Shown here: piece after piece, positions 1 to 64,000 of the stretch
How the letters are laid out: each line of letters opens with the position of its first letter
Numbering within the stretch: position 1 is the stretch's first letter
NCBI GenBank assembly: GCA_964016885.1
Contig: OZ024752.1
Span: forward strand, 43,834,001-43,898,000
Reading direction: 5' to 3'
DNA: 64,000 nucleotides
Origin: Eledone cirrhosa
Taxonomy: Eukaryota
Notes under the pieces: generated by a model
The model's database searches: none
What the model was told of the DNA's origin: nothing
What the model saw: only the letters and a program-made list of their open reading frames with translations
Position numbers and translations under genes: made by a program

Positions 1-372
1 ATATATACATATATATATATACATACATATATATACATATACATATATATATATACATACATATATATACATATATATATATACATACATATATATACAT
101 ATATATACATATATATATATACATACATATATATACATATATATATATACATACATATATATACATATATATATATATACACATATATATACATACATAT
201 ACATATATACATACATATACATATATATATATACATACATATACATATATACATACATATACATATATACATACATATACATATATATATATACATACAT
301 ATATATATATATACATACATATATATATATACATACATATACATATATACATATATATATATACATATATAT

Positions 373-405
<33 letters not shown>

Positions 406-668
406 CATACATATATATATATATACATACATATATATATACATACATATATATATATACATACATATATATATATATATATACATACATATATATATAT
501 ACATACATATATATATACATACATATATATATATACATACATATATATATATACATACATATATATATATACATACATATATATATATACATACATATAT
601 ATATATACATACATATATATATATACATACATATATATATATACATATATATATACATATATATATAC

Positions 669-719
<51 letters not shown>

Positions 720-844
720 CATATATATATATACATATATATATATATACATATATATATATACATATATACATATATATATATACATATATACATATAT
801 ATATATACATATATACATATATATATATATACATATATATATAC

Positions 845-875
<31 letters not shown>

Positions 876-1650
876 CATATATATATATACACATATATAT
901 ATACATACATATATATATACATATATATATACATACATATATATATACATATATATATATACATATATATATACATACATATATATATACATATATATAT
1001 ATACATATATATATACATATATATATACATATATATATATACATATATATATACATATATATATATATACATATATATATACATATATATATATATACAT
1101 ATATATATACATATATATATATACATATATATACATATATATATACATATATATATACATATATATATATACATATATATATACATACATATATATATAC
1201 ATATATATATACATACATATATATATACATATATATATATACATATATATATACATACATATATATATACATATATATATACATACATATATATATACAT
1301 ATATATATATACATATATATATACATATATATATACATATATATATATACATATATATATATACATATATATATACATATATATATACATATATATATAT
1401 ACATATATACATATATATATATATACATATATATATACATATATATATATATACATATATATATACATATATATATACACATATATATATACATATATAT
1501 ATATATACATATATATATACATATATATATATACATATATATATACATATATATATATATATACATATATATATACATATATATATACATATATATATAT
1601 ACATATATATATACATATATATATATACATATATATACATATATATATAC

Positions 1651-1681
<31 letters not shown>

Positions 1682-1718
1682 CATATATATATACATATAT
1701 ATATACATATATATATAC

Positions 1719-1765
<47 letters not shown>

Positions 1766-1880
1766 CATATATACATATATATATATACATATATATATAC
1801 ATATATATATATACATATATATATATACATATATATATATACATATATATATACATATATATATATACATATATATATAC

Positions 1881-1911
<31 letters not shown>

Positions 1912-2570
1912 CATATATATATACATATATATATATACATATATATATACATATATATACATATATATATACATATATATATATACATATATATATATAT
2001 ACATATATATATATACATATATATATACATATATATACATATATATATACATATATATACATATATATATACATATATATATATACATATATATATATAC
2101 ATATATATATACATATATATATATACATATATATATATACATATATATACATATATATATATACATATATATATACATATATATATATACATATATATAT
2201 ACATATATATATATACATATATATATATACACATATATATATATACATATATATATATACATATATATATATACATATATATATATATACATATATATAT
2301 ACATATATATATATACATATATATATATACATATATATATATACATATATATATATACATATATATATATACATATATATATACATATATATATATACAT
2401 ATATATATATACATATATATATATACATATATATATATACATATATATACATATATATACACACATATATATATACATATACATACATACATATATACAT
2501 ACATATATATACATATATATATACATACATATATATATACATACATATATATATATATATATATACATAC

Positions 2571-2618
<48 letters not shown>

Positions 2619-2881
2619 ATACATATATATATACATATATATATACATACATACATACATTATATACATATACATTATATACATATACATTATATACATA
2701 TACATTATATATATATACATTATATACATATACATATATATATATATATACATTATATACATATACATATATATATTATATACATATATATATTATATAC
2801 ATATATATATTATATACATATATATATTATATACATATATATACATATACATATATATATATATTATATACATATATATAC

Positions 2882-2913
<32 letters not shown>

Positions 2914-3161
2914 ATATACACATATATATATACATATACATATATACACATATATATATATACACATATATATATACATATACATATATACACATATATA
3001 TATACATATACATATATATATATATATATATACATACATATATACATATATACATATATATACATATATATACATATATATATATATACATATATATATA
3101 TACACACACATTCTAATAAATATTGCCTGTAGGTAATCAAAGTGTGTATACATTCTTGGGG

Positions 3162-3195
<34 letters not shown>
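1..3195. repeat. Very long compound (TA)n/(TACA)n microsatellite
   Basis: About 3.1 kb of almost only AT/AC dinucleotides; the overlapping YIYI ORFs are artefacts. Confidence 0.97.
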
Positions 3196-3196
<1 letters not shown>

Positions 3197-3629
3197 CAGG
3201 CCTCCTCGTGTGAGGGGGACATGGGTTATTTGAATCCACTTCATGAGTGTAACACGTTTTTCAACCGGAAAGATGTTTCTCTACAAGATTACTACTAATA
3301 ATAATACTAATATTACTAATACTAAATTACTGAGAACATCCATAGATAAACCTTACAATTATATATAGACAGGTAGATATATATATATATATAGATAGGT
3401 AGGTAGATATATATATATAGATATATATAATAGGTGTTGTATATTTACCTGCTAAAAGCAATCGTGTCAAAGTTTGAATGTGGAATCTGAAAACTGGTGA
3501 GATGAATCAAATGTGATGGTAGATGTGATGTGGCCGCCTCTAGTTATTATATGGAGGGTATCCGTAGTACACATGTCTTGAAATATACCCGGCTAGCTTC
3601 AACAGACAGATGATCCTTCAGTTTTATAC

Positions 3630-3663
<34 letters not shown>

Positions 3664-4243
3664 AATATATATCAGGTTTCCATTAAGGTACACATATATA
3701 TAATTTCCATTACGGTACACTATATATATAATAAAATATCTCAACGGCTATCTTTAATATAGATAGATAGATGATCCTTCATACACACATATATATATAG
3801 ATATATAGATATGTATAAATATATATATATCAGGTTTCCATTAAGGTACACATGAGCCTCTATATATATATATATATAAGTATTGGTATATATATATATA
3901 TCAACGGCAATTACGAACAACAGTGGAAATAATCGTAAAATCCTTCCTTCTTTCTTTCTGTTTATATTAAAATTGTGGAGGAATATTTGTTGTTGCTAAA
4001 CTTTTCTTTCTCTGGCACAAGATTCTCCTAAAATAATCCAATATTTGGCAAAATGTGTTTATGTTTGCGGAGGATGTGATTTTACTGAAGTGGTCGTCAC
4101 ATAGGTGTTGTTGTTGTTGTGGTATCTCAGTGAGTCTGAGATAAAGAAAGAGTAAGAGACAAATGAGAGAGGACTTCTACTACTCCTCTTATGTTTATAC
4201 ACACGCATGTGTATAGATATAGATATATATACACACACGCATG

Positions 4244-4285
<42 letters not shown>

Positions 4286-5167
4286 CACACACACATGTAT
4301 ATATATTATTAGTATCTATCGATATAGATAGATATTATTAGTATAGAAATGAAAAGTATAGAAATTAATGTGAGCAAGAAGCCAACAGTATTTCATAATA
4401 TATAATATTTATATATATATATATTTATTAAAATAACAGATATATATAATGTGTGTGTGTAAGTTTTGAACAGAAACCACGTAGACATAGGATATGGGAA
4501 TCAGGAAGGATGGAGAAAATAACTCAATAATTCTCTTTTTTTTTTAATAGAATTCTCAATATGGTGTTTAGAGAATTGTGTATTATTGGAGGTATTTTAT
4601 ATATAAAAATGGGGGGAAAGTGGATCGGACAGTGTCAATAAAACAACAATAAAGCAAGGGAGAGAGAGAGAGGGACAGATAGAGAGAGACTGATAGATGA
4701 GAGAGTGGGAGAGAGAGGGACAGATAAAGAGAGATAGAAAGACTGATAGATGATAGAGAGAGATGGAGAGATAGAATAAAATGGAAAACTAGTGAAAGGA
4801 AATATAGTCTTGGGGAGGGAAAGAGAAAGTATGTGTATATATATATATATACATACTTGAGATCAATTTACAAGATTAGCTTGCAGAAAATATAATTACT
4901 AAAATAAATATAAAACCAGAAATAGGGAAAAGTTTTACTTTAAAAAAAAATAATTTCACTAAAATTAATTTTAAAAATCTTCATTTAATTTTTTTTCTCA
5001 TTTTTGGCAAAACTACAATTAATAATAATATAAGAGAGTAAAATCGAGAAGTTGTTTTGTTGAGGGGTGGAGAAAAATTAAAAAAATGTTGAAAAATATC
5101 AACTAACCGAGAGAAAAATATGTGAAAGGAAGAAGTTGTAAAATAATTCTTAAAGAGAAATAAAACA

Positions 5168-5215
5168 AAAAATGGCGACAAAACCCACCAAGTCTTTCTG
5201 CCCGCACGCGCGTAC
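5168..5215. promoter_or_regulatory. Candidate core promoter (YY1-like and NRF1-like motifs)
   Basis: AAAATGGCG near 5168-5178 and CGCACGCGCG near 5203-5212 form a CpG-rich patch in AT-rich DNA; motif match only. Confidence 0.35.
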
Positions 5216-5948
5216 TGCCCTTCTCTCTTTACTTTCTCTCTATCTACCTTACACTTAGATTTCCCTCTCTCTTTCTATTAGTCTATCTCTTGCTTTTGCT
5301 CTCTCACTATCTCTCCCGTTTTATTTACTCCCTCTCCTCCTCTCTATATCTTTATGACCTTTCTCTCCCTCTCTATGTTTTTATGTCCTTTCTCTCCGAC
5401 TCCTTCTCTCTATATCTTCTTTGTCCTTTCTCTTCCGTTCCTTTCCCTCTCTATATCGTTATGTAATCTCTTTCTATCACTCATTAACTTCCTTTCCTTT
5501 ATCTAAATATCTCTCTCTCTCATTACCTTTATGTATCTTTTACATTTGTCTCTCGTTCTCTATCACTCTACCTCTAACACGACTTATATACGTAGTCGTT
5601 ATTTTTTGTTTGCAGTTTTTGCTGCGTTTCATTCGTTGAAATCTATTTCGATTGCCTCCCCTTAGTTTATAGTTTACACGCTAGGAACGCTGTACTGTGT
5701 TGTGTGTCATAGTTTGTATCACACACATATATAGATATACCCATACACATGTAGATAGATATATACACACACATATATATATAGAGAGAGAGAGATATAC
5801 ACATACATATATAGATATATATACACACATATATATATATATAGATACACACACATACATATATATAGAGAGAGATACATAAATACGTACATATATACAC
5901 ACATAGATATATAGATATACACATGCATACATAAATACGTACATATAT

Positions 5949-5990
<42 letters not shown>

Positions 5991-8900
5991 ATATATATAT
6001 ATATATATATGTATGTGTGTATATATATATATATATGGATATACACACATACATATATATATAGATACACACATATATATATATATATATATAGATATAC
6101 ACATGCATACATAAATACGTACATATATACACACATACATATATACTTACATATATATATATATACATACACAAACGTGTAGATTTATGTGTATGTGTGC
6201 ATTTTTATGTGTTTAGATTTACGTACGTATGCGTATATTGATTTGAAAGTGCGCATATCGATTTGTGTTTGTGCATACATCAAACTGTATATGAGTATGT
6301 GCGGCGGGTGTATCGATTTGTGAGCTTAAACGACAATATATCTATTATATATTTATATCTATAATTATATGTATATATACGAAGCAGGAAGTGATATACA
6401 GAGTCCGGGTTCGAATCCTAGTTGCAACTTCTGCTCTTGCAGTTAAACTGACAATATATCTTAAGAAATGGACTTAACAGTCGCTACATATAACTAGGGG
6501 TTAAGGGGTTAACTAGGGATTACATATAACTAGGGACTAATTCTCATTTCAAAAGGTCGCAGTATCATCTCCGTTTATCGTTTAAATCTGAGAAATATTT
6601 ACCATCTTAAAATCGTGTATTCAGAAATTGTGAAAGGTCTCCTTTTTATACACTTGGTAAACACAATCTTGTAACGCATATACATACATGTATGTATGTA
6701 TAGATACAGACATGCATAAATACATACATACATAAATAAATACAGACATACATACAGACATAAATACATACATGCAGATGGAAACATACAGACATGTTAT
6801 AGGAATGAGGAAAGGGAACTCAGTGACGATTGTGAAAGAGGTGAATGAAAGTGAAAGAAATTATAGAGACGTGTATTAGATGAATAAATTGATGTGTGAG
6901 ATAATGACATAGTAGGAGGCTGGAAATAGTAGCCAGTGAGATGTACAGGTAAAATGAAATGTAGAGAAAAAAAAAGTCTTGAAGTAGAAAGGTTAAGAAT
7001 TAGTAAAATGAAACAAATAAACTATTATAAAGGATTTCAACAAGATGGTAAAGACAAACTGTTGATGGAAGAGTCTTTACTGTAGACTGGGTATTGAACT
7101 AGTGATGGAAGGGACTTTACTGTAGACTGGGTATTGAACTATTGATGGAAGGGGCTTCCAGTGAAGCGAGTAACAAGATCTGGACTTTAGGGGAAAGACC
7201 CTTCCAAGTAGAGAAATCAGTCGTTAAATGATACTAAATCAGTCATTAAATGAAACCACAACAAAAGACATCTTACCTAATCTGTGAGGTGGTCTTACTG
7301 GTACCATGAAAAAAGCTCCCAATATACACTGTAAGGTGGTTGGTGTTAAGAGGGCATCCAACTGTAGAAGACCAAGTCAAAAATGGAACATATGAGCAAA
7401 ATATTGCCACCTGAACTGTTTTGTCTCAGAATGTGACAACCTAACTCGAGCAAGCACAGAAATAGTTGTTAAATTGTGATAACAATCATTTTACACCTGC
7501 TTTTCCATGTTTACATGGGTTATATATATATTTCTATATTGTATATATATATTTAATTTGTATATATATGTTTATATACTGTATGTATATATTGATATTG
7601 TATATATATGTTTATTATGTTTTGTATATATATATATATTTCTATATTGTATATATATGAAAACAATAGGTGAATGTATCTTGATGATGGTGTCATATCC
7701 ATTAATGTTTGAAGATTTTAGCACTCATCTCTTTTGTCATCCATTATCAAACTTCATTTATCATTTATTTCTCTTCAATGATGGCTGTCATCATCAGCAT
7801 CATCATTGATATCATCATCATCATTGACATCATCATCATCATCATCCCTATCATCAAAATTGTCATTGTATCATGGCACCTGCACTACTATTTTACCAAA
7901 TGTACTCAGTCATCATGAGAGTATATCAGTCATAGTTAGTATAATGGTTAACTTACCCATTTGTCACATGCAAGGCTGGGTTTCAATTTTCTGCTGAGGT
8001 GGCAAAACCTACAAATTGTAGTGCCCCAGCATGGCCACAACCTACGGGCTGTAACAGAGAAAAGAAGAAAAGAAGTTAGAATTTTCTAAATTCCAGTCTG
8101 TGATTTTTAGCCAGATGCAGCTGTTTAAATTGCAATAATATATCACAACATTTCAACAATTTACATTTGGTTTACATGGCTGCTATATCTGTCAATAAGT
8201 TCAGTCTGTGATTGTCTGCTAATGAATGTGATATATATATACACTCACAAAAACATACATTTATGAAGGCATGCAGATACATAGACACTCACATACATGT
8301 ACACACACACACATACATGTACACACACATATACATGTACACACACACATACATGTCCCTAGTATAGGTCTTTGAAAATGAGATAAAGTGAGAGAAAAAG
8401 AGAATAAGATTTCTTTCTTGTAGATACAGACTCCTTTTTCCATATTTTTGGTTTTTCTCAATAAAAATTAATTCTATATTGTTTATTTATTTATTTATAA
8501 ACTACAATCTTTTTTATTTATTTATGTATTTCTTTTATTTCTTTTCCATTTTCTGGGGAGAAGGGGTTGTTGTTGTAAAATCCTTCCTAAATTCTACTGT
8601 CAAATAGTACCATATTTTATAATCTCATCATCACGCCCACCATGGTTGATTGATCAACTGAATGCTCATTGTTGAAATCAGTGAAGCATCCATCACCATC
8701 TGATGTGTACCTCCTGTATTTAGAAAGAGATGGTTGGGGTTGTGGTAGATTTGAGCGAGATTTTAACAACTAAATCTAATAGGCCAAATGTCCATCTTGC
8801 TGGCTTGATAGAAAATGTCAAATATTTCATGACTTTACGTTTGCTGGGTTCATCCAGTTTAGAATGTGTAAAACCATAAACCTGTGTGTTGTAAAAGGTA

Positions 8901-9435
8901 ACTAAAAGTGTTGCCACAAGGAAGGACACCAAACGTAAAATATTGCCTCAAAAAGGTCCTCATGAAGCCATTGGTGGCCCCACAAACTTAACCCCGATTT
9001 GGCCATCAAATATCTGCTGTTTCATCAAATTGTTTGCCTTCCTTCTACAGGGGGCTACACTAATCTCTATAAGTTAACCCAGAAGTTACTGTATAAGAAC
9101 AAGCTACATTGACAGGGATGTAAATATACAAAGATGAGAGAGATGCTTAACCCATATATTATGACTGTAGACATATATTTACATACACATATATCATGTG
9201 CACACACACACATATACACACACACACACTTGTGTACATTGGTACACAGATAGACATATACAGAAAAATATATGTATGTATATATATATATATGTGTGTG
9301 TGTATATATCATTTTATCATCATATATATATATATATATATATAAATGAGAGGTATAGAGATTGTTTTAGCAAGAAGCTAACGGCATTCTATAACATATA
9401 TGCGACTATAACGTCAAGATGGGAAAAGTAGTTAA

Positions 9436-9540
<105 letters not shown>

Positions 9541-9657
9541 TATATACATATATATATATATATATTATATACACTCATGCATACTCTTGTATGTACTTAC
9601 ATATCTGGGTCTGTATAGGTACACATATATATAGGAATATATGTACACTTGCAATCT

Positions 9658-9698
<41 letters not shown>

Positions 9699-9909
9699 GT
9701 CTGTCTGTGTGGGTGTGTGCTATATATATATATTGAATAAACAAACACATACATATACATATATATATACACACACACATACATACAAATTTATCAATGT
9801 TTTATATCTGTTAGAAGTTGGCCTGTCATGTAATATGAATTATTTCAATGTAGAAAATCTCGTAAAATACACCATCACATTCTTGTCTTTATTTATTTGT
9901 TGCAGATTG

Positions 9910-9945
<36 letters not shown>

Positions 9946-9966
9946 TATATACACACCTATATATAG

Positions 9967-10035
<69 letters not shown>

Positions 10036-10098
10036 TATATACAAGCATACATACATACATACATACATATATATATACATACATACAGGTGTGTGTGT

Positions 10099-10550
10099 AT
10101 CATCATCATCATCGTTTAACGTCCATCTTCCACGCTTGCATGGGTTTGGACGGGAGTTTTCTCACTTGAGGCAAGATTGGTTGTCCTGCTCGTATAGGAC
10201 TGTCTGGCGGGTTTTCTACGGCTGGATGCCCTTCCCAACACCAACCACGTTTACAGTGTGGACTGGGAGGTTTTTACCGTGTTACCTACACGGCCACATT
10301 ACAGCATGGACTGTGTGTTTTTTTGTTGTGACACCTACATGACCTCATTTGTTTCGGACTGGATGTTGTGGTACCAACATAACTTCACATTTAAGGTGGT
10401 GGTGTGGATGGGGTGGGGGTATTAGGACGGGGTTGTATTTTGTTAGAGGTGCCTACTGACTGTAGGTTTCGCTTTGTACTTAGGCAAGGAGGGTCTTCTG
10501 AATAACTGTGTAGCGCCAAAGATCTCAGTCCAGTGACATTGTCTTGGAGA
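10099..10550 (-). mobile_element. RTE-clade LINE 3' fragment with (CAT)n tail
   Basis: Near-identical to the 3' end of the RT-bearing element at 18092-18551. Confidence 0.85.
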
Positions 10551-10895
10551 TATATATAGTTTTTGTGAAATAGTCTTCAAGACTATACAGAGCATTTGTA
10601 GTTGTCCCAAATTGAAGGATGAGTATTTTAAACTTTATTTTATCATGAGTTAAGGCTCTATTGATTTTTCCCTGGATTTCACTAAATTCTGTTGGATGAA
10701 TCTATATCCTGATTCTTTTTGAGTTGAGTTTGAATTATTTTTCCCACATCTTACGTTAACTATTTTTCCCATTTTGATGCTATAGTCACTTATATATTAT
10801 GGAATACTGTTGGCTTTTTGCTACAATATTTTCTATACCTTTCATTTATATATATATATATATATATATATACAAGCATACATGCATACATTCAT

Positions 10896-10958
<63 letters not shown>

Positions 10959-11152
10959 CATGAGGTAGAGGAGTAAGCTAGTTATTAACCTCTTAGCAAG
11001 AAGTGTGCTGTTGTGAATATTTAAGGTAAAACACAAGATGACATAAAAGTTGTGACGACAATAAATTCACAGAAATATTCAGCTTTTGTTTAAATCTCTT
11101 TTCTATCATAAAACTTCCCCCTCACCACTGTTTGGTGGTGGAGTGGTGGAGT

Positions 11153-11827
11153 GGTGGAGTGGTGGTGTGGTGGTGTGGTGCTGTGGTGGAGTGATGGAGT
11201 AGTGGTGTGGTAGTGGTGGTGTGGTAGTGTGGTGGTGTGGTGGAATGGTGGAGTGGTGGTGTGGTAGTGTGGTGGAGTGGTGGTGTGGTAGTGTGGTGGT
11301 GTGGTGGAGTTGTGGTGTGGTAGTGTGGTGGTGGAGTGGTGTGGTGGTGTGGTAGAGTGGTGGTGTGGTGGAGTGGTGGTGTGGTGGAGTGGTGGTGTGG
11401 TAGTGTGGTGGTGGAGTGGTGGTGTAGTGGTGTGGTAGAGTGGTGGTGTGGTAGTGTGGTGTGGAGCGGTGTGGTAGAGTGGTGGTGTGGTAGTGTGGTG
11501 TGGAGTGGTGTGGTGGAGTGGTAGTGTGGTGGAGTGGTGGTGTGGTAGAGTGGTGTGGTGGACTGGTGGTGTGGTAGAGTGGTGTGGTGGACTGGTGGTG
11601 TGGTAGTGTGCTGGTGGAGTGGTGTGGTGGTGTGGTGGTGTGGTAGTGTGGTAGTGAGGTGGAGTGGTGGTGTGGTAGAGTGGTGGTGTGGTGGTGTGGT
11701 AGTGTGGTGGTGTGGTGGAGTGGTAGTGTGGTGGTGTGGTGGAGTGGTGGAGTGGTAGTGTGGTGGTGTGGTGGAGTGGTGGAGTGATAGTGTGGTGGTG
11801 TGGTGGAGTGGTGGTATAGTGGAGTGG
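11153..11827. repeat. G-rich (GGT/GGA/GT) degenerate simple repeat
   Basis: Repeated gtggtggagtggtggtgtggta-like units; source of the HHTTTPP pseudo-ORF. Confidence 0.92.
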
Positions 11828-11881
11828 TTGTTAAGAATGATAAGGCAAGTTATTTTACATATCTCATTCACTGAATACAAC

Positions 11882-12044
11882 TATCTTCTAACAGATTACA
11901 TTGAGTTCTAACTACGGTATAGACCCTACCGTGAAAGGTAGACACATTGAATCATCATCAAATGATGATGATGGTTCAATGTGTCTACCTTTCACGGTAG
12001 GGTCTATACCGTAGTTAGAACTCAATGTAATCTGTTAGAAGATA
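11882..12044. repeat. Perfect 70-bp inverted repeat with 23-nt spacer
   Basis: 11882-11951 is the exact reverse complement of 11975-12044. Confidence 0.95.
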
Positions 12045-12340
12045 CACATATATATCTTATTCCGTTTGAATATACACATATATATATATATATGATGATG
12101 ATGATATATATATATATATCATCATCGTCAGCGTTTAACATCTTTCTTCCACGCTAGCATGCGTTAAACAGGAATTGTCCCACTTGATGCAAGATTGGTC
12201 GGGTGACCATGTCTCGCTTGTATTTATATATATATACATATATAAAAGCGTTGAAAGTCCGAGACCTCCAGCAGACAACTGAAGAGGGGACCTGTCTCTT
12301 GTTTGTACTTTCCTTTCATTTCTAAATACACCTTATCTTC

Positions 12341-12427
<87 letters not shown>

Positions 12428-14048
12428 TTGAAAGAAGCAGTTTAATAAGAGGATCAAGTTAAATATAGTGATGTATGAAGCTAATAATGATTGTAAACAA
12501 TTGTAAAGCAGAGAAAGATTGAATCAATAAAATTTGGTGCCAGACAGTTGAATATTTGGCAATGATTATGGCAAGACAAGAGATTCTGGTGTAAAACAAG
12601 ATGATGTACTTTTAAATTATTAATGTTCTTTATAGAAATATATATGTCCATGTCTTCATGAATATCTGTACAAGTGTATGTGTGTGTGCATGGGTATGTG
12701 AGTGTGTGTGTGAATGTATGTGTGTGAATGTATGTGTGTATGTGTGGGTGAATGTGTGTATATGTGTGAATGTGTATGCATGTGTGTGTATGTATGTGAA
12801 TGTGTGTGTATGTATGTGTATTGTTATCCTGTATTGTTGGTTTCAGTCATTGGAGTCGGCCATATTGGAGGCCAACCTTCAAGAAACTGGAGTTGATCAA
12901 CTCTAGTTATTCTAGTCTCAACATATTGAATCAATGTTTATTTACGGAACAAAAGGTGACACCACATAAACAGCAACAAACACTACAACTTTACAGAGTG
13001 GACTGGGAGTATTTTACTGTGACACAGACACTACAACTTTACAGAGTGGACTGGGTGTATTTTATCATGGCATTAGCACTCCTAATTTACAGAGTGGACT
13101 GGGTGTATTTTATCATAGCACCAGCACTTTACAGAATTTGTGCCAGGAAGAGTATCTGGTTTAGAATGGGCCCATCATATACCTACATGTTGACAGAGGT
13201 GACTAAAAGGATTGGTACCAGGAAGGGTATCTGACTTTACCTCAAAAGGGATCCCATGATCAACACAAAGTCTGTGATGGGTCTTCCTGCAAGGTTTAAA
13301 CAGTTAAAACAATGGTTGGTTGTAGTAGACATTTATTTTCTCTGTGAAAGCCAGCCTCATCATGGCTTACCTCATGACCAGTTATCATTCTCTGAGCTTT
13401 TTTTTTAAAAGTTTTGATAACGTCAATAAAAATGTCCACAACTGTCAAATTAATTCAATTACCCCCCCAGCCACTGTAATATATCATATACTTGCATTAC
13501 ATGTCTCCTGCTTGTGCAGCTGCATCTCCTACATACACCAGTAAATGCTTTTTTTATATTTGCTTTCTTTCTCAACTCCTATTGCACTTAGTTTTTCTAA
13601 TATATTAACTTCCTACATTCCAAAACAACACCATTTGCATTCACAACTACGAATATTGAATTAACTTCTATTTTATTTATATTATATTATTTTCATTTTT
13701 ATTGTTTTTGCTGTTATTTTATATTTACTTCTTTACCAACTGCTACTCTGCTAAATCCCTCGAGTATTAATGGCATTAGAATGTTTCATGTCCATAATAA
13801 ATGATACTGTCTGCTTGGAGAGAATATATTATTTTCTCCCCATTTCATCCAATTATTATTTCCCTCCCTTCTTCATTAATTCAACTAGTCGATATATCAA
13901 TATTTCATTTATAATTCCTCAATCAGGCAGAAACACAATACCTCGAAAACATTCTTCTATTTATTTAGTTCCTCTTTGATCCGTGAAGAGTTCAGATCCC
14001 ACTGGGAGAGGAATATATCGATGACATTCATTTTTCATGTTTTTTCTT

Positions 14049-14402
14049 GGTCATATATAGAGCTGCCATTGTAAATGCTACATGGTCATATATAGAGCTG
14101 CCATTGTAAATGCTACATGGTCATATATAGAGCTGCCATCATAAATGCTACATGGCCATATATAGAGCTGCCATCGTAAATGCTACATGGCCATATATAG
14201 AGCTGCCATCGTAAATGCTACATGGCCATATATAGAGCTGCCATCGTAAATGCTACATGGCCATATATAGAGCTGCCATCATAAATGTTACATGGCCATA
14301 TATAGAGATGCCACCATAAATGCTACATGGCCATATATAGAGCTGCCATCATAAATGCTACATGGCCATATATAGAGCTGCCATCGTAAATGCTACATGG
14401 CC
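14049..14402. repeat. 35-bp minisatellite, about 10 copies
   Basis: Unit catggccatatatagagctgccatcgtaaatgcta. Confidence 0.95.
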
Positions 14403-14517
14403 AAGTGGTTAAGAAGCTCACTTTGTAAACATCAGGTCTCAGGTTTGAGCCATGGTGGAGTGTCTTGGGCTCATGTCATTTACTATAACATCAGGTTGAC
14501 CAAAGCCTTACTAAAGA

Positions 14518-14673
14518 AACTTGGTAGACAGGAACTGTTTGGAAGCCCATCAGTTGGACTGTACCTGTAATTAGTGGAACTTGGTAGACAGAAACTGTTT
14601 GGAAGCCCATCAATTGGACTGTACCTGTAATTAGAGGAACTTGGTAGACAGAAACTGTTTGGAAGCCCATCAG
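14518..14673. repeat. 60-bp tandem repeat (about 2.6 copies) within a SINE-like element
   Basis: Lines 14521, 14581 and 14641 all begin ttggtagaca(g/r)aactgtttggaagcccat. Confidence 0.85.
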
Positions 14674-15032
14674 TTCGATTTTGAATTGGGTGGTTTTGTT
14701 TAACAGGACCAGAGAGGGTTTTAGGCAGCTTGGCATCAAAAAGGTTGTCCTTGCACCTTGGTGCAACTATATCAAAGTTATTAGTGTACTAGGGGAAATG
14801 TAATCAAGTTCACTAAACTGTACTGAAAACTACTATAACGATAGTACACAATAAATATGTCTGAATCACTGATAAAATAATTTGGTATTCTAACTATAAG
14901 TTAATACCTCCCTATTTATATAAGGCTCTATAGATAATCAATGATCGAAATCTCTTGAAAACATATTTGCCTGGGATAGAGAGAGATAATTGAATTGTAG
15001 AGAGTACAACCACTAGATAGGTTAGCAATATC

Positions 15033-15665
15033 TGTGTTGTATATGTTGACTGTACTTCATACATTAGAAATATGCGTTGACACTGTACTTCATACATTAA
15101 AAATATGCGTTGACACTGTACTTCATACATTAGAAATATGTGTTGACACTGTACTTCATACATTAGAAATATGTGTTGTATGTGTTGACTGTACTTCATA
15201 CATTAGAAATATGTGTTGTATATATTGACTGTACTTCATACATTAGAAATATGTGTTGTATATATTGACTGTACTTCATACATTAGAAATATGTTGTATG
15301 TGTTGACTGTACTTCATACATTAGAAATATGTGTTGTATGTGTTGACTATACTTCATACATTAGAAATATGTGTTGTATATATTGACTGTACTTCATACA
15401 TTAGAAATATGTGTTGTATGTGTTGACTGTACTTCATACATTAGAGAAATATGTGTTGTATATATTGACTGTACTTCATACATTAGAAATATGTTGTATG
15501 TGTTGACTGTACTTCATACATTAGAAATATGTGTTGTATGTGTTGACTATACTTCATACATTAGAAATATGTGTTGTATATATTGACTGTACTTCATACA
15601 TTAGAAATATGTTGTATGTGTTGACTGTACTTCATACATTAGAAATATGTGTTGTATATATTGAC
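15033..15665. repeat. About 40-bp minisatellite, about 16 copies with length variants
   Basis: Unit tgtgttgtatatattgactgtacttcatacattagaaata. Confidence 0.95.
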
Positions 15666-15911
15666 ACAGCAAAGCCATAACCTCATCTCTTTAGCTTCAA
15701 TAAAGTATCTCTACTTACTATTAATATACAGGTGGTGACTTTCAATGTCGGTTGTCTTGTAGTATTTGTTCCACCATTTTATCATGACTCCGGCACTTTA
15801 CCGATTAAACTGGAGGCTGAGGGACCGGCACTATTGCCTTATATGGTGATCATAGTAGATTGATTTTCTGGTATGAGGAAGGAAATATGAAAGAAAATTA
15901 TTGTAATTGAT

Positions 15912-16199
15912 TTAACCCTTTACCATTTACATTACTCTATATATACTATTGTATTTTCTTGGTAAACACTTTATCTCACATAATATCTCACATACCATTT
16001 ACATTACTCTATATATACTATTGTATTTTCATGGTAAACACTTTATCTCACATAATATCGAAGTTACGAGATTTTGATATTGTTTATTTTGAGAACAATA
16101 CCTTAACATCAGTATGAGTGGCCAGTTATTGCTGGTTTGAACAGAAAGAGGCGAGAGAATTCTGGCCGGATATGGCCAGTTTAAATACTAACGGGTTAA
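15912..16199. mobile_element. TTAA-flanked piggyBac-type MITE
   Basis: TTAA-CCCTTTACCATTTA at one end and TAAATACTAACGGG-TTAA at the other; internal 61-bp duplication. Confidence 0.55.
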
Positions 16200-16736
16200 A
16201 TGAATGTAGTACAGCAATCACTAAAGATTAGCAAGATTCATTGATAATGTCTACCTAAAACTAAAGAACACCAACAATTGACTATAACATAGGATATCAT
16301 AATTCTGTGTTATTTTTAATGAGTATTTACGTTACCCTTTCCATGTTGGCTCAAGTTGAAGGCAAAGGTGGACCGGCCATTTGAGTATTTTGGCTAAGTC
16401 TGCTGGACAGCTGGTCTGAGTAAAAAATAAAGAATAAAAAAGAAACTGAAAACAATGTCATGTGAAACTGAAGTGATGGGCTCTGGGTAACAATTGAGCA
16501 GTAAAAACACATCCCTGGCCCTCAGAAACCAGTTAGGTAATATCAATCAAAACCCCAGTCTGCTTCTGGTTGGACAAGACTTTTTAAAGCAGTATTACAT
16601 CGATGGATGTCCTTCTTTATGCAAAACGTCATTTTTTATTTTAAAATGTTTAAATCTTTGCTTGTGAAACAGCTAAGCCACAGGATATAAACAAATATTA
16701 TTACTTGCGTAAGTGGTATCAAATGTAAAGTGAAAA

Positions 16737-16973
16737 TACACACATAGAAACTATACACATACACACGCATAGAGACTATACATATACACATATACACACA
16801 TAGAAACTATACATATATACACACACATAGAGACTATACATATACACACAGAGACTATACATATACATACATAAAAACTATACATATATACACACACATA
16901 GAGACTATACATATACACACACATAGAGACTATACATATACACACACATAGAGACTATACATATACACACACA
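16737..16973. repeat. About 22-26-bp degenerate minisatellite
   Basis: Unit cacatagagactatacatataca. Confidence 0.85.
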
Positions 16974-17414
16974 ACAGGTTTTGTAGAATGTTCATCTACC
17001 ATATTCGCAAGACATGGGTCAGGCTGTGGCTAAATAGAAGACAGTTGACCACAGAGCCATTGAGTTGGATAGAACCTGAAACCAAATGGTTGTCAACTGA
17101 CATCCTTACCACATTCTCTGACATCCTTACCACATTCTCTAGAAATATGATTATCTTGAAAATTATTTAGAAAACTAATTTCTGCACTAACAGTAAAAAT
17201 TAATTGAAATTTAAAGTATTTTTACCATCATACCCCCCTCCTCTCTCTCTCTGCCATAGTATCTTAAAATCTTGGGTGTGTCTTCTTCCTTTGGCTTTAC
17301 TAGAATCTTCAACACACACGCGCACATCATATATATATATATCACTGATGAGGGACTCATTTTATAACATGTTATCCATGTGCAACCAGCAGTATTCTTC
17401 TCACCCATATTTTC

Positions 17415-17432
17415 ATATATATATATATATAT

Positions 17433-17471
<39 letters not shown>

Positions 17472-17538
17472 CACACACACACACATATATATATACATAC
17501 ATACATACACACACACACATATATATATGTACATACAG

Positions 17539-17604
<66 letters not shown>

Positions 17605-17612
17605 ACATACAG

Positions 17613-17643
<31 letters not shown>

Positions 17644-17712
17644 CATACACACACACACATATATATATACACACATACATACATACACACACATATATAT
17701 ATGTACATACAG

Positions 17713-17763
<51 letters not shown>

Positions 17764-17768
17764 TACAG

Positions 17769-17827
<59 letters not shown>

Positions 17828-17870
17828 CATACGCACACACATATATATATATATTCATATATGGATATAT
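17415..17870. repeat. (TA)n/(CA)n microsatellite
   Basis: Low-complexity sequence seen directly. Confidence 0.95.
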
Positions 17871-18054
17871 GAGTAAAATGATCCAGATATATATATATGT
17901 GGTGGTGGTTGTGGTGGCGGGGGGGGGGGGGGGGAGACGTTGGAATGTTGATATGACCATATGACTTCCAGATGCTTATCAAGGTATCAAAGTACAGTCT
18001 TATTATACAACTATATTTAATGTTAAGTGATTATTTTGCTTTTGTTAGGATTTC

Positions 18055-18091
<37 letters not shown>

Positions 18092-18094
<3 letters not shown>

Positions 18095-20352
18095 TCATCA
18101 TCATCATCATCGTTTAACGTCCATCTTCCACGCTTGCATGGGTTTGGACGGGAATTTTCCCACTTGAGGCAAGATTGGTTGTCTTGCTCGCATAGGACTG
18201 TCTGGCGGGTTTTCTACAGCTGGATGCCCTTCCTAACACCAACCACGTTTACAGTGTGGACTGGGAGGTTTTTACCGTGTTACCTACACGGCCACATTAC
18301 AGCGTGGACTGTGTGTTTTTTTGGTCGTGACACCTACACGACCTCATTTGTTTCGGACTGGATGTTGTGGTACCAACATAACTTTACATTGAAAGGGGTG
18401 GTGTGGATGGAGTGGGGGTAGTGGGACGGGGATGTATTTTTGTTAAGAGGTGCGTACTGACTGTAGGTTTCGCTTTGTACTTAGGCAAGGCGGGTCTTCT
18501 GTATTACTGTGTAGCGCCAAAGATCTCAGTCCAGTGACATTGTCTTGGAGAGGTGTAAGTGTGTGAGGTCGGAATTTATCAAGTCGTCCCAGGTTTTTCT
18601 GGGTCTGCCTCCTCCGTGGCTACCTTCTATTTTTATCGGCCTGCACTTTTTTATACAGCTGTCGTCTTTCATGCGCATCACGTGATCATACCAACGTAGT
18701 CTTCTCTCGAGTAAACAACATCTGATTCCTCTTATTCCTAATTTCTCCCTTAGTTCATTTATGCTTTGCCGTTCACGTATATTACTATTACACATCCAAC
18801 GGAGCATGCAAGCTTCGTTCCTCTCCAGTCTGCGTATATCCTCTGCACACAATGCCCAAGTCTCACTGCCATGTAACATTGCTGTTCGTATGCAGGCATC
18901 ATACAGCCTGCCTTTCATTTTTAGAGAGAACCCTTTAGCGGCCAATAGTGGTATAAGCTCTCTGAACTTTTTCCATCCCGTTCTGACTCTAGCTACTGTA
19001 CTTTCAGAGCACCCTCCCTCCACCTTTGCTGATTTTGTCACCCAGGTAACGGAAGGTGTCCACTATTTCTATAGAACCAATGGAATGAGCTAGTATTCTG
19101 TGGGCACTTGCTGCTACTTATTGCACCTGAGCACCGGCCACATATAAAATCTATATTCTTAGTTAGCTTACCTGTGATCCCACTACATCTTTTATGCACC
19201 CATACTTTGCATTTGGGACATAAAATGGAGTTTCTGCCTACTCCTTTCCTACACACTGAGCATGGCCATTTCCCAGATGGGACCAGTGCCCTATTTTCCT
19301 TCCTACAAACTAGAACTTTAGTCTTAGACAGGTTAATTTTAAGGGCTTTTGATTCTAGGCCATGCTTCCATGTTTGGAATTTCTTCTCTAGTTCAGCCAT
19401 TGATTCAGCTATGAGCGTTAGATCATCTGCGTATAGGAGTTCCCATGGGCAGCCGGTCTTGAACTCCTCTGTTATAGCCTGAAGGGCTATAATAAATAGT
19501 AGGGGGCTAAGGATGGAGCCCTGATGAACACCAACTTTTACGCTAAACTCTTCACTATATTCGTTGTTAATTCTAACCTTGCTGACTGTTTCTTTATACA
19601 TGGCTTGTATAGCTCTCACAAGCCATTCATCAACACCTAGTTTTCTAAGAGCCCACCAGATAATGGAGCAGGGGACTCTGTCAAAGGCTTTCTCCAAGTC
19701 AACAATAGCTAAGTATAGGGGTTTACTTTTAGCTAGATACTTCTCCTGTAGTTGTCGTACAATGAAAAGAGCGTCTGTGGTACTTTTACCTGACACAAAC
19801 CCAAACTGATTTCATCTAGATCAATTCGCTCTCTGATTAGTTGCGCTATTACTTTTTCTGTGACCTTCATGACCTGGTCAATTAATTTAATGCCTCTATA
19901 GTTTCCCCTATCTAGAGCATCTTTTACCCTTGTAGCAGTTAATGATGATGCTCCTTCGGAACGACCCCATTCTGTATGACTTGGTTTACTATCCGGGTGA
20001 CCATAGTGTGTCCCACCTTTCCAGATGCTTTCAGCATTTCAGCAACTATTTCCGAAGGCCCAGCCGCCTTGCCTGTCTTCATATCTTTGATCGCCTTACT
20101 TATTATACTACCTTCAACTTGCACTGCTGGTCCCTCTATTAGATCGATGTGGGGGAGACTGTCTTTCTCCCATTTATTCTCCTCATTTAGTAGCCTTTCG
20201 TAGTGACACTTCCATGCTACCTTCTTATCAGCGTCAGTGATGGCAAGTACACCATCATCATTAAGGACACACTTCTCCCCGACAATATCACGGTTTTCCT
20301 TGACACATTGCCTAGCAATCCTGAACACCTCACGTTTTTGGTCCTCGCAGGA
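18092..20352 (-). mobile_element. 5'-truncated, frameshifted RTE-clade LINE (reverse transcriptase)
   Basis: ORF pieces 19939-20370, 19038-19796 and 18526-19041 carry DLEKAFDRVP, GVHQGSILSPLLF, LLYADDL, MLHGSETW, RRLRWYDHV and GRPRKTW; ends in a (CAT)n tail. Confidence 0.95.
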
Positions 20353-20381
20353 CCAAATATATAGGACCAATATATATATAT

Positions 20382-20800
20382 TCTAGGGCAGGTAAAATTC
20401 CCGAGATCCATGGACGAGTTCTCTCCAGTGGTCTCTGTCCCTCATTATCGCTGCCATGTCCTGCATCTCCAACAGACCAGTGTCTGTCCTTAGGGCATCA
20501 ACATATGTTAACCTTGGTCTTCCTCTTCCAGTGTGTCCAAGTAGGGGCTCCCACAGGAGCACTGAGTGCAATGTCAACTCTGGATGTCGGTGAGCATGTC
20601 CAGCTAACCTCAGTCTCCTCTGTGTCACTTTTGAGCTGACTTTTGGGAGGCTTCCATACAGCTCTGAGTTTTTCATCCTCAGTGTATACTGATTAATGTT
20701 CAGAGCCATCCTCAGCATTCTCGTGAAGCACCCATCCACCATTTGAATGAGTTTCTTGGTCAGTGTCCAGGTCTCAGACCTGTACAGCAGCACAGACTCC
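20382..20800 (-). mobile_element. 3' fragment of a second RTE-like LINE family
   Basis: ESVLLYRSETW...RRLRLAGH...GRGRPRLTY; near-identical copy at 32216-32536. Confidence 0.85.
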
Positions 20801-21037
20801 AAAAGGCAAACAGAAATAACAAAACAAATACAATGAAGAAATAGATTAGTTTTAAGCTTGATATAGTAGGAAAAGGGTCGTCAGAAAATAGAATGAGAAA
20901 TTAAAGATTTGAGCTCCCTTCTGTAATCTGCTGGAACACAGATATTGATCTATCACATTGGAAGAGAAGTCCACAAGTTTATAATGGAATTAATTGACCG
21001 TGAAGTATATGGTGATCATTGGCCGTGAAGTACTTTT

Positions 21038-21098
21038 CTGGGAATCAAACTCATGACTTTACAATCCGAAATTCAACACCCTAACTACTAAGCCATGC
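21038..21098 (-). mobile_element. tRNA-derived SINE head (A and B boxes)
   Basis: Reverse strand reads GCATGGCTTAGTAGTTAGGG...GAGTTTGATTCCCAG; no full cloverleaf. Confidence 0.55.
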
Positions 21099-22987
21099 AA
21101 CTGGACACATCAGAATATAGAACCATTTATTAAAGACAGATTACCAAAGTTCTTAGTTTTGGTCGATTTAAAAGATTTTTTTTATTGTTTAATAATAAGA
21201 CAGATCAATTTTATAACTGATTGATCTTATTAAGACGTTTAGAAAATAATTCCGTCTTTCACAGCATGTAAAACAAGGATTAAGTGAATATATTTATAGC
21301 TTTCATTATATTCTACCTCCCACATTGATTATAACTTGATCCAACAAAACTAAAATATTTCACATCTGGAAGTTGGCATCTGCTGGTTATCAATGTAGTT
21401 GCGATATTATAATAACTACAATATTTCTATCCGTCTGTCACACTGATGCAACGTTTTGTTAATAACTTTCTATAAAATATTTTAGAATTCATAGACAAAG
21501 GAAGAATTGTTGTAAAATATTTTCGTTTATCTCAGAAATAAGTATTTCTGTCAATGGTGTTGTCTCTCTCTTTTTATCTGCTTCTGTGTATATAGATGGA
21601 ACTGGGATGTCGCAGTACGGTAATGGGGAACACTAGGGTGGCACACTAGGGTACTAGGTCGCTAGGGTGACACTGGGGAGATAGTGTACCGCACTGCGGA
21701 GCTAGGGTCCCACAGTGTGCTACTGCAGGGCTAGGACTGACTTTTGAAGTAAAAATGTTACTCAACATATCTTCGACGGCATTTTGCTGTTTTAACGGCT
21801 TCCTTGCGCCGAATTTCCCCCAAATCTAATACACTCACGTCTCAAACTCCATGTTTATATAATATATAGTCATTTACAATGTTTGTATATGTGAACCCAT
21901 AACTGTTGAGAGTCGTAGGGTCGCCATTCTAGGACATTTTTAAATACTGTCTTTAACAGCTGTTCTAGCGATGAGCATTCTCATTTTTATAAGTATTCAA
22001 ATATACTCTTACTTCAACTCGATCAGAGACAACATTGTTTTAATTTTATCATAGCTATGATTAGCTTTCTATTTAGGACAGGCACTACAGCTTGAGATCC
22101 ACCATTCCATTATTTTCTTTAGTTTCTTTCGCCCTTCTATTTGTTTTATCACACACACATCATACCAGCAGAAAGATTTATTTTTATGTTGGTATGATCC
22201 AACATTTTAAAATGGTCCTCTCAAACCTGAAAGTCGACATAGTAAGATAAGTTATAAATAGTTCAAAGTCTAATACTTCCAATCACAGTAGTGTTATAAT
22301 CGCACAGAACATAGGGAGAGATTATTACAGCATTTAATGGATTTACAGACATTTCATTAAACTAAAGGGAATTAATATTCCATCCCTGCAAGAATATCTC
22401 AACAAAATCAATCAAATACAAATAAATATCTTACATGTCCCAATGAGAAGAAATTCAGGGCGAACAATAATAATTCAAATATTGGAGGGAAAACGTTAAA
22501 ATTTATGGAAGCATAAAGGCATAATTAAAAATTTATAAATAATTAAAAAATTACATTCAGGTATTTTCTGACTATAATGTATCGATTCAAAAAATAAGAT
22601 ACACTAAAATAGAGCTAAAAGTATACTAAGAGGAGTTATAAGGTCTATTATACCTTAGCAAGTGAAGTTATAAAAAATATTATTAAAATATACTAAAAAG
22701 ACATAAAAATATATGGAAGCATATAAGGGTAATAAATATATCGATAATTAAAATAAAGGTTTAGTGACTAAGAACCATTTAAGGTATTTAATTGTATTTG
22801 ATTGGTTCTGAGGAGTTTATTCTTGCAGGAATAGATAACTTATTCCTGTTAGTCTAACGAAATATTTGTAAATCCACCAAAGTTTCATTCATATGTGTGT
22901 GTGAGCCCCGGGTTCAATCGAGGGTGACTGCCGTATGTAAGGTACTCAATACATTAGTAGATGTAAACATTAAACTTAATATAGAAA

Positions 22988-23092
22988 TGGTGGTGATGGT
23001 GGTGGTGGTGGTGGTGATGATGATGGTGGTGGTGATGATGTTGATGATGATGATGGTGGTGGTGGTGATGATGATGGTGATGATGATGATGG

Positions 23093-23124
<32 letters not shown>

Positions 23125-23202
23125 ATGATGTTGATGATGATGGTGGTGGTGGTGGTGATGTTGATGATGGTGGTGATGATGATGGTGGTGGTGGTGATGA
23201 TG

Positions 23203-23246
<44 letters not shown>

Positions 23247-23260
23247 GGTGGTGATGATGT

Positions 23261-23291
<31 letters not shown>

Positions 23292-23315
23292 GGTGATGAT
23301 GATGATGGCAGTGAT
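22988..23315. repeat. (GAT)n/(GGT)n trinucleotide repeat
   Basis: Seen directly; explains the poly-His/Met/Ser pseudo-ORFs. Confidence 0.96.
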
Positions 23316-23636
23316 GCTTCTTGCCCATATGTGTAGTGTCTCCATCTTGTAGACACGACACATATTTACAACTTGTCTCTCTAGTTTCTTCTGGCCTAGA
23401 TCTCATCCTGCCAACATTAATATAGAAACTAAATTACATAGATATCCCTTCCCCCAGCCACACATAATTATCAAGAATACCAATTCTTTGAAACAACAAA
23501 TCTCTATTGGATCTATAAATCTATAATTCTAGCAGATTTGCTAAACTGGAGAGGATATTATGCTTATTTGATTCCAAATCTACCAATATTGATTTCTGGT
23601 GTATCGTCCTGCCTACAGTTTTATAGCTGAGAAACT

Positions 23637-25160
23637 GATATTGATGGTGTTGTGGCAATCATGCCTTTCCTAATGATATTGATGAGGCTGTGGCAATCAT
23701 GCCTTTCCTAATGATATTGATGAGGCTGTGGCAATCATGCCTTTCCTAATGATATTGATGATGCTGTGGCAATCATGACTTTCCTAATGATATAGATGAT
23801 GCTGTGGCAGTCATGCCTTTCCTAATGATATAGATGATGCTGTGGCAATCATGCCTTTCCTATTGATATAGATGATGCTGTGGCAGTCATGCCTTTCCTA
23901 TTGATATAGATGATGCTGTGGCAATCATGCCTTTCCTATTGATATAGATGATGCTGTGGCAATCATGCCTTTCCTAATGATATTGATGATGCTGTGGCAA
24001 TCATGACTTTCCTAATGATATAGATGATGCTGTGGCAGTCATGCCTTTCCTAATGATATAGATGATGCTGTGGCAATCATGCCTTTCCTATTGATATAGA
24101 TGATGCTGTGGCAGTCATGCCTTTCCTATTGATATAGATGATGCTGTGGCAGTCATGCCTTTCCTATTGATATAGATGATGCTGTGGCAGTCATGCCTTT
24201 CCTATTGATATAGATGATGCTGTGGCAGTCATGCCTTTCCCAATGATATAAATGATGCTGTGGCAATCATGCCTTTCCTATTGATATAGATGATGCTGTG
24301 GCAGTCATGTCTTTTCCAATGATATAGATGAGGCTGTGGCAATCATGCCTTTCCTATTGATATAGATGATACTGTGGCAGTCATGCCTTTTCCAATGATA
24401 TAGATGATGCTGTGGCAGTCATGTCTTTTCCAATGATATAGATGATGCTGTGGCAGTCATGCCTTTCCCAATGATATAAATGATGCTGTGGCAATCATGC
24501 CTTTCCTATTGATATAGATGATGCTGTGGCAGTCATGTCTTTTCCAATGATATAGATGAGGCTGTGGCAATCATGCCTTTCCTAATGATATAGATGATGC
24601 TGTGGCAATCATGCCTTTCCTATTGATATAGATGATGCTGTGGCAATCATGCCTTTCCTAATGACATAAATGATGCTGTGGCAGTCATGCCTTTCCTATT
24701 GATATAGATGATGCTGTGGCAGTCATGTCTTTCCTATTGATATAGATGATGCTGTGGCAATCATGCCTTTCCTAATGACATAAATGATGCTGTGGCAGTC
24801 ATGCCTTTCCTATTGATATAGATGATGCTGTGGCAGTCATGCCTTTCCTATTGATATAGATGATGCTGTGGCAATCATGCCTTTCCTAATGATATAGATG
24901 ACGCTGTGGCAATCATGCCTTTCCTAATGATATAAATGATGCTGTGGCAGTCATGCCTTTCCTATTGATATAGATGATACTGTGGCAGTCATGCCTTTTC
25001 CAATGATATAGATGATGCTGTGGCAATCATGCTTTTCCTACTGATATAGATGATGCTGTGGCAGTCATGCCTTTCCTATTGATATAGATGATGCTGTGGC
25101 AATCATGCTTTTCCTATTGATATAGATGATGCTGTGGTAGTCATGCCTTTCCCAATGATA
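23637..25160. repeat. 38-bp minisatellite, about 40 copies
   Basis: Unit gatatagatgatgctgtggc(a/g)atcatgcctttccta(a/t)t-like. Confidence 0.97.
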
Positions 25161-25497
25161 TCACTAGAAACTAATATTTGAAATAATTTTCCTTTCTTGT
25201 TGCTTTTCCTCCCTTCCTACATATATTCTCAAATATCCAATTAAACACACACACACACTCGCACCTGCAAACATACAATCATTCTATTTTTCTCTCTCTT
25301 CACTCCCGCTCTGATATTCTTTTACTGGTTTCAGTCATTAGACTGCAGCCATGCTGGGGGGCATCTCCACGAAGGGATTTAGTCATTAGACTGCAGCCAT
25401 ACTGGGGCACCTCCATGAAGGGTTTTAATCATTAGACTGCAGCCATGATTGGTCAAGTGTTTTCTACTATAGCCTCAGTTCGACCAATGCCTTGGCG

Positions 25498-25531
<34 letters not shown>

Positions 25532-25595
25532 TGTGGTGTGGTGTGGTGTGGTGTGGTGTGGTGTGGTGTGGTGTGGTGTGGTGTGGTGTGGTGTG

Positions 25596-25657
<62 letters not shown>

Positions 25658-26492
25658 TGTTCTGGTGCCCCATGAGAGGCCAGTATTGCAACAGCTCCAC
25701 CATAACTGGACCTCGAAACCTAAAATCGTTCATACATGGTAAGTGTATGAAATATTAATTATACTATATGTATATATATGTGTGTCTGTGTGTGTGTGTG
25801 TGTGTATGTGTGTTTACATCTACACTGGTTAACTCATATTGTATGTTTACATCCAGTAATTTAGGATAAATTAAGTACTGGGGTTTATATGACTGACTAA
25901 ATCTATAAAGGCAGTGCCTTAGCATTCCTGAAAACAGTAAAAGTCCCATCCACGTGTGAAACATTGCTTCCAAAAGTCCCGTCCAACCCATGACAACAAG
26001 GAAAAATCAAAGTAAAAATATTCGTTTTATTATGTTTCCTTTAATGGGGTTTACTTTATGGAGTGTGGTTGTGTGTGTTTGTAGGGTTTTACAGATAATA
26101 TTGATCTTATGTAAATACACTTCAACTGGTGTCGTTCGGGCCCCAGAATTGGACAGGAATTAGGGTTCCACTGTACCATATTAGACAGAGAAAGGTAAAT
26201 ATACAAGTTATGTCCCTTAATCTAATTCAAAACTCTTCAATATATAAATCAAAATAGTCAAATTCAGAGGACATAACTCTTGGCATTGTTTTCCGCTCCA
26301 TTTTGGGGAAATTTCCTAGATTTAAGTCGACACCAGAACTAAGAATTGTGAAAATGGTAACTTTACAGAAGCCAACTTTTGTAACCTTACAACCATTATG
26401 ATCTATATATACTGTTGTTGTTAGGGCTAGCAATTGTGCGGTGGGACTCTTGGGTGTTTTATTGATAGTGAGGAAGATTTATAGTAGTAGAA

Positions 26493-26585
26493 GAATTGAC
26501 TCCAGTATTAGACTGGTACTTTTTTTTATCGACCTCGAATGGATGAAAGACAAAATTGATCTCGTTGTGATTTGAACTCAGAGAG
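26493..26585 (-). mobile_element. SINE core fragment
   Basis: Reverse complement of a TTTCATCC...GGTCGATAAAA..AGTACCAG core also seen near 27860, 34045, 35826, 49325 and 49570. Confidence 0.7.
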
Positions 26586-27292
26586 TAGATTCGAAACAAA
26601 TACCGCAAAACATTCTCTACGACTTAACACAATGTCTACCAGTAAAATACAGGAGACATTTGAATTAACAAATTAAATGAAAAATTAAACCAAAACATAA
26701 GTTATCAAATATTGTTTATAGAAACATGAAAAATAAAAACTGAATTTTCAGATATTGAACACGATACAAGATTCAGAGATACATTAAAAGAGAAGAGGAA
26801 GTACATAAATGAAATGAAATAGATGTTGTTGGAAATCACTGTCAGTGTACAGATTCAACTTAGCAGGAGTTTTTACCCTCATCAGTAGCTATTATGTAAA
26901 GCTAGGATATTAAATGGAAGTATATTTACAGGCTGAACCTCTTAAATCTGGTACACCATGGTCTGGCTTTGAGTCCGCTGTCAGTTTGTGGATCAGGGAA
27001 GTACTAAATGCTAAGATGTTTAGTACAGTCAAGTGTTTTGCTGAGTCTGGCTTAATGTTCTATTATTTCTGATTTTTAGACTTTATATTACAGAAAACAA
27101 TAAAAAACTTATTAGTTGTATTATTTCATGTTTTAAACATTGTTTTAGCTTTGATAAGACATTGTGTTCTTGTGTTTGTTTCTTCCGAGTTTTCTCTTTC
27201 CTATGTGATTTTTTAATGATATTATCATTATAATGGCACAGACTATGTGTGTATATATATATATACACATACATATATGTATGTGTGTGTAG

Positions 27293-27367
27293 TAGTAATT
27301 AGTAAAATCCCAATGGAAAGCCCACTCTGTTTCGGCTAGCCTTCCATTGGAATTCTACTAATTATTA
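27293..27367 (-). other. 29-bp stem / 17-nt loop hairpin in predicted PPIL1 3' UTR
   Basis: Arms 27293-27321 and 27339-27367 differ at four positions: three G-U wobbles and one A-C on the minus strand. Confidence 0.8.
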
Positions 27368-27442
27368 TGGCAACTCTGTACATGTATTGAGTACTACCCT
27401 GATCTGTGGTCTTCCCAGTCTCTGTACTGTGTATGTGGTTCA

Positions 27443-27660
27443 TTATGAAGGGGTAGCATTTAGAATTTCTACTTCATCTACAAGTCGATCATTGCTGTCT
27501 GTTTCTACAAGTCCAATTCTTTGAACAACAGTCATTCCAGTGCTGACACGACCAAAGATGCTGTGTTTCCCATCTAGCCATTGGGTTGGTGCTAGGGTTA
27601 TGAAAAACTGGCTTCCATTAGAGTCAGGTCCACTGTTGGCCATGGATAAAATACCAGCAC
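27443..27660 (-). CDS. PPIL1: PPIL1 exon 4 (last coding)
   Basis: [20 protein letters not shown]...NATPS*. Confidence 0.96.
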
Positions 27661-29487
27661 CTAAAAACCAAAACACAATCTCTATAAGTACATAAACTAT
27701 TGTTTTAAAGACAATAAATAAATATTTAATTTCTTGACAAAACTTTAACAAAGCTATACAGTTATTATATAGTGAATTGACAGTATCGGTAGAGCGTCAG
27801 ACAACAGGAAGCATAGAGTTACGACCCTTTACCATCTGAGTTATAATCCCGCTACGGTTAGCTTTCCCTTTCATCCTTAGGGCGTTAATAAAATAAAGTA
27901 CCAGTAATGCACTGGAGTTGATTTATTCAACTTTCCCCTCCCCCCAAATGGTTGGCCTTGTGCCTAAATCAGAAATCATTATTATATAGATTTGGATATA
28001 TATAACATGTTGGATATATATAACATGTTGGATATATATAACATGCTAGATATATATAACATGTTGGATATATATAACATGTTGGATATATATAACATGT
28101 TGGATATATATAACATGTTGGATATATATAACATGTTGGATATATATAACATGCTAGATATATATAACATGTTGGCTATGTATAACATGTTGAATATATA
28201 TAACATGCTAGATATGTATAACATGTTGGATATATATAACATGCTAGATATATATAACATGTTGGATATATATAACATGCTATATATATATATAAATATA
28301 GGAGTTATATATAACATGCTAGATACATGGAGTTATATTATATATAAGATGTTAGATACATCAAAATTGTGTTTATCAATATATTTACCTGTGTGTTTTA
28401 ACTCATCTGACAGCTCATCTTCAAAATGTTTGCCATAAATCGACGCTCCACCTCGACCTTTCAACAAAAACACGAATAAATAAAACATAGAAAATAAAAA
28501 AATTATAAAAGTTAAAGTAGCGCTGTGTGGTTTCAGATTCGATGCCATTGCTAAATAGGGAAGTAGGTGAATGTCTTCTGAGTGAAATTTGGAAGACAGA
28601 AGCTGAGTAGAAGCCTGTCAAATGGACTGATCCTGTAATTCAGAGGTCTAGGCTTGTCACACATGCTGAATCTCCGACATTTGAAACATAACTTGATCCA
28701 TTAGTTTTATTCCTCTGTAGTTATCCTTTCTAGAGTATCACCTTTTCCCTTGTAATAATTAATGATTATGTTGTCGCACCTGTCATTAGGTATGGTCCCG
28801 TCCAGTATTATCTCATAGATTACACAGGTGACTAGTTCAACTCCTACTCCCCAGATGCTTTCAGAACCATAATAAAAACAAAAGTAATAATCTTACCAGT
28901 TCCAGTGGGGTCACCTCCTTGAATCATAAAATCCTTTATGACTCGGTGAAATTTTGTGCCATTGTAGTAACCCCGTCTAGAAAGTTCTGCAAAATTACGG
29001 CAAGTTTTTGGTGCCTGCTTCCAATACAGTTCAAATGTAATGCTGCCCATTCTTCAAAAATATATAAATGAAATACCATTTAGTAAATTTAATTGAACTA
29101 AATTTAAAAATAAAACATCTTTAATTTATTTTCGTTAACGATGTATAGATAGTAGTTTAACCCTTTTGTGATCATACTTTTCATGAAACACACTGCCAAA
29201 TCATTTTCAAATAATTTAGAAATTATTCAAACGTGGGGGGATTTAGTAATAAGCTGGTGTTTGAAGAATAATTTAAAGTTATAAAGAAACAAGGCCATAG
29301 GCGCTAAACTGTACATATTCGTTTGAAGTTACTTCCATTTTGTTTGCAATTTTATATACCAAAAGCGAAATATACCCAAATTTCAACACATATAAAGTAA
29401 AAATATAAAAATTTATGTGGCTCACGTTGTTTCAAAAGTAACTAAGGAAGGTTGCCAGGAGCTGGACGGCATGCCATAGGAAGACAT
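27443..29487 (-). CDS. PPIL1: Peptidyl-prolyl cis-trans isomerase-like 1 (spliceosomal cyclophilin), 4 exons, 167 aa
   Basis: Exons 29487-29426, 29051-28897, 28457-28389, 27660-27443 are all GT-AG and in frame (504 nt). Protein [81 protein letters not shown]...[33 protein letters not shown] closely resembles human PPIL1 (recalled). Confidence 0.96.
27785..27978 (+). mobile_element. tRNA-derived SINE in PPIL1 intron 3
   Basis: Decayed tRNA-like head followed by the TTTCATCCTTAGGGCGTTAATAAAATAAAGTACCAG core. Confidence 0.65.
27992..28330. repeat. 18-bp minisatellite in PPIL1 intron 3
   Basis: Unit tggatatatataacatgt; produces the MLDIYN pseudo-ORF. Confidence 0.95.
28389..28457 (-). CDS. PPIL1: PPIL1 exon 3
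   Basis: [23 protein letters not shown]; acceptor AG, donor GTAAA. Confidence 0.95.
28897..29051 (-). CDS. PPIL1: PPIL1 exon 2
   Basis: [10 protein letters not shown]...[11 protein letters not shown]; acceptor AG, donor GTAAG. Confidence 0.96.
29426..29487 (-). CDS. PPIL1: PPIL1 coding exon 1
   Basis: ATG at 29487; [20 protein letters not shown]; donor GTGAG. Confidence 0.88.
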
Positions 29488-30916
29488 GTTGGATAATTTA
29501 GTTTTACACCGGTAACCGCTACATAAACTATTATTCAAATCATTAATTCGTATATTTTCTTTTCAAATATATTTTTGTATCCAGATAGTTTCTAATGAAA
29601 GAAAAAATTTCGAATGTTTCATAATTCCCATAATTGGAATAATGGATTTGATGATCGAATAATACAACATCGTATTATTGATTAGCTCCACCGCTCCCCC
29701 AAAACGATACATCTAGTACGTTCAACATTTATTTGATTTCCGAAAAGATTATTATAAATGACTTTAAAGTGATTTAAAAGTTCAACATCAATTTTTCTAA
29801 ATAGATAATACGAAACTAAAGAAGCTAACTATATTTCTGTACGATCGAGAAGAATATTGGTTTAAGATCAGTTAAAATATTTTTTTTAAAGAAATGTTCA
29901 TAATAGATCCGGAAGGAAGAACACATCTCGCCCGATTCATTATATTCATTACATATGTACAAGTTAGAGTTAGGGTCCGAATTTACCAATTAAAGAATTA
30001 AAATATAATTTTTTTTTAAATTATTGCTAATATTCTTTCCCATCCTGCTGTCATGATAAAGTGTCCCAATGTATTCTATAAAAGGGTTGGTGTTAGGAAG
30101 GGTTTCCAGCCGTAGAAAACGTCATATGAGAGTGATTTTCTGACCTCTTCTTGTGACAACATATCCAACAGTTGTTTGTAAAGGTGAAATATTATAGTTT
30201 ATGAAGGCTAATATGACTTTATAGCTTATGTGGGCTAATATAACTTTATAGCTTATGTGGGCTAATATAACTTTATAGCTTAAGAGGGCTAATATGACTT
30301 AAATATTATTGTTTATGAAGGCTAATATGATTTAAATATTATAGTTTATGAGGGCTTCTCTTCTTGTGACAACCCATCCATCTGTTGTTTAGAAGCTTAT
30401 GTGTGTTAATTATATTTGTTTAAATCTGTTAAAGAATCATAATGAATAAAAGAAGAAATGGGAGTGTAAATAGCAGTAGTAGTGGTGGTGATGTTGTTGG
30501 TGGCGGTGGTGTTGGTGTTGGTGATGTTGTTGGTGGTGGTGGTGTTGGTGATTGTGGTGTTTGATTTTTTCCAGTGAATAGGAAGGATGTCGTGTAAACT
30601 AAAAGTGAGTTGTCTGCTGTAGCGTCATCCTTGACCTCTGACACAAAGAACTATTTATTCTAACATTCTGGACACTACTACTACTACTACTCCCTAAACT
30701 ATTTCCTTACTATATTTATCTTCTTCTAATTCCTCATTTGTCACCATCTATCCCTCTACAACCTCTGCAGTACTTGCCCAACCTTATATCCTCCACTAAC
30801 GTCATTTAAACCAAACATTTCTCCCCCGCCTTCATTCATTTTTCAAGAAAGGAAAGAAAAAAGAACAACAAAACACAAAACAAGTATATATACACACAAA
30901 TACACATATATAGCTA

Positions 30917-30956
<40 letters not shown>

Positions 30957-31065
30957 CTATCTACCTATATATATATATATATATACAAATATATACATAT
31001 ATATACACAAATATATATAGTGGTCATCATTGTTACCCTGACAACAACTAAAGCAGTGTGAGAGA

Positions 31066-31090
31066 ATGGATGCCAAAAAAATACATCCAG
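31066..31090 (+). CDS. Candidate first coding exon of the membrane-protein gene
   Basis: ATG GAT GCC AAA AAA ATA CAT CCA G|GTGAGT; strong donor, phase 1, in-frame stop upstream. Confidence 0.4.
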
Positions 31091-34000
31091 GTGAGTCACA
31101 TTTTCTTTTAACACCATCATTACCATATATTTAATGATTTTCAATTTAACATATCGTCATCATCATAGTTATTTTACATCCACTTTTTCCTGCTTGCAAG
31201 GGTGGGACAGGTCCTCTTCAACACAGCATCCCTCCATTTGTCACAGTCCTTCGTCATCTCCTCTGTGAACTTCAGCAATCTGAGGTCAGCTCTCATCACC
31301 TCTGCCCATGTTTTCCGTGGTTTTCTTCTACTTCGTCTTCCTTCCACTGGGATTACCTGGTAATCATCTTCCATGTGCATCACATGTCCATACCAATGTA
31401 GTCTTCTCTCCTGTACACTACAATTTATTCCTCTTATACACAATTTCTCTCTCAACTCGTCCAGGCTTGGTCACTCATGCACATTGACATTGCACATCCA
31501 TCAGAGCATGCTTGCTTCCTTTCTCCCCAACCTTTGCATATCCTCTGCAGTTGCTGCCCATCTTTCACTACTACGCAGCACCATTATAATAAAATAATAA
31601 ATAATTTGGAGGGAATTAGTAATACACTAACCTTTCTCATTATTAAGCTAGTGGTTTGGAACAATTTAACAAAGGTTCTCACATAAAAATTATGTTGAAA
31701 GATTTTTTTAGATAAATATGCATGCTTCAGAATAAATTTATATGATAGGATGAAAGACAGTTTCAGGTGTGTTAGTATCTAAAGGTTTTAATGTGTCTGT
31801 TACTATTAATAAAGAAATTTAGGATGGTGGATTGATAGAATGGGATAAAATGTGGTTTATGTTTTGGTTCTTTACATTCTAAGTTCAATTCCAGCCAAGG
31901 TCAACAGGTACTTGTAAGATTGGTAAAATAATCCAGAAGTTTCAGTTCATATAATATGATATAATGAAATTATTGTGTAAAGTGCTCAGGTGCACTACAA
32001 CTCGTCAAAGGTGCATGTATAGTACATAGAATAATACACAAATGTCACGGAAGTGAATAGTGTATGAGTCATGATATACATGTGTGTATGTGTATGGAGG
32101 GGGAACATTAGCTGTAGTGTTGGCGGATCTCGGGAAGCATGGAGGCCTTAAAGGATGCAGTGTCTCGACAGCTAACAACCGATGCAGGTAGTTTGTTCCA
32201 TGCTTTAGCAACTCTATCTAAGGCGGGTAAAATTCCCGAGATCCATGGACGAGTTCTCTCCAGCGGTCTCTGTCCCTCATTATCACTGCCATGTCCTGCA
32301 TCTCCAACAGACCAGTGTCTGTCCTTAGGGCATCAACATATGTTAACCTTGGTCTTCCTCTTCTAGTGTGTCCATGTAGGGGCTCCCAAAGGATTACTGA
32401 GTGCAATGTCAACTCTGGATGTCGGTGAGCATGTCCAGCTAACCTCAGTCTCTTCTGTGTCACTTTTGAGCTGACTTTTGGGATGCTCCCATACAGCTCT
32501 GAGTTTTTCATCCTCAGTGTATACTGATTAATGTTCAGCAACTCTGAGCGTGAAAAAATGTTTCCGAAAGTCATGGGAACTGTACTGTTTTCTGATTTTG
32601 TGGGCATGCCCACGCGTGTTAGACACATGGAAATCAAAAAGGTACTCAGGGTTGTTGTTGGCAAGATGGTTAACAATTTTGTGGGTGTTTACCAAGTCAG
32701 TTGCCAGGCGTCGGAGCTTCAATGTATCCATGCCCAGGGAAGCAAGGTGCTCAGAGTATGGTAGATGCCTGATGGAGGGTATTTGCTTGGTTGCACATCT
32801 CTGAACAGTCTCCAGGCGGTCAATGTTCTGAGCAAGATAGGGGTTCCAGACTGGAGATGCAAATTCTAAGTGTGGCCGCACCATAGCCATGTACAGCCTT
32901 AAATAGATAGCTGGAGAGCGGCTGACAAAGGTCTTGCTGAGTGATGCTAAGACACCCTCGGCCCTCTTGACAATTTTAGAGACGTGCTTTGTCCAATGCA
33001 AATCGCTGCTGACCGTAATGCCCAGGTCACGTTCACAAGAAGACTTCTTGATATTAGTGCTGTGGAGGGAGTATGTGGATGCTGGGTTTTTACTCCCAAA
33101 ATGCATGGTGGTGCACTTGTCCACAGCTAGCTTGAGTTGCCAGTCTGAGATCCATTGTTGCATTGTGTCCAGGTCAGACAGCAAGCAAGATCTATAGTGT
33201 TCAGGATCTGTCCTTTTTATCTCAGGTACAGCTTGATGTCATCTGCGTACTTTAGTACCGTGGAATTCTTTAAGTTGGCATCTATGTCATTAATATATGC
33301 CACAAACAAAAGGGGGCCAAGAATAGATCCCTGTGGTACACCAGATGACATCTTATATGGTGAGGAATGCTGTCCCAGAACCGTGACTACCTCTCTTCGA
33401 CTGAGAATGAAGGACTTCAACCAGTTAAAAAGATCATCCTTCACACCCATTGCAGAGAGTTTTGCCATAAGCCTTTTGTGTGGCACAGAATTGAAAGCTT
33501 TCGCAAAGTCAAGGTAAACAAAATCCACCCATGAGCCGCCATCAGTGATCCGGGTGATGTCTTCAAGAAGCTCGATAAGTTGATCACAGCAGCTGGAGTT
33601 GGGGATAAATCCAAATTGTGAGGGCCGGATAAGACTGTGAGAATTCCAGAAGTTGCAAAGTTTACAACCTGTGAATGTGTGTGTATGTTTGAGTGCCTAT
33701 ATATGTGTGTGTGAGTGCATATATGTGTGTGTGTGTGTGTATGTTTGAGTACATATGTGTGTGTGTTCGTTTCTAATGCCCCCAGCATTAGAAACGAAGC
33801 CACAATCCGTTCGGTATGAGCAAGACATGGTCATCTGACCTTGCTTGTCTCACAACTAGACAACTTGTCTAACCCATGCTAGCGTGGAAAAATAGACATT
33901 AAATAGTGATGATGATGATGATGATCAATTTTTGTGCCTACATAAAGAAAAACTTTGTGAAAATGTATGAAGTACTGATGAGAATGGTTTTAAGGCAGCC

Positions 34001-37000
34001 AGGAATTTGGGGCTATTTAATTGTTGGCATTTCTAAGGGAAGAATTGACCCCAGTACTAGACTGGTACTTTATTATCGACCTTGAGTGGATGAAAAGCAA
34101 AGTTGACCTTGGTGGGATTTGGACGTTCTAACAACTCTACCAATTCATTGCCTTCAATTCCAATAAAAGATATAAACCTGTAAATAATGAAACTATTCTT
34201 CACCAATTTACAATATAAAATATGTAAATAACATATTCTCTCAAGGATATAAAGTTAGAATATACAGGATCCAAACATGTGTGAAACACTTCAGCTAGTT
34301 TGCTGTTTCAACAACAGTCTACTGTATTACAAGATATGTTAACTCTTCAAATAAATATAAACAATACATTTTATATATGTGTTCCACCAGGAATCAAAAC
34401 AGCTCGTCTCAAATGCTTATCAATTGGTCCTTCTCAGCCAATAGACAACTGCACAACCATGGTCATTAAATATTGAAATAACTACACAACCTTCCTATTT
34501 CCTGTCACTCATTCATTGTGAGATTTAAAGCTTTTATGGAAATAGTAAAACACTCCTTATTTGAATAAGTAGCATTTTATAAATATTAGGAGTATATTTA
34601 TTATTTTACAGACACAGAAATGGCCAAGAAACTTACTTTGCAACTATATGGTATGGGGTTCTATCCCACTGCATGACAGCTTGGTCAAGTGTCTTCTACT
34701 GTAATCTCAGGCCAATTAATGTCTCTTCAGTGAATTTGGTAGATGAAGACTCAAAAGAAGCCCACCACATATATCTATCTTTCTATATACTACTAAAACT
34801 CTGTGATTGTGTGCCTGTCTGTAATTCAATACAGCCAAAATGGGAATATACTTTGAAAGGAAGTTGCCCCTCAAATGGGAATACAAATGGAATAAAACAA
34901 GATTCACGTAAATCGGAGCATGGGTTCCTGAGATACGGGTTTTTTCCAGGAAAATGAAAGAGAGAGAAAGAAAGCTGGTGGTGTTGTTGAATGAAATTAT
35001 AACAGGTGACAAAGAATCGAATACAGCATTACTGTATCTAGCTAACATTTGGTGACTGAATATTAAAAGTCATGTGTCATATAACTTGTGTTAGGACGGG
35101 ATGTGTGTAGCGAATATTTCCTGCTAAATAGGAACAGTTTCTAAATTTGTGTGTATGTATATATATATGAAAAGATTCAGGACCCCAACGGCTGAGCTCC
35201 GACCGTTTTGACAGCTAGATCCGAACTAAGCCTGTAGAAGCTATTTCTATATTAAATTTGTTATATATATACACACACACGCACACATACATATATATAT
35301 ATGTGTATGTATGTATATACATATAATAATAAATGAACGATTTATTATGCCTTCATTACATTTATTGAGTAGTGACATCCGTTTTGCTATTGATCAGCTG
35401 AAGGTTCGATCTGTATCAATCTGGCCCCCGACTTTGGTATCAAAGACATGTCGGACCTCTGCTGTGGTAATGAGGTTTGACGAGCTTTTGATTCCAGAGT
35501 CGGACCAAATCAATACAGACCGAACCTTGAGCAGATCAATAGCGAAACAGACATCACTACTCAATAAACGTAATGAAGGCATAACAAATGGTCCTTTTAT
35601 TATTATATTTACATTCTGCTTAGTTCTACACCTGAAAAGTAGACATCGAGTGCTCACTGAGTTGAACCTACAGTAGCTGCACGTTACACTCTCAACATAT
35701 ATCTATCTTGTGTTATAGTTTTTAACTAGCAATAACCTCGGATAACCTTCATTGGCTATCATACCTCCTATGTGCAAAGCTATGTATATATGTAAGAGAA
35801 TGTTGGGGTTAGGAAGATCAATTAAATTGACCCCAGTAGTTGATTATTTCATTGACCTTTGAAAGGCAGAGCTGTCTTTGACAATATTTCAACTCTGAAT
35901 GTAAAGAACTGTCATTAAGTACAATATTTTACTGATTCTAAAAAAGTGGAGCAATTATTAAAAATGTTTTTCAATGGAAATACAATTTAAGTAAAAGAGG
36001 AATGTTAGTCATAATAGGATCTGGGTCGGGGCCTACAGTAAGGAGTGAGAAGACAATTACATATTTGTACATTATCTATGTACTATACATGCACCTTTGA
36101 TGAGTTGTAGTGCATTTAAGTACTGTACACAATAATTTCATTGTTATTATCATATACTGCGCTACAACTCATTTAAACTAAGCAATTAATTAGGAATTTA
36201 AAAATTTTTATAATTATTATAATTAATTTCAGTTGTGTATTTATCATACTAAATAGCAAATTACGAGCTTAATTATGTCATATATTACAAAACTGAGTGT
36301 ACGCCTATGTTAGTATATAGTTGCATTTCATGTGTAAATACATATCTCACATATATATGGGTGTGTCTATATATATATATATATAGATATATATAATTGA
36401 ATATATGAGAAGGATGAACACCGATACAAGTATACATGTGTTCCAATTGCAAATGACCATATATTCAATTATATTACATGGCTCAGAAAGATGCCCTTCT
36501 TTGAGCTATTTAATTGTAAAAGACTATTTTGAGTTTCTAACTCAATCTATGATATATATATATATGTATATTTATTAAAATAACAGATTAAAGTTTAAGC
36601 AAAGAATCGTTGCTTTCACCCTTAAAAGGATCTTCTGAAACTACATTTATCCTTATCGATTTTAGTCAATTTTTTCCCTAAAGTGAATTGGACCTAAAAA
36701 TCTACATACAGCTTATCTAGAGCTGCAATTTATGCATCTTTAAATATAGAATATATCCTAAAGGCTTTACAGTGTTGATATTGTGGGGCCACATATACAT
36801 ACACACTAAATATCTTTTCCTTTCTAAATTTTCAGATTTTTGCCGTGTGCATAAGTGCAGTAGTAATAATATATCCTTCTTCGACCCGTGTAACTGTAGA
36901 CACTATTTCCAGTGCTCTTCAAATGGAACAGAAAACAGAAAATGTAATCTTACCACAGCATTTGTCTACAACAACAATATTGTAACATCTGTCAAGTGTG

Positions 37001-39273
37001 TCACATTGATGCCACTGCAAATAATGTCATGTAATGCACAAAATCCCTGGTCAGTGTGCAATATTGATCGCCCATGTGAGTATATCAATATCTTATCTAT
37101 CTATTTGATGACAGGTAAGAAGAATTGGCGTATTGTTGGGGGCAGGGAGGGAGAAGGAGGCAGCTGCATCCCCCTTCCTCCCAAAGAAATTTGTTGTCAG
37201 AAAATTATGAATGTCTACATTTCCCAAAATGATAGGAGCATCAATATGGTGGAGAGAATGAAGCAACTGTCACTATTTTGGGGTGGATAATAAATTGTTA
37301 TAGAGCAGCAGTACACGTCAATTAGTAATGAAGGGAGATATGAGTTTCAAATATCTATCTACCTGTATGTGTATATATACACATAGAAATAGTGGACAGC
37401 TTCCGTTACCTGGGTGACAAAATCAGCAGTGGGGGAGGGTGTTCTGAAAGTACAGTAGCTAGAGTCAGAACTGGATGGAAAAAGTTCAGAGAGCTTATAC
37501 CACTATTAGCCACTAAAGGGTTCTCCCTAAAAATGAAAGGCAGGTTATATGATGCCTGCATACGAACAGCAATGCTGCATGGCAGTGAGACCTGGGCATT
37601 GTGTGCAGAGGATATACGCAGACTAGAGAGGAACGAAGCTTGCATGCTCCGCTGGATGTGTAATAGTAATATACGTGAACGGCTAAGCATAAACGAACTA
37701 AGGAAAAAAATTAGAAATAAGAGGGATCAGATGTTGTTTACTCGAGAGAAGGCTACGTTGGTATGGTCACGTGATGCGCATGAAAGACGACAGCTGTATA
37801 ACAAAGTGCAGGGCAATAAAGATAGACGGTAGCCACGGAGTAGGCAGACCCAGAAAAACCTGGGACATGATAAATTCCGACCTCACACACTTACACCTCT
37901 CCAAGACAATGTCACTGGACCGAGATCTTTGGCGGTACTCAGTAATAGAGAAGACCCGCCTTACCTAAATACAAAGTAAAACCTACTACAGTCAGTAGGC
38001 ATCTCTAACAAAACACCCCCCCGTCCCACCACCCCCACCCCATCCACACCGCCCCTTTCAATGTAAAGTTATGTTGGTGTCACAACATCCAGGCCGAAAC
38101 AAATGAGATCGTGTAGGTGTCACGACAAAAAACACACAGTCCACGCTGTAATGTGGCTGTGTAGGTAACACGGTAAAAACCTCCCAGCCCCACACTGTAA
38201 ATGTGGTTGGTGTTAGGAAGGGCATCCAGCTGTAGAAAACCCGCCAGACAGTCCTATGCGAGCAAGACAATCACTCTTGCCTCAAGTGGGAAAACCCCCG
38301 TCCAAACCCATGCAAGCGTGGAAAACGGACGTTAAACGTTGATGATGAGAGAGAAACACATACATATATATATCAATAATATTAATAAATGGAATGTTGA
38401 GTGCTTCTAATCTGTTATAAACTAAATTTGTTGATTAATCAAATATCTATCTACCTGTGTGTATATATATATATAGAGAGAGAGAGAAACACATACATAC
38501 ACACACACACATATATATCAATAATATTAATAAATGGAAGCTATATTGAGTGCTTCTAAGCTGTTATAAACTAAATTTGTTGAATAATCAACAAATTAAA
38601 TAACTCATTGCTTATATATATCATCATCATCTTTGTTTAACGTCCATCTTCCACGCTAGCAAGGTTGGTCGGGTGACCGTGTCTTGCTCATATAGGACTG
38701 TCTGGCAGGTTTTCTACGGCTGGATGCCCTTCCTAACACCAACCACATTTACAGTGTGGACTGGGAAATTTTTTACCATGTTACCTACACTTTTTCCATC
38801 CCGTTCTGACTCTAGCTACTGTACTTTCAGAAGACCCTCCACAACAGCTGATTTCGTCACCCAGGTAACGGAAAGTGTCCACTATTTCTATAGAACCATC
38901 TGGGCAATAGAAAGGAGCTAGTATCCTATGGGCACTTGCTACTTATTGCACCTGAGCATCAGCCAAATATAAAGTCTACGTTCTTAGATAGTTTACCTGT
39001 GATCCCACTACATCTTTTATGTACCCATAGTGTGCCTTTGGGACATAAAATGGAATTTCTGCCTACTCCTTTCCTACACACTGAGCATGGCTATTTCCCT
39101 GAGGGCACCTATTTTCCTTTCTACAAACTAGAACTTTAGTCTTAGACAAGTTAAATTTAAGGCCTTTTGATTCTAGGCCATGCTTCCATGTTTGGAATTT
39201 CTTCTCTTCTCTAGTTCAGCCATAGTTTCAGCTATGAGAGTTAGATCATCTGAGTAGAGAGAGAGAGAGAGAG

Positions 39274-39306
<33 letters not shown>

Positions 39307-41015
39307 GAGAGAGAGACACATACATATATATAGAGAGAGACACACATATATATATATAGAGAGAGAGACATACATACATACATATATAGAGAGAGACCAA
39401 CCATATATATATATAGAGAGACACACACACATACATATATATATATAGAGAGAGAGAGACATACAGACATATATATATATATATAGAGAGAGAGACATAC
39501 AGACATATATATATATATAGAAAGAGACATACATACATGCATGCATATGCACACAAACTCACATATATAAACATTTTTCATGTTATGTATTTCAGTTAAC
39601 ATAACAAAATGCAGGAAAATCTGGCCAGAAGATATGGATGACTGGAAACCTCGGGAAATTGAAAGTTTCCTTCGTAAATTACAAAGGAAAAACCAAAGTG
39701 AAGATAAAGCCCCTATTTTATCTCCCTCTATAATGATACCTCTTCTTGTTGGTATCGTCCTATTCCTGCTCTTTATACTCTCTGTCACCCTTTTAATGTT
39801 AATTAAAAAAAAAAGGAAAAATCGGTTAGTCCCTTCTTTATTTGTATTTATATTTCTTGTTTTTTCATCATCAGCACTACCACCACCATATGGGGGTAGG
39901 GATAAGTGGAGGTGGGGTGGAACATCAGTAATTTTTGTAGGTTGTCTCTTGATTTTAAAAAAAACCCCAGAATTAGTCGTTTAGTTTACACAGTGAGACC
40001 CCAACCCATCCTAATTATTTTATAACATATGGGATTTCTATAAAAATCTTCTGTTTTTGTCATGTATAATGTTTTTTAATGTCTAAAGAAAATTGTCTCA
40101 GAAATGCTACCACTTAAAATAAAATTTCACCAGAGATATCATAATCATTATCACCGTTTAACGTCCACTTTTTCATGCTTGTATGGGTTAGACGGGTTGT
40201 CCTGTTGTGAGCAATGCCAGGTCGGGTGACCATGACTTAGTTTTTACAGCTGGATGCTCTTTATATTTAAGAAATTAACAGATTCTAGATTTGAGAGTAT
40301 ATATGGTATTTTATCTGTTACAGGTCGAAACCCAGTAATGATGGTGCAGCTGAAAGTCCTGACAAAGGTGTTATGATGGTTGAACCATCAGTTCAATATG
40401 AAGAAATTAAAGACCTGTGTCCAGTATGTCTTTATTTTCACTTTATTCAATGTTTCCTTTAACCCTTTAGTTATCAACCCAGCCATTACCAGCTCTGGTT
40501 CTATGAAATAAAATCACCCATTTTAAACGTTTACAATTTAAATTAAAATCTTCCAACATAATTTTATATAAGAACCTTACATTAAGTTACTATCTCAGTA
40601 ATGAAATAATTAATAATTTTAGTAAATCCCTCATAATTCTTCATTAGTTAATTGAAATAGAGTGTATGTCACTGAAAGGGTTAATTATAACACAATTTAA
40701 CAGATCAATAATTATTACTTCTTGGTATATCATCATTCTTTTCCCTTTTATTTACAGAGAAGAAAATGTTCCATTGATATGTTAAAGCGTCCTTTGCCTG
40801 ACTTTCCGACGGAACACGATTCTAAAGAAGTCCGCTACCAGAGGATTCTCTCCCTTTACAAACTCCCAGGAAAGAAAAATGATGTTAACATTGAAAGAGA
40901 TTCTGTAGCCAAGAATATAAACAGTGTTTACATTCCTGAAGAAGGGCAATATAATGTTTTACAAACTGAGAATGGCACTGAACCTAGAAATTCTCAAGAT
41001 TCAAGTAATGTTTAA
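31066..41015 (+). CDS. Uncharacterised single-pass membrane protein with Cys-rich peritrophin-A/CBM14-like ectodomain and Tyr-motif cytoplasmic tail (about 296 aa)
   Basis: Exons 36836-37075, 39596-39824, 40324-40423 and 40758-41015 join in frame with canonical sites (phases 1,1,2,0). Candidate 5' exons 31066-31090 and 34612-34650 are also phase-compatible. AATAAA at 41282. Confidence 0.75.
31150..31585 (-). mobile_element. Decayed RTE LINE 3' fragment
   Basis: REKLCIRGINCSVQERRLHWYGHV...RKPRKTW. Confidence 0.8.
31963..33660 (-). mobile_element. CR1/L2-group LINE, 5'-truncated RT region with nested insertion
   Basis: YLDFAKAFNSVPH, SGVPQGSILGPLLF, KYADDIKLY, VRPHLEFASPVWNPY; a second copy of its 3' end lies on + at about 36070-36150. 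Confidence 0.9.
32216..32536 (-). mobile_element. RTE-like fragment nested in the CR1/L2 element, 9-bp TSD
   Basis: AGCAACTCT at 32207-32215 and 32537-32545; the insert matches 20382-20703. Confidence 0.88.
34612..34650 (+). CDS. Candidate 39-nt exon of the membrane-protein gene
   Basis: TTATTTTACAG| ... |GTATGG, phase 1-1; encodes (D)TEMAKKLTLQLY. Confidence 0.55.
35321..35608. repeat. Imperfect fold-back element, arms about 138 bp
   Basis: Arms about 80% complementary with a loop of about 12 nt; similar ORFs on both strands result. Confidence 0.9.
36836..37075 (+). CDS. Cys-rich chitin-binding type-2-like exon
   Basis: TTTTCAG|...|GTGAGT, 240 nt, phase 1-1; FCRVHKC...FFDPCNCRHYFQCSSNGTENRKCNLTTAF...KC...SC...VC, with NxS/T sequons. 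Confidence 0.85.
37385..38348 (+). mobile_element. RTE LINE 3' fragment (same family as 18092-20352)
   Basis: DSFRYLGDKISSGGGCSES...MLHGSETW...GRPRKTW; ends in a (GAT)n tail. Confidence 0.93.
38620..39254 (-). mobile_element. Internally deleted RTE LINE fragment
   Basis: 3' UTR joined directly to RT/zinc-finger pieces (SDDLTLIAETMAELEK). Confidence 0.88.
39596..39824 (+). CDS. Transmembrane exon
   Basis: TTTCAG|...|GTTAGT; IMIPLLVGIVLFLLFILSVTLLMLI followed by KKKRKNR (positive-inside). Confidence 0.88.
40324..40423 (+). CDS. Cytoplasmic exon containing VQYEEI
   Basis: TTACAG|...|GTATGT; SKPSNDGAAESPDKGVMMVEPSVQYEEIKDLCP. Confidence 0.85.
40459..40684. mobile_element. TTAA-flanked piggyBac-type MITE in the last intron
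   Basis: TTAA-CCCTTTAG at one end and CTGAAAGGG-TTAA at the other. Confidence 0.6.
40758..41015 (+). CDS. Last coding exon (RPLPDFP, VRYQRI, YNVL, C-terminal SNV)
   Basis: TTTACAG| phase 0; open to TAA at 41013-41015. Confidence 0.85.
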   Translation, partial: RRKCSIDMLKRPLPDFPTEHDSKEVRYQRILSLYKLPGKKNDVNIERDSVAKNINSVYIPEEGQYNVLQTENGTEPRNSQDSSNV

Positions 41016-42046
41016 CATCAGATTGTGGCAATGAATGTCTTCAAGTTCAATTATCTCTCTTGCCTTTACTGAAGTGCCAAATAATATCTGTGAGGGTGTT
41101 TCATTATTCCAGTGCCTTAACCTCACAATAACCCACAACAATGCCTCCTCTTGGCTTACAGAAAATATTATAAGAAAATATTATACTCCAGGGCCCCTCT
41201 CTTCTAGTGTGGAATTCAGTGTGCTTTCTGTCTTTTTCTCTCATTAATTTCTTTCTGTCAATCTATTGATTATTAATTATCAATAAACAAACAAAAAAGC
41301 TGTGATTAACTAAAATGTCTATTTACAAGGCTAACCTTAAGTTTTTGCAACTAAACCTAAAGTAAATATAATTATATCTTTAACACAAAATATCATCCCC
41401 CCCCCCCCCCTCACCACTGCAAGAAAATAAATTACTTTGCTTCTCTGGCCCACTTAATTTCTAATCACAGCTAGAACACTCACTCATTCAGAGGATCCCG
41501 TTTGAGGGTGGAAGAAGAAATTGTTTGCTTAAACTTTTAATCTGTGCTAATAATAAATATTTATCCGAACTTTCCTGAAGAAGGACTTCTGTCTGAAATG
41601 TTGAAACTCCCTCCACTTCCACCAAGCATGAAACTAATATAAACGTGTAAAATTGCCTCCTGTGTTTTGTCTGTTTCATTTATTAACTATATATATATAT
41701 ATATGTGTGTGTGTGTATATATATATGTGTATATATATGTATATATATATGTGTGTATATATATATAATTAAAAGTTTAACAAGGTTCAATGAATTCATC
41801 ATTGAATAAAGTTTCACAATAGATTATAAGCACTCTACTGCAAGGTATATAAATATTGAGTTTTGTCATACCTAATCACTGCCACGACTAAATTATAACC
41901 ATCAATATAGTCAAGCATCAACTTATTTTATCTGATGAAGACGTACTGTTGAAATAGCTCAGTATCTCTGAAATATGTATAATAAAATATATTTGATCAC
42001 ATGAATGTCTATATTTATTAATATTTTGAAGTAATATATATATATA

Positions 42047-42776
42047 TCATCACCAGTTTCACGTTCTTCCGCGCTAGCATGAGTTAGATGGGTTGTCCGG
42101 TTGTGGGCAGTGTCAGGTCGGCTGACCATGCCTTGCTCATATGGGAACTGATTCTGGCTTGCTTTCTATAGCTGGATGCCCTTCCTAACACCAACCTCAT
42201 TTACAGTGAGTGCTGGGTGCTTTTTTTCCGTAGCACCTCCACGTCCACTTTGCAGTGGGAGGGTGTGGGTGCATATTGTCTATATGCTTCAGCTTGTACC
42301 CGTGGGGGGTCAGGTCTTCTGTATTACTGCGTGATGCCAGAGGTCACGGTCATGTGTCATCGCCTTTGAGAGGTGTAATTGGGTAAGGTCGGCTCCTATC
42401 ACCTCATCCCAGGTCTTCTTGGGTCTCCCCACCGACTTCTAGTGCTCTGCACCTTTTTATGCAGCTGTCATCCTTCATACGCATCACATGTCCATACCAA
42501 CGCAACCTCCTCTCCTGCACATAGCATGCTCTGTCTCTCTCTCAGTTCATTTATGCTTTGCCGTTCGCGTATATTACTATTACACATCCATCGGAGCATG
42601 CAGGCTTTGTTTCTTTCTAATCTACACAAGTCTTCCACAGACAGCGCCCAGGCCTCACTACCATGTAACATTGCTGTTCGTATACATGCATCATAGTCTG
42701 CCTTTTATTTTGAGGGAAAAGCCTTTTGCAGCTAACAGTGGCAGTAGCTCCCTGAACTTCTTCCATCCCGTTCTTG
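42047..42776 (-). mobile_element. RTE LINE 3' fragment (related subfamily)
   Basis: MLHGSEAWALSVEDLCRLERNKACMLRWMC. Confidence 0.85.
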
Positions 42777-42796
42777 TATATATATATATATATATA

Positions 42797-43078
42797 TCAA
42801 AAGGTTGTGAGTTCAATTTTCAGACCGGGTGATGTGTTGTTTCCTTGAGCAAGACACTTTATTTCACATTGCTCCAGTTTACTCAGCTGTAGAAATGAGG
42901 TGATAGGGACTGGGGTCCCTATCATTCCACTGCAAAAAAAGCACCCAGCACTCACTGTAAATGAGGTTGGTGTTAGGAAGGGCATCCAGCTGTAGAAATC
43001 AAGCCAGAATCAGTTCCCGTCCCACCCTGGCAAGCAGGGAAAAAGCAGACGTAAAATGAAATGATGATGATGATGAAT
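42797..43078 (+). mobile_element. SINE with RTE-type 3' tail
   Basis: B-box-like GAGTTCAATT, core CCTTGAGCAAGACACTTTATTTCAC, tail shared with the RTE 3' UTR, ending (GAT)n. Confidence 0.75.
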
Positions 43079-43853
43079 GATATATATATATATATATATA
43101 TATCAGAATAATTACAAAGTATGATTGTCTGAACTCCATGATTGTGTCAACCCAAGTTTTGGTTACATGTTCTACATATCAAATAATATTAGAACTTTAT
43201 TTAAATGTAAAGTTAAGTATATTTACAAAGTATGATGAGTTTTAAACCCAGGATTCTGGTCCTCACAGTTGAGATGACAAAAGACTGAGAAAATGTGCTG
43301 ATATTCTATATAATAGATTCAACACATTCAATCACTGATGAGGATGATACACAATATCACCCAATTTATATTAACAAAGCAAGCGTTTGTTTTGAAGACT
43401 GAGTGAAGTTTGAAATTTAGTAGAAATAGAAGCTTTTGCTGTATTTTGACTACAGAAATTAGCCTGACAGTGGGGTTTAAAACCCTCTAAATGGAAAATG
43501 ATGTGTGTTGACGTACATCTATGTCAATACTCATTCTTTTCCATTTCTTTAGTAAAAAGCTTCTATTTCTACTAAATTTCTATTTATATTAAATCTAAGG
43601 TTTTGACAATTGTAAATTAATGCTCAGTTAAGCTATCAGGTCTTGAAGAAATCACGATATAAATGAAATTATATAAATCTTACTAACAGCATCATTCCTT
43701 TGATGGGATACATACATAATATAATTTCACACAAGAATATAAACGATGATGACGATGATGAGATGATGTACATGTTCCAGAGAATGAAATAGAGAAATGC
43801 TATTAATTTCAGTTTAGAAGAAACATTTGACAGTAATTCAAAGGTAATCTCCG

Positions 43854-45629
43854 TTAGTCTTCTGTATGAATAGCTACATGTTTAGCTAGTTGGATTTTTT
43901 GAAAAAATGATTTACTGCAGATAGCACATTCATATGGTTTCTCTCCTGTATGAAGACGTTTGTGTCTAGTTAAACATTTCGCCTCAGAGAAAGATTTACC
44001 ACAGATCTCACAATTAAATGGCTTCTCTCCTGAATGAGTACGTTTGTGTCTAGTTAAATATTTTCCGACAGTGAATGATTTACCACAAATATCACAATGA
44101 TATGGCTTCTCTCCTGTATGATTGCGTGTGTGTTTGGTTAACATACCATTTTCAGAAAATGATTTACCACAGATATCACATTGATATGGCTTATCTTCTA
44201 TATGAACGTATTTGTGTCTGGTTAAGTAATTTCTTTCAGAGAAGGATTTTCCACAGATCTCACAATGATATGGCTTCTCTCCTGAATGAGTACGTTTGTG
44301 TCTAGTTAAATGTTTTCCATCAGTAAATGATTTACCACAGATATCACAATGATATGGCTTCTCTCCTGTATGAATACGTTCATGTTTAGTTAAATATTTT
44401 CCATCAGAGAATGCTTTACCACAGATATTACAAATATATGGTTTCTCTCCTGTATGATTCTGTTTATGTTTGGTTAAGATACCATTTTCAGGAAATGATT
44501 TACCACAGATATCACAATGATATGGCTTATCTTCTATATGAATGTATTTGTGCTTAGTTAAGTGTCTTCTTTCAGAGAATGATTTACCACAGATATCGCA
44601 ATGATATGGTTTCTCTCCTGTATGGATACGTTTGTGCCTAATTAAGTGACTACTTACAGAAAATGATTTATCACAGATATCACAGTGATATGGTTTCTCT
44701 CCTGTATGAAAACGTTTGTGTTTAGTTAACACACCATTTTCAGAGAATGATTTACCACATATATCACAGAGATATGGTTTCTCTCCTGTATGTATACGTT
44801 TGTGCCTAATTAAGTGACTACTTCCAGAGAAAGATTTACCACAGATATCACAACAATATGTCTTCTCTACTGTATGAATACGTTTGTGTATAGTTAAATG
44901 TTTTCTTTTAGAGAATGATTCACTACAGATAACACAGTGATATAATTTCTCTACTGTACAAATACATTTATGTTGAGTCAAGCCACTACTCTGAGAAAAA
45001 AATTTACCACAGATATCACAGTGAAATGGCTTCTCTCCTGTGTGAATGCGTTCATGTCTAGTTAAGACACTTCCTTCAGAGAAAGATTTACCACAGATAT
45101 CACAGTGATATGGTTTCTCTCCAGTATGAATACGTATATGTTTAGTTAAGTCACTACTTCCAGAGAATGATTTACCACAGATATCACAGTGATATGGTTT
45201 CTCACCTGTATGGATCCGTTTGTGTTTAGTTAAGGTACATACTCTGGAGAATGATTCACCACATATGTTGCAGTGGTATGGCTTCTCTCCTGTATGAATA
45301 CGTATATGTATGGTTAAATGATCATTTCGAGAGAACGATTTACCACAGAAACCACAGTAATACGGCTTCTCTCCTGTATGGAGAAAGGTGTGAGTAGTTA
45401 GACTACTTTTTTGAGTGAATGCTTTACCACAGATAACACAGTCGTACGGTTTATCTCCTGTATGAATACGTTCATGAATAATTAGGCTACTCTTATTAGG
45501 GAGTGATTTATCACAGATATCACATTGATATGAAGTCTTTCCAGTCTCTTCCACAATATCTACAGGAAAATCAATACTTTTCAACTCTATTTCATGTTGA
45601 ACCTCATTCTCGAATAATTCATTTTCCAT
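43854..45629 (-). CDS. C2H2 zinc-finger protein, 20 tandem fingers, single coding exon (591 aa)
   Basis: Twenty CxxC-x12-HxxxH units (finger 7 ends in C) with TGEKPY-type linkers after a 33-aa acidic N-terminus. Candidate acceptor TTTTTCAG at 45831; AATAAA on minus at 43196-43201. Confidence 0.96.
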
Positions 45630-46761
45630 TGTTTATTTTCTCTCACCAGTGAGGAGGTTACAATCTCAGTTCAGAGGAAATATTCACACTAATCCTATCA
45701 TATATAATATATATATACATATATATATATATATATGTGTGTGTATGTATCCCAGGTTCAATATCTGTTCTGTATGAAATCTTTGAGGTATCTCAGGTAA
45801 AAGATTGTTATGCCAATGTCACCTGATATTCTGAAAAAGTAAAGAAATCATATAAGATATACACAATACGTAATAAGTAGAGACTCAACAGAGGAAATTT
45901 TACTACATTTCAGCATTGATAAACTGTAAATATAAATATTTACTTGAATAATTCAACTTATCTCCTCAACCTCATCAATTCCACATTCCATGTTGGTATA
46001 GTCTTAGACTAGTCAGATGTCCTGCCACTTTACAGAAACTGTACCTTATGTATTTTATTGTCATCATATTAAAAATAGTCAGATTTTTTAATTTTCTTCA
46101 ATCACTTCATATATATTGCATTATACATAACAGAATCTTTTTATTTATTTTAAAATACAATTACCACTTCATTTTGTAAATTGTACATCAACTAATTTCC
46201 TACCGTCGTATGTTTTTATTACCTTTTTAGATTTTCCATCTGAAAACTTCACTTCAGTAAGTGTTTTATTATTCTTTTTGGCAATATTAAGACATGACCC
46301 CCCCACAAATATAACAATTTCAGTTCAGTTTTGATGGAACCCTTAAATAGGAACATACCTCTATCAGTCAGGCGCAAGAATTATTAATACCGAAAAGGAT
46401 GTAATATGAAACCAAAAACAATAAAAAAAGATTGAATATAATATTGAAAAAAGATACGATAAATGGTACACAAAAATAACATTAGTGTAATGAGTTAATG
46501 GTTATTGTGACAGTCACGTACGAATAACATGTCTCATGTAATTAAACCTATTTAATGTTGCTTTTAATGACAGGACTGGGACATTTATTATTAAAACAGG
46601 CGAGAAGCCAACAAAAGCTAATTAAATATGTTAGAGCTGTAAATAAAACTATCTTTAATTTGTTTTAAAAATATTATTAATGTAACTCCTTTATATGTAA
46701 TTATTGTATGAAGAGAAAATGATAAAGTATTAAAGTAATATTTATATTTATATATATATAT

Positions 46762-46854
46762 AAGGTGTTCCAAAAATGTATACACGCTTCAATAGTTTTA
46801 ATATTGGCTGTGCACGTAATCTAAGTGTGTATACATTTTTCGGGGGAGACCTTG
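46762..46854. mobile_element. Short Tc1/mariner-type MITE
   Basis: AAGGTGTTCCAAAAATGTATACAC ... GTGTATACATTTTTCGGGGGAGACCTTG imperfect TIRs in a TA context. Confidence 0.55.
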
Positions 46855-46969
46855 TAATTTTATATATATATATATACGGCGGAGTTTCGTTCACAAAATC
46901 TCAGCTTCACAATTTTATAAATTCTACAAGAATTAAAACAGCCAAAGACTTCTTTATTGATTTAAGAAT

Positions 46970-47000
46970 ATAAAATGGCGAAAATATGTATTTCCGGTCA
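46970..47000. promoter_or_regulatory. Candidate promoter upstream of the zinc-finger gene
   Basis: YY1-like AAAATGGCG (46972) and ETS-like TTCCGG (46992); second AAAATGGCG near 47251. Confidence 0.35.
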
Positions 47001-48569
47001 AATAATGAGGGGAGGGGCTGTGAAGATAATCCCGATTCTGTGTAATAATTAATGTATAATTAATATATATACACAGTAAATAGTATAGTATAAATATGTG
47101 TTATGGTGTAATAATATATCGTAGTATAGTAAATTAGTGGAGATGGAGTGCTGTATATATTCTATGGGGACTAACGACGGCAGCAGAAATAAATGTGGTG
47201 GCAATAATTTACTATAATGGCAGAACCAGATTCCATTGCCTGATAAACTGAAAATGGCGAGATGTTTATGTACAAGTAGGTTTATATTTGAACCCCATAG
47301 AGGTAGAAAGATAGGATGTTCTGAGTAGAGAAAGCACCTCCCTAAATATTGTTATAGGGAGAGAGATGGCGGACCCCAACAATGAGTTCCTCAATAGTCA
47401 CTCTTTTACTACATCTCCCTCACTATCCTCTGGGGTAACAGTTTTGTAACTCTGTCTGTCGGGAGTATGAAGTTTATATATTAGAAATAAACGTATTGAA
47501 CTGGTGTTAATATAAATGTCATCTTTCTGTTGGTGGGGAACAATGAAAACTAATGGAGGATCGAAAGGAAAACGAAATATTTTTACTGACGTGAAATTTC
47601 TTTTCCTTCAGTTTCATTCGTTTATCTTAGTAAACACATAAAAAACAAAGTAATGTAAGAGGCAAATATACAATATAGATACAGTATATATTATGAATAC
47701 TTACATATTAATATAGAGCGAAATATATTGAAGATGTCAGAATTGAAGATGATAACGACAGATTGAAGAGAATTACAAGATTTTTACCGTAAAACGTTGA
47801 GTTACTTTTTTTACGTCAACATAATGAAGACTGCTATAGTTATTTCTTTACAAAGATAATTAGCAATCATCTATAATTGATTAGACTGTAATATAAGCTG
47901 TTTATCAAAGAATATCAGGAAATAAAGAGACTTTGAGGGGGAAATAACTCTACGTCTAGTTTCAACAGAAATTGTAAAAGGAATAAATTTATTGTTGATT
48001 TATAATTATACATCGGTCAAAACAGTATCGGAAAGGACTATAAATGTTATAAATGAGAGGGAAATAGCAACATTAGTTTTCGAACTAACACAACAGATAC
48101 GTAAATGCTTTTGTGAGTTTTATATCGACTAATGATAATATTTGATTCGTTTGCAAGCAAACAGCTTCATTAGTCTATATTTTTTAGATGACCATCATCC
48201 TATTGTTCTAGCCACCGCTAGAACAAAAGGAAAGAGCAAACTATTAAATATAACATTTCCGTTGACCTTTGTGGTGTACGGCCAATTGTTGCACGAGGGT
48301 TGATAATTTCCCCCCGCACTCATCATATTTTTGTAAGATTCCTAGCAATAATTAATTTTATTTATTGTATCTGTTTACATTTGTTTATATTTTTAAACTG
48401 CAAGAAATATAAACAATTTGTAATGTATGTTCTACAAGATGTATATTTAATAATTCTGCATTATGGTGGCGAATTGTAAGTCATTAAGGAATCAGATTTA
48501 AAATGCTATTTACTCTGACTTACTGCACTTGGGATTCAACTTTGCTTTTCATTCTTTGGAGGTCTTCTT

Positions 48570-48930
48570 CATCCGCTTATTCCTGAAACACTCCTTCCAG
48601 TAGGTCCTGTCAGAAGCAACCGTCTCCAACTGATCTGACTAGATCCCCAAGCGAGACCAGCCAAGCTCATGGATGTTATCCAAACATCTTGCTCATCGTC
48701 TACTCCTAGGTCTCCTGTCAGTTGGTTTTGCCTGTAAAATCCGTCCAGCGATTCTTTCTTGAGACATTTTAACCACATGTCCATAGTAGGAGGTTGATAA
48801 ACAACATAGAGTTCCAATACTGTAGTTGCTTCTCTTTATCACTCTCTCAGGAAGAAACCGGTTGTGTTCCGATCTAGAGATGGACTCCACCAAGTTCAAA
48901 ATACCTACATGTCATGTCACGACAGTGCTC
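48570..48930 (-). mobile_element. Highly decayed RTE-like LINE fragment
   Basis: YYGHVVKM...RRPRSRR, similar to RTE C-terminal motifs. Confidence 0.55.
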
Positions 48931-48967
48931 CTACCACTCAACATCACTACAATTTATATTTATATAT

Positions 48968-49747
48968 ACTAACAGAAAAACAAACCCACGGGTGGTTTTC
49001 TTCTAGCATGTGTAGTGTGCATGTTGATATCATACGCAAATATATATGCACTTGGATGATACGTCAAATAAAATCGTAATTGAGAATATGCACAGAAATT
49101 GAAGAGAGACTGTGTTACACTCTGTTCTGCAATCAGTAAAGTAATCCGTGATACATTTAAAAAAGACGATATTACATATAAACTGCATTAGGAGAAAATA
49201 AGTGACGGAAATATAAACATTATATAACGATGCAAATATTTGAACGTTTATATAAGCGATGTGATAAGTGTTATAATATAACTATTTCTACTTTTGGCAC
49301 AAGGCCAGCAATAAACCAGTGTATTACTGGTACTTTATTTTATCGACTCAATAAGGATGAAAGGCAAAGTTAACCTCGGCGAGATTTGAACTCAGAATGG
49401 CAAGGGCCGTAACTCTATGCGTCAAAGCATGGCGTCCGACCCTCTACCGATGGACGCTAAGCGGAAGTGTTGACATTTGAACATTTAAAAGAAGTGAATC
49501 TTGAAATAAGCAATAAAATTATATTTAATCAAGAGTTACGAAATTTAGTAGATATATTATGTAATATCTGAGGTTAACTTTGCCTTTTATCCTTACGAGG
49601 TCGATAAAATAAAGTACCAGTAATTGCTGACCTTGTGCCAAAAGTAGAAACAATTACTTATTGAAAGTAATCCAACTTATTTTACAAACAGGATAAAAAA
49701 TATATTCAGGATGCAGTCCCATACTTCTCCCTTTATTATATTATGAT
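48968..49747 (-). mobile_element. Non-autonomous Helitron-like element, copy 1 (two SINE insertions)
   Basis: Homologous to 52762-53230. On minus it begins TCATAATATAATAAAG and ends in an AAAACCACC..GTGGGTTT hairpin plus TTAG-T. Confidence 0.55.
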
Positions 49748-50559
49748 ACATATGTAAGTATGCATACGTACACACACACACAGACATATATATATATGTG
49801 TAATTATAGATTATATTGAATATTAATATTCAATTCATTTGTAAACAGATGGTCCGATTAAAGCCGTGTCATGCCAGTGACAAATCATCATCCTTTTGTT
49901 CAGGAACAATCAATATGTTTCTGGGTCATTACCCTCCTTCAGAAACATGTTGATTGTTCCTCAATGCCAGTGTTGAACAAAAGGATCGATTATTATTAAC
50001 ATTCGATATAGCCCATATGTACATGTGTGTATACACACACACATATACATGTGCATGTGTGTACGCTTGCATACTTACATTTATGTATCAGCTCTGCAAG
50101 GGCGAGAAATAAAATCCTAATTTTATTTTTATATAACATTCCATCGTCATCACCGTATCATGTAATGTCCATTCTAGGTTTGATACTTTGTCAGTACTTG
50201 ATCTATGGATCTACTGACCTCTCAGATGGGCTGAGGGTCACATTTCATATGTTTCCATTTTCTCTGTCTCTAGAATGCAGTGTATGTTTTATCGTGGCAC
50301 CAGTACTCAAAAGTTAGTCATGCTTCTGACATAAAGAGTCCTCTCGACCCTTTGTAAGTTTCCTAAAGCTGGATGTCATTCATATCACCAACTACATTAC
50401 AGAGTGTACTGGTTGTGATTTATTGTGTTCCCTTGAAAACAACTTGTCAACCCTCTCACAAGTTTTCTGGGAAGGCAGTAACTGCACTGATTTGGTCTGC
50501 AACGATCTGTCCAACCCATGTCAGCATGGAAAGCAGATGTTAAATGATGATAAAATTAA

Positions 50560-50976
50560 TGGTAAAATATTTCATTCTATAAAATGACACGTCTTAAGCA
50601 CAGGGTGTCATGAACTGGTTAAGAAAACTAGTGATGTTCTGCGTTAACAAAAAGACATTTGTGCTCAGTGGAAACCATGTCTTCTGACACCTGATCGCAT
50701 AATGGGGAAAATCTGACACTGAGGCAGATCCAGCTGGTTTCCTTAGGTGTTGGGTTCGTCAGTTTGAACCAGAGACAATCCATGCAGTAAAAACACTCCT
50801 CCTTACTGGCTTTAAAGAAAGCTAAGGTCATTTCATCAGCAGGGAAGGTTATGGCCTCAGTTTTTTGGGATGCAAGTGTTTATTGACTATCTTCAAAGGG
50901 TGACAATTATGAAAGGCTATTAAGACCTAACAACCAGGAAAACTGATGAAAGGGGTCTTGTTTCCTCAGGATAATC
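50560..50976 (+). mobile_element. Mariner-family transposase remnant
   Basis: Decayed translation KKAKVISSAGKVMASVFWDA...IDYL...KGVLFPQDN is typical of the mariner catalytic region. Confidence 0.85.
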
Positions 50977-51915
50977 GATACCATCATCAGATTATTTCTT
51001 CACTTTGAAATAAGACATTCAAGTGTAAAGTTCTAGTACATACTTCACAATAACCAACTTAAATTTTATTAAAACAAATTATAAACCATGATGATGATAT
51101 CAATGTGGTGCAGATTATTTGAAAATTTAAAAATAAAGTTGAACTGAGTAAAATATGGAGTAAGGAAAGAAGAAAAACAACAGGGGTTAGACCTTTTTTT
51201 TCTTTACTAATAATTTACAAAGGGATTAACAAAGCAGCCATGATTCAAACAAATGGAGATGTAAGAGAAAAAGAATTTAGAAACGCAGGGAAATAATGGA
51301 TTCTTAAAGTTAATATTTTTATTATTTAAAGTGACTTTCTTGAAAGACTAATAGCTGTTCAGCTGCAAAAATACTGACTTGCAAGCATTCAGGAGTAGAA
51401 TAGAAATCAAGCTAGAATGGTGACCTTCAGTAAGAACACAATCCATGCCCAATTAGAGTAATAGCCTTTTATTCATACACTGTGTACACTATTATATTAT
51501 CTTCATCATTGTCGTTGCGTCATCAGATTTACACATTTACTAAGCCTGAACAATAACAAAGAAATGTCAAACAAAGTTTCAAATCTTTTCTTGTACATCA
51601 TTTCTGAAATGTTCCTCCTAAGGTATTCAGCTTGTACAAGACATGCTAACAGCAGTTATCATGGTTACTAAAGATTGTCATCTTGTTGCTGCCAATGTTA
51701 TTGTCCATAGCTCTTTCCTCTCTTCAGGACTTCAGGAGAGCAAAGAAGAAAAACAAATCTCAAAGATTGGGGATATCAGAGACTGAGTTAACCAATAGCT
51801 TAGTAGACCTGGTAATCATTTCATTGCTGCCATTAATGATGGAGGTAGGTAATCCTCTGTATGCAGGCACCTCAGTCTTAGGGGACAAAAATGTAATCAG
51901 AGCTCTAAAAAGTAA

Positions 51916-51951
51916 TCACATAGCATTCGGCTGATTCCACGAGTTCCAGTT
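51916..51951 (-). CDS. ANKHD1: mask/ANKHD1 last coding exon
   Basis: Long poly-pyrimidine tract, CAG| then NWNSWNQPNAM*; AATAAA on minus at 51468 and 51065. Confidence 0.75.
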   Translation of the reverse strand, partial: NWNSWNQPNAM

Positions 51952-54900
51952 CTGTAGAAAAAAAAAGAAAAGAAAAGGGGAAAATAATAAAAATCACAAC
52001 TTTTTAAGCTTCTAATTTCATCTTTAGAAATGACATTTAAAAACTATTCACAGACCAGACTATAGTTTGATTGCTAATCACCATCGACACAGAATTAAAG
52101 GAAATTAACCTCATCAAGTGCAGTGAGCCGGAATAAATCCTGAAGCATTTTAAAAATCCAACGCCATAATGACTGTCAATTTGTTGTCATTGTTTTATGT
52201 CAGGCAAAATAGAATTCGAAGAATTATGTACTTTATCATCACACACCAATGACTGTAATATGGTTCCTCAACTCAGGATAATAAATTTCTTTAGAATGAT
52301 ATCATCATCATTTCATTTTACGTCCGCTTGTCCCTGCTTGCAAGGGTGGGACGGGAACTGATATATATATATATATATATATTATAGAGCAATATGTACA
52401 TCAATAAGTAGTTTCTTCATAATACACCAACCAATAACAAACACATGAGATTACAGGATAAACAACTAAAATATACTTACTCCCTTTTCGCTTACATCAG
52501 TCACAGGGATCTTCATGTTCCATAATTCTTTTGCTGAAGGTGGCACCGCATACAAGGGCATTTGTGGTGGTGGTGGTGGTGGTGGGTTGAAAGAAGCAAT
52601 TCCATTACTAAAACGGTGCATCAACATATGTGGATTGCCCTGTAATATTTCAGAAGTTTCACAGAGTTCAGTAAACTAAATGGCTGTTAAAATAGTTGTA
52701 GTTGCTAATACATTGAGACTAGTTAGTATGAATTTTTGGCAACATTAAATATCTATACATACTAACAGAAAAACCACCCTTCGGGTGGTTTTCTGCTAGC
52801 ATGTTTAGTGTGTATATTGATATTATACGCAGGTATATATACATGTAGATATGATACATCAAATAAAATTGTAATTGACAATATATAACACATAGAAATT
52901 GAACGAAGACTGTCTTATGTAATCAGTGACGTAATCCATGATACATTAAAAAAGACAATATTACATATAAAGTGCATTAGGAGAAAATTAGTGACGTAAA
53001 ATTAGTATGTTTATTTAAGCGATCGCCACCGGAAGTGTTGACATTTCAGAAATTTTAAAGAAGTGATTCTTTAAATAATAAAATATATTTAATGAACAGC
53101 CACGAAATTTAGTAGATAAATTATGTAATATTCATTCATTATTTATTCAAAGTAATCCAACTTATTTTACAAACGGGATAAAAAAAAATAAACCGTACAC
53201 AATCTCGCAGACCTTCCTTTATTATAGTTTAAATATACACATATTTATTTATGGTCATACACAGACAAAAATGCAACAGAAGGTTTCACGGTCCAATTAT
53301 GACCCTCTCCCCAGGTTGTCAGACATCTAGAATACCAATAGCATGTAAGTATGGCATTAAGACAATGGACAAGTCATCATCATCAAGTAGTTTATATTAT
53401 CAGTTTTGAATCTGTTTTCTCAGATGCAGTGGTCTTTACATAAAAGAACTGATGTGAAACTATTTAAATAGTTTTTATTGTAACCAACACAAGTGATGTT
53501 GCCATTACTGTGTTGAGACTTTATCCACTTTGTATCAATATTGAACAAAGACTTATGATGTCTACATTCACCCAAACTCAGAAAATAAAGAGAAATAAAG
53601 AGAAATCCTGTTCTTTGTCATTAGATTAAAGAAATAATTATTAACCAAATATACTGCAAATAATCAGCTGTGAGAAATCTATAAATTATAAGAAAATAAA
53701 AATCATTCTTTATAAACGTCTTACATGATAAGACTGTCCGACTTGATCTGGACGCTTGCCTTCCAGTAGATTGCTTCGAATAGTTGCATTTTCCAACCGA
53801 GACGGCACTCTCCCGTCATTAGGTCCAGTGACAGTAGGAGTCATTATTCCAGTAGAACCAGTAGATGATGTCATTACTGGGGTAGACATTGCAGCTGAAG
53901 CCATGATGGGAGAACTACTTGCAGGCCACTCCGAATTCAATTCTGAAGCAAAAACACAATATAGAAAATTTACTCAAATTACCAACAAAAAAACACTCCT
54001 AAAAAATCCTATGATTGGATCTAACAATGTTTACTAGTTTAGAAATTAGTAATTTAATAAAATATGATTAAAATAATGAGAGGAGATTTCATACCTGAAC
54101 TAAGTGCCCATATCATTGGGTTGAAGTCAGTTTCCATATTAATTCCTTGAGGTTTCTTCATCAGACGTTCTCCTCCAATAGGTTTCAAAAGCTTACGTTC
54201 ATCCATAATATTTTTCACCTGTTCTAAGGGTTGTGGTGGAGGAGTGGTACTCAAAGGCAAAGGAGACGATGGACCTTGAACCCCTTCAGAGAAGAAGAAA
54301 ATAAAAAAAATGGATGCAATGATTAAACATTTGAAAATAAAAAGCTGAAACCCTAATTACTTTTGAGCATCAGATGGTAATAATACTTTTCACAATATCC
54401 ATTCTATAATATACAAACACGGTAACACTAAATGTAAATATGGTGTGAGGGATTGGAGATTGCATGACTGGCTGACAACAGAATCAAGTGAACGTAAGGT
54501 AGAGAAGGACTCTTAGTCTTGTCAAGAACCTGACAAACTGTTGATGCCACAATAGAATGCACCCTGTACACTCTTAAAAATGAGTGGCATTAGGAAGGGC
54601 CTCTGTGGAAGCCATTCCAAAATATGGGATGTAGGAGCAAATGTGATTATCTGACCAAGTCCTGTCTTATTCCAACTCAAGCCAGAAACAGGACATTTAT
54701 CGATGATGTTTACTTTCATAGCTGCTTGCATCTAAAGGATTAAAAATATTTAACATTTTTTTATATTGTAATTTAAATTTAAAAACTCAAAAAATGATTT
54801 ACCTTTTGTACGTAGTGCTATAGATGGTGTACTGTTAGGTCGCACTGGGGGATGCATTGGTGAATATGGACGCTGCACTGGTTGGTTAGGATTCATCATG

Positions 54901-57900
54901 TTAGTATTAGGCTGGTTACTAAATTGGGCGAGTATATTGTAACTGGGTTGCATATCTGGCATAGGTGGAGGAGGCGGTGGGGCTACTGGAAGGTAGTTAG
55001 CCTGTGGGTGCATACTGCTGTAGTTAGGGCTTACAAAAGCATGAGTTGCATACATTGCAGTCTGAATGTTGCCAGAGTTTAAGTTACCAACCCCCGTACG
55101 ACCAAGAAATTGTGCAGGCAAATTCCCCTGAGGTGTAGAAACACTTTTGAAATCAGGTGCAAGAGGATTTAAAATGCTATCTATTTTTGGAAGAGTCATA
55201 GGTTGATTAGGAATGGTATATTCCTCCTTCTGACTAGACATAACAGGAGGCAGCATCCGGGGATGGGCTGCTTCCAAAGTTACAACTGTTCTTATGGTCC
55301 TTGGAGATAATCCAGGTTGACCTGAATTATTAGACCGGGGTGACAATGAGCAACCTACTGAGTTTAACATAACATCTGAACTGTTGTGTAAAGACAGTCC
55401 AAAATGGTTTTTATAATTGGGCATTTTAACTTGTTCTAGATCTGATACTAAAGTGTGCTGGGGAGAATTTGTCCTATGTCCGTTTGGTTTATAGCCAGGA
55501 GCTTTAGCCTGCAAAGCAGCGTCTATCTTTGGTTCAGCAGGTAATGGTTTAGGGGAACTTCGACCAACCTGGGACGGCAACCCAGAATTCATTTGTACTC
55601 CTGCAGCAACACTGGCAAAATTCATTCTTTCTCCACAGTGGTCATCTTTTTTCCCCATCACCTGCTCAGCAACATGACTAAACAAGTTGTTAAAAGGAGA
55701 GTAGTCACATGGTAATGAGACAGGAGGAATGGATGCTGCTTCAGATGAAAGCTGGGACTGAGGCAAAACATTGCCACCACCTGTTCGCATTACTAAGTTA
55801 GAATTTACTATTGAAGGAGCAGTTGGAGGGCCAACTGGATTAGGTGCTATACCCCCGCCACCACTACTGCCACCTCCGCCACCACAAAGTATATCCGAAG
55901 ACTTCATATTAGTAGGAGGTGGTCTATAATTAACTTTAATTTGAGGAGAAGAGTTAGAGGAATGGGTTTCTACCTTTACAGCTGAGGTAGCAGTAGAAGT
56001 TATTAGCTTAATCCCTGATGGAGCACTGCTATAGGTGACAGTTGCATGGGTAGTTGTTACCGCAGTAGGCACAGTTGATGTCCGCTTATCACTCGGGAAC
56101 AACTGCCTAACAACTTTTGCCTCCGGAGCAGATGAAGTGGCAACGGATGCTGTAGTGGGCGGAGACCGAATCGATACCTGATGGTGGGGTTGGGATTGTT
56201 GCTGCTGAGTGATATTATTTGACGAAGCAGACTTCTGAGAAGGCAGTGGATTGTGCTGAGGTGAAGTAAGGGTTGAAGTGGACTGAGCATTTGACCAGAC
56301 TTGACTCTGCACAACAGTACTCCCTGAACTTTGAACCAATGTTGGTCGTGGTGCAGTATTACCAACAGTGGAAGTCACTGAATTAGATGGCTGCTGTTTA
56401 GAGTTTGCAGTTCTTTGAACCATCTTATTATTCGAATTGTAGCTTGACAATGAAGGACAGGTAGAAACATAAGTCCCGCTAGCAATAGATGTGTTACTGA
56501 CATGGTTAGTATTGCAACTATCACTATTATTATTGCTAGTTGAAGCCACATTGGAATTGGTCCATTCAGATGGTAACTGAGTCTGCAAGGGGACATGATT
56601 TGACTGCTGGTGTGACTGAGTGTGCTGTTGCTGGTTCTGCCGGGATTGCTTATTTTTGGGCAGTATCTCAGCAATTTCTTTATCGGGATCAGAAACTAGG
56701 ACATTTATTAACAGATGAGCTTGTCTGGTTGCTTCAGCAGATCCCCTGAAATGAAGAAAATTAAGATTTCATTAAAATACAAGTAGTTGGCAAGATAAGA
56801 AATAGCCTAAAGTTCAATACTGTAAACTTTTCAGAAACTACATGACACCCACAAGGTGGTAACTCTCAGGAGAGCTGGATAGCAGAAGGTCTTAAGTGTT
56901 TTGGACCTTAACATTGAAAAAACACTTTAGTAGACCATTACTGTATCAATGGAACGGTCGGTTTCTAATAAATCAGAGAAATCTAAGAGGAATCCAACAC
57001 TTGTGATGAAGAACAATAATATACAACATATCATCATCATCATCATTTAACGTCCATTTTTGTTGCTAGCAATGGTTGGATGGGGCTTCACAGACATTTA
57101 AGAATGGTTTTCCAAAGAGCAACAGAAGAGAACTACAGTGAAGTTACTCCATACATTAGTAGAGAGGATACACATCTCATATAGTCTCAGGACTAGAACG
57201 GTTTCATTCATTTGAAATCCCGTCTCTATGAAATATGATTATTTCACCATCCAATTTTTGCAACCTTGACAAAAACTGACAGAGAGAGAGAGAAAAGAGA
57301 AGAGGTGGTGGTGGGGTTTAATTGTATATTATGTTTCTGGTATTAATGATAGAAGTAGATCAATAACTTACTTGATAGTAATCAATCTGTCGCCAGATCC
57401 CTTCTGTTTTTCAACTTCTATATGAGCTCCCGATGCATCTCTTATGGCATTAATATTGGCGCCACCTCGGCCTATTACTCGACTGATCGCATTCGCAGAA
57501 ACAATGATTTTTTTAGATCTGTAACCAGAATGGATTTTTTTAATATTAAAACAGTAAAAAAAAAAAAAAAATCAAACCTCCAAAACAGCAAAATATAAAA
57601 TATTTTTGATATAATTTTTAGATTTTCATTTAAACAACAAATTATTACTTACACAAGGAATAAATACTAAAACTTACTTCCTTACAACTTCTTTCCAACC
57701 ATCTTCTTTTCGTTGACCTCTTTTAGGACTCATGTTTACATTGTGAGCCTTCATTAAATTGACAGACCGATCACTTGAATTAGTATTTTTATCTAATAAA
57801 GGTCCAAAATGCTCATGACACTCCCTGTGGTGAAAATAATATTTGATGATTAGTTCTGGCATTGAATAACACGGTTACAGAATAGGATATTTAGATAATT

Positions 57901-60900
57901 TACTTATAACGAGATTGTCAAATTTTGTTTAATTAGTGGATTTCTTTCATCAGTATATTATGTAAACTTATGGAATTTTCAGATACCAATAAATTTCAGT
58001 ATCTCACACCATTTTATCTTTATATATAATGTTTTTTATGCACATCAGTTCAACTAAAACAATGTGCACATTTCTTCTGTATTACAATTCTGTTATTTAC
58101 CCTCAGTGAATTATGACTAATAATTTTTTTAATAAAAAATAATAATTTTTCAAGAATCTCAGATTTTTTAAAGAAGCTTTTAAGCTGTTCCAAACATCAC
58201 TTTATATCAATGCACAATTTTTATGGAAGTTTAAATTCACAATTTTAAATTCAAATGAAAAAGATATTTTAGTTAGAAATATAGTAAACCCCTAAATTTG
58301 TGACAGTCAATGATATCTTAATCTGGACATAAAAATGTTTAAGATTAATAAATACGAGACTTACACAATTGATTTTTTATCCAAGTTTTTAGTTAATAAT
58401 TTATCAATTTCAGAACCATAAACTTTATATGGTATTTCTAACAAAGACCCAAAGTCATCAAGCTCTCCAATAGCTGAAAGATTAAAGAACAAAAAAGTTA
58501 TGAAATTAGACATGGTATATACAAAATTAAATCAGTTTAAATAAGTTATTTCAAATGGATACTGGAAAATAACGACCATCACCATTTAACACCCATTTTT
58601 CCATGCTTGCATGGGTTAGACAGGTCAGGCGACCATGTCTTGCTCATGGATCTGTATTTTGGCTTGGTTTCTACAGCTGCATGCCCTTTATAATGCCAAC
58701 AACTTTACAGCATGGACTGAGTGCTTTTTGTTGTGGCACCAAAATAATCATCGCACATGCTAACTTGTCCAACCCATGCCAGCTTGGAAAGCAGAAGTAA
58801 ATTGATGATTGTGATAATGAATAGTAAATACAATACTTACTTGACTTTTTACTTGAAGAACTTGAATTCACATGATCTCTTTTTTTCTTTTTGCTACTGT
58901 TACTGTTGTTGTTGTTGTTGTTAGTATTACCACTGCCACCGCCGCCACCACTGCTACTACCTCCTCCACCACCACCGCCACTGCTAGATGATCTCACCTC
59001 AGACTCCTTGTTTTCGTTCATATTACTAATAGACATTGTCACAGTTGAAGTAGTTTGACTGGCAGTGGCAGAGGAGCCAATAGCAACTGTTGAGCTATTT
59101 GACAATTTTGTCACCCTACTATCCGGTGGTTTATCTTTCACCTTGCTTTTGCCCTTCTTGTTCTTTCGCAACTCATGATTTATATTCGAATTTGAAGTCT
59201 GACATGTGATAACCTTTGCCTGGTGATTCCGATAGCGTTTAATCTTTGGTTCACTCATTGCACAGTTACTTATAGTGCCTAGAAAATACAACAAAATCTA
59301 CTTTACTATATCATTAAAAAATAATTCTTAATTTTCAGTATTTGTGTGAATACACACAAATAAAAAAAGCAATAAATGAATAATAATTAAAAATAAATAA
59401 GTTTGTAACGATGTAGTCTTGGGTTTGATTCCACTGCATCACACTTAGGCTATCTTCTACAATGCCTTATTGGTAAATTTGGTAGACTGCAACTGTATGA
59501 AGCCCTCAATGTTTGTGAGTGTCTTTTTGCACTAATTCAAGCAGAGGACGGTAATATTTGTTTACTTACCATCCACCATTATAATTTAACATAAAAATGT
59601 CAATTATATATGTGTGTGTGTTTAAAAAAACAAAACCAACATTTACTATATTTTACAAAACTAAGATTGCAATGAAATATTAACTGACCTATTGTAGTAG
59701 TAGTAGTTGCAGAAGGTGGTTCTAAAAGAACTAATACATCTTCTTCTTCTTCCTCCTCCTCCTCCTCTTCCTCTTCTTTAGGTGTACTGTTTGTTTCGGG
59801 CACAGGAGAACTGTTTTTACTAAATAAAATAGAATAAAACAGCTAAAGTAATAGATCAGAAATGTCTGAACTGTGTTGTGTGACAACAATAATCTTTTGG
59901 TGTCTCACAAAGTAAAACCATTAACTTTTTTTTACAAATATTTGAAAGTGAAATATATTTTAAGATCTAATATCTGACATAATTGTTTATTTAATAATTC
60001 TATTGTTCTATTTACAACTACGTAGATTTAGCTGGCCTCTTCCCATGTGTCACTTATGTGAAAAGTTAGGAAAGCTCTGGAAAAGATCCACTAGTTCTGT
60101 TCAATATCTAGCTCTACGATCAAAACAAGACTATTTAAGGGCTACCAAACTAAGAGTGGTAAATCAAGATGAACCGAAATGATTTTATGTCAGCTGAAAC
60201 TTGGCAACAATATATTCAAATTAATTGAAATATAAACATACATGTTTGATTCTCTTTCTTTTTCCAACTTCTCTTTCTTCTTCTTTTTCTTGCGTTCCCT
60301 CCGCTTTGCAGCTGCTGCCCTCTTGTTTTCCTCCCATTGTCGCTCTTTGTCTAGTTCTTCCAAAAGGATGGTAGCATTCTTGTTAGCTTCTGCCGCCTGC
60401 CGATCTTTGGCACTTATGATTATTTCCATACACTGCCTGCATTTTTTGTTTAACTCCTGCAAAAAATGAAATTACAAATAAATTATTTAAAAAAATAAAT
60501 CTTTTTGTTACAAGGATCCCATTCTACAATAGTTTAAATTCTTAAAGTCATTATTACTTTCAATATATTCAAATGATTTGAAGAATTCATAGAACTTTAC
60601 ATGACTTTACAAATGTATAACTACTAACTTATACCAGATAATGACATGGGTTATTAAGTCTGGGAAATAGTGAGGAGAAAGAGAGAGATGTATGACATGC
60701 AAATATTCTAATAGCATTGCAAATGAATGGTATGGCAGTTTTCCAGAGGAATGTTTAAAGACATGTAGCCAGAGCCATAAGTCTTTCAATAAAAAAAATG
60801 ATTCATCATCATCGTTTGACATTTCTTTTGCACGCTAGCATGGGTTAACTAAAACTGCTTTCATGTGATCTACTTTAATGCTTTTGATACCAAACCACCT

Positions 60901-63405
60901 GAAAGCATCTCTAGTTCTATGAAGTGTTTCTATTTAAATTCTAAACTTCTATCATAGTTTTTTATCTAAGAATTTTTTTTTGTTTTAGACACCAGCTTAA
61001 AAATGAAGTTACTTGACTTAATCCCTCAAAATGCTTAAATATTTTCAAAATTAATTGAAAATCATAAGCAGTGTTTTTCATTAGAAATATTTCGTAAGGG
61101 AAATCTGGAAGAGAATTAGAAAAGAAATTATGTTTGAAAGATTGAGAAACGTACTGGATCTGTTACTGTACTTATGTACCGTTGGAGCTCATTGTCAAGA
61201 GGGAACTGCGTGACAAACTTCACCATCCACTTCACTACTTTTATGTGCCCCTTCCGAAAAGCAGCAACTAAACAGGATACTTTACGGTTGTCATCACTGT
61301 CAATATCAGCTCTGTGGCTTACAAGTAACTGTACAACATCTAGATGGCCACCTTTAAATAGGAAAACAAAATTTATATTAGATTTAAACATTTAAATTTT
61401 AATGCGATACAAACTTACAATGAGAATATATTCTTTTCAAAGCTTTTAATTACAGTATTTGAAAAATTAAGTTCTATAGAACTTAGTAAAGATGGTTATA
61501 TTTGCGTAACAACAATCACGCATTCTAAGGCAATTTTCTTTGCTAAAACGGATTAATTTTGAGGGTCCCATGACAAGCTTCTTTTTTTGTATCATCTGTA
61601 TCCCACATCCCTTTCAGTTGCTCACATTCATCATCAATGCCTCACTCCCATGTTTCCCTTCAGTTTCAGCAACACTCTCCTCTTCATTAGTACACCACCA
61701 TTCACAACACTCTCCTCTTCATTAGTACACCACCATTCACATCTCACTTTAGACACTATCACAGGGTCTCATGCACCCTTTCCATTCAACATGTCTCAAT
61801 TGTAACGTTTTCACACCTTCCATCTTAACACCATTCCTAAAATCCAGCTCAACACCTTCTCAATAATATAGTATATATATCTGTAACTCTTTGAAATGTA
61901 CACAAGCATTTCCTATGTCAGTCATGCTGCTACAATATATTAGATTGTATATATATGAAGGACTTACCATTACATGCTAACCACAGAGGAGAATTGCCTT
62001 TTTTGTTTTTCACATCAACAGCAGCATTTCTGAAAGAATTTTGAAATTCATATAGATTATTGTCCTACCCATGCTAGAGTGGAAGATGGACATTAAATGA
62101 TGATGATATTTCTTAGTAGCCTTAACATTATGATTGCCAAAGTAATCCCTACAAGTTAATAGGATTGTTTGAAAAGTATTTTGAAGTAATTCTTCTTTAA
62201 CCTCCATTGATCCACACCCCCACCACTCAATGACTACCAACTGTATTCTACTGGAGACTATCATCATTGGGCTCCTACCTTCAAGTAAGTGAAAACAGTG
62301 CTGTAATCCTTAATATTAACCAAACTAAAAGAGTTATGCAATATCTCATGAAATAGATCTATAATTTCCAATTAATTTTTTAAGTAATCAATAATTTAAA
62401 TAAAATAACTAACCATATTAAATTGGTGTTTAGCAGATAACTTAAAAAAGATATTCCTCCATAATACATTTATTTTGTCATCATAGAATTGGGTTAGTTT
62501 TGTGGAGTTATGAGAAGATTAAGTAGAGAAATAAGCGTATAAATTGTGGATGTGTACCTACCTGGAAAGCAGCAGTTCAACAAATCTATAATGTCCCTTG
62601 TCAGCAGCAATGGTCAGTGCTGTATCTCTTGATGATGGCACAGGAGCTGCATTTACATCAGCTCCTTTGTCTAACAAAACTTTCCCAACTTCAACATAAC
62701 CACCAGAAGCGGCTTCCATCAATGGAGTAAGACCGGTCTATAAAACAAAAATCAGGAAATATTACTGTTATAATGATACGAAAATATAAACATTTCTTAA
62801 AAACTTTTGTCTCGAGGAAAAGGAGGAGGTAGAAGATATTTTAAAAATCAAAATAATTTACCTTAGCGCGGTGTTCAATGTTTGCTTTTCGATCAACCAA
62901 AAGGCTTACAACTTCATGACGCCCCTGGAAACATGCCAGTGTCAAGGCTGTATTTTTATTTGTCTCAATCTAAAAAGAAAGAATATATATATATATATAT
63001 ATATATATATCAAACATGCACTTGCATTAAACCAATAAAAAATATGCCCCATTACTTTTTATAAATATACAAACATAAAACCAAACAAGAAATTTTAGCT
63101 AAAATCTCTACATCTTTGTTGATGAGAGTATTTAGAAGTAAAACAAGCAGGCACAATTATACAGAGTTAACTTATAAACCTATATAAGGACATTATTATA
63201 CAGTAGCTAACTTATTATTATACAGCAGCTAACTTATAAACCTATATAAGGACCCCTCACCCCCCAAATTTTAATATCTAGAAGAAATATATTATTCACC
63301 TGAGCATTAATATCACTACCCATATCAAGAAGCAATTTGACAGCAGCAGAGTGACCATTCATAGCTGCTAACATGAGAGGAGAAATGCCAAGTTTGCTTC
63401 CAGTC
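51916..63405 (-). CDS. ANKHD1: Ankyrin repeat and KH domain protein (mask/ANKHD1/ANKRD17 orthologue), 3' 16 exons; 5' part outside window
   Basis: In-frame GT-AG exons: 63405-63300, 62969-62862, 62737-62562, 62029-61968, 61351-61155, 60456-60242, 59819-59689, 59278-58841, 58473-58365, 57824-57678, 57518-57372, 56745-54803, 54283-54095, 53942-53725, 52639-52481, 51951-51916 (about 1460 codons). Contains ankyrin repeats, AAEANKNATILL, EPPSATTTTTIG and a KH domain with GRGG. Confidence 0.96.
52481..52639 (-). CDS. ANKHD1: mask/ANKHD1 penultimate exon
   Basis: GNPHMLMHRFSNG...poly-P...KELWNMKIPVTDVSEKG; two in-frame GTAAG donors. Confidence 0.82.
52762..53230 (-). mobile_element. Non-autonomous Helitron-like element, copy 2 (in mask intron)
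   Basis: Uninterrupted homologue of 48968-49747; AAAACCACCC-GAA-GGGTGGTTTT hairpin just before terminal TTAG-T on minus. Confidence 0.55.
53725..53942 (-). CDS. ANKHD1: mask/ANKHD1 exon
   Basis: LNSEWPASSSP...GQSYH; canonical splice sites. Confidence 0.85.
54095..54283 (-). CDS. ANKHD1: mask/ANKHD1 exon
   Basis: ...LLKPIGGER...; canonical splice sites. Confidence 0.87.
54803..56745 (-). CDS. ANKHD1: mask/ANKHD1 large exon (end of KH plus S/P/N-rich region)
   Basis: GSAEATRQAHLLINVLVSDPDKEI continues into the 612-aa ORF; donor GTAAAT. Confidence 0.93.
57372..57518 (-). CDS. ANKHD1: mask/ANKHD1 KH-domain exon
   Basis: SKKIIVSANAISRVIGRGGANINAIRDASGAHIEVEKQKGSGDRLITI. Confidence 0.96.
57678..57824 (-). 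CDS. ANKHD1: mask/ANKHD1 exon preceding the KH domain
   Basis: SPKRGQRKEDGWKEVVR. Confidence 0.92.
58365..58473 (-). CDS. ANKHD1: mask/ANKHD1 exon
   Basis: TTTCAG|...|GTAAG; IGELDDFGSLLEIPY; needed to keep the frame. Confidence 0.82.
58841..59278 (-). CDS. ANKHD1: mask/ANKHD1 low-complexity exon
   Basis: Canonical sites, phase 1-1, open frame with S/G/N runs. Confidence 0.88.
59689..59819 (-). CDS. ANKHD1: mask/ANKHD1 acidic exon
   Basis: Poly-E followed by EPPSATTTTTI(G). Confidence 0.92.
60242..60456 (-). CDS. ANKHD1: mask/ANKHD1 coiled-coil/basic exon
   Basis: ELNKKCRQCMEIIISAKDRQAAEANKNATILLEELDKE...KRRERKKKKKKE. Confidence 0.94.
61155..61351 (-). CDS. ANKHD1: mask/ANKHD1 ankyrin exon
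   Basis: GGHLDVVQLLV...AAFRKGHIKVVKWMVK...RYISTVTDP. Confidence 0.95.
61968..62029 (-). CDS. ANKHD1: mask/ANKHD1 ankyrin exon
   Basis: NAAVDVKNKKGNSPLWLACN. Confidence 0.93.
62562..62737 (-). CDS. ANKHD1: mask/ANKHD1 ankyrin exon
   Basis: TGLTPLMEAASGGYVEVGKVLLDKGADVNAAPVPSSRDTALTIAADKGHYRFVELLLS. Confidence 0.95.
62862..62969 (-). CDS. ANKHD1: mask/ANKHD1 ankyrin exon
   Basis: IETNKNTALTLACFQGRHEVVSLLVDRKANIEHRAK. Confidence 0.95.
63300..63405 (-). CDS. ANKHD1: mask/ANKHD1 ankyrin exon
   Basis: TGSKLGISPLMLAAMNGHSAAVKLLLDMGSDINAQ. Confidence 0.95.
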
Positions 63406-63699
63406 CTGAAAGAAAATTGTGAATAATTAAAAATAAAATTTGATGAATTATCAAATAAATTTTACCAAAGGTTTTTTTTTTTTTACAGAAAAAACAACAA
63501 ACAAACAAAACAGAGCTTATGCCAATTATAGAAAATAGTTCATGAACATCTATATTTAAAGTTTTGCTATCATATTGCAGGCCATAGCACCACTACATAC
63601 ATGTTTTGTAGAATTACAGATCTAACTATAATACAACAGCTAGCTTTTATTTTAAAATTCTTGCTCTTTTACATCCACATTTTATTATGTAGAGACACT

Positions 63700-63805
63700 G
63701 ACATTCAACAGGCCCAGAACGTCTTTCTTGCACACCTCACACTAGTTAATGTCGCAAAGTCTGATCCACCATCCACGTTTAACATGTCTCCTAGGTAACG
63801 AAAAT
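63700..63805 (-). mobile_element. Small RTE RT remnant in mask intron
   Basis: FRYLGDMLNVDGGSDFATLTSVRCARKTF resembles FRYLGDKISSGGG...RVRTGWKKF. Confidence 0.6.
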
Positions 63806-64000
63806 CCAGCAACACTGTCTCAAATTATTTTACCTTTCATTATCTACCAAAGGCAGCATTGAATGGCAGGCTATTGAATTTTGTTTTTATCGTCAATTAT
63901 TTAATGCATGATCTTTAAACCTGTGATGGACTGGTGTCCTGTCCAGTGGAGGGAGTCTTGTACTGTCAGTCACTTAACACAAATGAAACTGAGATAAAAA

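Follow-up and report, generated by a model that had tools for sequence, protein, structure and literature searches.

The window, a stretch of 64,000 nucleotides of the Eledone cirrhosa genome (contig OZ024752.1, positions 43,834,001 to 43,898,000), carries on its plus strand a gene whose coding part lies in five exons, all bounded by GT donors and AG acceptors, with phases 1/1/2/0 (Table 1). The summed coding length of 852 nt corresponds to 283 aa plus a stop codon. An earlier sequence-only reading had proposed a membrane receptor encoded by four exons that splice in frame; the in-frame joining stood, but the count did not. In the genomic sequence an in-frame TGA lies nine codons 5' of the Met start at 31066, and a cyclophilin gene arranged head-to-head begins at 29487, which leaves 1.6 kb up to this gene.

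Table 1 Features of the receptor candidate gene in the window
Feature	Positions	Strand	Content	Basis
Possible long 5' UTR or first exon	30253..31065	+	Microsatellites and short upstream ORFs	X2 contig 9, unspliced, to 30858; presumed to belong to this gene
Exon 1, coding (8 codons + 1 nt)	31066..31090	+	Met start	IHP motif common to 4/4 orthologues
Exon 2	36836..37075	+	9/10 Cys of the probably CBM14-derived ectodomain module; DPCxC, N-x-T sequon past fourth core Cys, PWxxCN	Sequence and X2 contig
Exon 3	39596..39824	+	Tenth Cys (39610-39612), stalk, TM helix (39730-39804, aa 134-158), basic stop-transfer cluster	Sequence, X2 contig, hydropathy
Exon 4	40324..40423	+	Juxtamembrane tail; Y190 YEEI (40397-40408), predicted Src SH2 site, also ITIM consensus	Sequence and alignment
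Exon 5, coding part	40758..41015	+	RKCSIDML (invariant), RPLPDFP class I SH3-type (40788-40808), Y225 YQRI (40836-40847), Y256/Y263 block (40929-40958), stop	Sequence, X2 contig, alignment
3' UTR	41016..41548	+	AATAAA at 41282, 41426 and 41552	Covered by X2 contigs 12 and 13

Transcripts, orthologues and copy number

A search of public runs returned matches in four runs of a single study, none of them on record as RNA. Contig 12 of public run X2 (1320 nt) joined 36833-37075 directly to 39596-39823, so that junction 2-3 was seen; X2 is deduced to be RNA from its splicing, and its library type is not on record. Past 39823 the contig continued with 101 letters that were not displayed, followed by 40758-41407. 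Base 39824 and exon 4 together account for exactly 101 letters, so junctions 3-4 and 4-5 agree with the contig in length. Junction 1-2, which lies outside the displayed X2 letters, is backed by a CAG overlap and by the shared IHP motif (Table 1). The check by spliced reads called for earlier thus succeeded directly at one junction and by length at two. The gene is real and spliced, and its exon structure is confirmed.

Orthologues retaining 10/10 Cys of the ectodomain along with the TM helix and tail blocks, as the earlier proposal had asked of molluscan relatives, were found in three Octopus species (O. bimaculoides, O. sinensis and O. vulgaris) and in Argonauta, at 46-49% identity. The word-index search yielded three octopod clusters among 3701 scored candidates, a result that says nothing firm on squid, cuttlefish or gastropods. 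With exon 2 as query, 0/11 candidates scored despite the existing orthologues, so that blanks from this search are weak; a bivalve relative (below) likewise stood alone among 8000 scored candidates, again a weak blank. Searches of the Eledone genome with exon 2, exon 5 and one bivalve repeat revealed no paralogue or retrocopy, with counts that are lower bounds. This locus was the sole strong scorer in two of the own-genome searches and ranked third of 8 in another (E 0.085); the only matches that reached past the CBM14 core were this locus and one 911-aa repetitive ORF (E 8.5). Two metagenome loci considered as relatives were rejected as 10-residue chance matches running into stops.

The ectodomain module and CBM14

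The protein was found to have the parts that the sequence-only reading had described: an ectodomain with 10 Cys (residues 11, 16, 27, 29, 35, 45, 63, 74, 83 and 94) and five lumenal sequons (N20, 38, 46, 90 and 121), a single 25-residue hydrophobic helix followed by the stop-transfer sequence KKKRKNR, and a tail of about 125 aa with no enzymatic Pfam match. Its placement of the architecture outside named families also held: no named family was found in Pfam, NCBIfam or Atlas, and no paper on the protein; NCBIfam returned TM-level noise only, and Atlas no usable match for a full-length orthologue.

Peritrophin-A/CBM14 modules are known from secreted matrix proteins, enzymes and effectors. The proposed likeness of the ectodomain to this module was borne out, though under the Pfam cut-off: exon 2 matched PF01607 at 20.0 bits (E 0.0008), below the gathering cut-off of 22.1 bits. 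O. bimaculoides scored 13.7 and Argonauta gave no match, and a bivalve relative scored 57.3 over three repeats that lie above the cut-off and keep the G-x-x-W loop. When the octopod alignment was compared by hhalign with 28 CBM14 domains of this genome, the match, which covers the N-terminal half only (35 columns), reached a probability of 88.7 and a score of 31.0, compared with at most 16.6 across 40 column-shuffled controls and with 13.7 on reversal. The first Atlas matches for the ectodomain were CBM_14 at 0.87, a lead only. The best PDB sequence matches were weak (EHEP, E 0.2; an insect chitinase, E 1.2), and EHEP was the only molluscan CBM14 protein among the solved-structure matches. The CBM14 fold is a 3+2-strand beta-sandwich with C1-C3, C2-C6 and C4-C5 disulfides. 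Two AlphaFold predictions gave unreliable ectodomain models, and searching for similar folds with the first of them yielded no information.

Comparison with CBM14 domains (human CHIT1 ChBD, tachycitin, Aplysia EHEP) showed a shared DP-x-x-C-x-x-Y-x-x-C core and six core Cys assignable in the same order. The Eledone protein differs from them in four extra Cys, a PWxxCN...C extension, a sequon in place of P-x-G, a membrane anchor with a signalling tail and the lack of a signal peptide. As controls, 29 domains were parsed of 30 fetched from this genome, where 143/150 scored CBM14 matches exceed the cut-off; being top-scoring Pfam matches, they lean towards the consensus. The C4-C5 interval is 17 residues, as opposed to 12 in 28/29 controls, and a sequon immediately past the fourth core Cys is present in 5/5 octopods and in 0/29 canonical domains. 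An aromatic residue two positions past the fifth Cys occurs in 24/29 controls, in 2/5 octopods (a 95%-identical pair) and in 0/3 bivalve repeats. These features suggest that the first half of the module is likely derived from CBM14/peritrophin-A and that its chitin-binding half was remodelled.

The bivalve relative is an uncharacterised Solemya velum protein, ScPMuIL_009457 (KAL5015187.1), in which the module occurs three times (with 10, 10 and 9 Cys); the octopod module matched it with a profile-profile probability of 96.2 over 65 columns. It too has one TM helix and a Tyr-rich tail and lacks a signal peptide. Unlike the octopod proteins, it has three modules, canonical C4-C5 spacing and no sequon past the fourth core Cys, and its tail contains neither YEEI nor RxLPxxP and does not align at the motifs.

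Chitin binding, which had been proposed for the ectodomain, was not supported. In the CBM14 domain of human chitotriosidase, P451, G453, L454 and W465 bind chitin (PMC5459812); none of these is kept in the Eledone protein, which has N-L-T-T-A past C4, where the conserved sequon lies, and V-T-L past C5. EHEP and Der p 23 are described in PMC10619976 as having the same fold and not binding chitin. The same source reports that binding residues are not conserved among chitin-binding CBM14 proteins, which use different residues, and because of this variation the loss of the canonical residues does not exclude chitin binding. A true sensor of chitin or GlcNAc oligomers acting through a relocated site, for example the Trp of PWxxCN, which is invariant in 8/8 modules, would accord with the CBM14 ancestry and with the bivalve repeats. 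However, the altered loop, the longer C4-C5 interval and the missing Trp465 equivalent, together with the weak affinity of a single CBM14 (GlcNAc3 bound only at about 10 mM; PMC5459812) for a one-module receptor, make chitin sensing possible but not favoured, and such a relocated site is doubtful. As the ligand, a protein or a glycoconjugate other than chitin is more probable than chitin occupying the canonical CBM14 site. Similarly speculative is a molluscan family of signal-peptide-less receptors, in octopods and a chemosymbiotic bivalve, in which a peritrophin-A module became a 10-Cys surface sensor wired to Src kinases, with a new Trp site for recognising chitin or GlcNAc oligomers; if true, animals would have a counterpart to the chitin receptors of plants.

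Cytoplasmic tail and candidate signalling role

The tail blocks conserved in the orthologues are YEE[IV], R-P-L-P-D-x-P, V-x-Y-QRI and YIP-x-EGQYN. Across the five sequences, with block limits drawn once the alignment had been seen, invariant columns numbered 27/42 and 9/13 in the tail motif blocks, 1/22 and 0/18 in the tail linkers, and 29/89 in the ectodomain module. YEE[IV] and [RK]xLPxxP were both present in 5/5 octopod proteins; the two arose together in 2/100,000 shuffles of the tail, for motifs chosen after the fact. A phosphorylated YEEI is an optimal Src SH2 ligand and the peptide RRPLPPLP a high-affinity Src SH3 ligand, and engagement of both domains activates Src (PMC4140816). The alignment thereby bore out the earlier description of a single-pass, non-catalytic protein with Tyr and Pro docking motifs.

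We consider the protein likely to be a non-catalytic orphan receptor with a tail that would bind a Src-family kinase via SH2 and SH3 sites, a reading from sequence to which we assign a probability of roughly 0.55. The TM helix would act as a reverse signal-anchor, and the 133-residue N-terminus would be translocated and fold with five disulfides and N-glycans. Upon ligand binding or clustering, a Src-family kinase held through its SH3 domain on RPLPDFP would phosphorylate Y190; pYEEI would then bind the kinase SH2 domain and keep the kinase open, and Y225, Y256 and Y263 might be phosphorylated next and recruit additional SH2 proteins.

Linear motifs this short allow more than one reading: both YxxI motifs also fit the ITIM and YxxPhi sorting consensus. 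The ITIM consensus [ILVS]xYxx[ILV] was matched at Y225 in 5/5 and at Y190 in 4/5 proteins, so paired ITIMs could be phosphorylated by a docked Src kinase, with which the SH3 site is compatible, and recruit SHP2 or SHIP in an inhibitory receptor. An invertebrate precedent is amphioxus BbLcLRR, a single-pass receptor whose ITIM-like tyrosines are phosphorylated by a Src-family kinase (PMC8211107); its ectodomain is of the LRR type, and the likeness is one of plan, with homology not expected. We regard an inhibitory role as improbable, since the first motif of Argonauta lacks the -2 hydrophobic residue yet keeps YEEI, a better fit to Src SH2 selection. Less probable still is an endocytic or cell-matrix anchor with little signalling, in which the tyrosine motifs would serve as AP-2 sorting signals and the Pro motif would engage an SH3 protein involved in trafficking or the cytoskeleton. 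YxxPhi motifs bind AP-2, three of them are conserved here, and CBM14 modules are frequent in matrix proteins, but the acidic residues past Y190 are conserved along with the class I SH3 motif next to them, a pairing for which sorting alone has no need.

The Src-docking reading likens the protein to the transmembrane adaptor proteins (TRAPs: PAG/Cbp, LAT, NTAL, LAX, LIME), which also have one TM helix, a non-enzymatic tail and tyrosine motifs; PAG shares the proline-rich SH3 site (PMC3342071). TRAP ectodomains comprise few residues and are thought not to bind ligands, whereas the conserved ectodomain of the Eledone protein is Cys-rich and 133 residues long, and a juxtamembrane CxxC is absent. 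Searches revealed no sequence homology to TRAPs; the SIT Pfam match (E 8) covered the TM only. Joining a remodelled peritrophin-A module to a putative Src-docking tail that is strongly conserved, this membrane protein is a single-copy candidate for a molluscan receptor class named in none of the family libraries searched. Were chitin bound, chitin sensing would be linked to tyrosine-kinase signalling in animals; were it not, the module would represent a new ligand-binding use of the CBM14 fold.

Membrane topology

The TM helix was predicted with confidence in the AlphaFold model of an orthologue. Over the first 38 aa, 9-residue hydropathy peaked at no more than 0.63 in the proteins of Eledone, O. 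bimaculoides and Argonauta; the bivalve relative reached 1.57. The N-termini of O. sinensis and O. vulgaris were polar by inspection. The absent signal peptide had not been remarked on earlier. Because none of the proteins has a signal peptide, we infer type III topology for the Eledone protein and its orthologues; hydropathy and flanking charges agree, with one TM helix and positive charges C-terminal of it. The prediction places the 10-Cys module on the outside of the cell.

Among 6 hydrophobic ATG-led ORFs in 29500-36835, a donor-like site was present solely in a TG-repeat ORF, and its phases were wrong. The hydrophobic ORF of 28 codons at 30491 was rejected as a signal exon, since it is a GGT/GTT microsatellite that runs into a stop and has no donor. 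An ordinary type I protein whose signal exon was overlooked both here and in public gene models is very unlikely: the display of the spliced contig lacked about 100 letters at its 5' end, but four public gene models begin 8-11 residues before the conserved HP-x-FC, two O. sinensis RefSeq accessions are listed under one identical protein, the bivalve relative likewise lacks a signal, and the cyclophilin start leaves 1.6 kb, with no fitting donor and phase in the hydrophobic ATG-led ORFs above.

The tails of type III TNF receptors bind TRAFs, not SH2/SH3 proteins. No TNFR-family Pfam match was obtained up to E 10, so the ectodomain appears unrelated to theirs. These receptors (TACI, BCMA, BAFF-R and XEDAR) are alike in combining a Cys-rich ectodomain with type III topology and a non-catalytic tail (PMC6001812). 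The Eledone protein would be a further candidate for type III topology, one whose N-terminus is long and rich in disulfides.

Gene structure and splicing

The five exons of the receptor gene are separated by GT-AG introns in every case, and the frame is open throughout, giving a protein of 283 residues. The anatomy put forward in the sequence-only reading was confirmed: ten cysteines and five sequons precede a hydrophobic helix of 25 residues (134-158), behind which come basic residues in a cluster and then a tail of 125 residues. LINE fragments and microsatellites lie within the introns, and the genome measures 3.0 Gb. Two microsatellites lie in the putative 5' UTR (30253-31065), as do a number of short upstream ORFs.

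Features of the receptor gene and its surroundings
Feature	Position	Strand	Detail
Receptor gene, five exons	31066-31090, 36836-37075, 39596-39824, 40324-40423, 40758-41015	+	
Cyclophilin gene	27460-29487	-	Pfam Pro_isomerase E 4e-22 on exon 28898-29050
C2H2 zinc-finger gene, single ORF	43857-45632	-	about 17-18 fingers; convergent with receptor gene
Long low-complexity ORFs	52500-59300	-	672 aa at 54753-56768; 208 aa at 58674-59297
Two minisatellite arrays	23640-25160, 27970-28330		units about 38-nt and 20-nt by eye

Four sequencing runs matched the gene, all from one study and none recorded as RNA, and two of these (X1 and X2) were compared with the window. Contigs of X1 were uninterrupted over exon-intron borders, as expected of DNA. 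In X2 contig 12 (1320 nt), exon 2 abutted exon 3 and, after 101 letters not displayed, exon 5 and the 3' UTR followed; the gap has exactly the length of exon 4 together with the final base of exon 3. Searches of the species' own genome found no second strong copy of exons 2 or 5, so a retrocopy origin of the contig is unlikely, and from this and the exon joining X2 was read as RNA-derived. The splicing proposed from sequence was therefore observed directly at the junction of exons 2 and 3, while exon 4 fits by length only. The contig has a further 98 letters 5' of its exon 2 match, also not displayed; their length and an overlap of CAG would be compatible with exon 1 reaching back to about 30990.

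A probable CBM14-derived ectodomain module

A full HMMER scan of exon 2 against 1.84 billion representatives, read at an E-value limit of 0.001, returned six proteins. Two were orthologues, from Argonauta hians (GAB1598952.1) and Octopus bimaculoides (XP_014773086.1), three were ordinary multi-CBM14 proteins matched in the core only, and the remaining one was from the bivalve Solemya velum (KAL5015187.1). A profile search added the O. sinensis orthologue, and O. vulgaris was reached via the O. sinensis cluster. The E. cirrhosa protein was 46-49% identical to these four octopod orthologues, and the relatives are annotated as uncharacterised or hypothetical throughout. In the bivalve protein, which has one TM helix and seven tail tyrosines, the module signature (C, C, DPCxC, C, C, C, C, PWxxC, C) recurs in three repeats, repeat 1 being short of one Cys. 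Alignment of octopod and bivalve profiles gave a probability of 96.2 and a score of 52.5 (maximum of 40 column shuffles, 22.1), which indicates that a molluscan family built on the 10-Cys module exists. Further searches for relatives were insensitive, and the known members are a minimum set.

The resemblance to CBM14 claimed earlier held for the N-terminal half of the module, where comparison with 28 canonical CBM14 domains of the same genome gave a profile-profile probability of 88.7 over 35 columns. The nearest Atlas clusters were likewise CBM_14 (0.87, 163 shared features), taken as a lead only. The Pfam CBM_14 score of exon 2 was 20.0 bits, below the 22.1 cut-off; the O. bimaculoides orthologue scored 13.7, Argonauta was unmatched, and the bivalve exceeded the cut-off with three repeats. 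Structure prediction yielded no usable model of the ectodomain.

In human chitotriosidase, the C-terminal half of CBM14 binds chitin via P451, G453, L454 and W465 (PMC5459812, PMC4844120). This half was compared with 29 controls parsed among the 30 top loci fetched from the E. cirrhosa genome (150 scored); selection by score biases these controls towards consensus. After the fourth Cys, 20 of the 29 carried Pro and 22 carried Gly. C4-C5 spacing was 12 residues in 28/29 controls versus 17 in all five octopods, and an N-x-T sequon past C4 was present in 5/5 octopods, against a sequon of any kind there in 0/29 controls. An aromatic two places past the fifth Cys occurred in 24/29 controls and, among octopods, only in the near-identical O. 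sinensis/O. vulgaris pair. These comparisons indicate that the chitin-binding half has been remodelled. Given the score below cut-off and the failed binding-residue test, the protein appears CBM14-derived, yet is not classed with the CBM14 members that bind chitin. It is unlikely to be a chitin sensor whose binding site has moved: binding residues do vary among CBM14 chitin binders (PMC10619976) and the family has its own invariant Trp, but EHEP and Der p 23 are reported to have this fold without binding chitin (PMC10619976), and the remodelling also counts against it.

Conserved tail, proposed signalling and topology

Within the tail, 27/42 columns in residues 189-230 and 9/13 in 253-265 were invariant among the five octopod proteins, compared with 1/22 and 0/18 in the linkers and 29/89 in the ectodomain module; block limits were drawn after inspecting the alignment. 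YEE[IV] and R-P-L-P-D-x-P, 19 residues apart in the E. cirrhosa protein, occurred in all five, followed by V-x-Y-QRI and then YIP-x-EGQYN. The bivalve tail has tyrosines and none of the octopod motifs. pYEEI and RRPLPPLP are high-affinity ligands of Src SH2 and SH3, and engaging both opens the kinase (PMC4140816). RKCSIDML (40758-40781, tail residues 200-207), also invariant in 5/5, may contain a basophilic Ser-kinase site or an acylated Cys.

We propose, at a probability of roughly 55% for the model as a whole, that the TM helix would be inserted as a reverse signal-anchor with the Cys-rich module facing outward, that a Src-family kinase would dock through SH3, that Y190 would be phosphorylated and then captured by SH2, and that relay would proceed via distal tyrosines. 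Inhibitory ITIM wiring, which partly overlaps with this model, is doubtful; the same tail tyrosines match the ITIM consensus, and an invertebrate precedent exists in an ITIM-bearing amphioxus receptor phosphorylated by a Src-family kinase (PMC8211107). A sorting or anchoring role is less probable still.

In its mode of working the protein would resemble transmembrane adaptors (TRAPs), but it carries a real ectodomain, whereas TRAPs have a very short extracellular part (PMC3342071). No architecture like it appeared by title or abstract opening in the literature searched, and two gene identifiers were absent from that literature, which lies mostly outside subscription journals and excludes supplements such as expression tables. 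We regard the protein as a genuine and hitherto undescribed variant among non-catalytic receptors that carry tyrosine motifs, its 10-Cys module being new.

All five octopod proteins start only a few polar residues ahead of the first Cys. N-terminal hydropathy, the measure by which signal-peptide absence was judged, was low in the bivalve protein and in those of the three octopods examined, and residues flanking the helix are acidic or neutral before it and basic after it. Type III topology is therefore the natural inference, a layout with Cys-rich precedents in TACI, BCMA, BAFF-R and XEDAR (PMC6001812). An overlooked signal-peptide exon is highly improbable, since upstream space is bounded by the head-to-head cyclophilin gene (first coding exon start 29487) and a search of the + strand there gave no usable signal exon.

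Neighbouring genes and other CBM14 loci

The cyclophilin gene, which we take to be probably PPIL1, lies head-to-head with the receptor gene, 1.6 kb from its start codon, and a shared promoter is therefore possible. The low-complexity ORFs had no Pfam match at E 0.01; the start of the 672-aa ORF may resemble the end of the MASK/ANKHD1 KH domain. Elsewhere in the E. cirrhosa genome (G000), a divergent CBM14 gene seems to have expanded in tandem at C4:94.30-94.81 Mb, where fourteen partial CBM14 matches of low score (21-26 bits) lie 20-120 kb apart. A cluster of more than 20 CBM14 exons at C6:74.99-75.21 Mb probably represents a single peritrophin-like gene of very large size, or two of them.

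Follow-up and report, generated by a model that had tools for sequence, protein, structure and literature searches.

A predicted Src-family docking tail on a CBM14-like octopod membrane protein

Gene structure and membrane topology

The plus strand of the window (the whole 64-kb stretch of DNA analysed) carries a gene whose spliced model, comprising four exons and a candidate first coding piece, encodes a protein of 283 amino acids. Its features are as follows.

31066..31090, plus strand: candidate first coding exon piece, an ATG followed by KIHP, with a GTGAGT donor at its end (read from the sequence)
36836..37075, plus strand: cysteine-rich ectodomain exon with a degenerate CBM14/peritrophin-A-like module and a P-W-x-x-C extension (Pfam, spliced contig, fold matches)
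39596..39824, plus strand: exon with a CRxIWP stalk, a single transmembrane helix and a basic stop-transfer stretch (Kyte-Doolittle, spliced contig)
40324..40423, plus strand: 100-nt exon with VQYEEI (40391-40408), a predicted Src-family SH2 ligand (length fits the 101-nt contig gap)
40758..41015, plus strand: last coding exon with RKCSIDML, RPLPDFP, VRYQRI, VYIPEE, GQYNVL, SSNV and the stop (sequence, spliced contig, orthologues)
40926-40943, plus strand: VYIPEE, the fourth conserved tyrosine (YIP)
41016..41407, plus strand: 3′ untranslated region, reaching at least 41407 (lies within the spliced contig)

A 1,320-nt contig of run X4 (record 12) joins positions 36833-37075, 39596-39823 and 40758-41407 and, because it is spliced, was taken to represent RNA. 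Its 101-nt gap equals base 39824 plus the exon at 40324-40423, and the donor at 37076 is directly visible in it; on the strength of this contig and the orthologue alignment, we replaced a donor at 37115, initially assigned to the ectodomain exon, by the one at 37076. The GT-AG intron at 40424-40757 separates the YEEI exon from the RPLPDFP exon, and AATAAA hexamers occur at 41282 and 41426. At its 5′ end the contig holds 98 further letters lacking a mapped position, so that the start codon is placed by homology only: the 31066..31090 piece joins in frame and agrees with the I/V-H-P of the orthologues, lies outside the mapped pieces of the contig and gave no tblastn match. The motifs pointed out in the earlier note, i.e. 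VQYEEI (Tyr codon 40397), RPLPDFP (40788-40808), VRYQRI (40830-40847), GQYNVL (40944-40961) and a terminal SSNV followed by TAA, were all recovered at the positions given there and fall into one frame after splicing. Likewise, the proposed spacing of about 15 residues between YEEI and RPLP proved correct, with 15 residues between Ile and Arg in the spliced product.

The protein is single-pass, with one hydrophobic segment at approximately residues 134-158 (19-residue Kyte-Doolittle peak of 3.07 at residues 140-158) that is preceded by one flanking basic residue (K/R) and followed by seven. One such segment with four to seven K/R behind it was present in 9/9 proteins examined. The ectodomain of ~130 residues on the N-terminal side contains ten cysteines and five N-glycan sequons, and the N-terminus itself is not hydrophobic. 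Indeed, the N-terminal 9-residue peak in the window protein and four orthologues amounted to 0.10-0.63, as judged from hydropathy. This pattern, common to all five proteins, points to an N-out topology reached with no signal being cleaved off, although the 5′ end of the window gene was not seen and a signal-peptide exon may have been overlooked. The tail is predicted to be disordered (AF2 pLDDT <50), in agreement with what is expected of linear motifs. Compared as a whole with known folds, the full-length model matched nothing but generic helices at the membrane segment.

Ectodomain and molluscan relatives

The last exon matches one uncharacterised protein each in Octopus bimaculoides (P0001) and O. 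sinensis (P0002) with E~1e-22, and further orthologues were found in O. vulgaris (P0003) and Argonauta hians (P0004). By these orthologues, the window was judged to come from an octopod. Identity to the window protein is 44-50% in the three orthologues compared, with 47% in the ectodomain, 20-36% in the membrane segment and 46-54% in the tail.

Pfam placed a CBM_14 match on the window's ectodomain exon with E=0.0034 and 17.9 bits, under the PF01607 gathering cut-off of 22.1 bits. P0002 (17.5 bits) and P0001 (13.7 bits) fell below the same cut-off, and P0004 from Argonauta gave no PF01607 match. For fold comparison, the Argonauta ectodomain was modelled with AF2 (pLDDT 79.6). The model reached Z≥2 with only 5 of 48,161 chains, every one of them CBM14-type, these matches being weak (Z 2.2-2.6, rmsd 3.3-4.0, 46-62 aligned), and its best Foldseek match had E=0.5. 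Among PDB sequences, the best profile matches were EHEP (E=0.0024), followed by a chitin-binding beak protein (E=0.016). Given these several weak, concordant signs, we judge the ectodomain to be probably CBM14-derived. Neither of the two top fold matches, Der p 23 and Aplysia EHEP, binds chitin (PMC10619976), and thus the fold alone cannot name the ligand. The ectodomain exon by itself yielded 17 candidates among longer proteins, none at E≤0.01, and the ESM Atlas gave no usable match for P0002 or P0008. Designed Pizza proteins, retrieved by a PDB sequence search with P0002, were discarded as repeat-inflated matches.

A profile search across 1.84 billion representatives gave eight matches, two of which were orthologues. 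Two others were set aside: P0009 (84 aa), whose match is confined to the surroundings of the membrane segment, and P0010, an insect protein found via its CBM14 repeats. P0005 (O. vulgaris) and P0006 (O. bimaculoides) represent a paralogue, with 68% mutual identity and 25-31% identity to the window protein over part of the paralogue's length. Both keep YEEI, do without the proline motif and carry a canonical ITAM of the form YxxL-x7-YxxL, for which shuffling gave P=0.0035 and 0.0028, respectively. That this motif occurs in both proteins suggests tyrosine-motif signalling to be used in the family. Paralogue and orthologue lie on equally long contigs in each of two species and hence probably on one chromosome; no paralogue was found within the 64-kb window.

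Two bivalve relatives, P0007 from Solemya velum and P0008 from Potamilus streckersoni, passed the PF01607 cut-off (57.3 and 29.9 bits), with three full CBM14 domains in the former and one in the latter. They share the D-P-C-x-C and P-W-x-x-C features, one membrane segment, NPxY and YxxI, and P0008 additionally has an ITAM pattern with x9 spacing. In 8/8 family members examined, a YxxI/V site follows the membrane segment at a distance of 29-36 residues, in the form YEE[IV] in all six octopod ones; beyond this point, alignment of the family tails is unreliable. RxLPxxP was found in none of the four paralogue and bivalve sequences, i.e. in the orthologue group only. No decapod, Nautilus or gastropod member was among the matches of the profile and orthologue searches, which does not imply absence from these groups. 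The window protein appears to belong to a molluscan family of putative phosphotyrosine receptors that is as yet undescribed. This family would consist of CBM14-like single-pass proteins with tyrosine-motif tails and extend from bivalves to octopods, with ITAM and non-ITAM copies in Octopus.

Chance and conservation of the tail motifs

To gauge how readily the motifs arise by chance, the 125-aa tail was shuffled 100,000 times. An exact YEEI appeared with P=0.002 and the loose form Y[DE][DE][ILV] with P=0.021; for RxLPxxP and the loose [RK]xxPxxP, the values were 0.003 and 0.12, and for loose SH2 plus SH3 patterns jointly 0.0027. Two or more ITIM patterns occurred with P=0.018 and a PDZ end with P=0.022. 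Since the patterns had been picked post hoc, and since the PDZ end was not conserved in spite of its P=0.02, conservation is the better test.

Conservation was assessed in the window protein, P0001, P0002 and P0004 (P0003, 95% identical to P0002, was dropped), which amounts to three independent comparisons, all within octopods. Across the five named motifs, 18 of 29 positions were invariant, as compared to 26 of 96 in the remaining tail (Fisher p=7e-4 with positions treated as independent; block permutation p=0.023). The check proposed in the earlier note, namely whether the motifs are better conserved in orthologues than the residues around them, thus came out in favour of the motifs as a set, with the exception of the C-terminus. 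There, the note had read SSNV (41001..41012) as a class I PDZ ligand. This sequence is found in the window only, with 0/4 positions invariant and the orthologues ending in VPD, VPD, VPD and TTK; because the C-terminus is not conserved, we removed the PDZ claim. Leaving the PDZ end out lowered the block-permutation value to p=0.007.

The invariant runs of the tail are YEE, RKCSIDML, RPLPD, YQRILS, YIP and EGQYN, and four of the five tail tyrosines are invariant. YEE[IV], RPLPDxP, VxYQRI and GQYN are retained in 4/4 octopod orthologues. While YEEI is the form seen in the window and in P0002-P0006, P0001 of O. bimaculoides has YEEV. Six of the seven RPLPDFP positions are invariant, the motif reading RPLPDCP in Argonauta and RPLPDFP in the three Octopus species and the window. 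Taken as a pair, YEEI and RPLPDFP exceeded random blocks of the tail in conservation (p=0.039); singly, neither reached significance (p=0.27 and 0.13). In terms of conservation, the earlier suggestion of a tail combining Src SH2 and SH3 ligands is supported.

With all eight positions invariant, RKCSIDML is the most conserved block (p=0.009, chosen after the fact), and it is left unexplained by an SH3 core. RKCSI fits the PKA-type pattern [RK][RK]x[ST] in 4/4 sequences tested. The conserved islands of the tail might serve other partners: RKCSI could be a PKA-type site and RILS either a CaMKII-type site or part of a helix folding upon partner binding, in which case any resemblance to Src ligands would be incidental. 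A low-confidence AF2 helix across the YQRILS region would suit such a role. We nevertheless regard this account as very improbable, as it leaves YEE, RPLPD and four invariant tyrosines unexplained, and as a serine site placed between the SH2 and SH3 ligands could equally be a regulator of Src docking.

Proposed Src-family docking and alternative readings of the tail

YEEI is a high-affinity Src-family SH2 sequence (PMC4140816), and RPLPDFP is predicted from its sequence to be a class I SH3 ligand of the pattern R-x-L-P-x-Phi-P. In the phage-selected Src SH3 peptide VSL12, the contact residues are Arg6, Leu8, Pro9, Leu11 and Pro12 (PMC4140816). The register of RPLPDFP matches the contacts Arg6, Leu8, Pro9 and Pro12, with Phe in place of Leu11. 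Src docking is thus plausible and, as far as the aligned tails tell, conserved. With moderate confidence, we propose that the tail, carried by an octopod CBM14-like membrane protein, serves to dock and activate a Src-family kinase.

In such a scheme, the protein would insert N-out without a cleaved signal peptide, and RPLPDxP would engage the SH3 domain of the kinase with no need for phosphorylation. Clustering by an outside ligand would lead the kinase to phosphorylate YEEI, and pYEEI would then capture the SH2 domain and keep the kinase open, as in the tandem sites of FAK. Next, the kinase could phosphorylate YQRI, YIP and YNV, whereby further readers would be recruited or YxxPhi-driven uptake switched off. 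RKCSI, by its placement between both Src sites, may regulate them. As the window copy is devoid of an ITAM, its role is likely to provide kinase activity or to tune it, with the Syk/Shark-type ITAM residing on the paralogue.

The conserved tyrosines lend themselves to a second interpretation, in which the protein is a trafficking receptor: they would mainly be YxxPhi signals for AP-2/AP-1, YQRI above all, the proline motif would bind an endocytic SH3 protein, a glycan or other ligand would be taken up or routed, and Src would act at most as a switch. YQRILS is invariant, YQRI is one conservative change away from SDYQRL of TGN38 (PMC2133967), and three Yxx[ILV] sites are retained in 3/3 orthologues counted. 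Moreover, the YxxL of L1CAM, once phosphorylated by Src, no longer binds AP-2 (PMC2173551). What this interpretation does not account for are the acidic residues at +1/+2 (YEE) in 6/6 octopod proteins, the proline motif, which closely resembles the Src-selected peptide, and the ITAM of the paralogue. We consider it unlikely as the main function; sorting is compatible with Src docking and may be part of it.

Thirdly, the window protein could be an inhibitory immunoreceptor, in which Src phosphorylates VxYQRI and the recruited SHP2/Corkscrew damps the ITAM paralogue, the two forming a paired receptor set. A precedent for both motif types within one gene is Draper, which has ITAM and ITIM isoforms (PMC8092387). 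The earlier note had listed VRYQRI and GQYNVL as ITIM-like sites; the former fits [ILVS]xYxx[ILV], and the latter fails owing to Gly at -2, so that the pattern matches in the window tail are VQYEEI and VRYQRI. VxYQRI conforms in the window and 4/4 orthologues, and VQYEE[IV], situated ~32 residues from the membrane, does so in three Octopus species as well as the window, the site being lost in Argonauta. YQRI further lies at the same membrane distance (64-67 residues) as the first ITAM tyrosine of the paralogue, with the second ITAM half absent from the window tail, and the equally long contigs of the two genes in two species would fit a paired set. Still, the ITIM pattern is loose, with 0.23 matches expected per shuffled tail, and Argonauta is left with one site, whereas tandem-SH2 phosphatases usually use two. 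Gln and Arg at +1/+2 are also unlike typical SHP ligands, GQYNVL stays outside the pattern, and the window itself contains no paralogue. An inhibitory role therefore strikes us as quite improbable, albeit one that can coexist with Src docking.

Other tyrosine-motif readings were examined and dropped. A hemITAM consists of three acidic residues followed by xYxxL (PMC11507803); EEGQYNVL has two of the three, with Gly at -2, and the Octopus species have YNIV. The ITAM pattern Yxx[LI]-x(6-9)-Yxx[LI] (PMC9546547) was absent from the tails of the window protein, P0001, P0002 and P0004, and ITSM, Grb2-type YxN and NPxY patterns were not found in the window tail.

Extending the Src-docking proposal to the family as a whole leads to a bolder idea, which we hold to be doubtful: a molluscan receptor family lacking signal peptides would couple a peritrophin-A domain, of the chitin-binding type, directly to phosphotyrosine signalling. 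The octopod pair would then comprise an activating member with YEEI and ITAM and a kinase-supplying or inhibitory member, with tandem SH2/SH3 ligands and, in place of the former ITAM, one ITIM-like tyrosine. Such receptors would sense chitin or a glycan through CBM14, with wiring that resembles vertebrate paired immunoreceptors. Cephalopods produce, feed on and encounter chitin, and little is known of their immune and adhesion receptors. A small and conserved set of two genes whose tails can be read would offer a direct test of cephalopod Src and Syk/Shark signalling; should the ectodomain not bind chitin and the tail serve sorting only, an orphan membrane protein with ordinary motifs would be left.

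Relation to known receptors and adaptors

Searches of open-access main texts found no mention of the octopod gene identifiers, no cephalopod ITAM/ITIM receptor, no tyrosine-motif receptor with a CBM14-like ectodomain and no molluscan chitin-binding-domain ITAM protein. Known tyrosine-motif receptors come from oysters, tunicates, hydroids and flies and have lectin, Ig or EGF ectodomains. New here would be the CBM14-like family, the ITAM-bearing Octopus paralogue that keeps YEEI, and the bivalve relatives with intact CBM14, NPxY and YxxI. The window protein appears to work like FAK-type docking and its family resembles Draper and the oyster hemITAM lectins, yet it belongs to none of these, being without EMI/EGF, lectin and Ig domains and without an ITAM.

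The vertebrate transmembrane adaptors PAG/Cbp, LAT and LIME are similar in having a single helix and a disordered tail with several tyrosines and sites for Src-family SH2/SH3 domains; they also lack a signal peptide, as the window protein may do. Their ectodomain is minimal, as opposed to the ~130 folded, cysteine-rich residues here, and no homology to the window protein was found. As predicted for the window tail, FAK has a class I SH3 ligand adjoining an acidic pTyr SH2 ligand; the window sites differ in belonging to a membrane protein without a kinase or substrate-repeat domain, and there is no homology. FAK-type tandem Src docking sites are also a feature of p130Cas, and in both proteins the SH3 site comes first, i.e. 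the reverse of the window order. The FAK tandem sites disrupt both autoinhibitory contacts of Src (PMC4140816).

Draper, MEGF10 and CED-1 are single-pass proteins whose NPxY and ITAM or YxxL tails are read by Src42A, Shark/Syk and Corkscrew (PMC8092387). Similar features recur in the present family, with NPxY followed by YxxI in the bivalves and an ITAM in the Octopus paralogue. Membership was rejected, as the ectodomain is CBM14-like, with no EMI or EGF Pfam match, and as the window tail has neither NPxY nor ITAM. The oyster proteins CgCLec-HTM and CgCLec-TM1 are carbohydrate-binding membrane receptors signalling through a tyrosine motif to Syk (PMC13027682); they have a C-type lectin domain and a hemITAM, both missing from the window protein. 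Botryllus FcoR and Hydractinia Alr are single-pass families whose members differ in ITAM/ITIM content (PMC11507803, PMC9546547), and the Biomphalaria GRC/PTC2 genes are single-pass as well (PMC7494358), the excerpted text of the latter source drawing no link to an octopus or bivalve CBM14-like family. FcoR, Alr and GRC/PTC2 are organised as large and polymorphic clusters, FcoR and Alr having Ig-type ectodomains, as compared to the two octopus genes found here. Finally, CBM14 proteins such as Der p 23, Aplysia EHEP, Avr4 and the chitotriosidase CBM are secreted or enzyme appendages, whereas the window protein is membrane-anchored with a tyrosine-motif tail, and the octopod CBM14-like copy departs from known CBM14 domains in scoring under the Pfam cut-off and in having ten cysteines.

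Conserved blocks in the receptor tail and ectodomain

Alignment of four octopod receptor sequences (the protein encoded in the window, P0001 from O. bimaculoides, P0002 from O. sinensis and P0004 from Argonauta hians) showed that conservation in the tail peaks at RKCSIDML. This block is compatible with a PKA-type site or with an N-terminal part of the RPLPDFP SH3 ligand. It is positioned between the two predicted Src sites, YEEI and RPLPDFP. The tail also carries a pair of conserved tyrosines, which matches none of the named motifs tested on the tail.
40761-40784 (+), RKCSIDML, 8/8 positions invariant among the four sequences
40926-40961 (+), YIPxEGQYN, two conserved tyrosines spaced by 7 residues

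In the ectodomain exon, an N-x-T sequon directly following a cysteine (aa 45-48) is invariant in the same four sequences, and the bivalve domains have C-P/S at this position. We infer that a glycan attached here could alter or block a chitin-binding face.

An Octopus paralogue with an ITAM

A canonical ITAM (YxxL-x7-YxxL) was found in an uncharacterised Octopus paralogue and is retained in 2/2 species (P0005 from O. vulgaris, residues ~200-214, and the corresponding region in P0006 from O. bimaculoides). The paralogue is in its own right a candidate cephalopod Syk/Shark-coupled receptor.

Neighbouring genes and repeats

The receptor gene lies head to head with a cyclophilin gene (presumably PPIL1-like), which likely starts near 29472, and tail to tail with a C2H2 zinc-finger gene. 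Further 3′, the exons of an ankyrin-repeat gene, which we take to be MASK/ANKRD17-like, contain long low-complexity stretches.
27443-29472 (-), cyclophilin gene, Pro_isomerase match
30580-30604 (+), putative short upstream exon of the receptor gene, with AG, ATG and a GTGAGT donor in that order
43854-45632 (-), C2H2 zinc-finger gene, single ORF with 18 finger matches
53710-61391 (-), ankyrin-repeat gene exons, Ank matches

A contig from sequencing run X4, taken as RNA, covers 29426-30245 and extends toward the receptor 5′ end. The putative upstream exon would extend the reading frame by a small number of hydrophilic residues.

Several of four high-copy repeat fragments with reverse-transcriptase-like translations (19038-20382, 32528-33696, 37344-37968 and 38781-39215), which we assume to be LINE-like, reside within receptor introns; contig depth is very high over the repeat fragments within the contig-covered stretch of the window.
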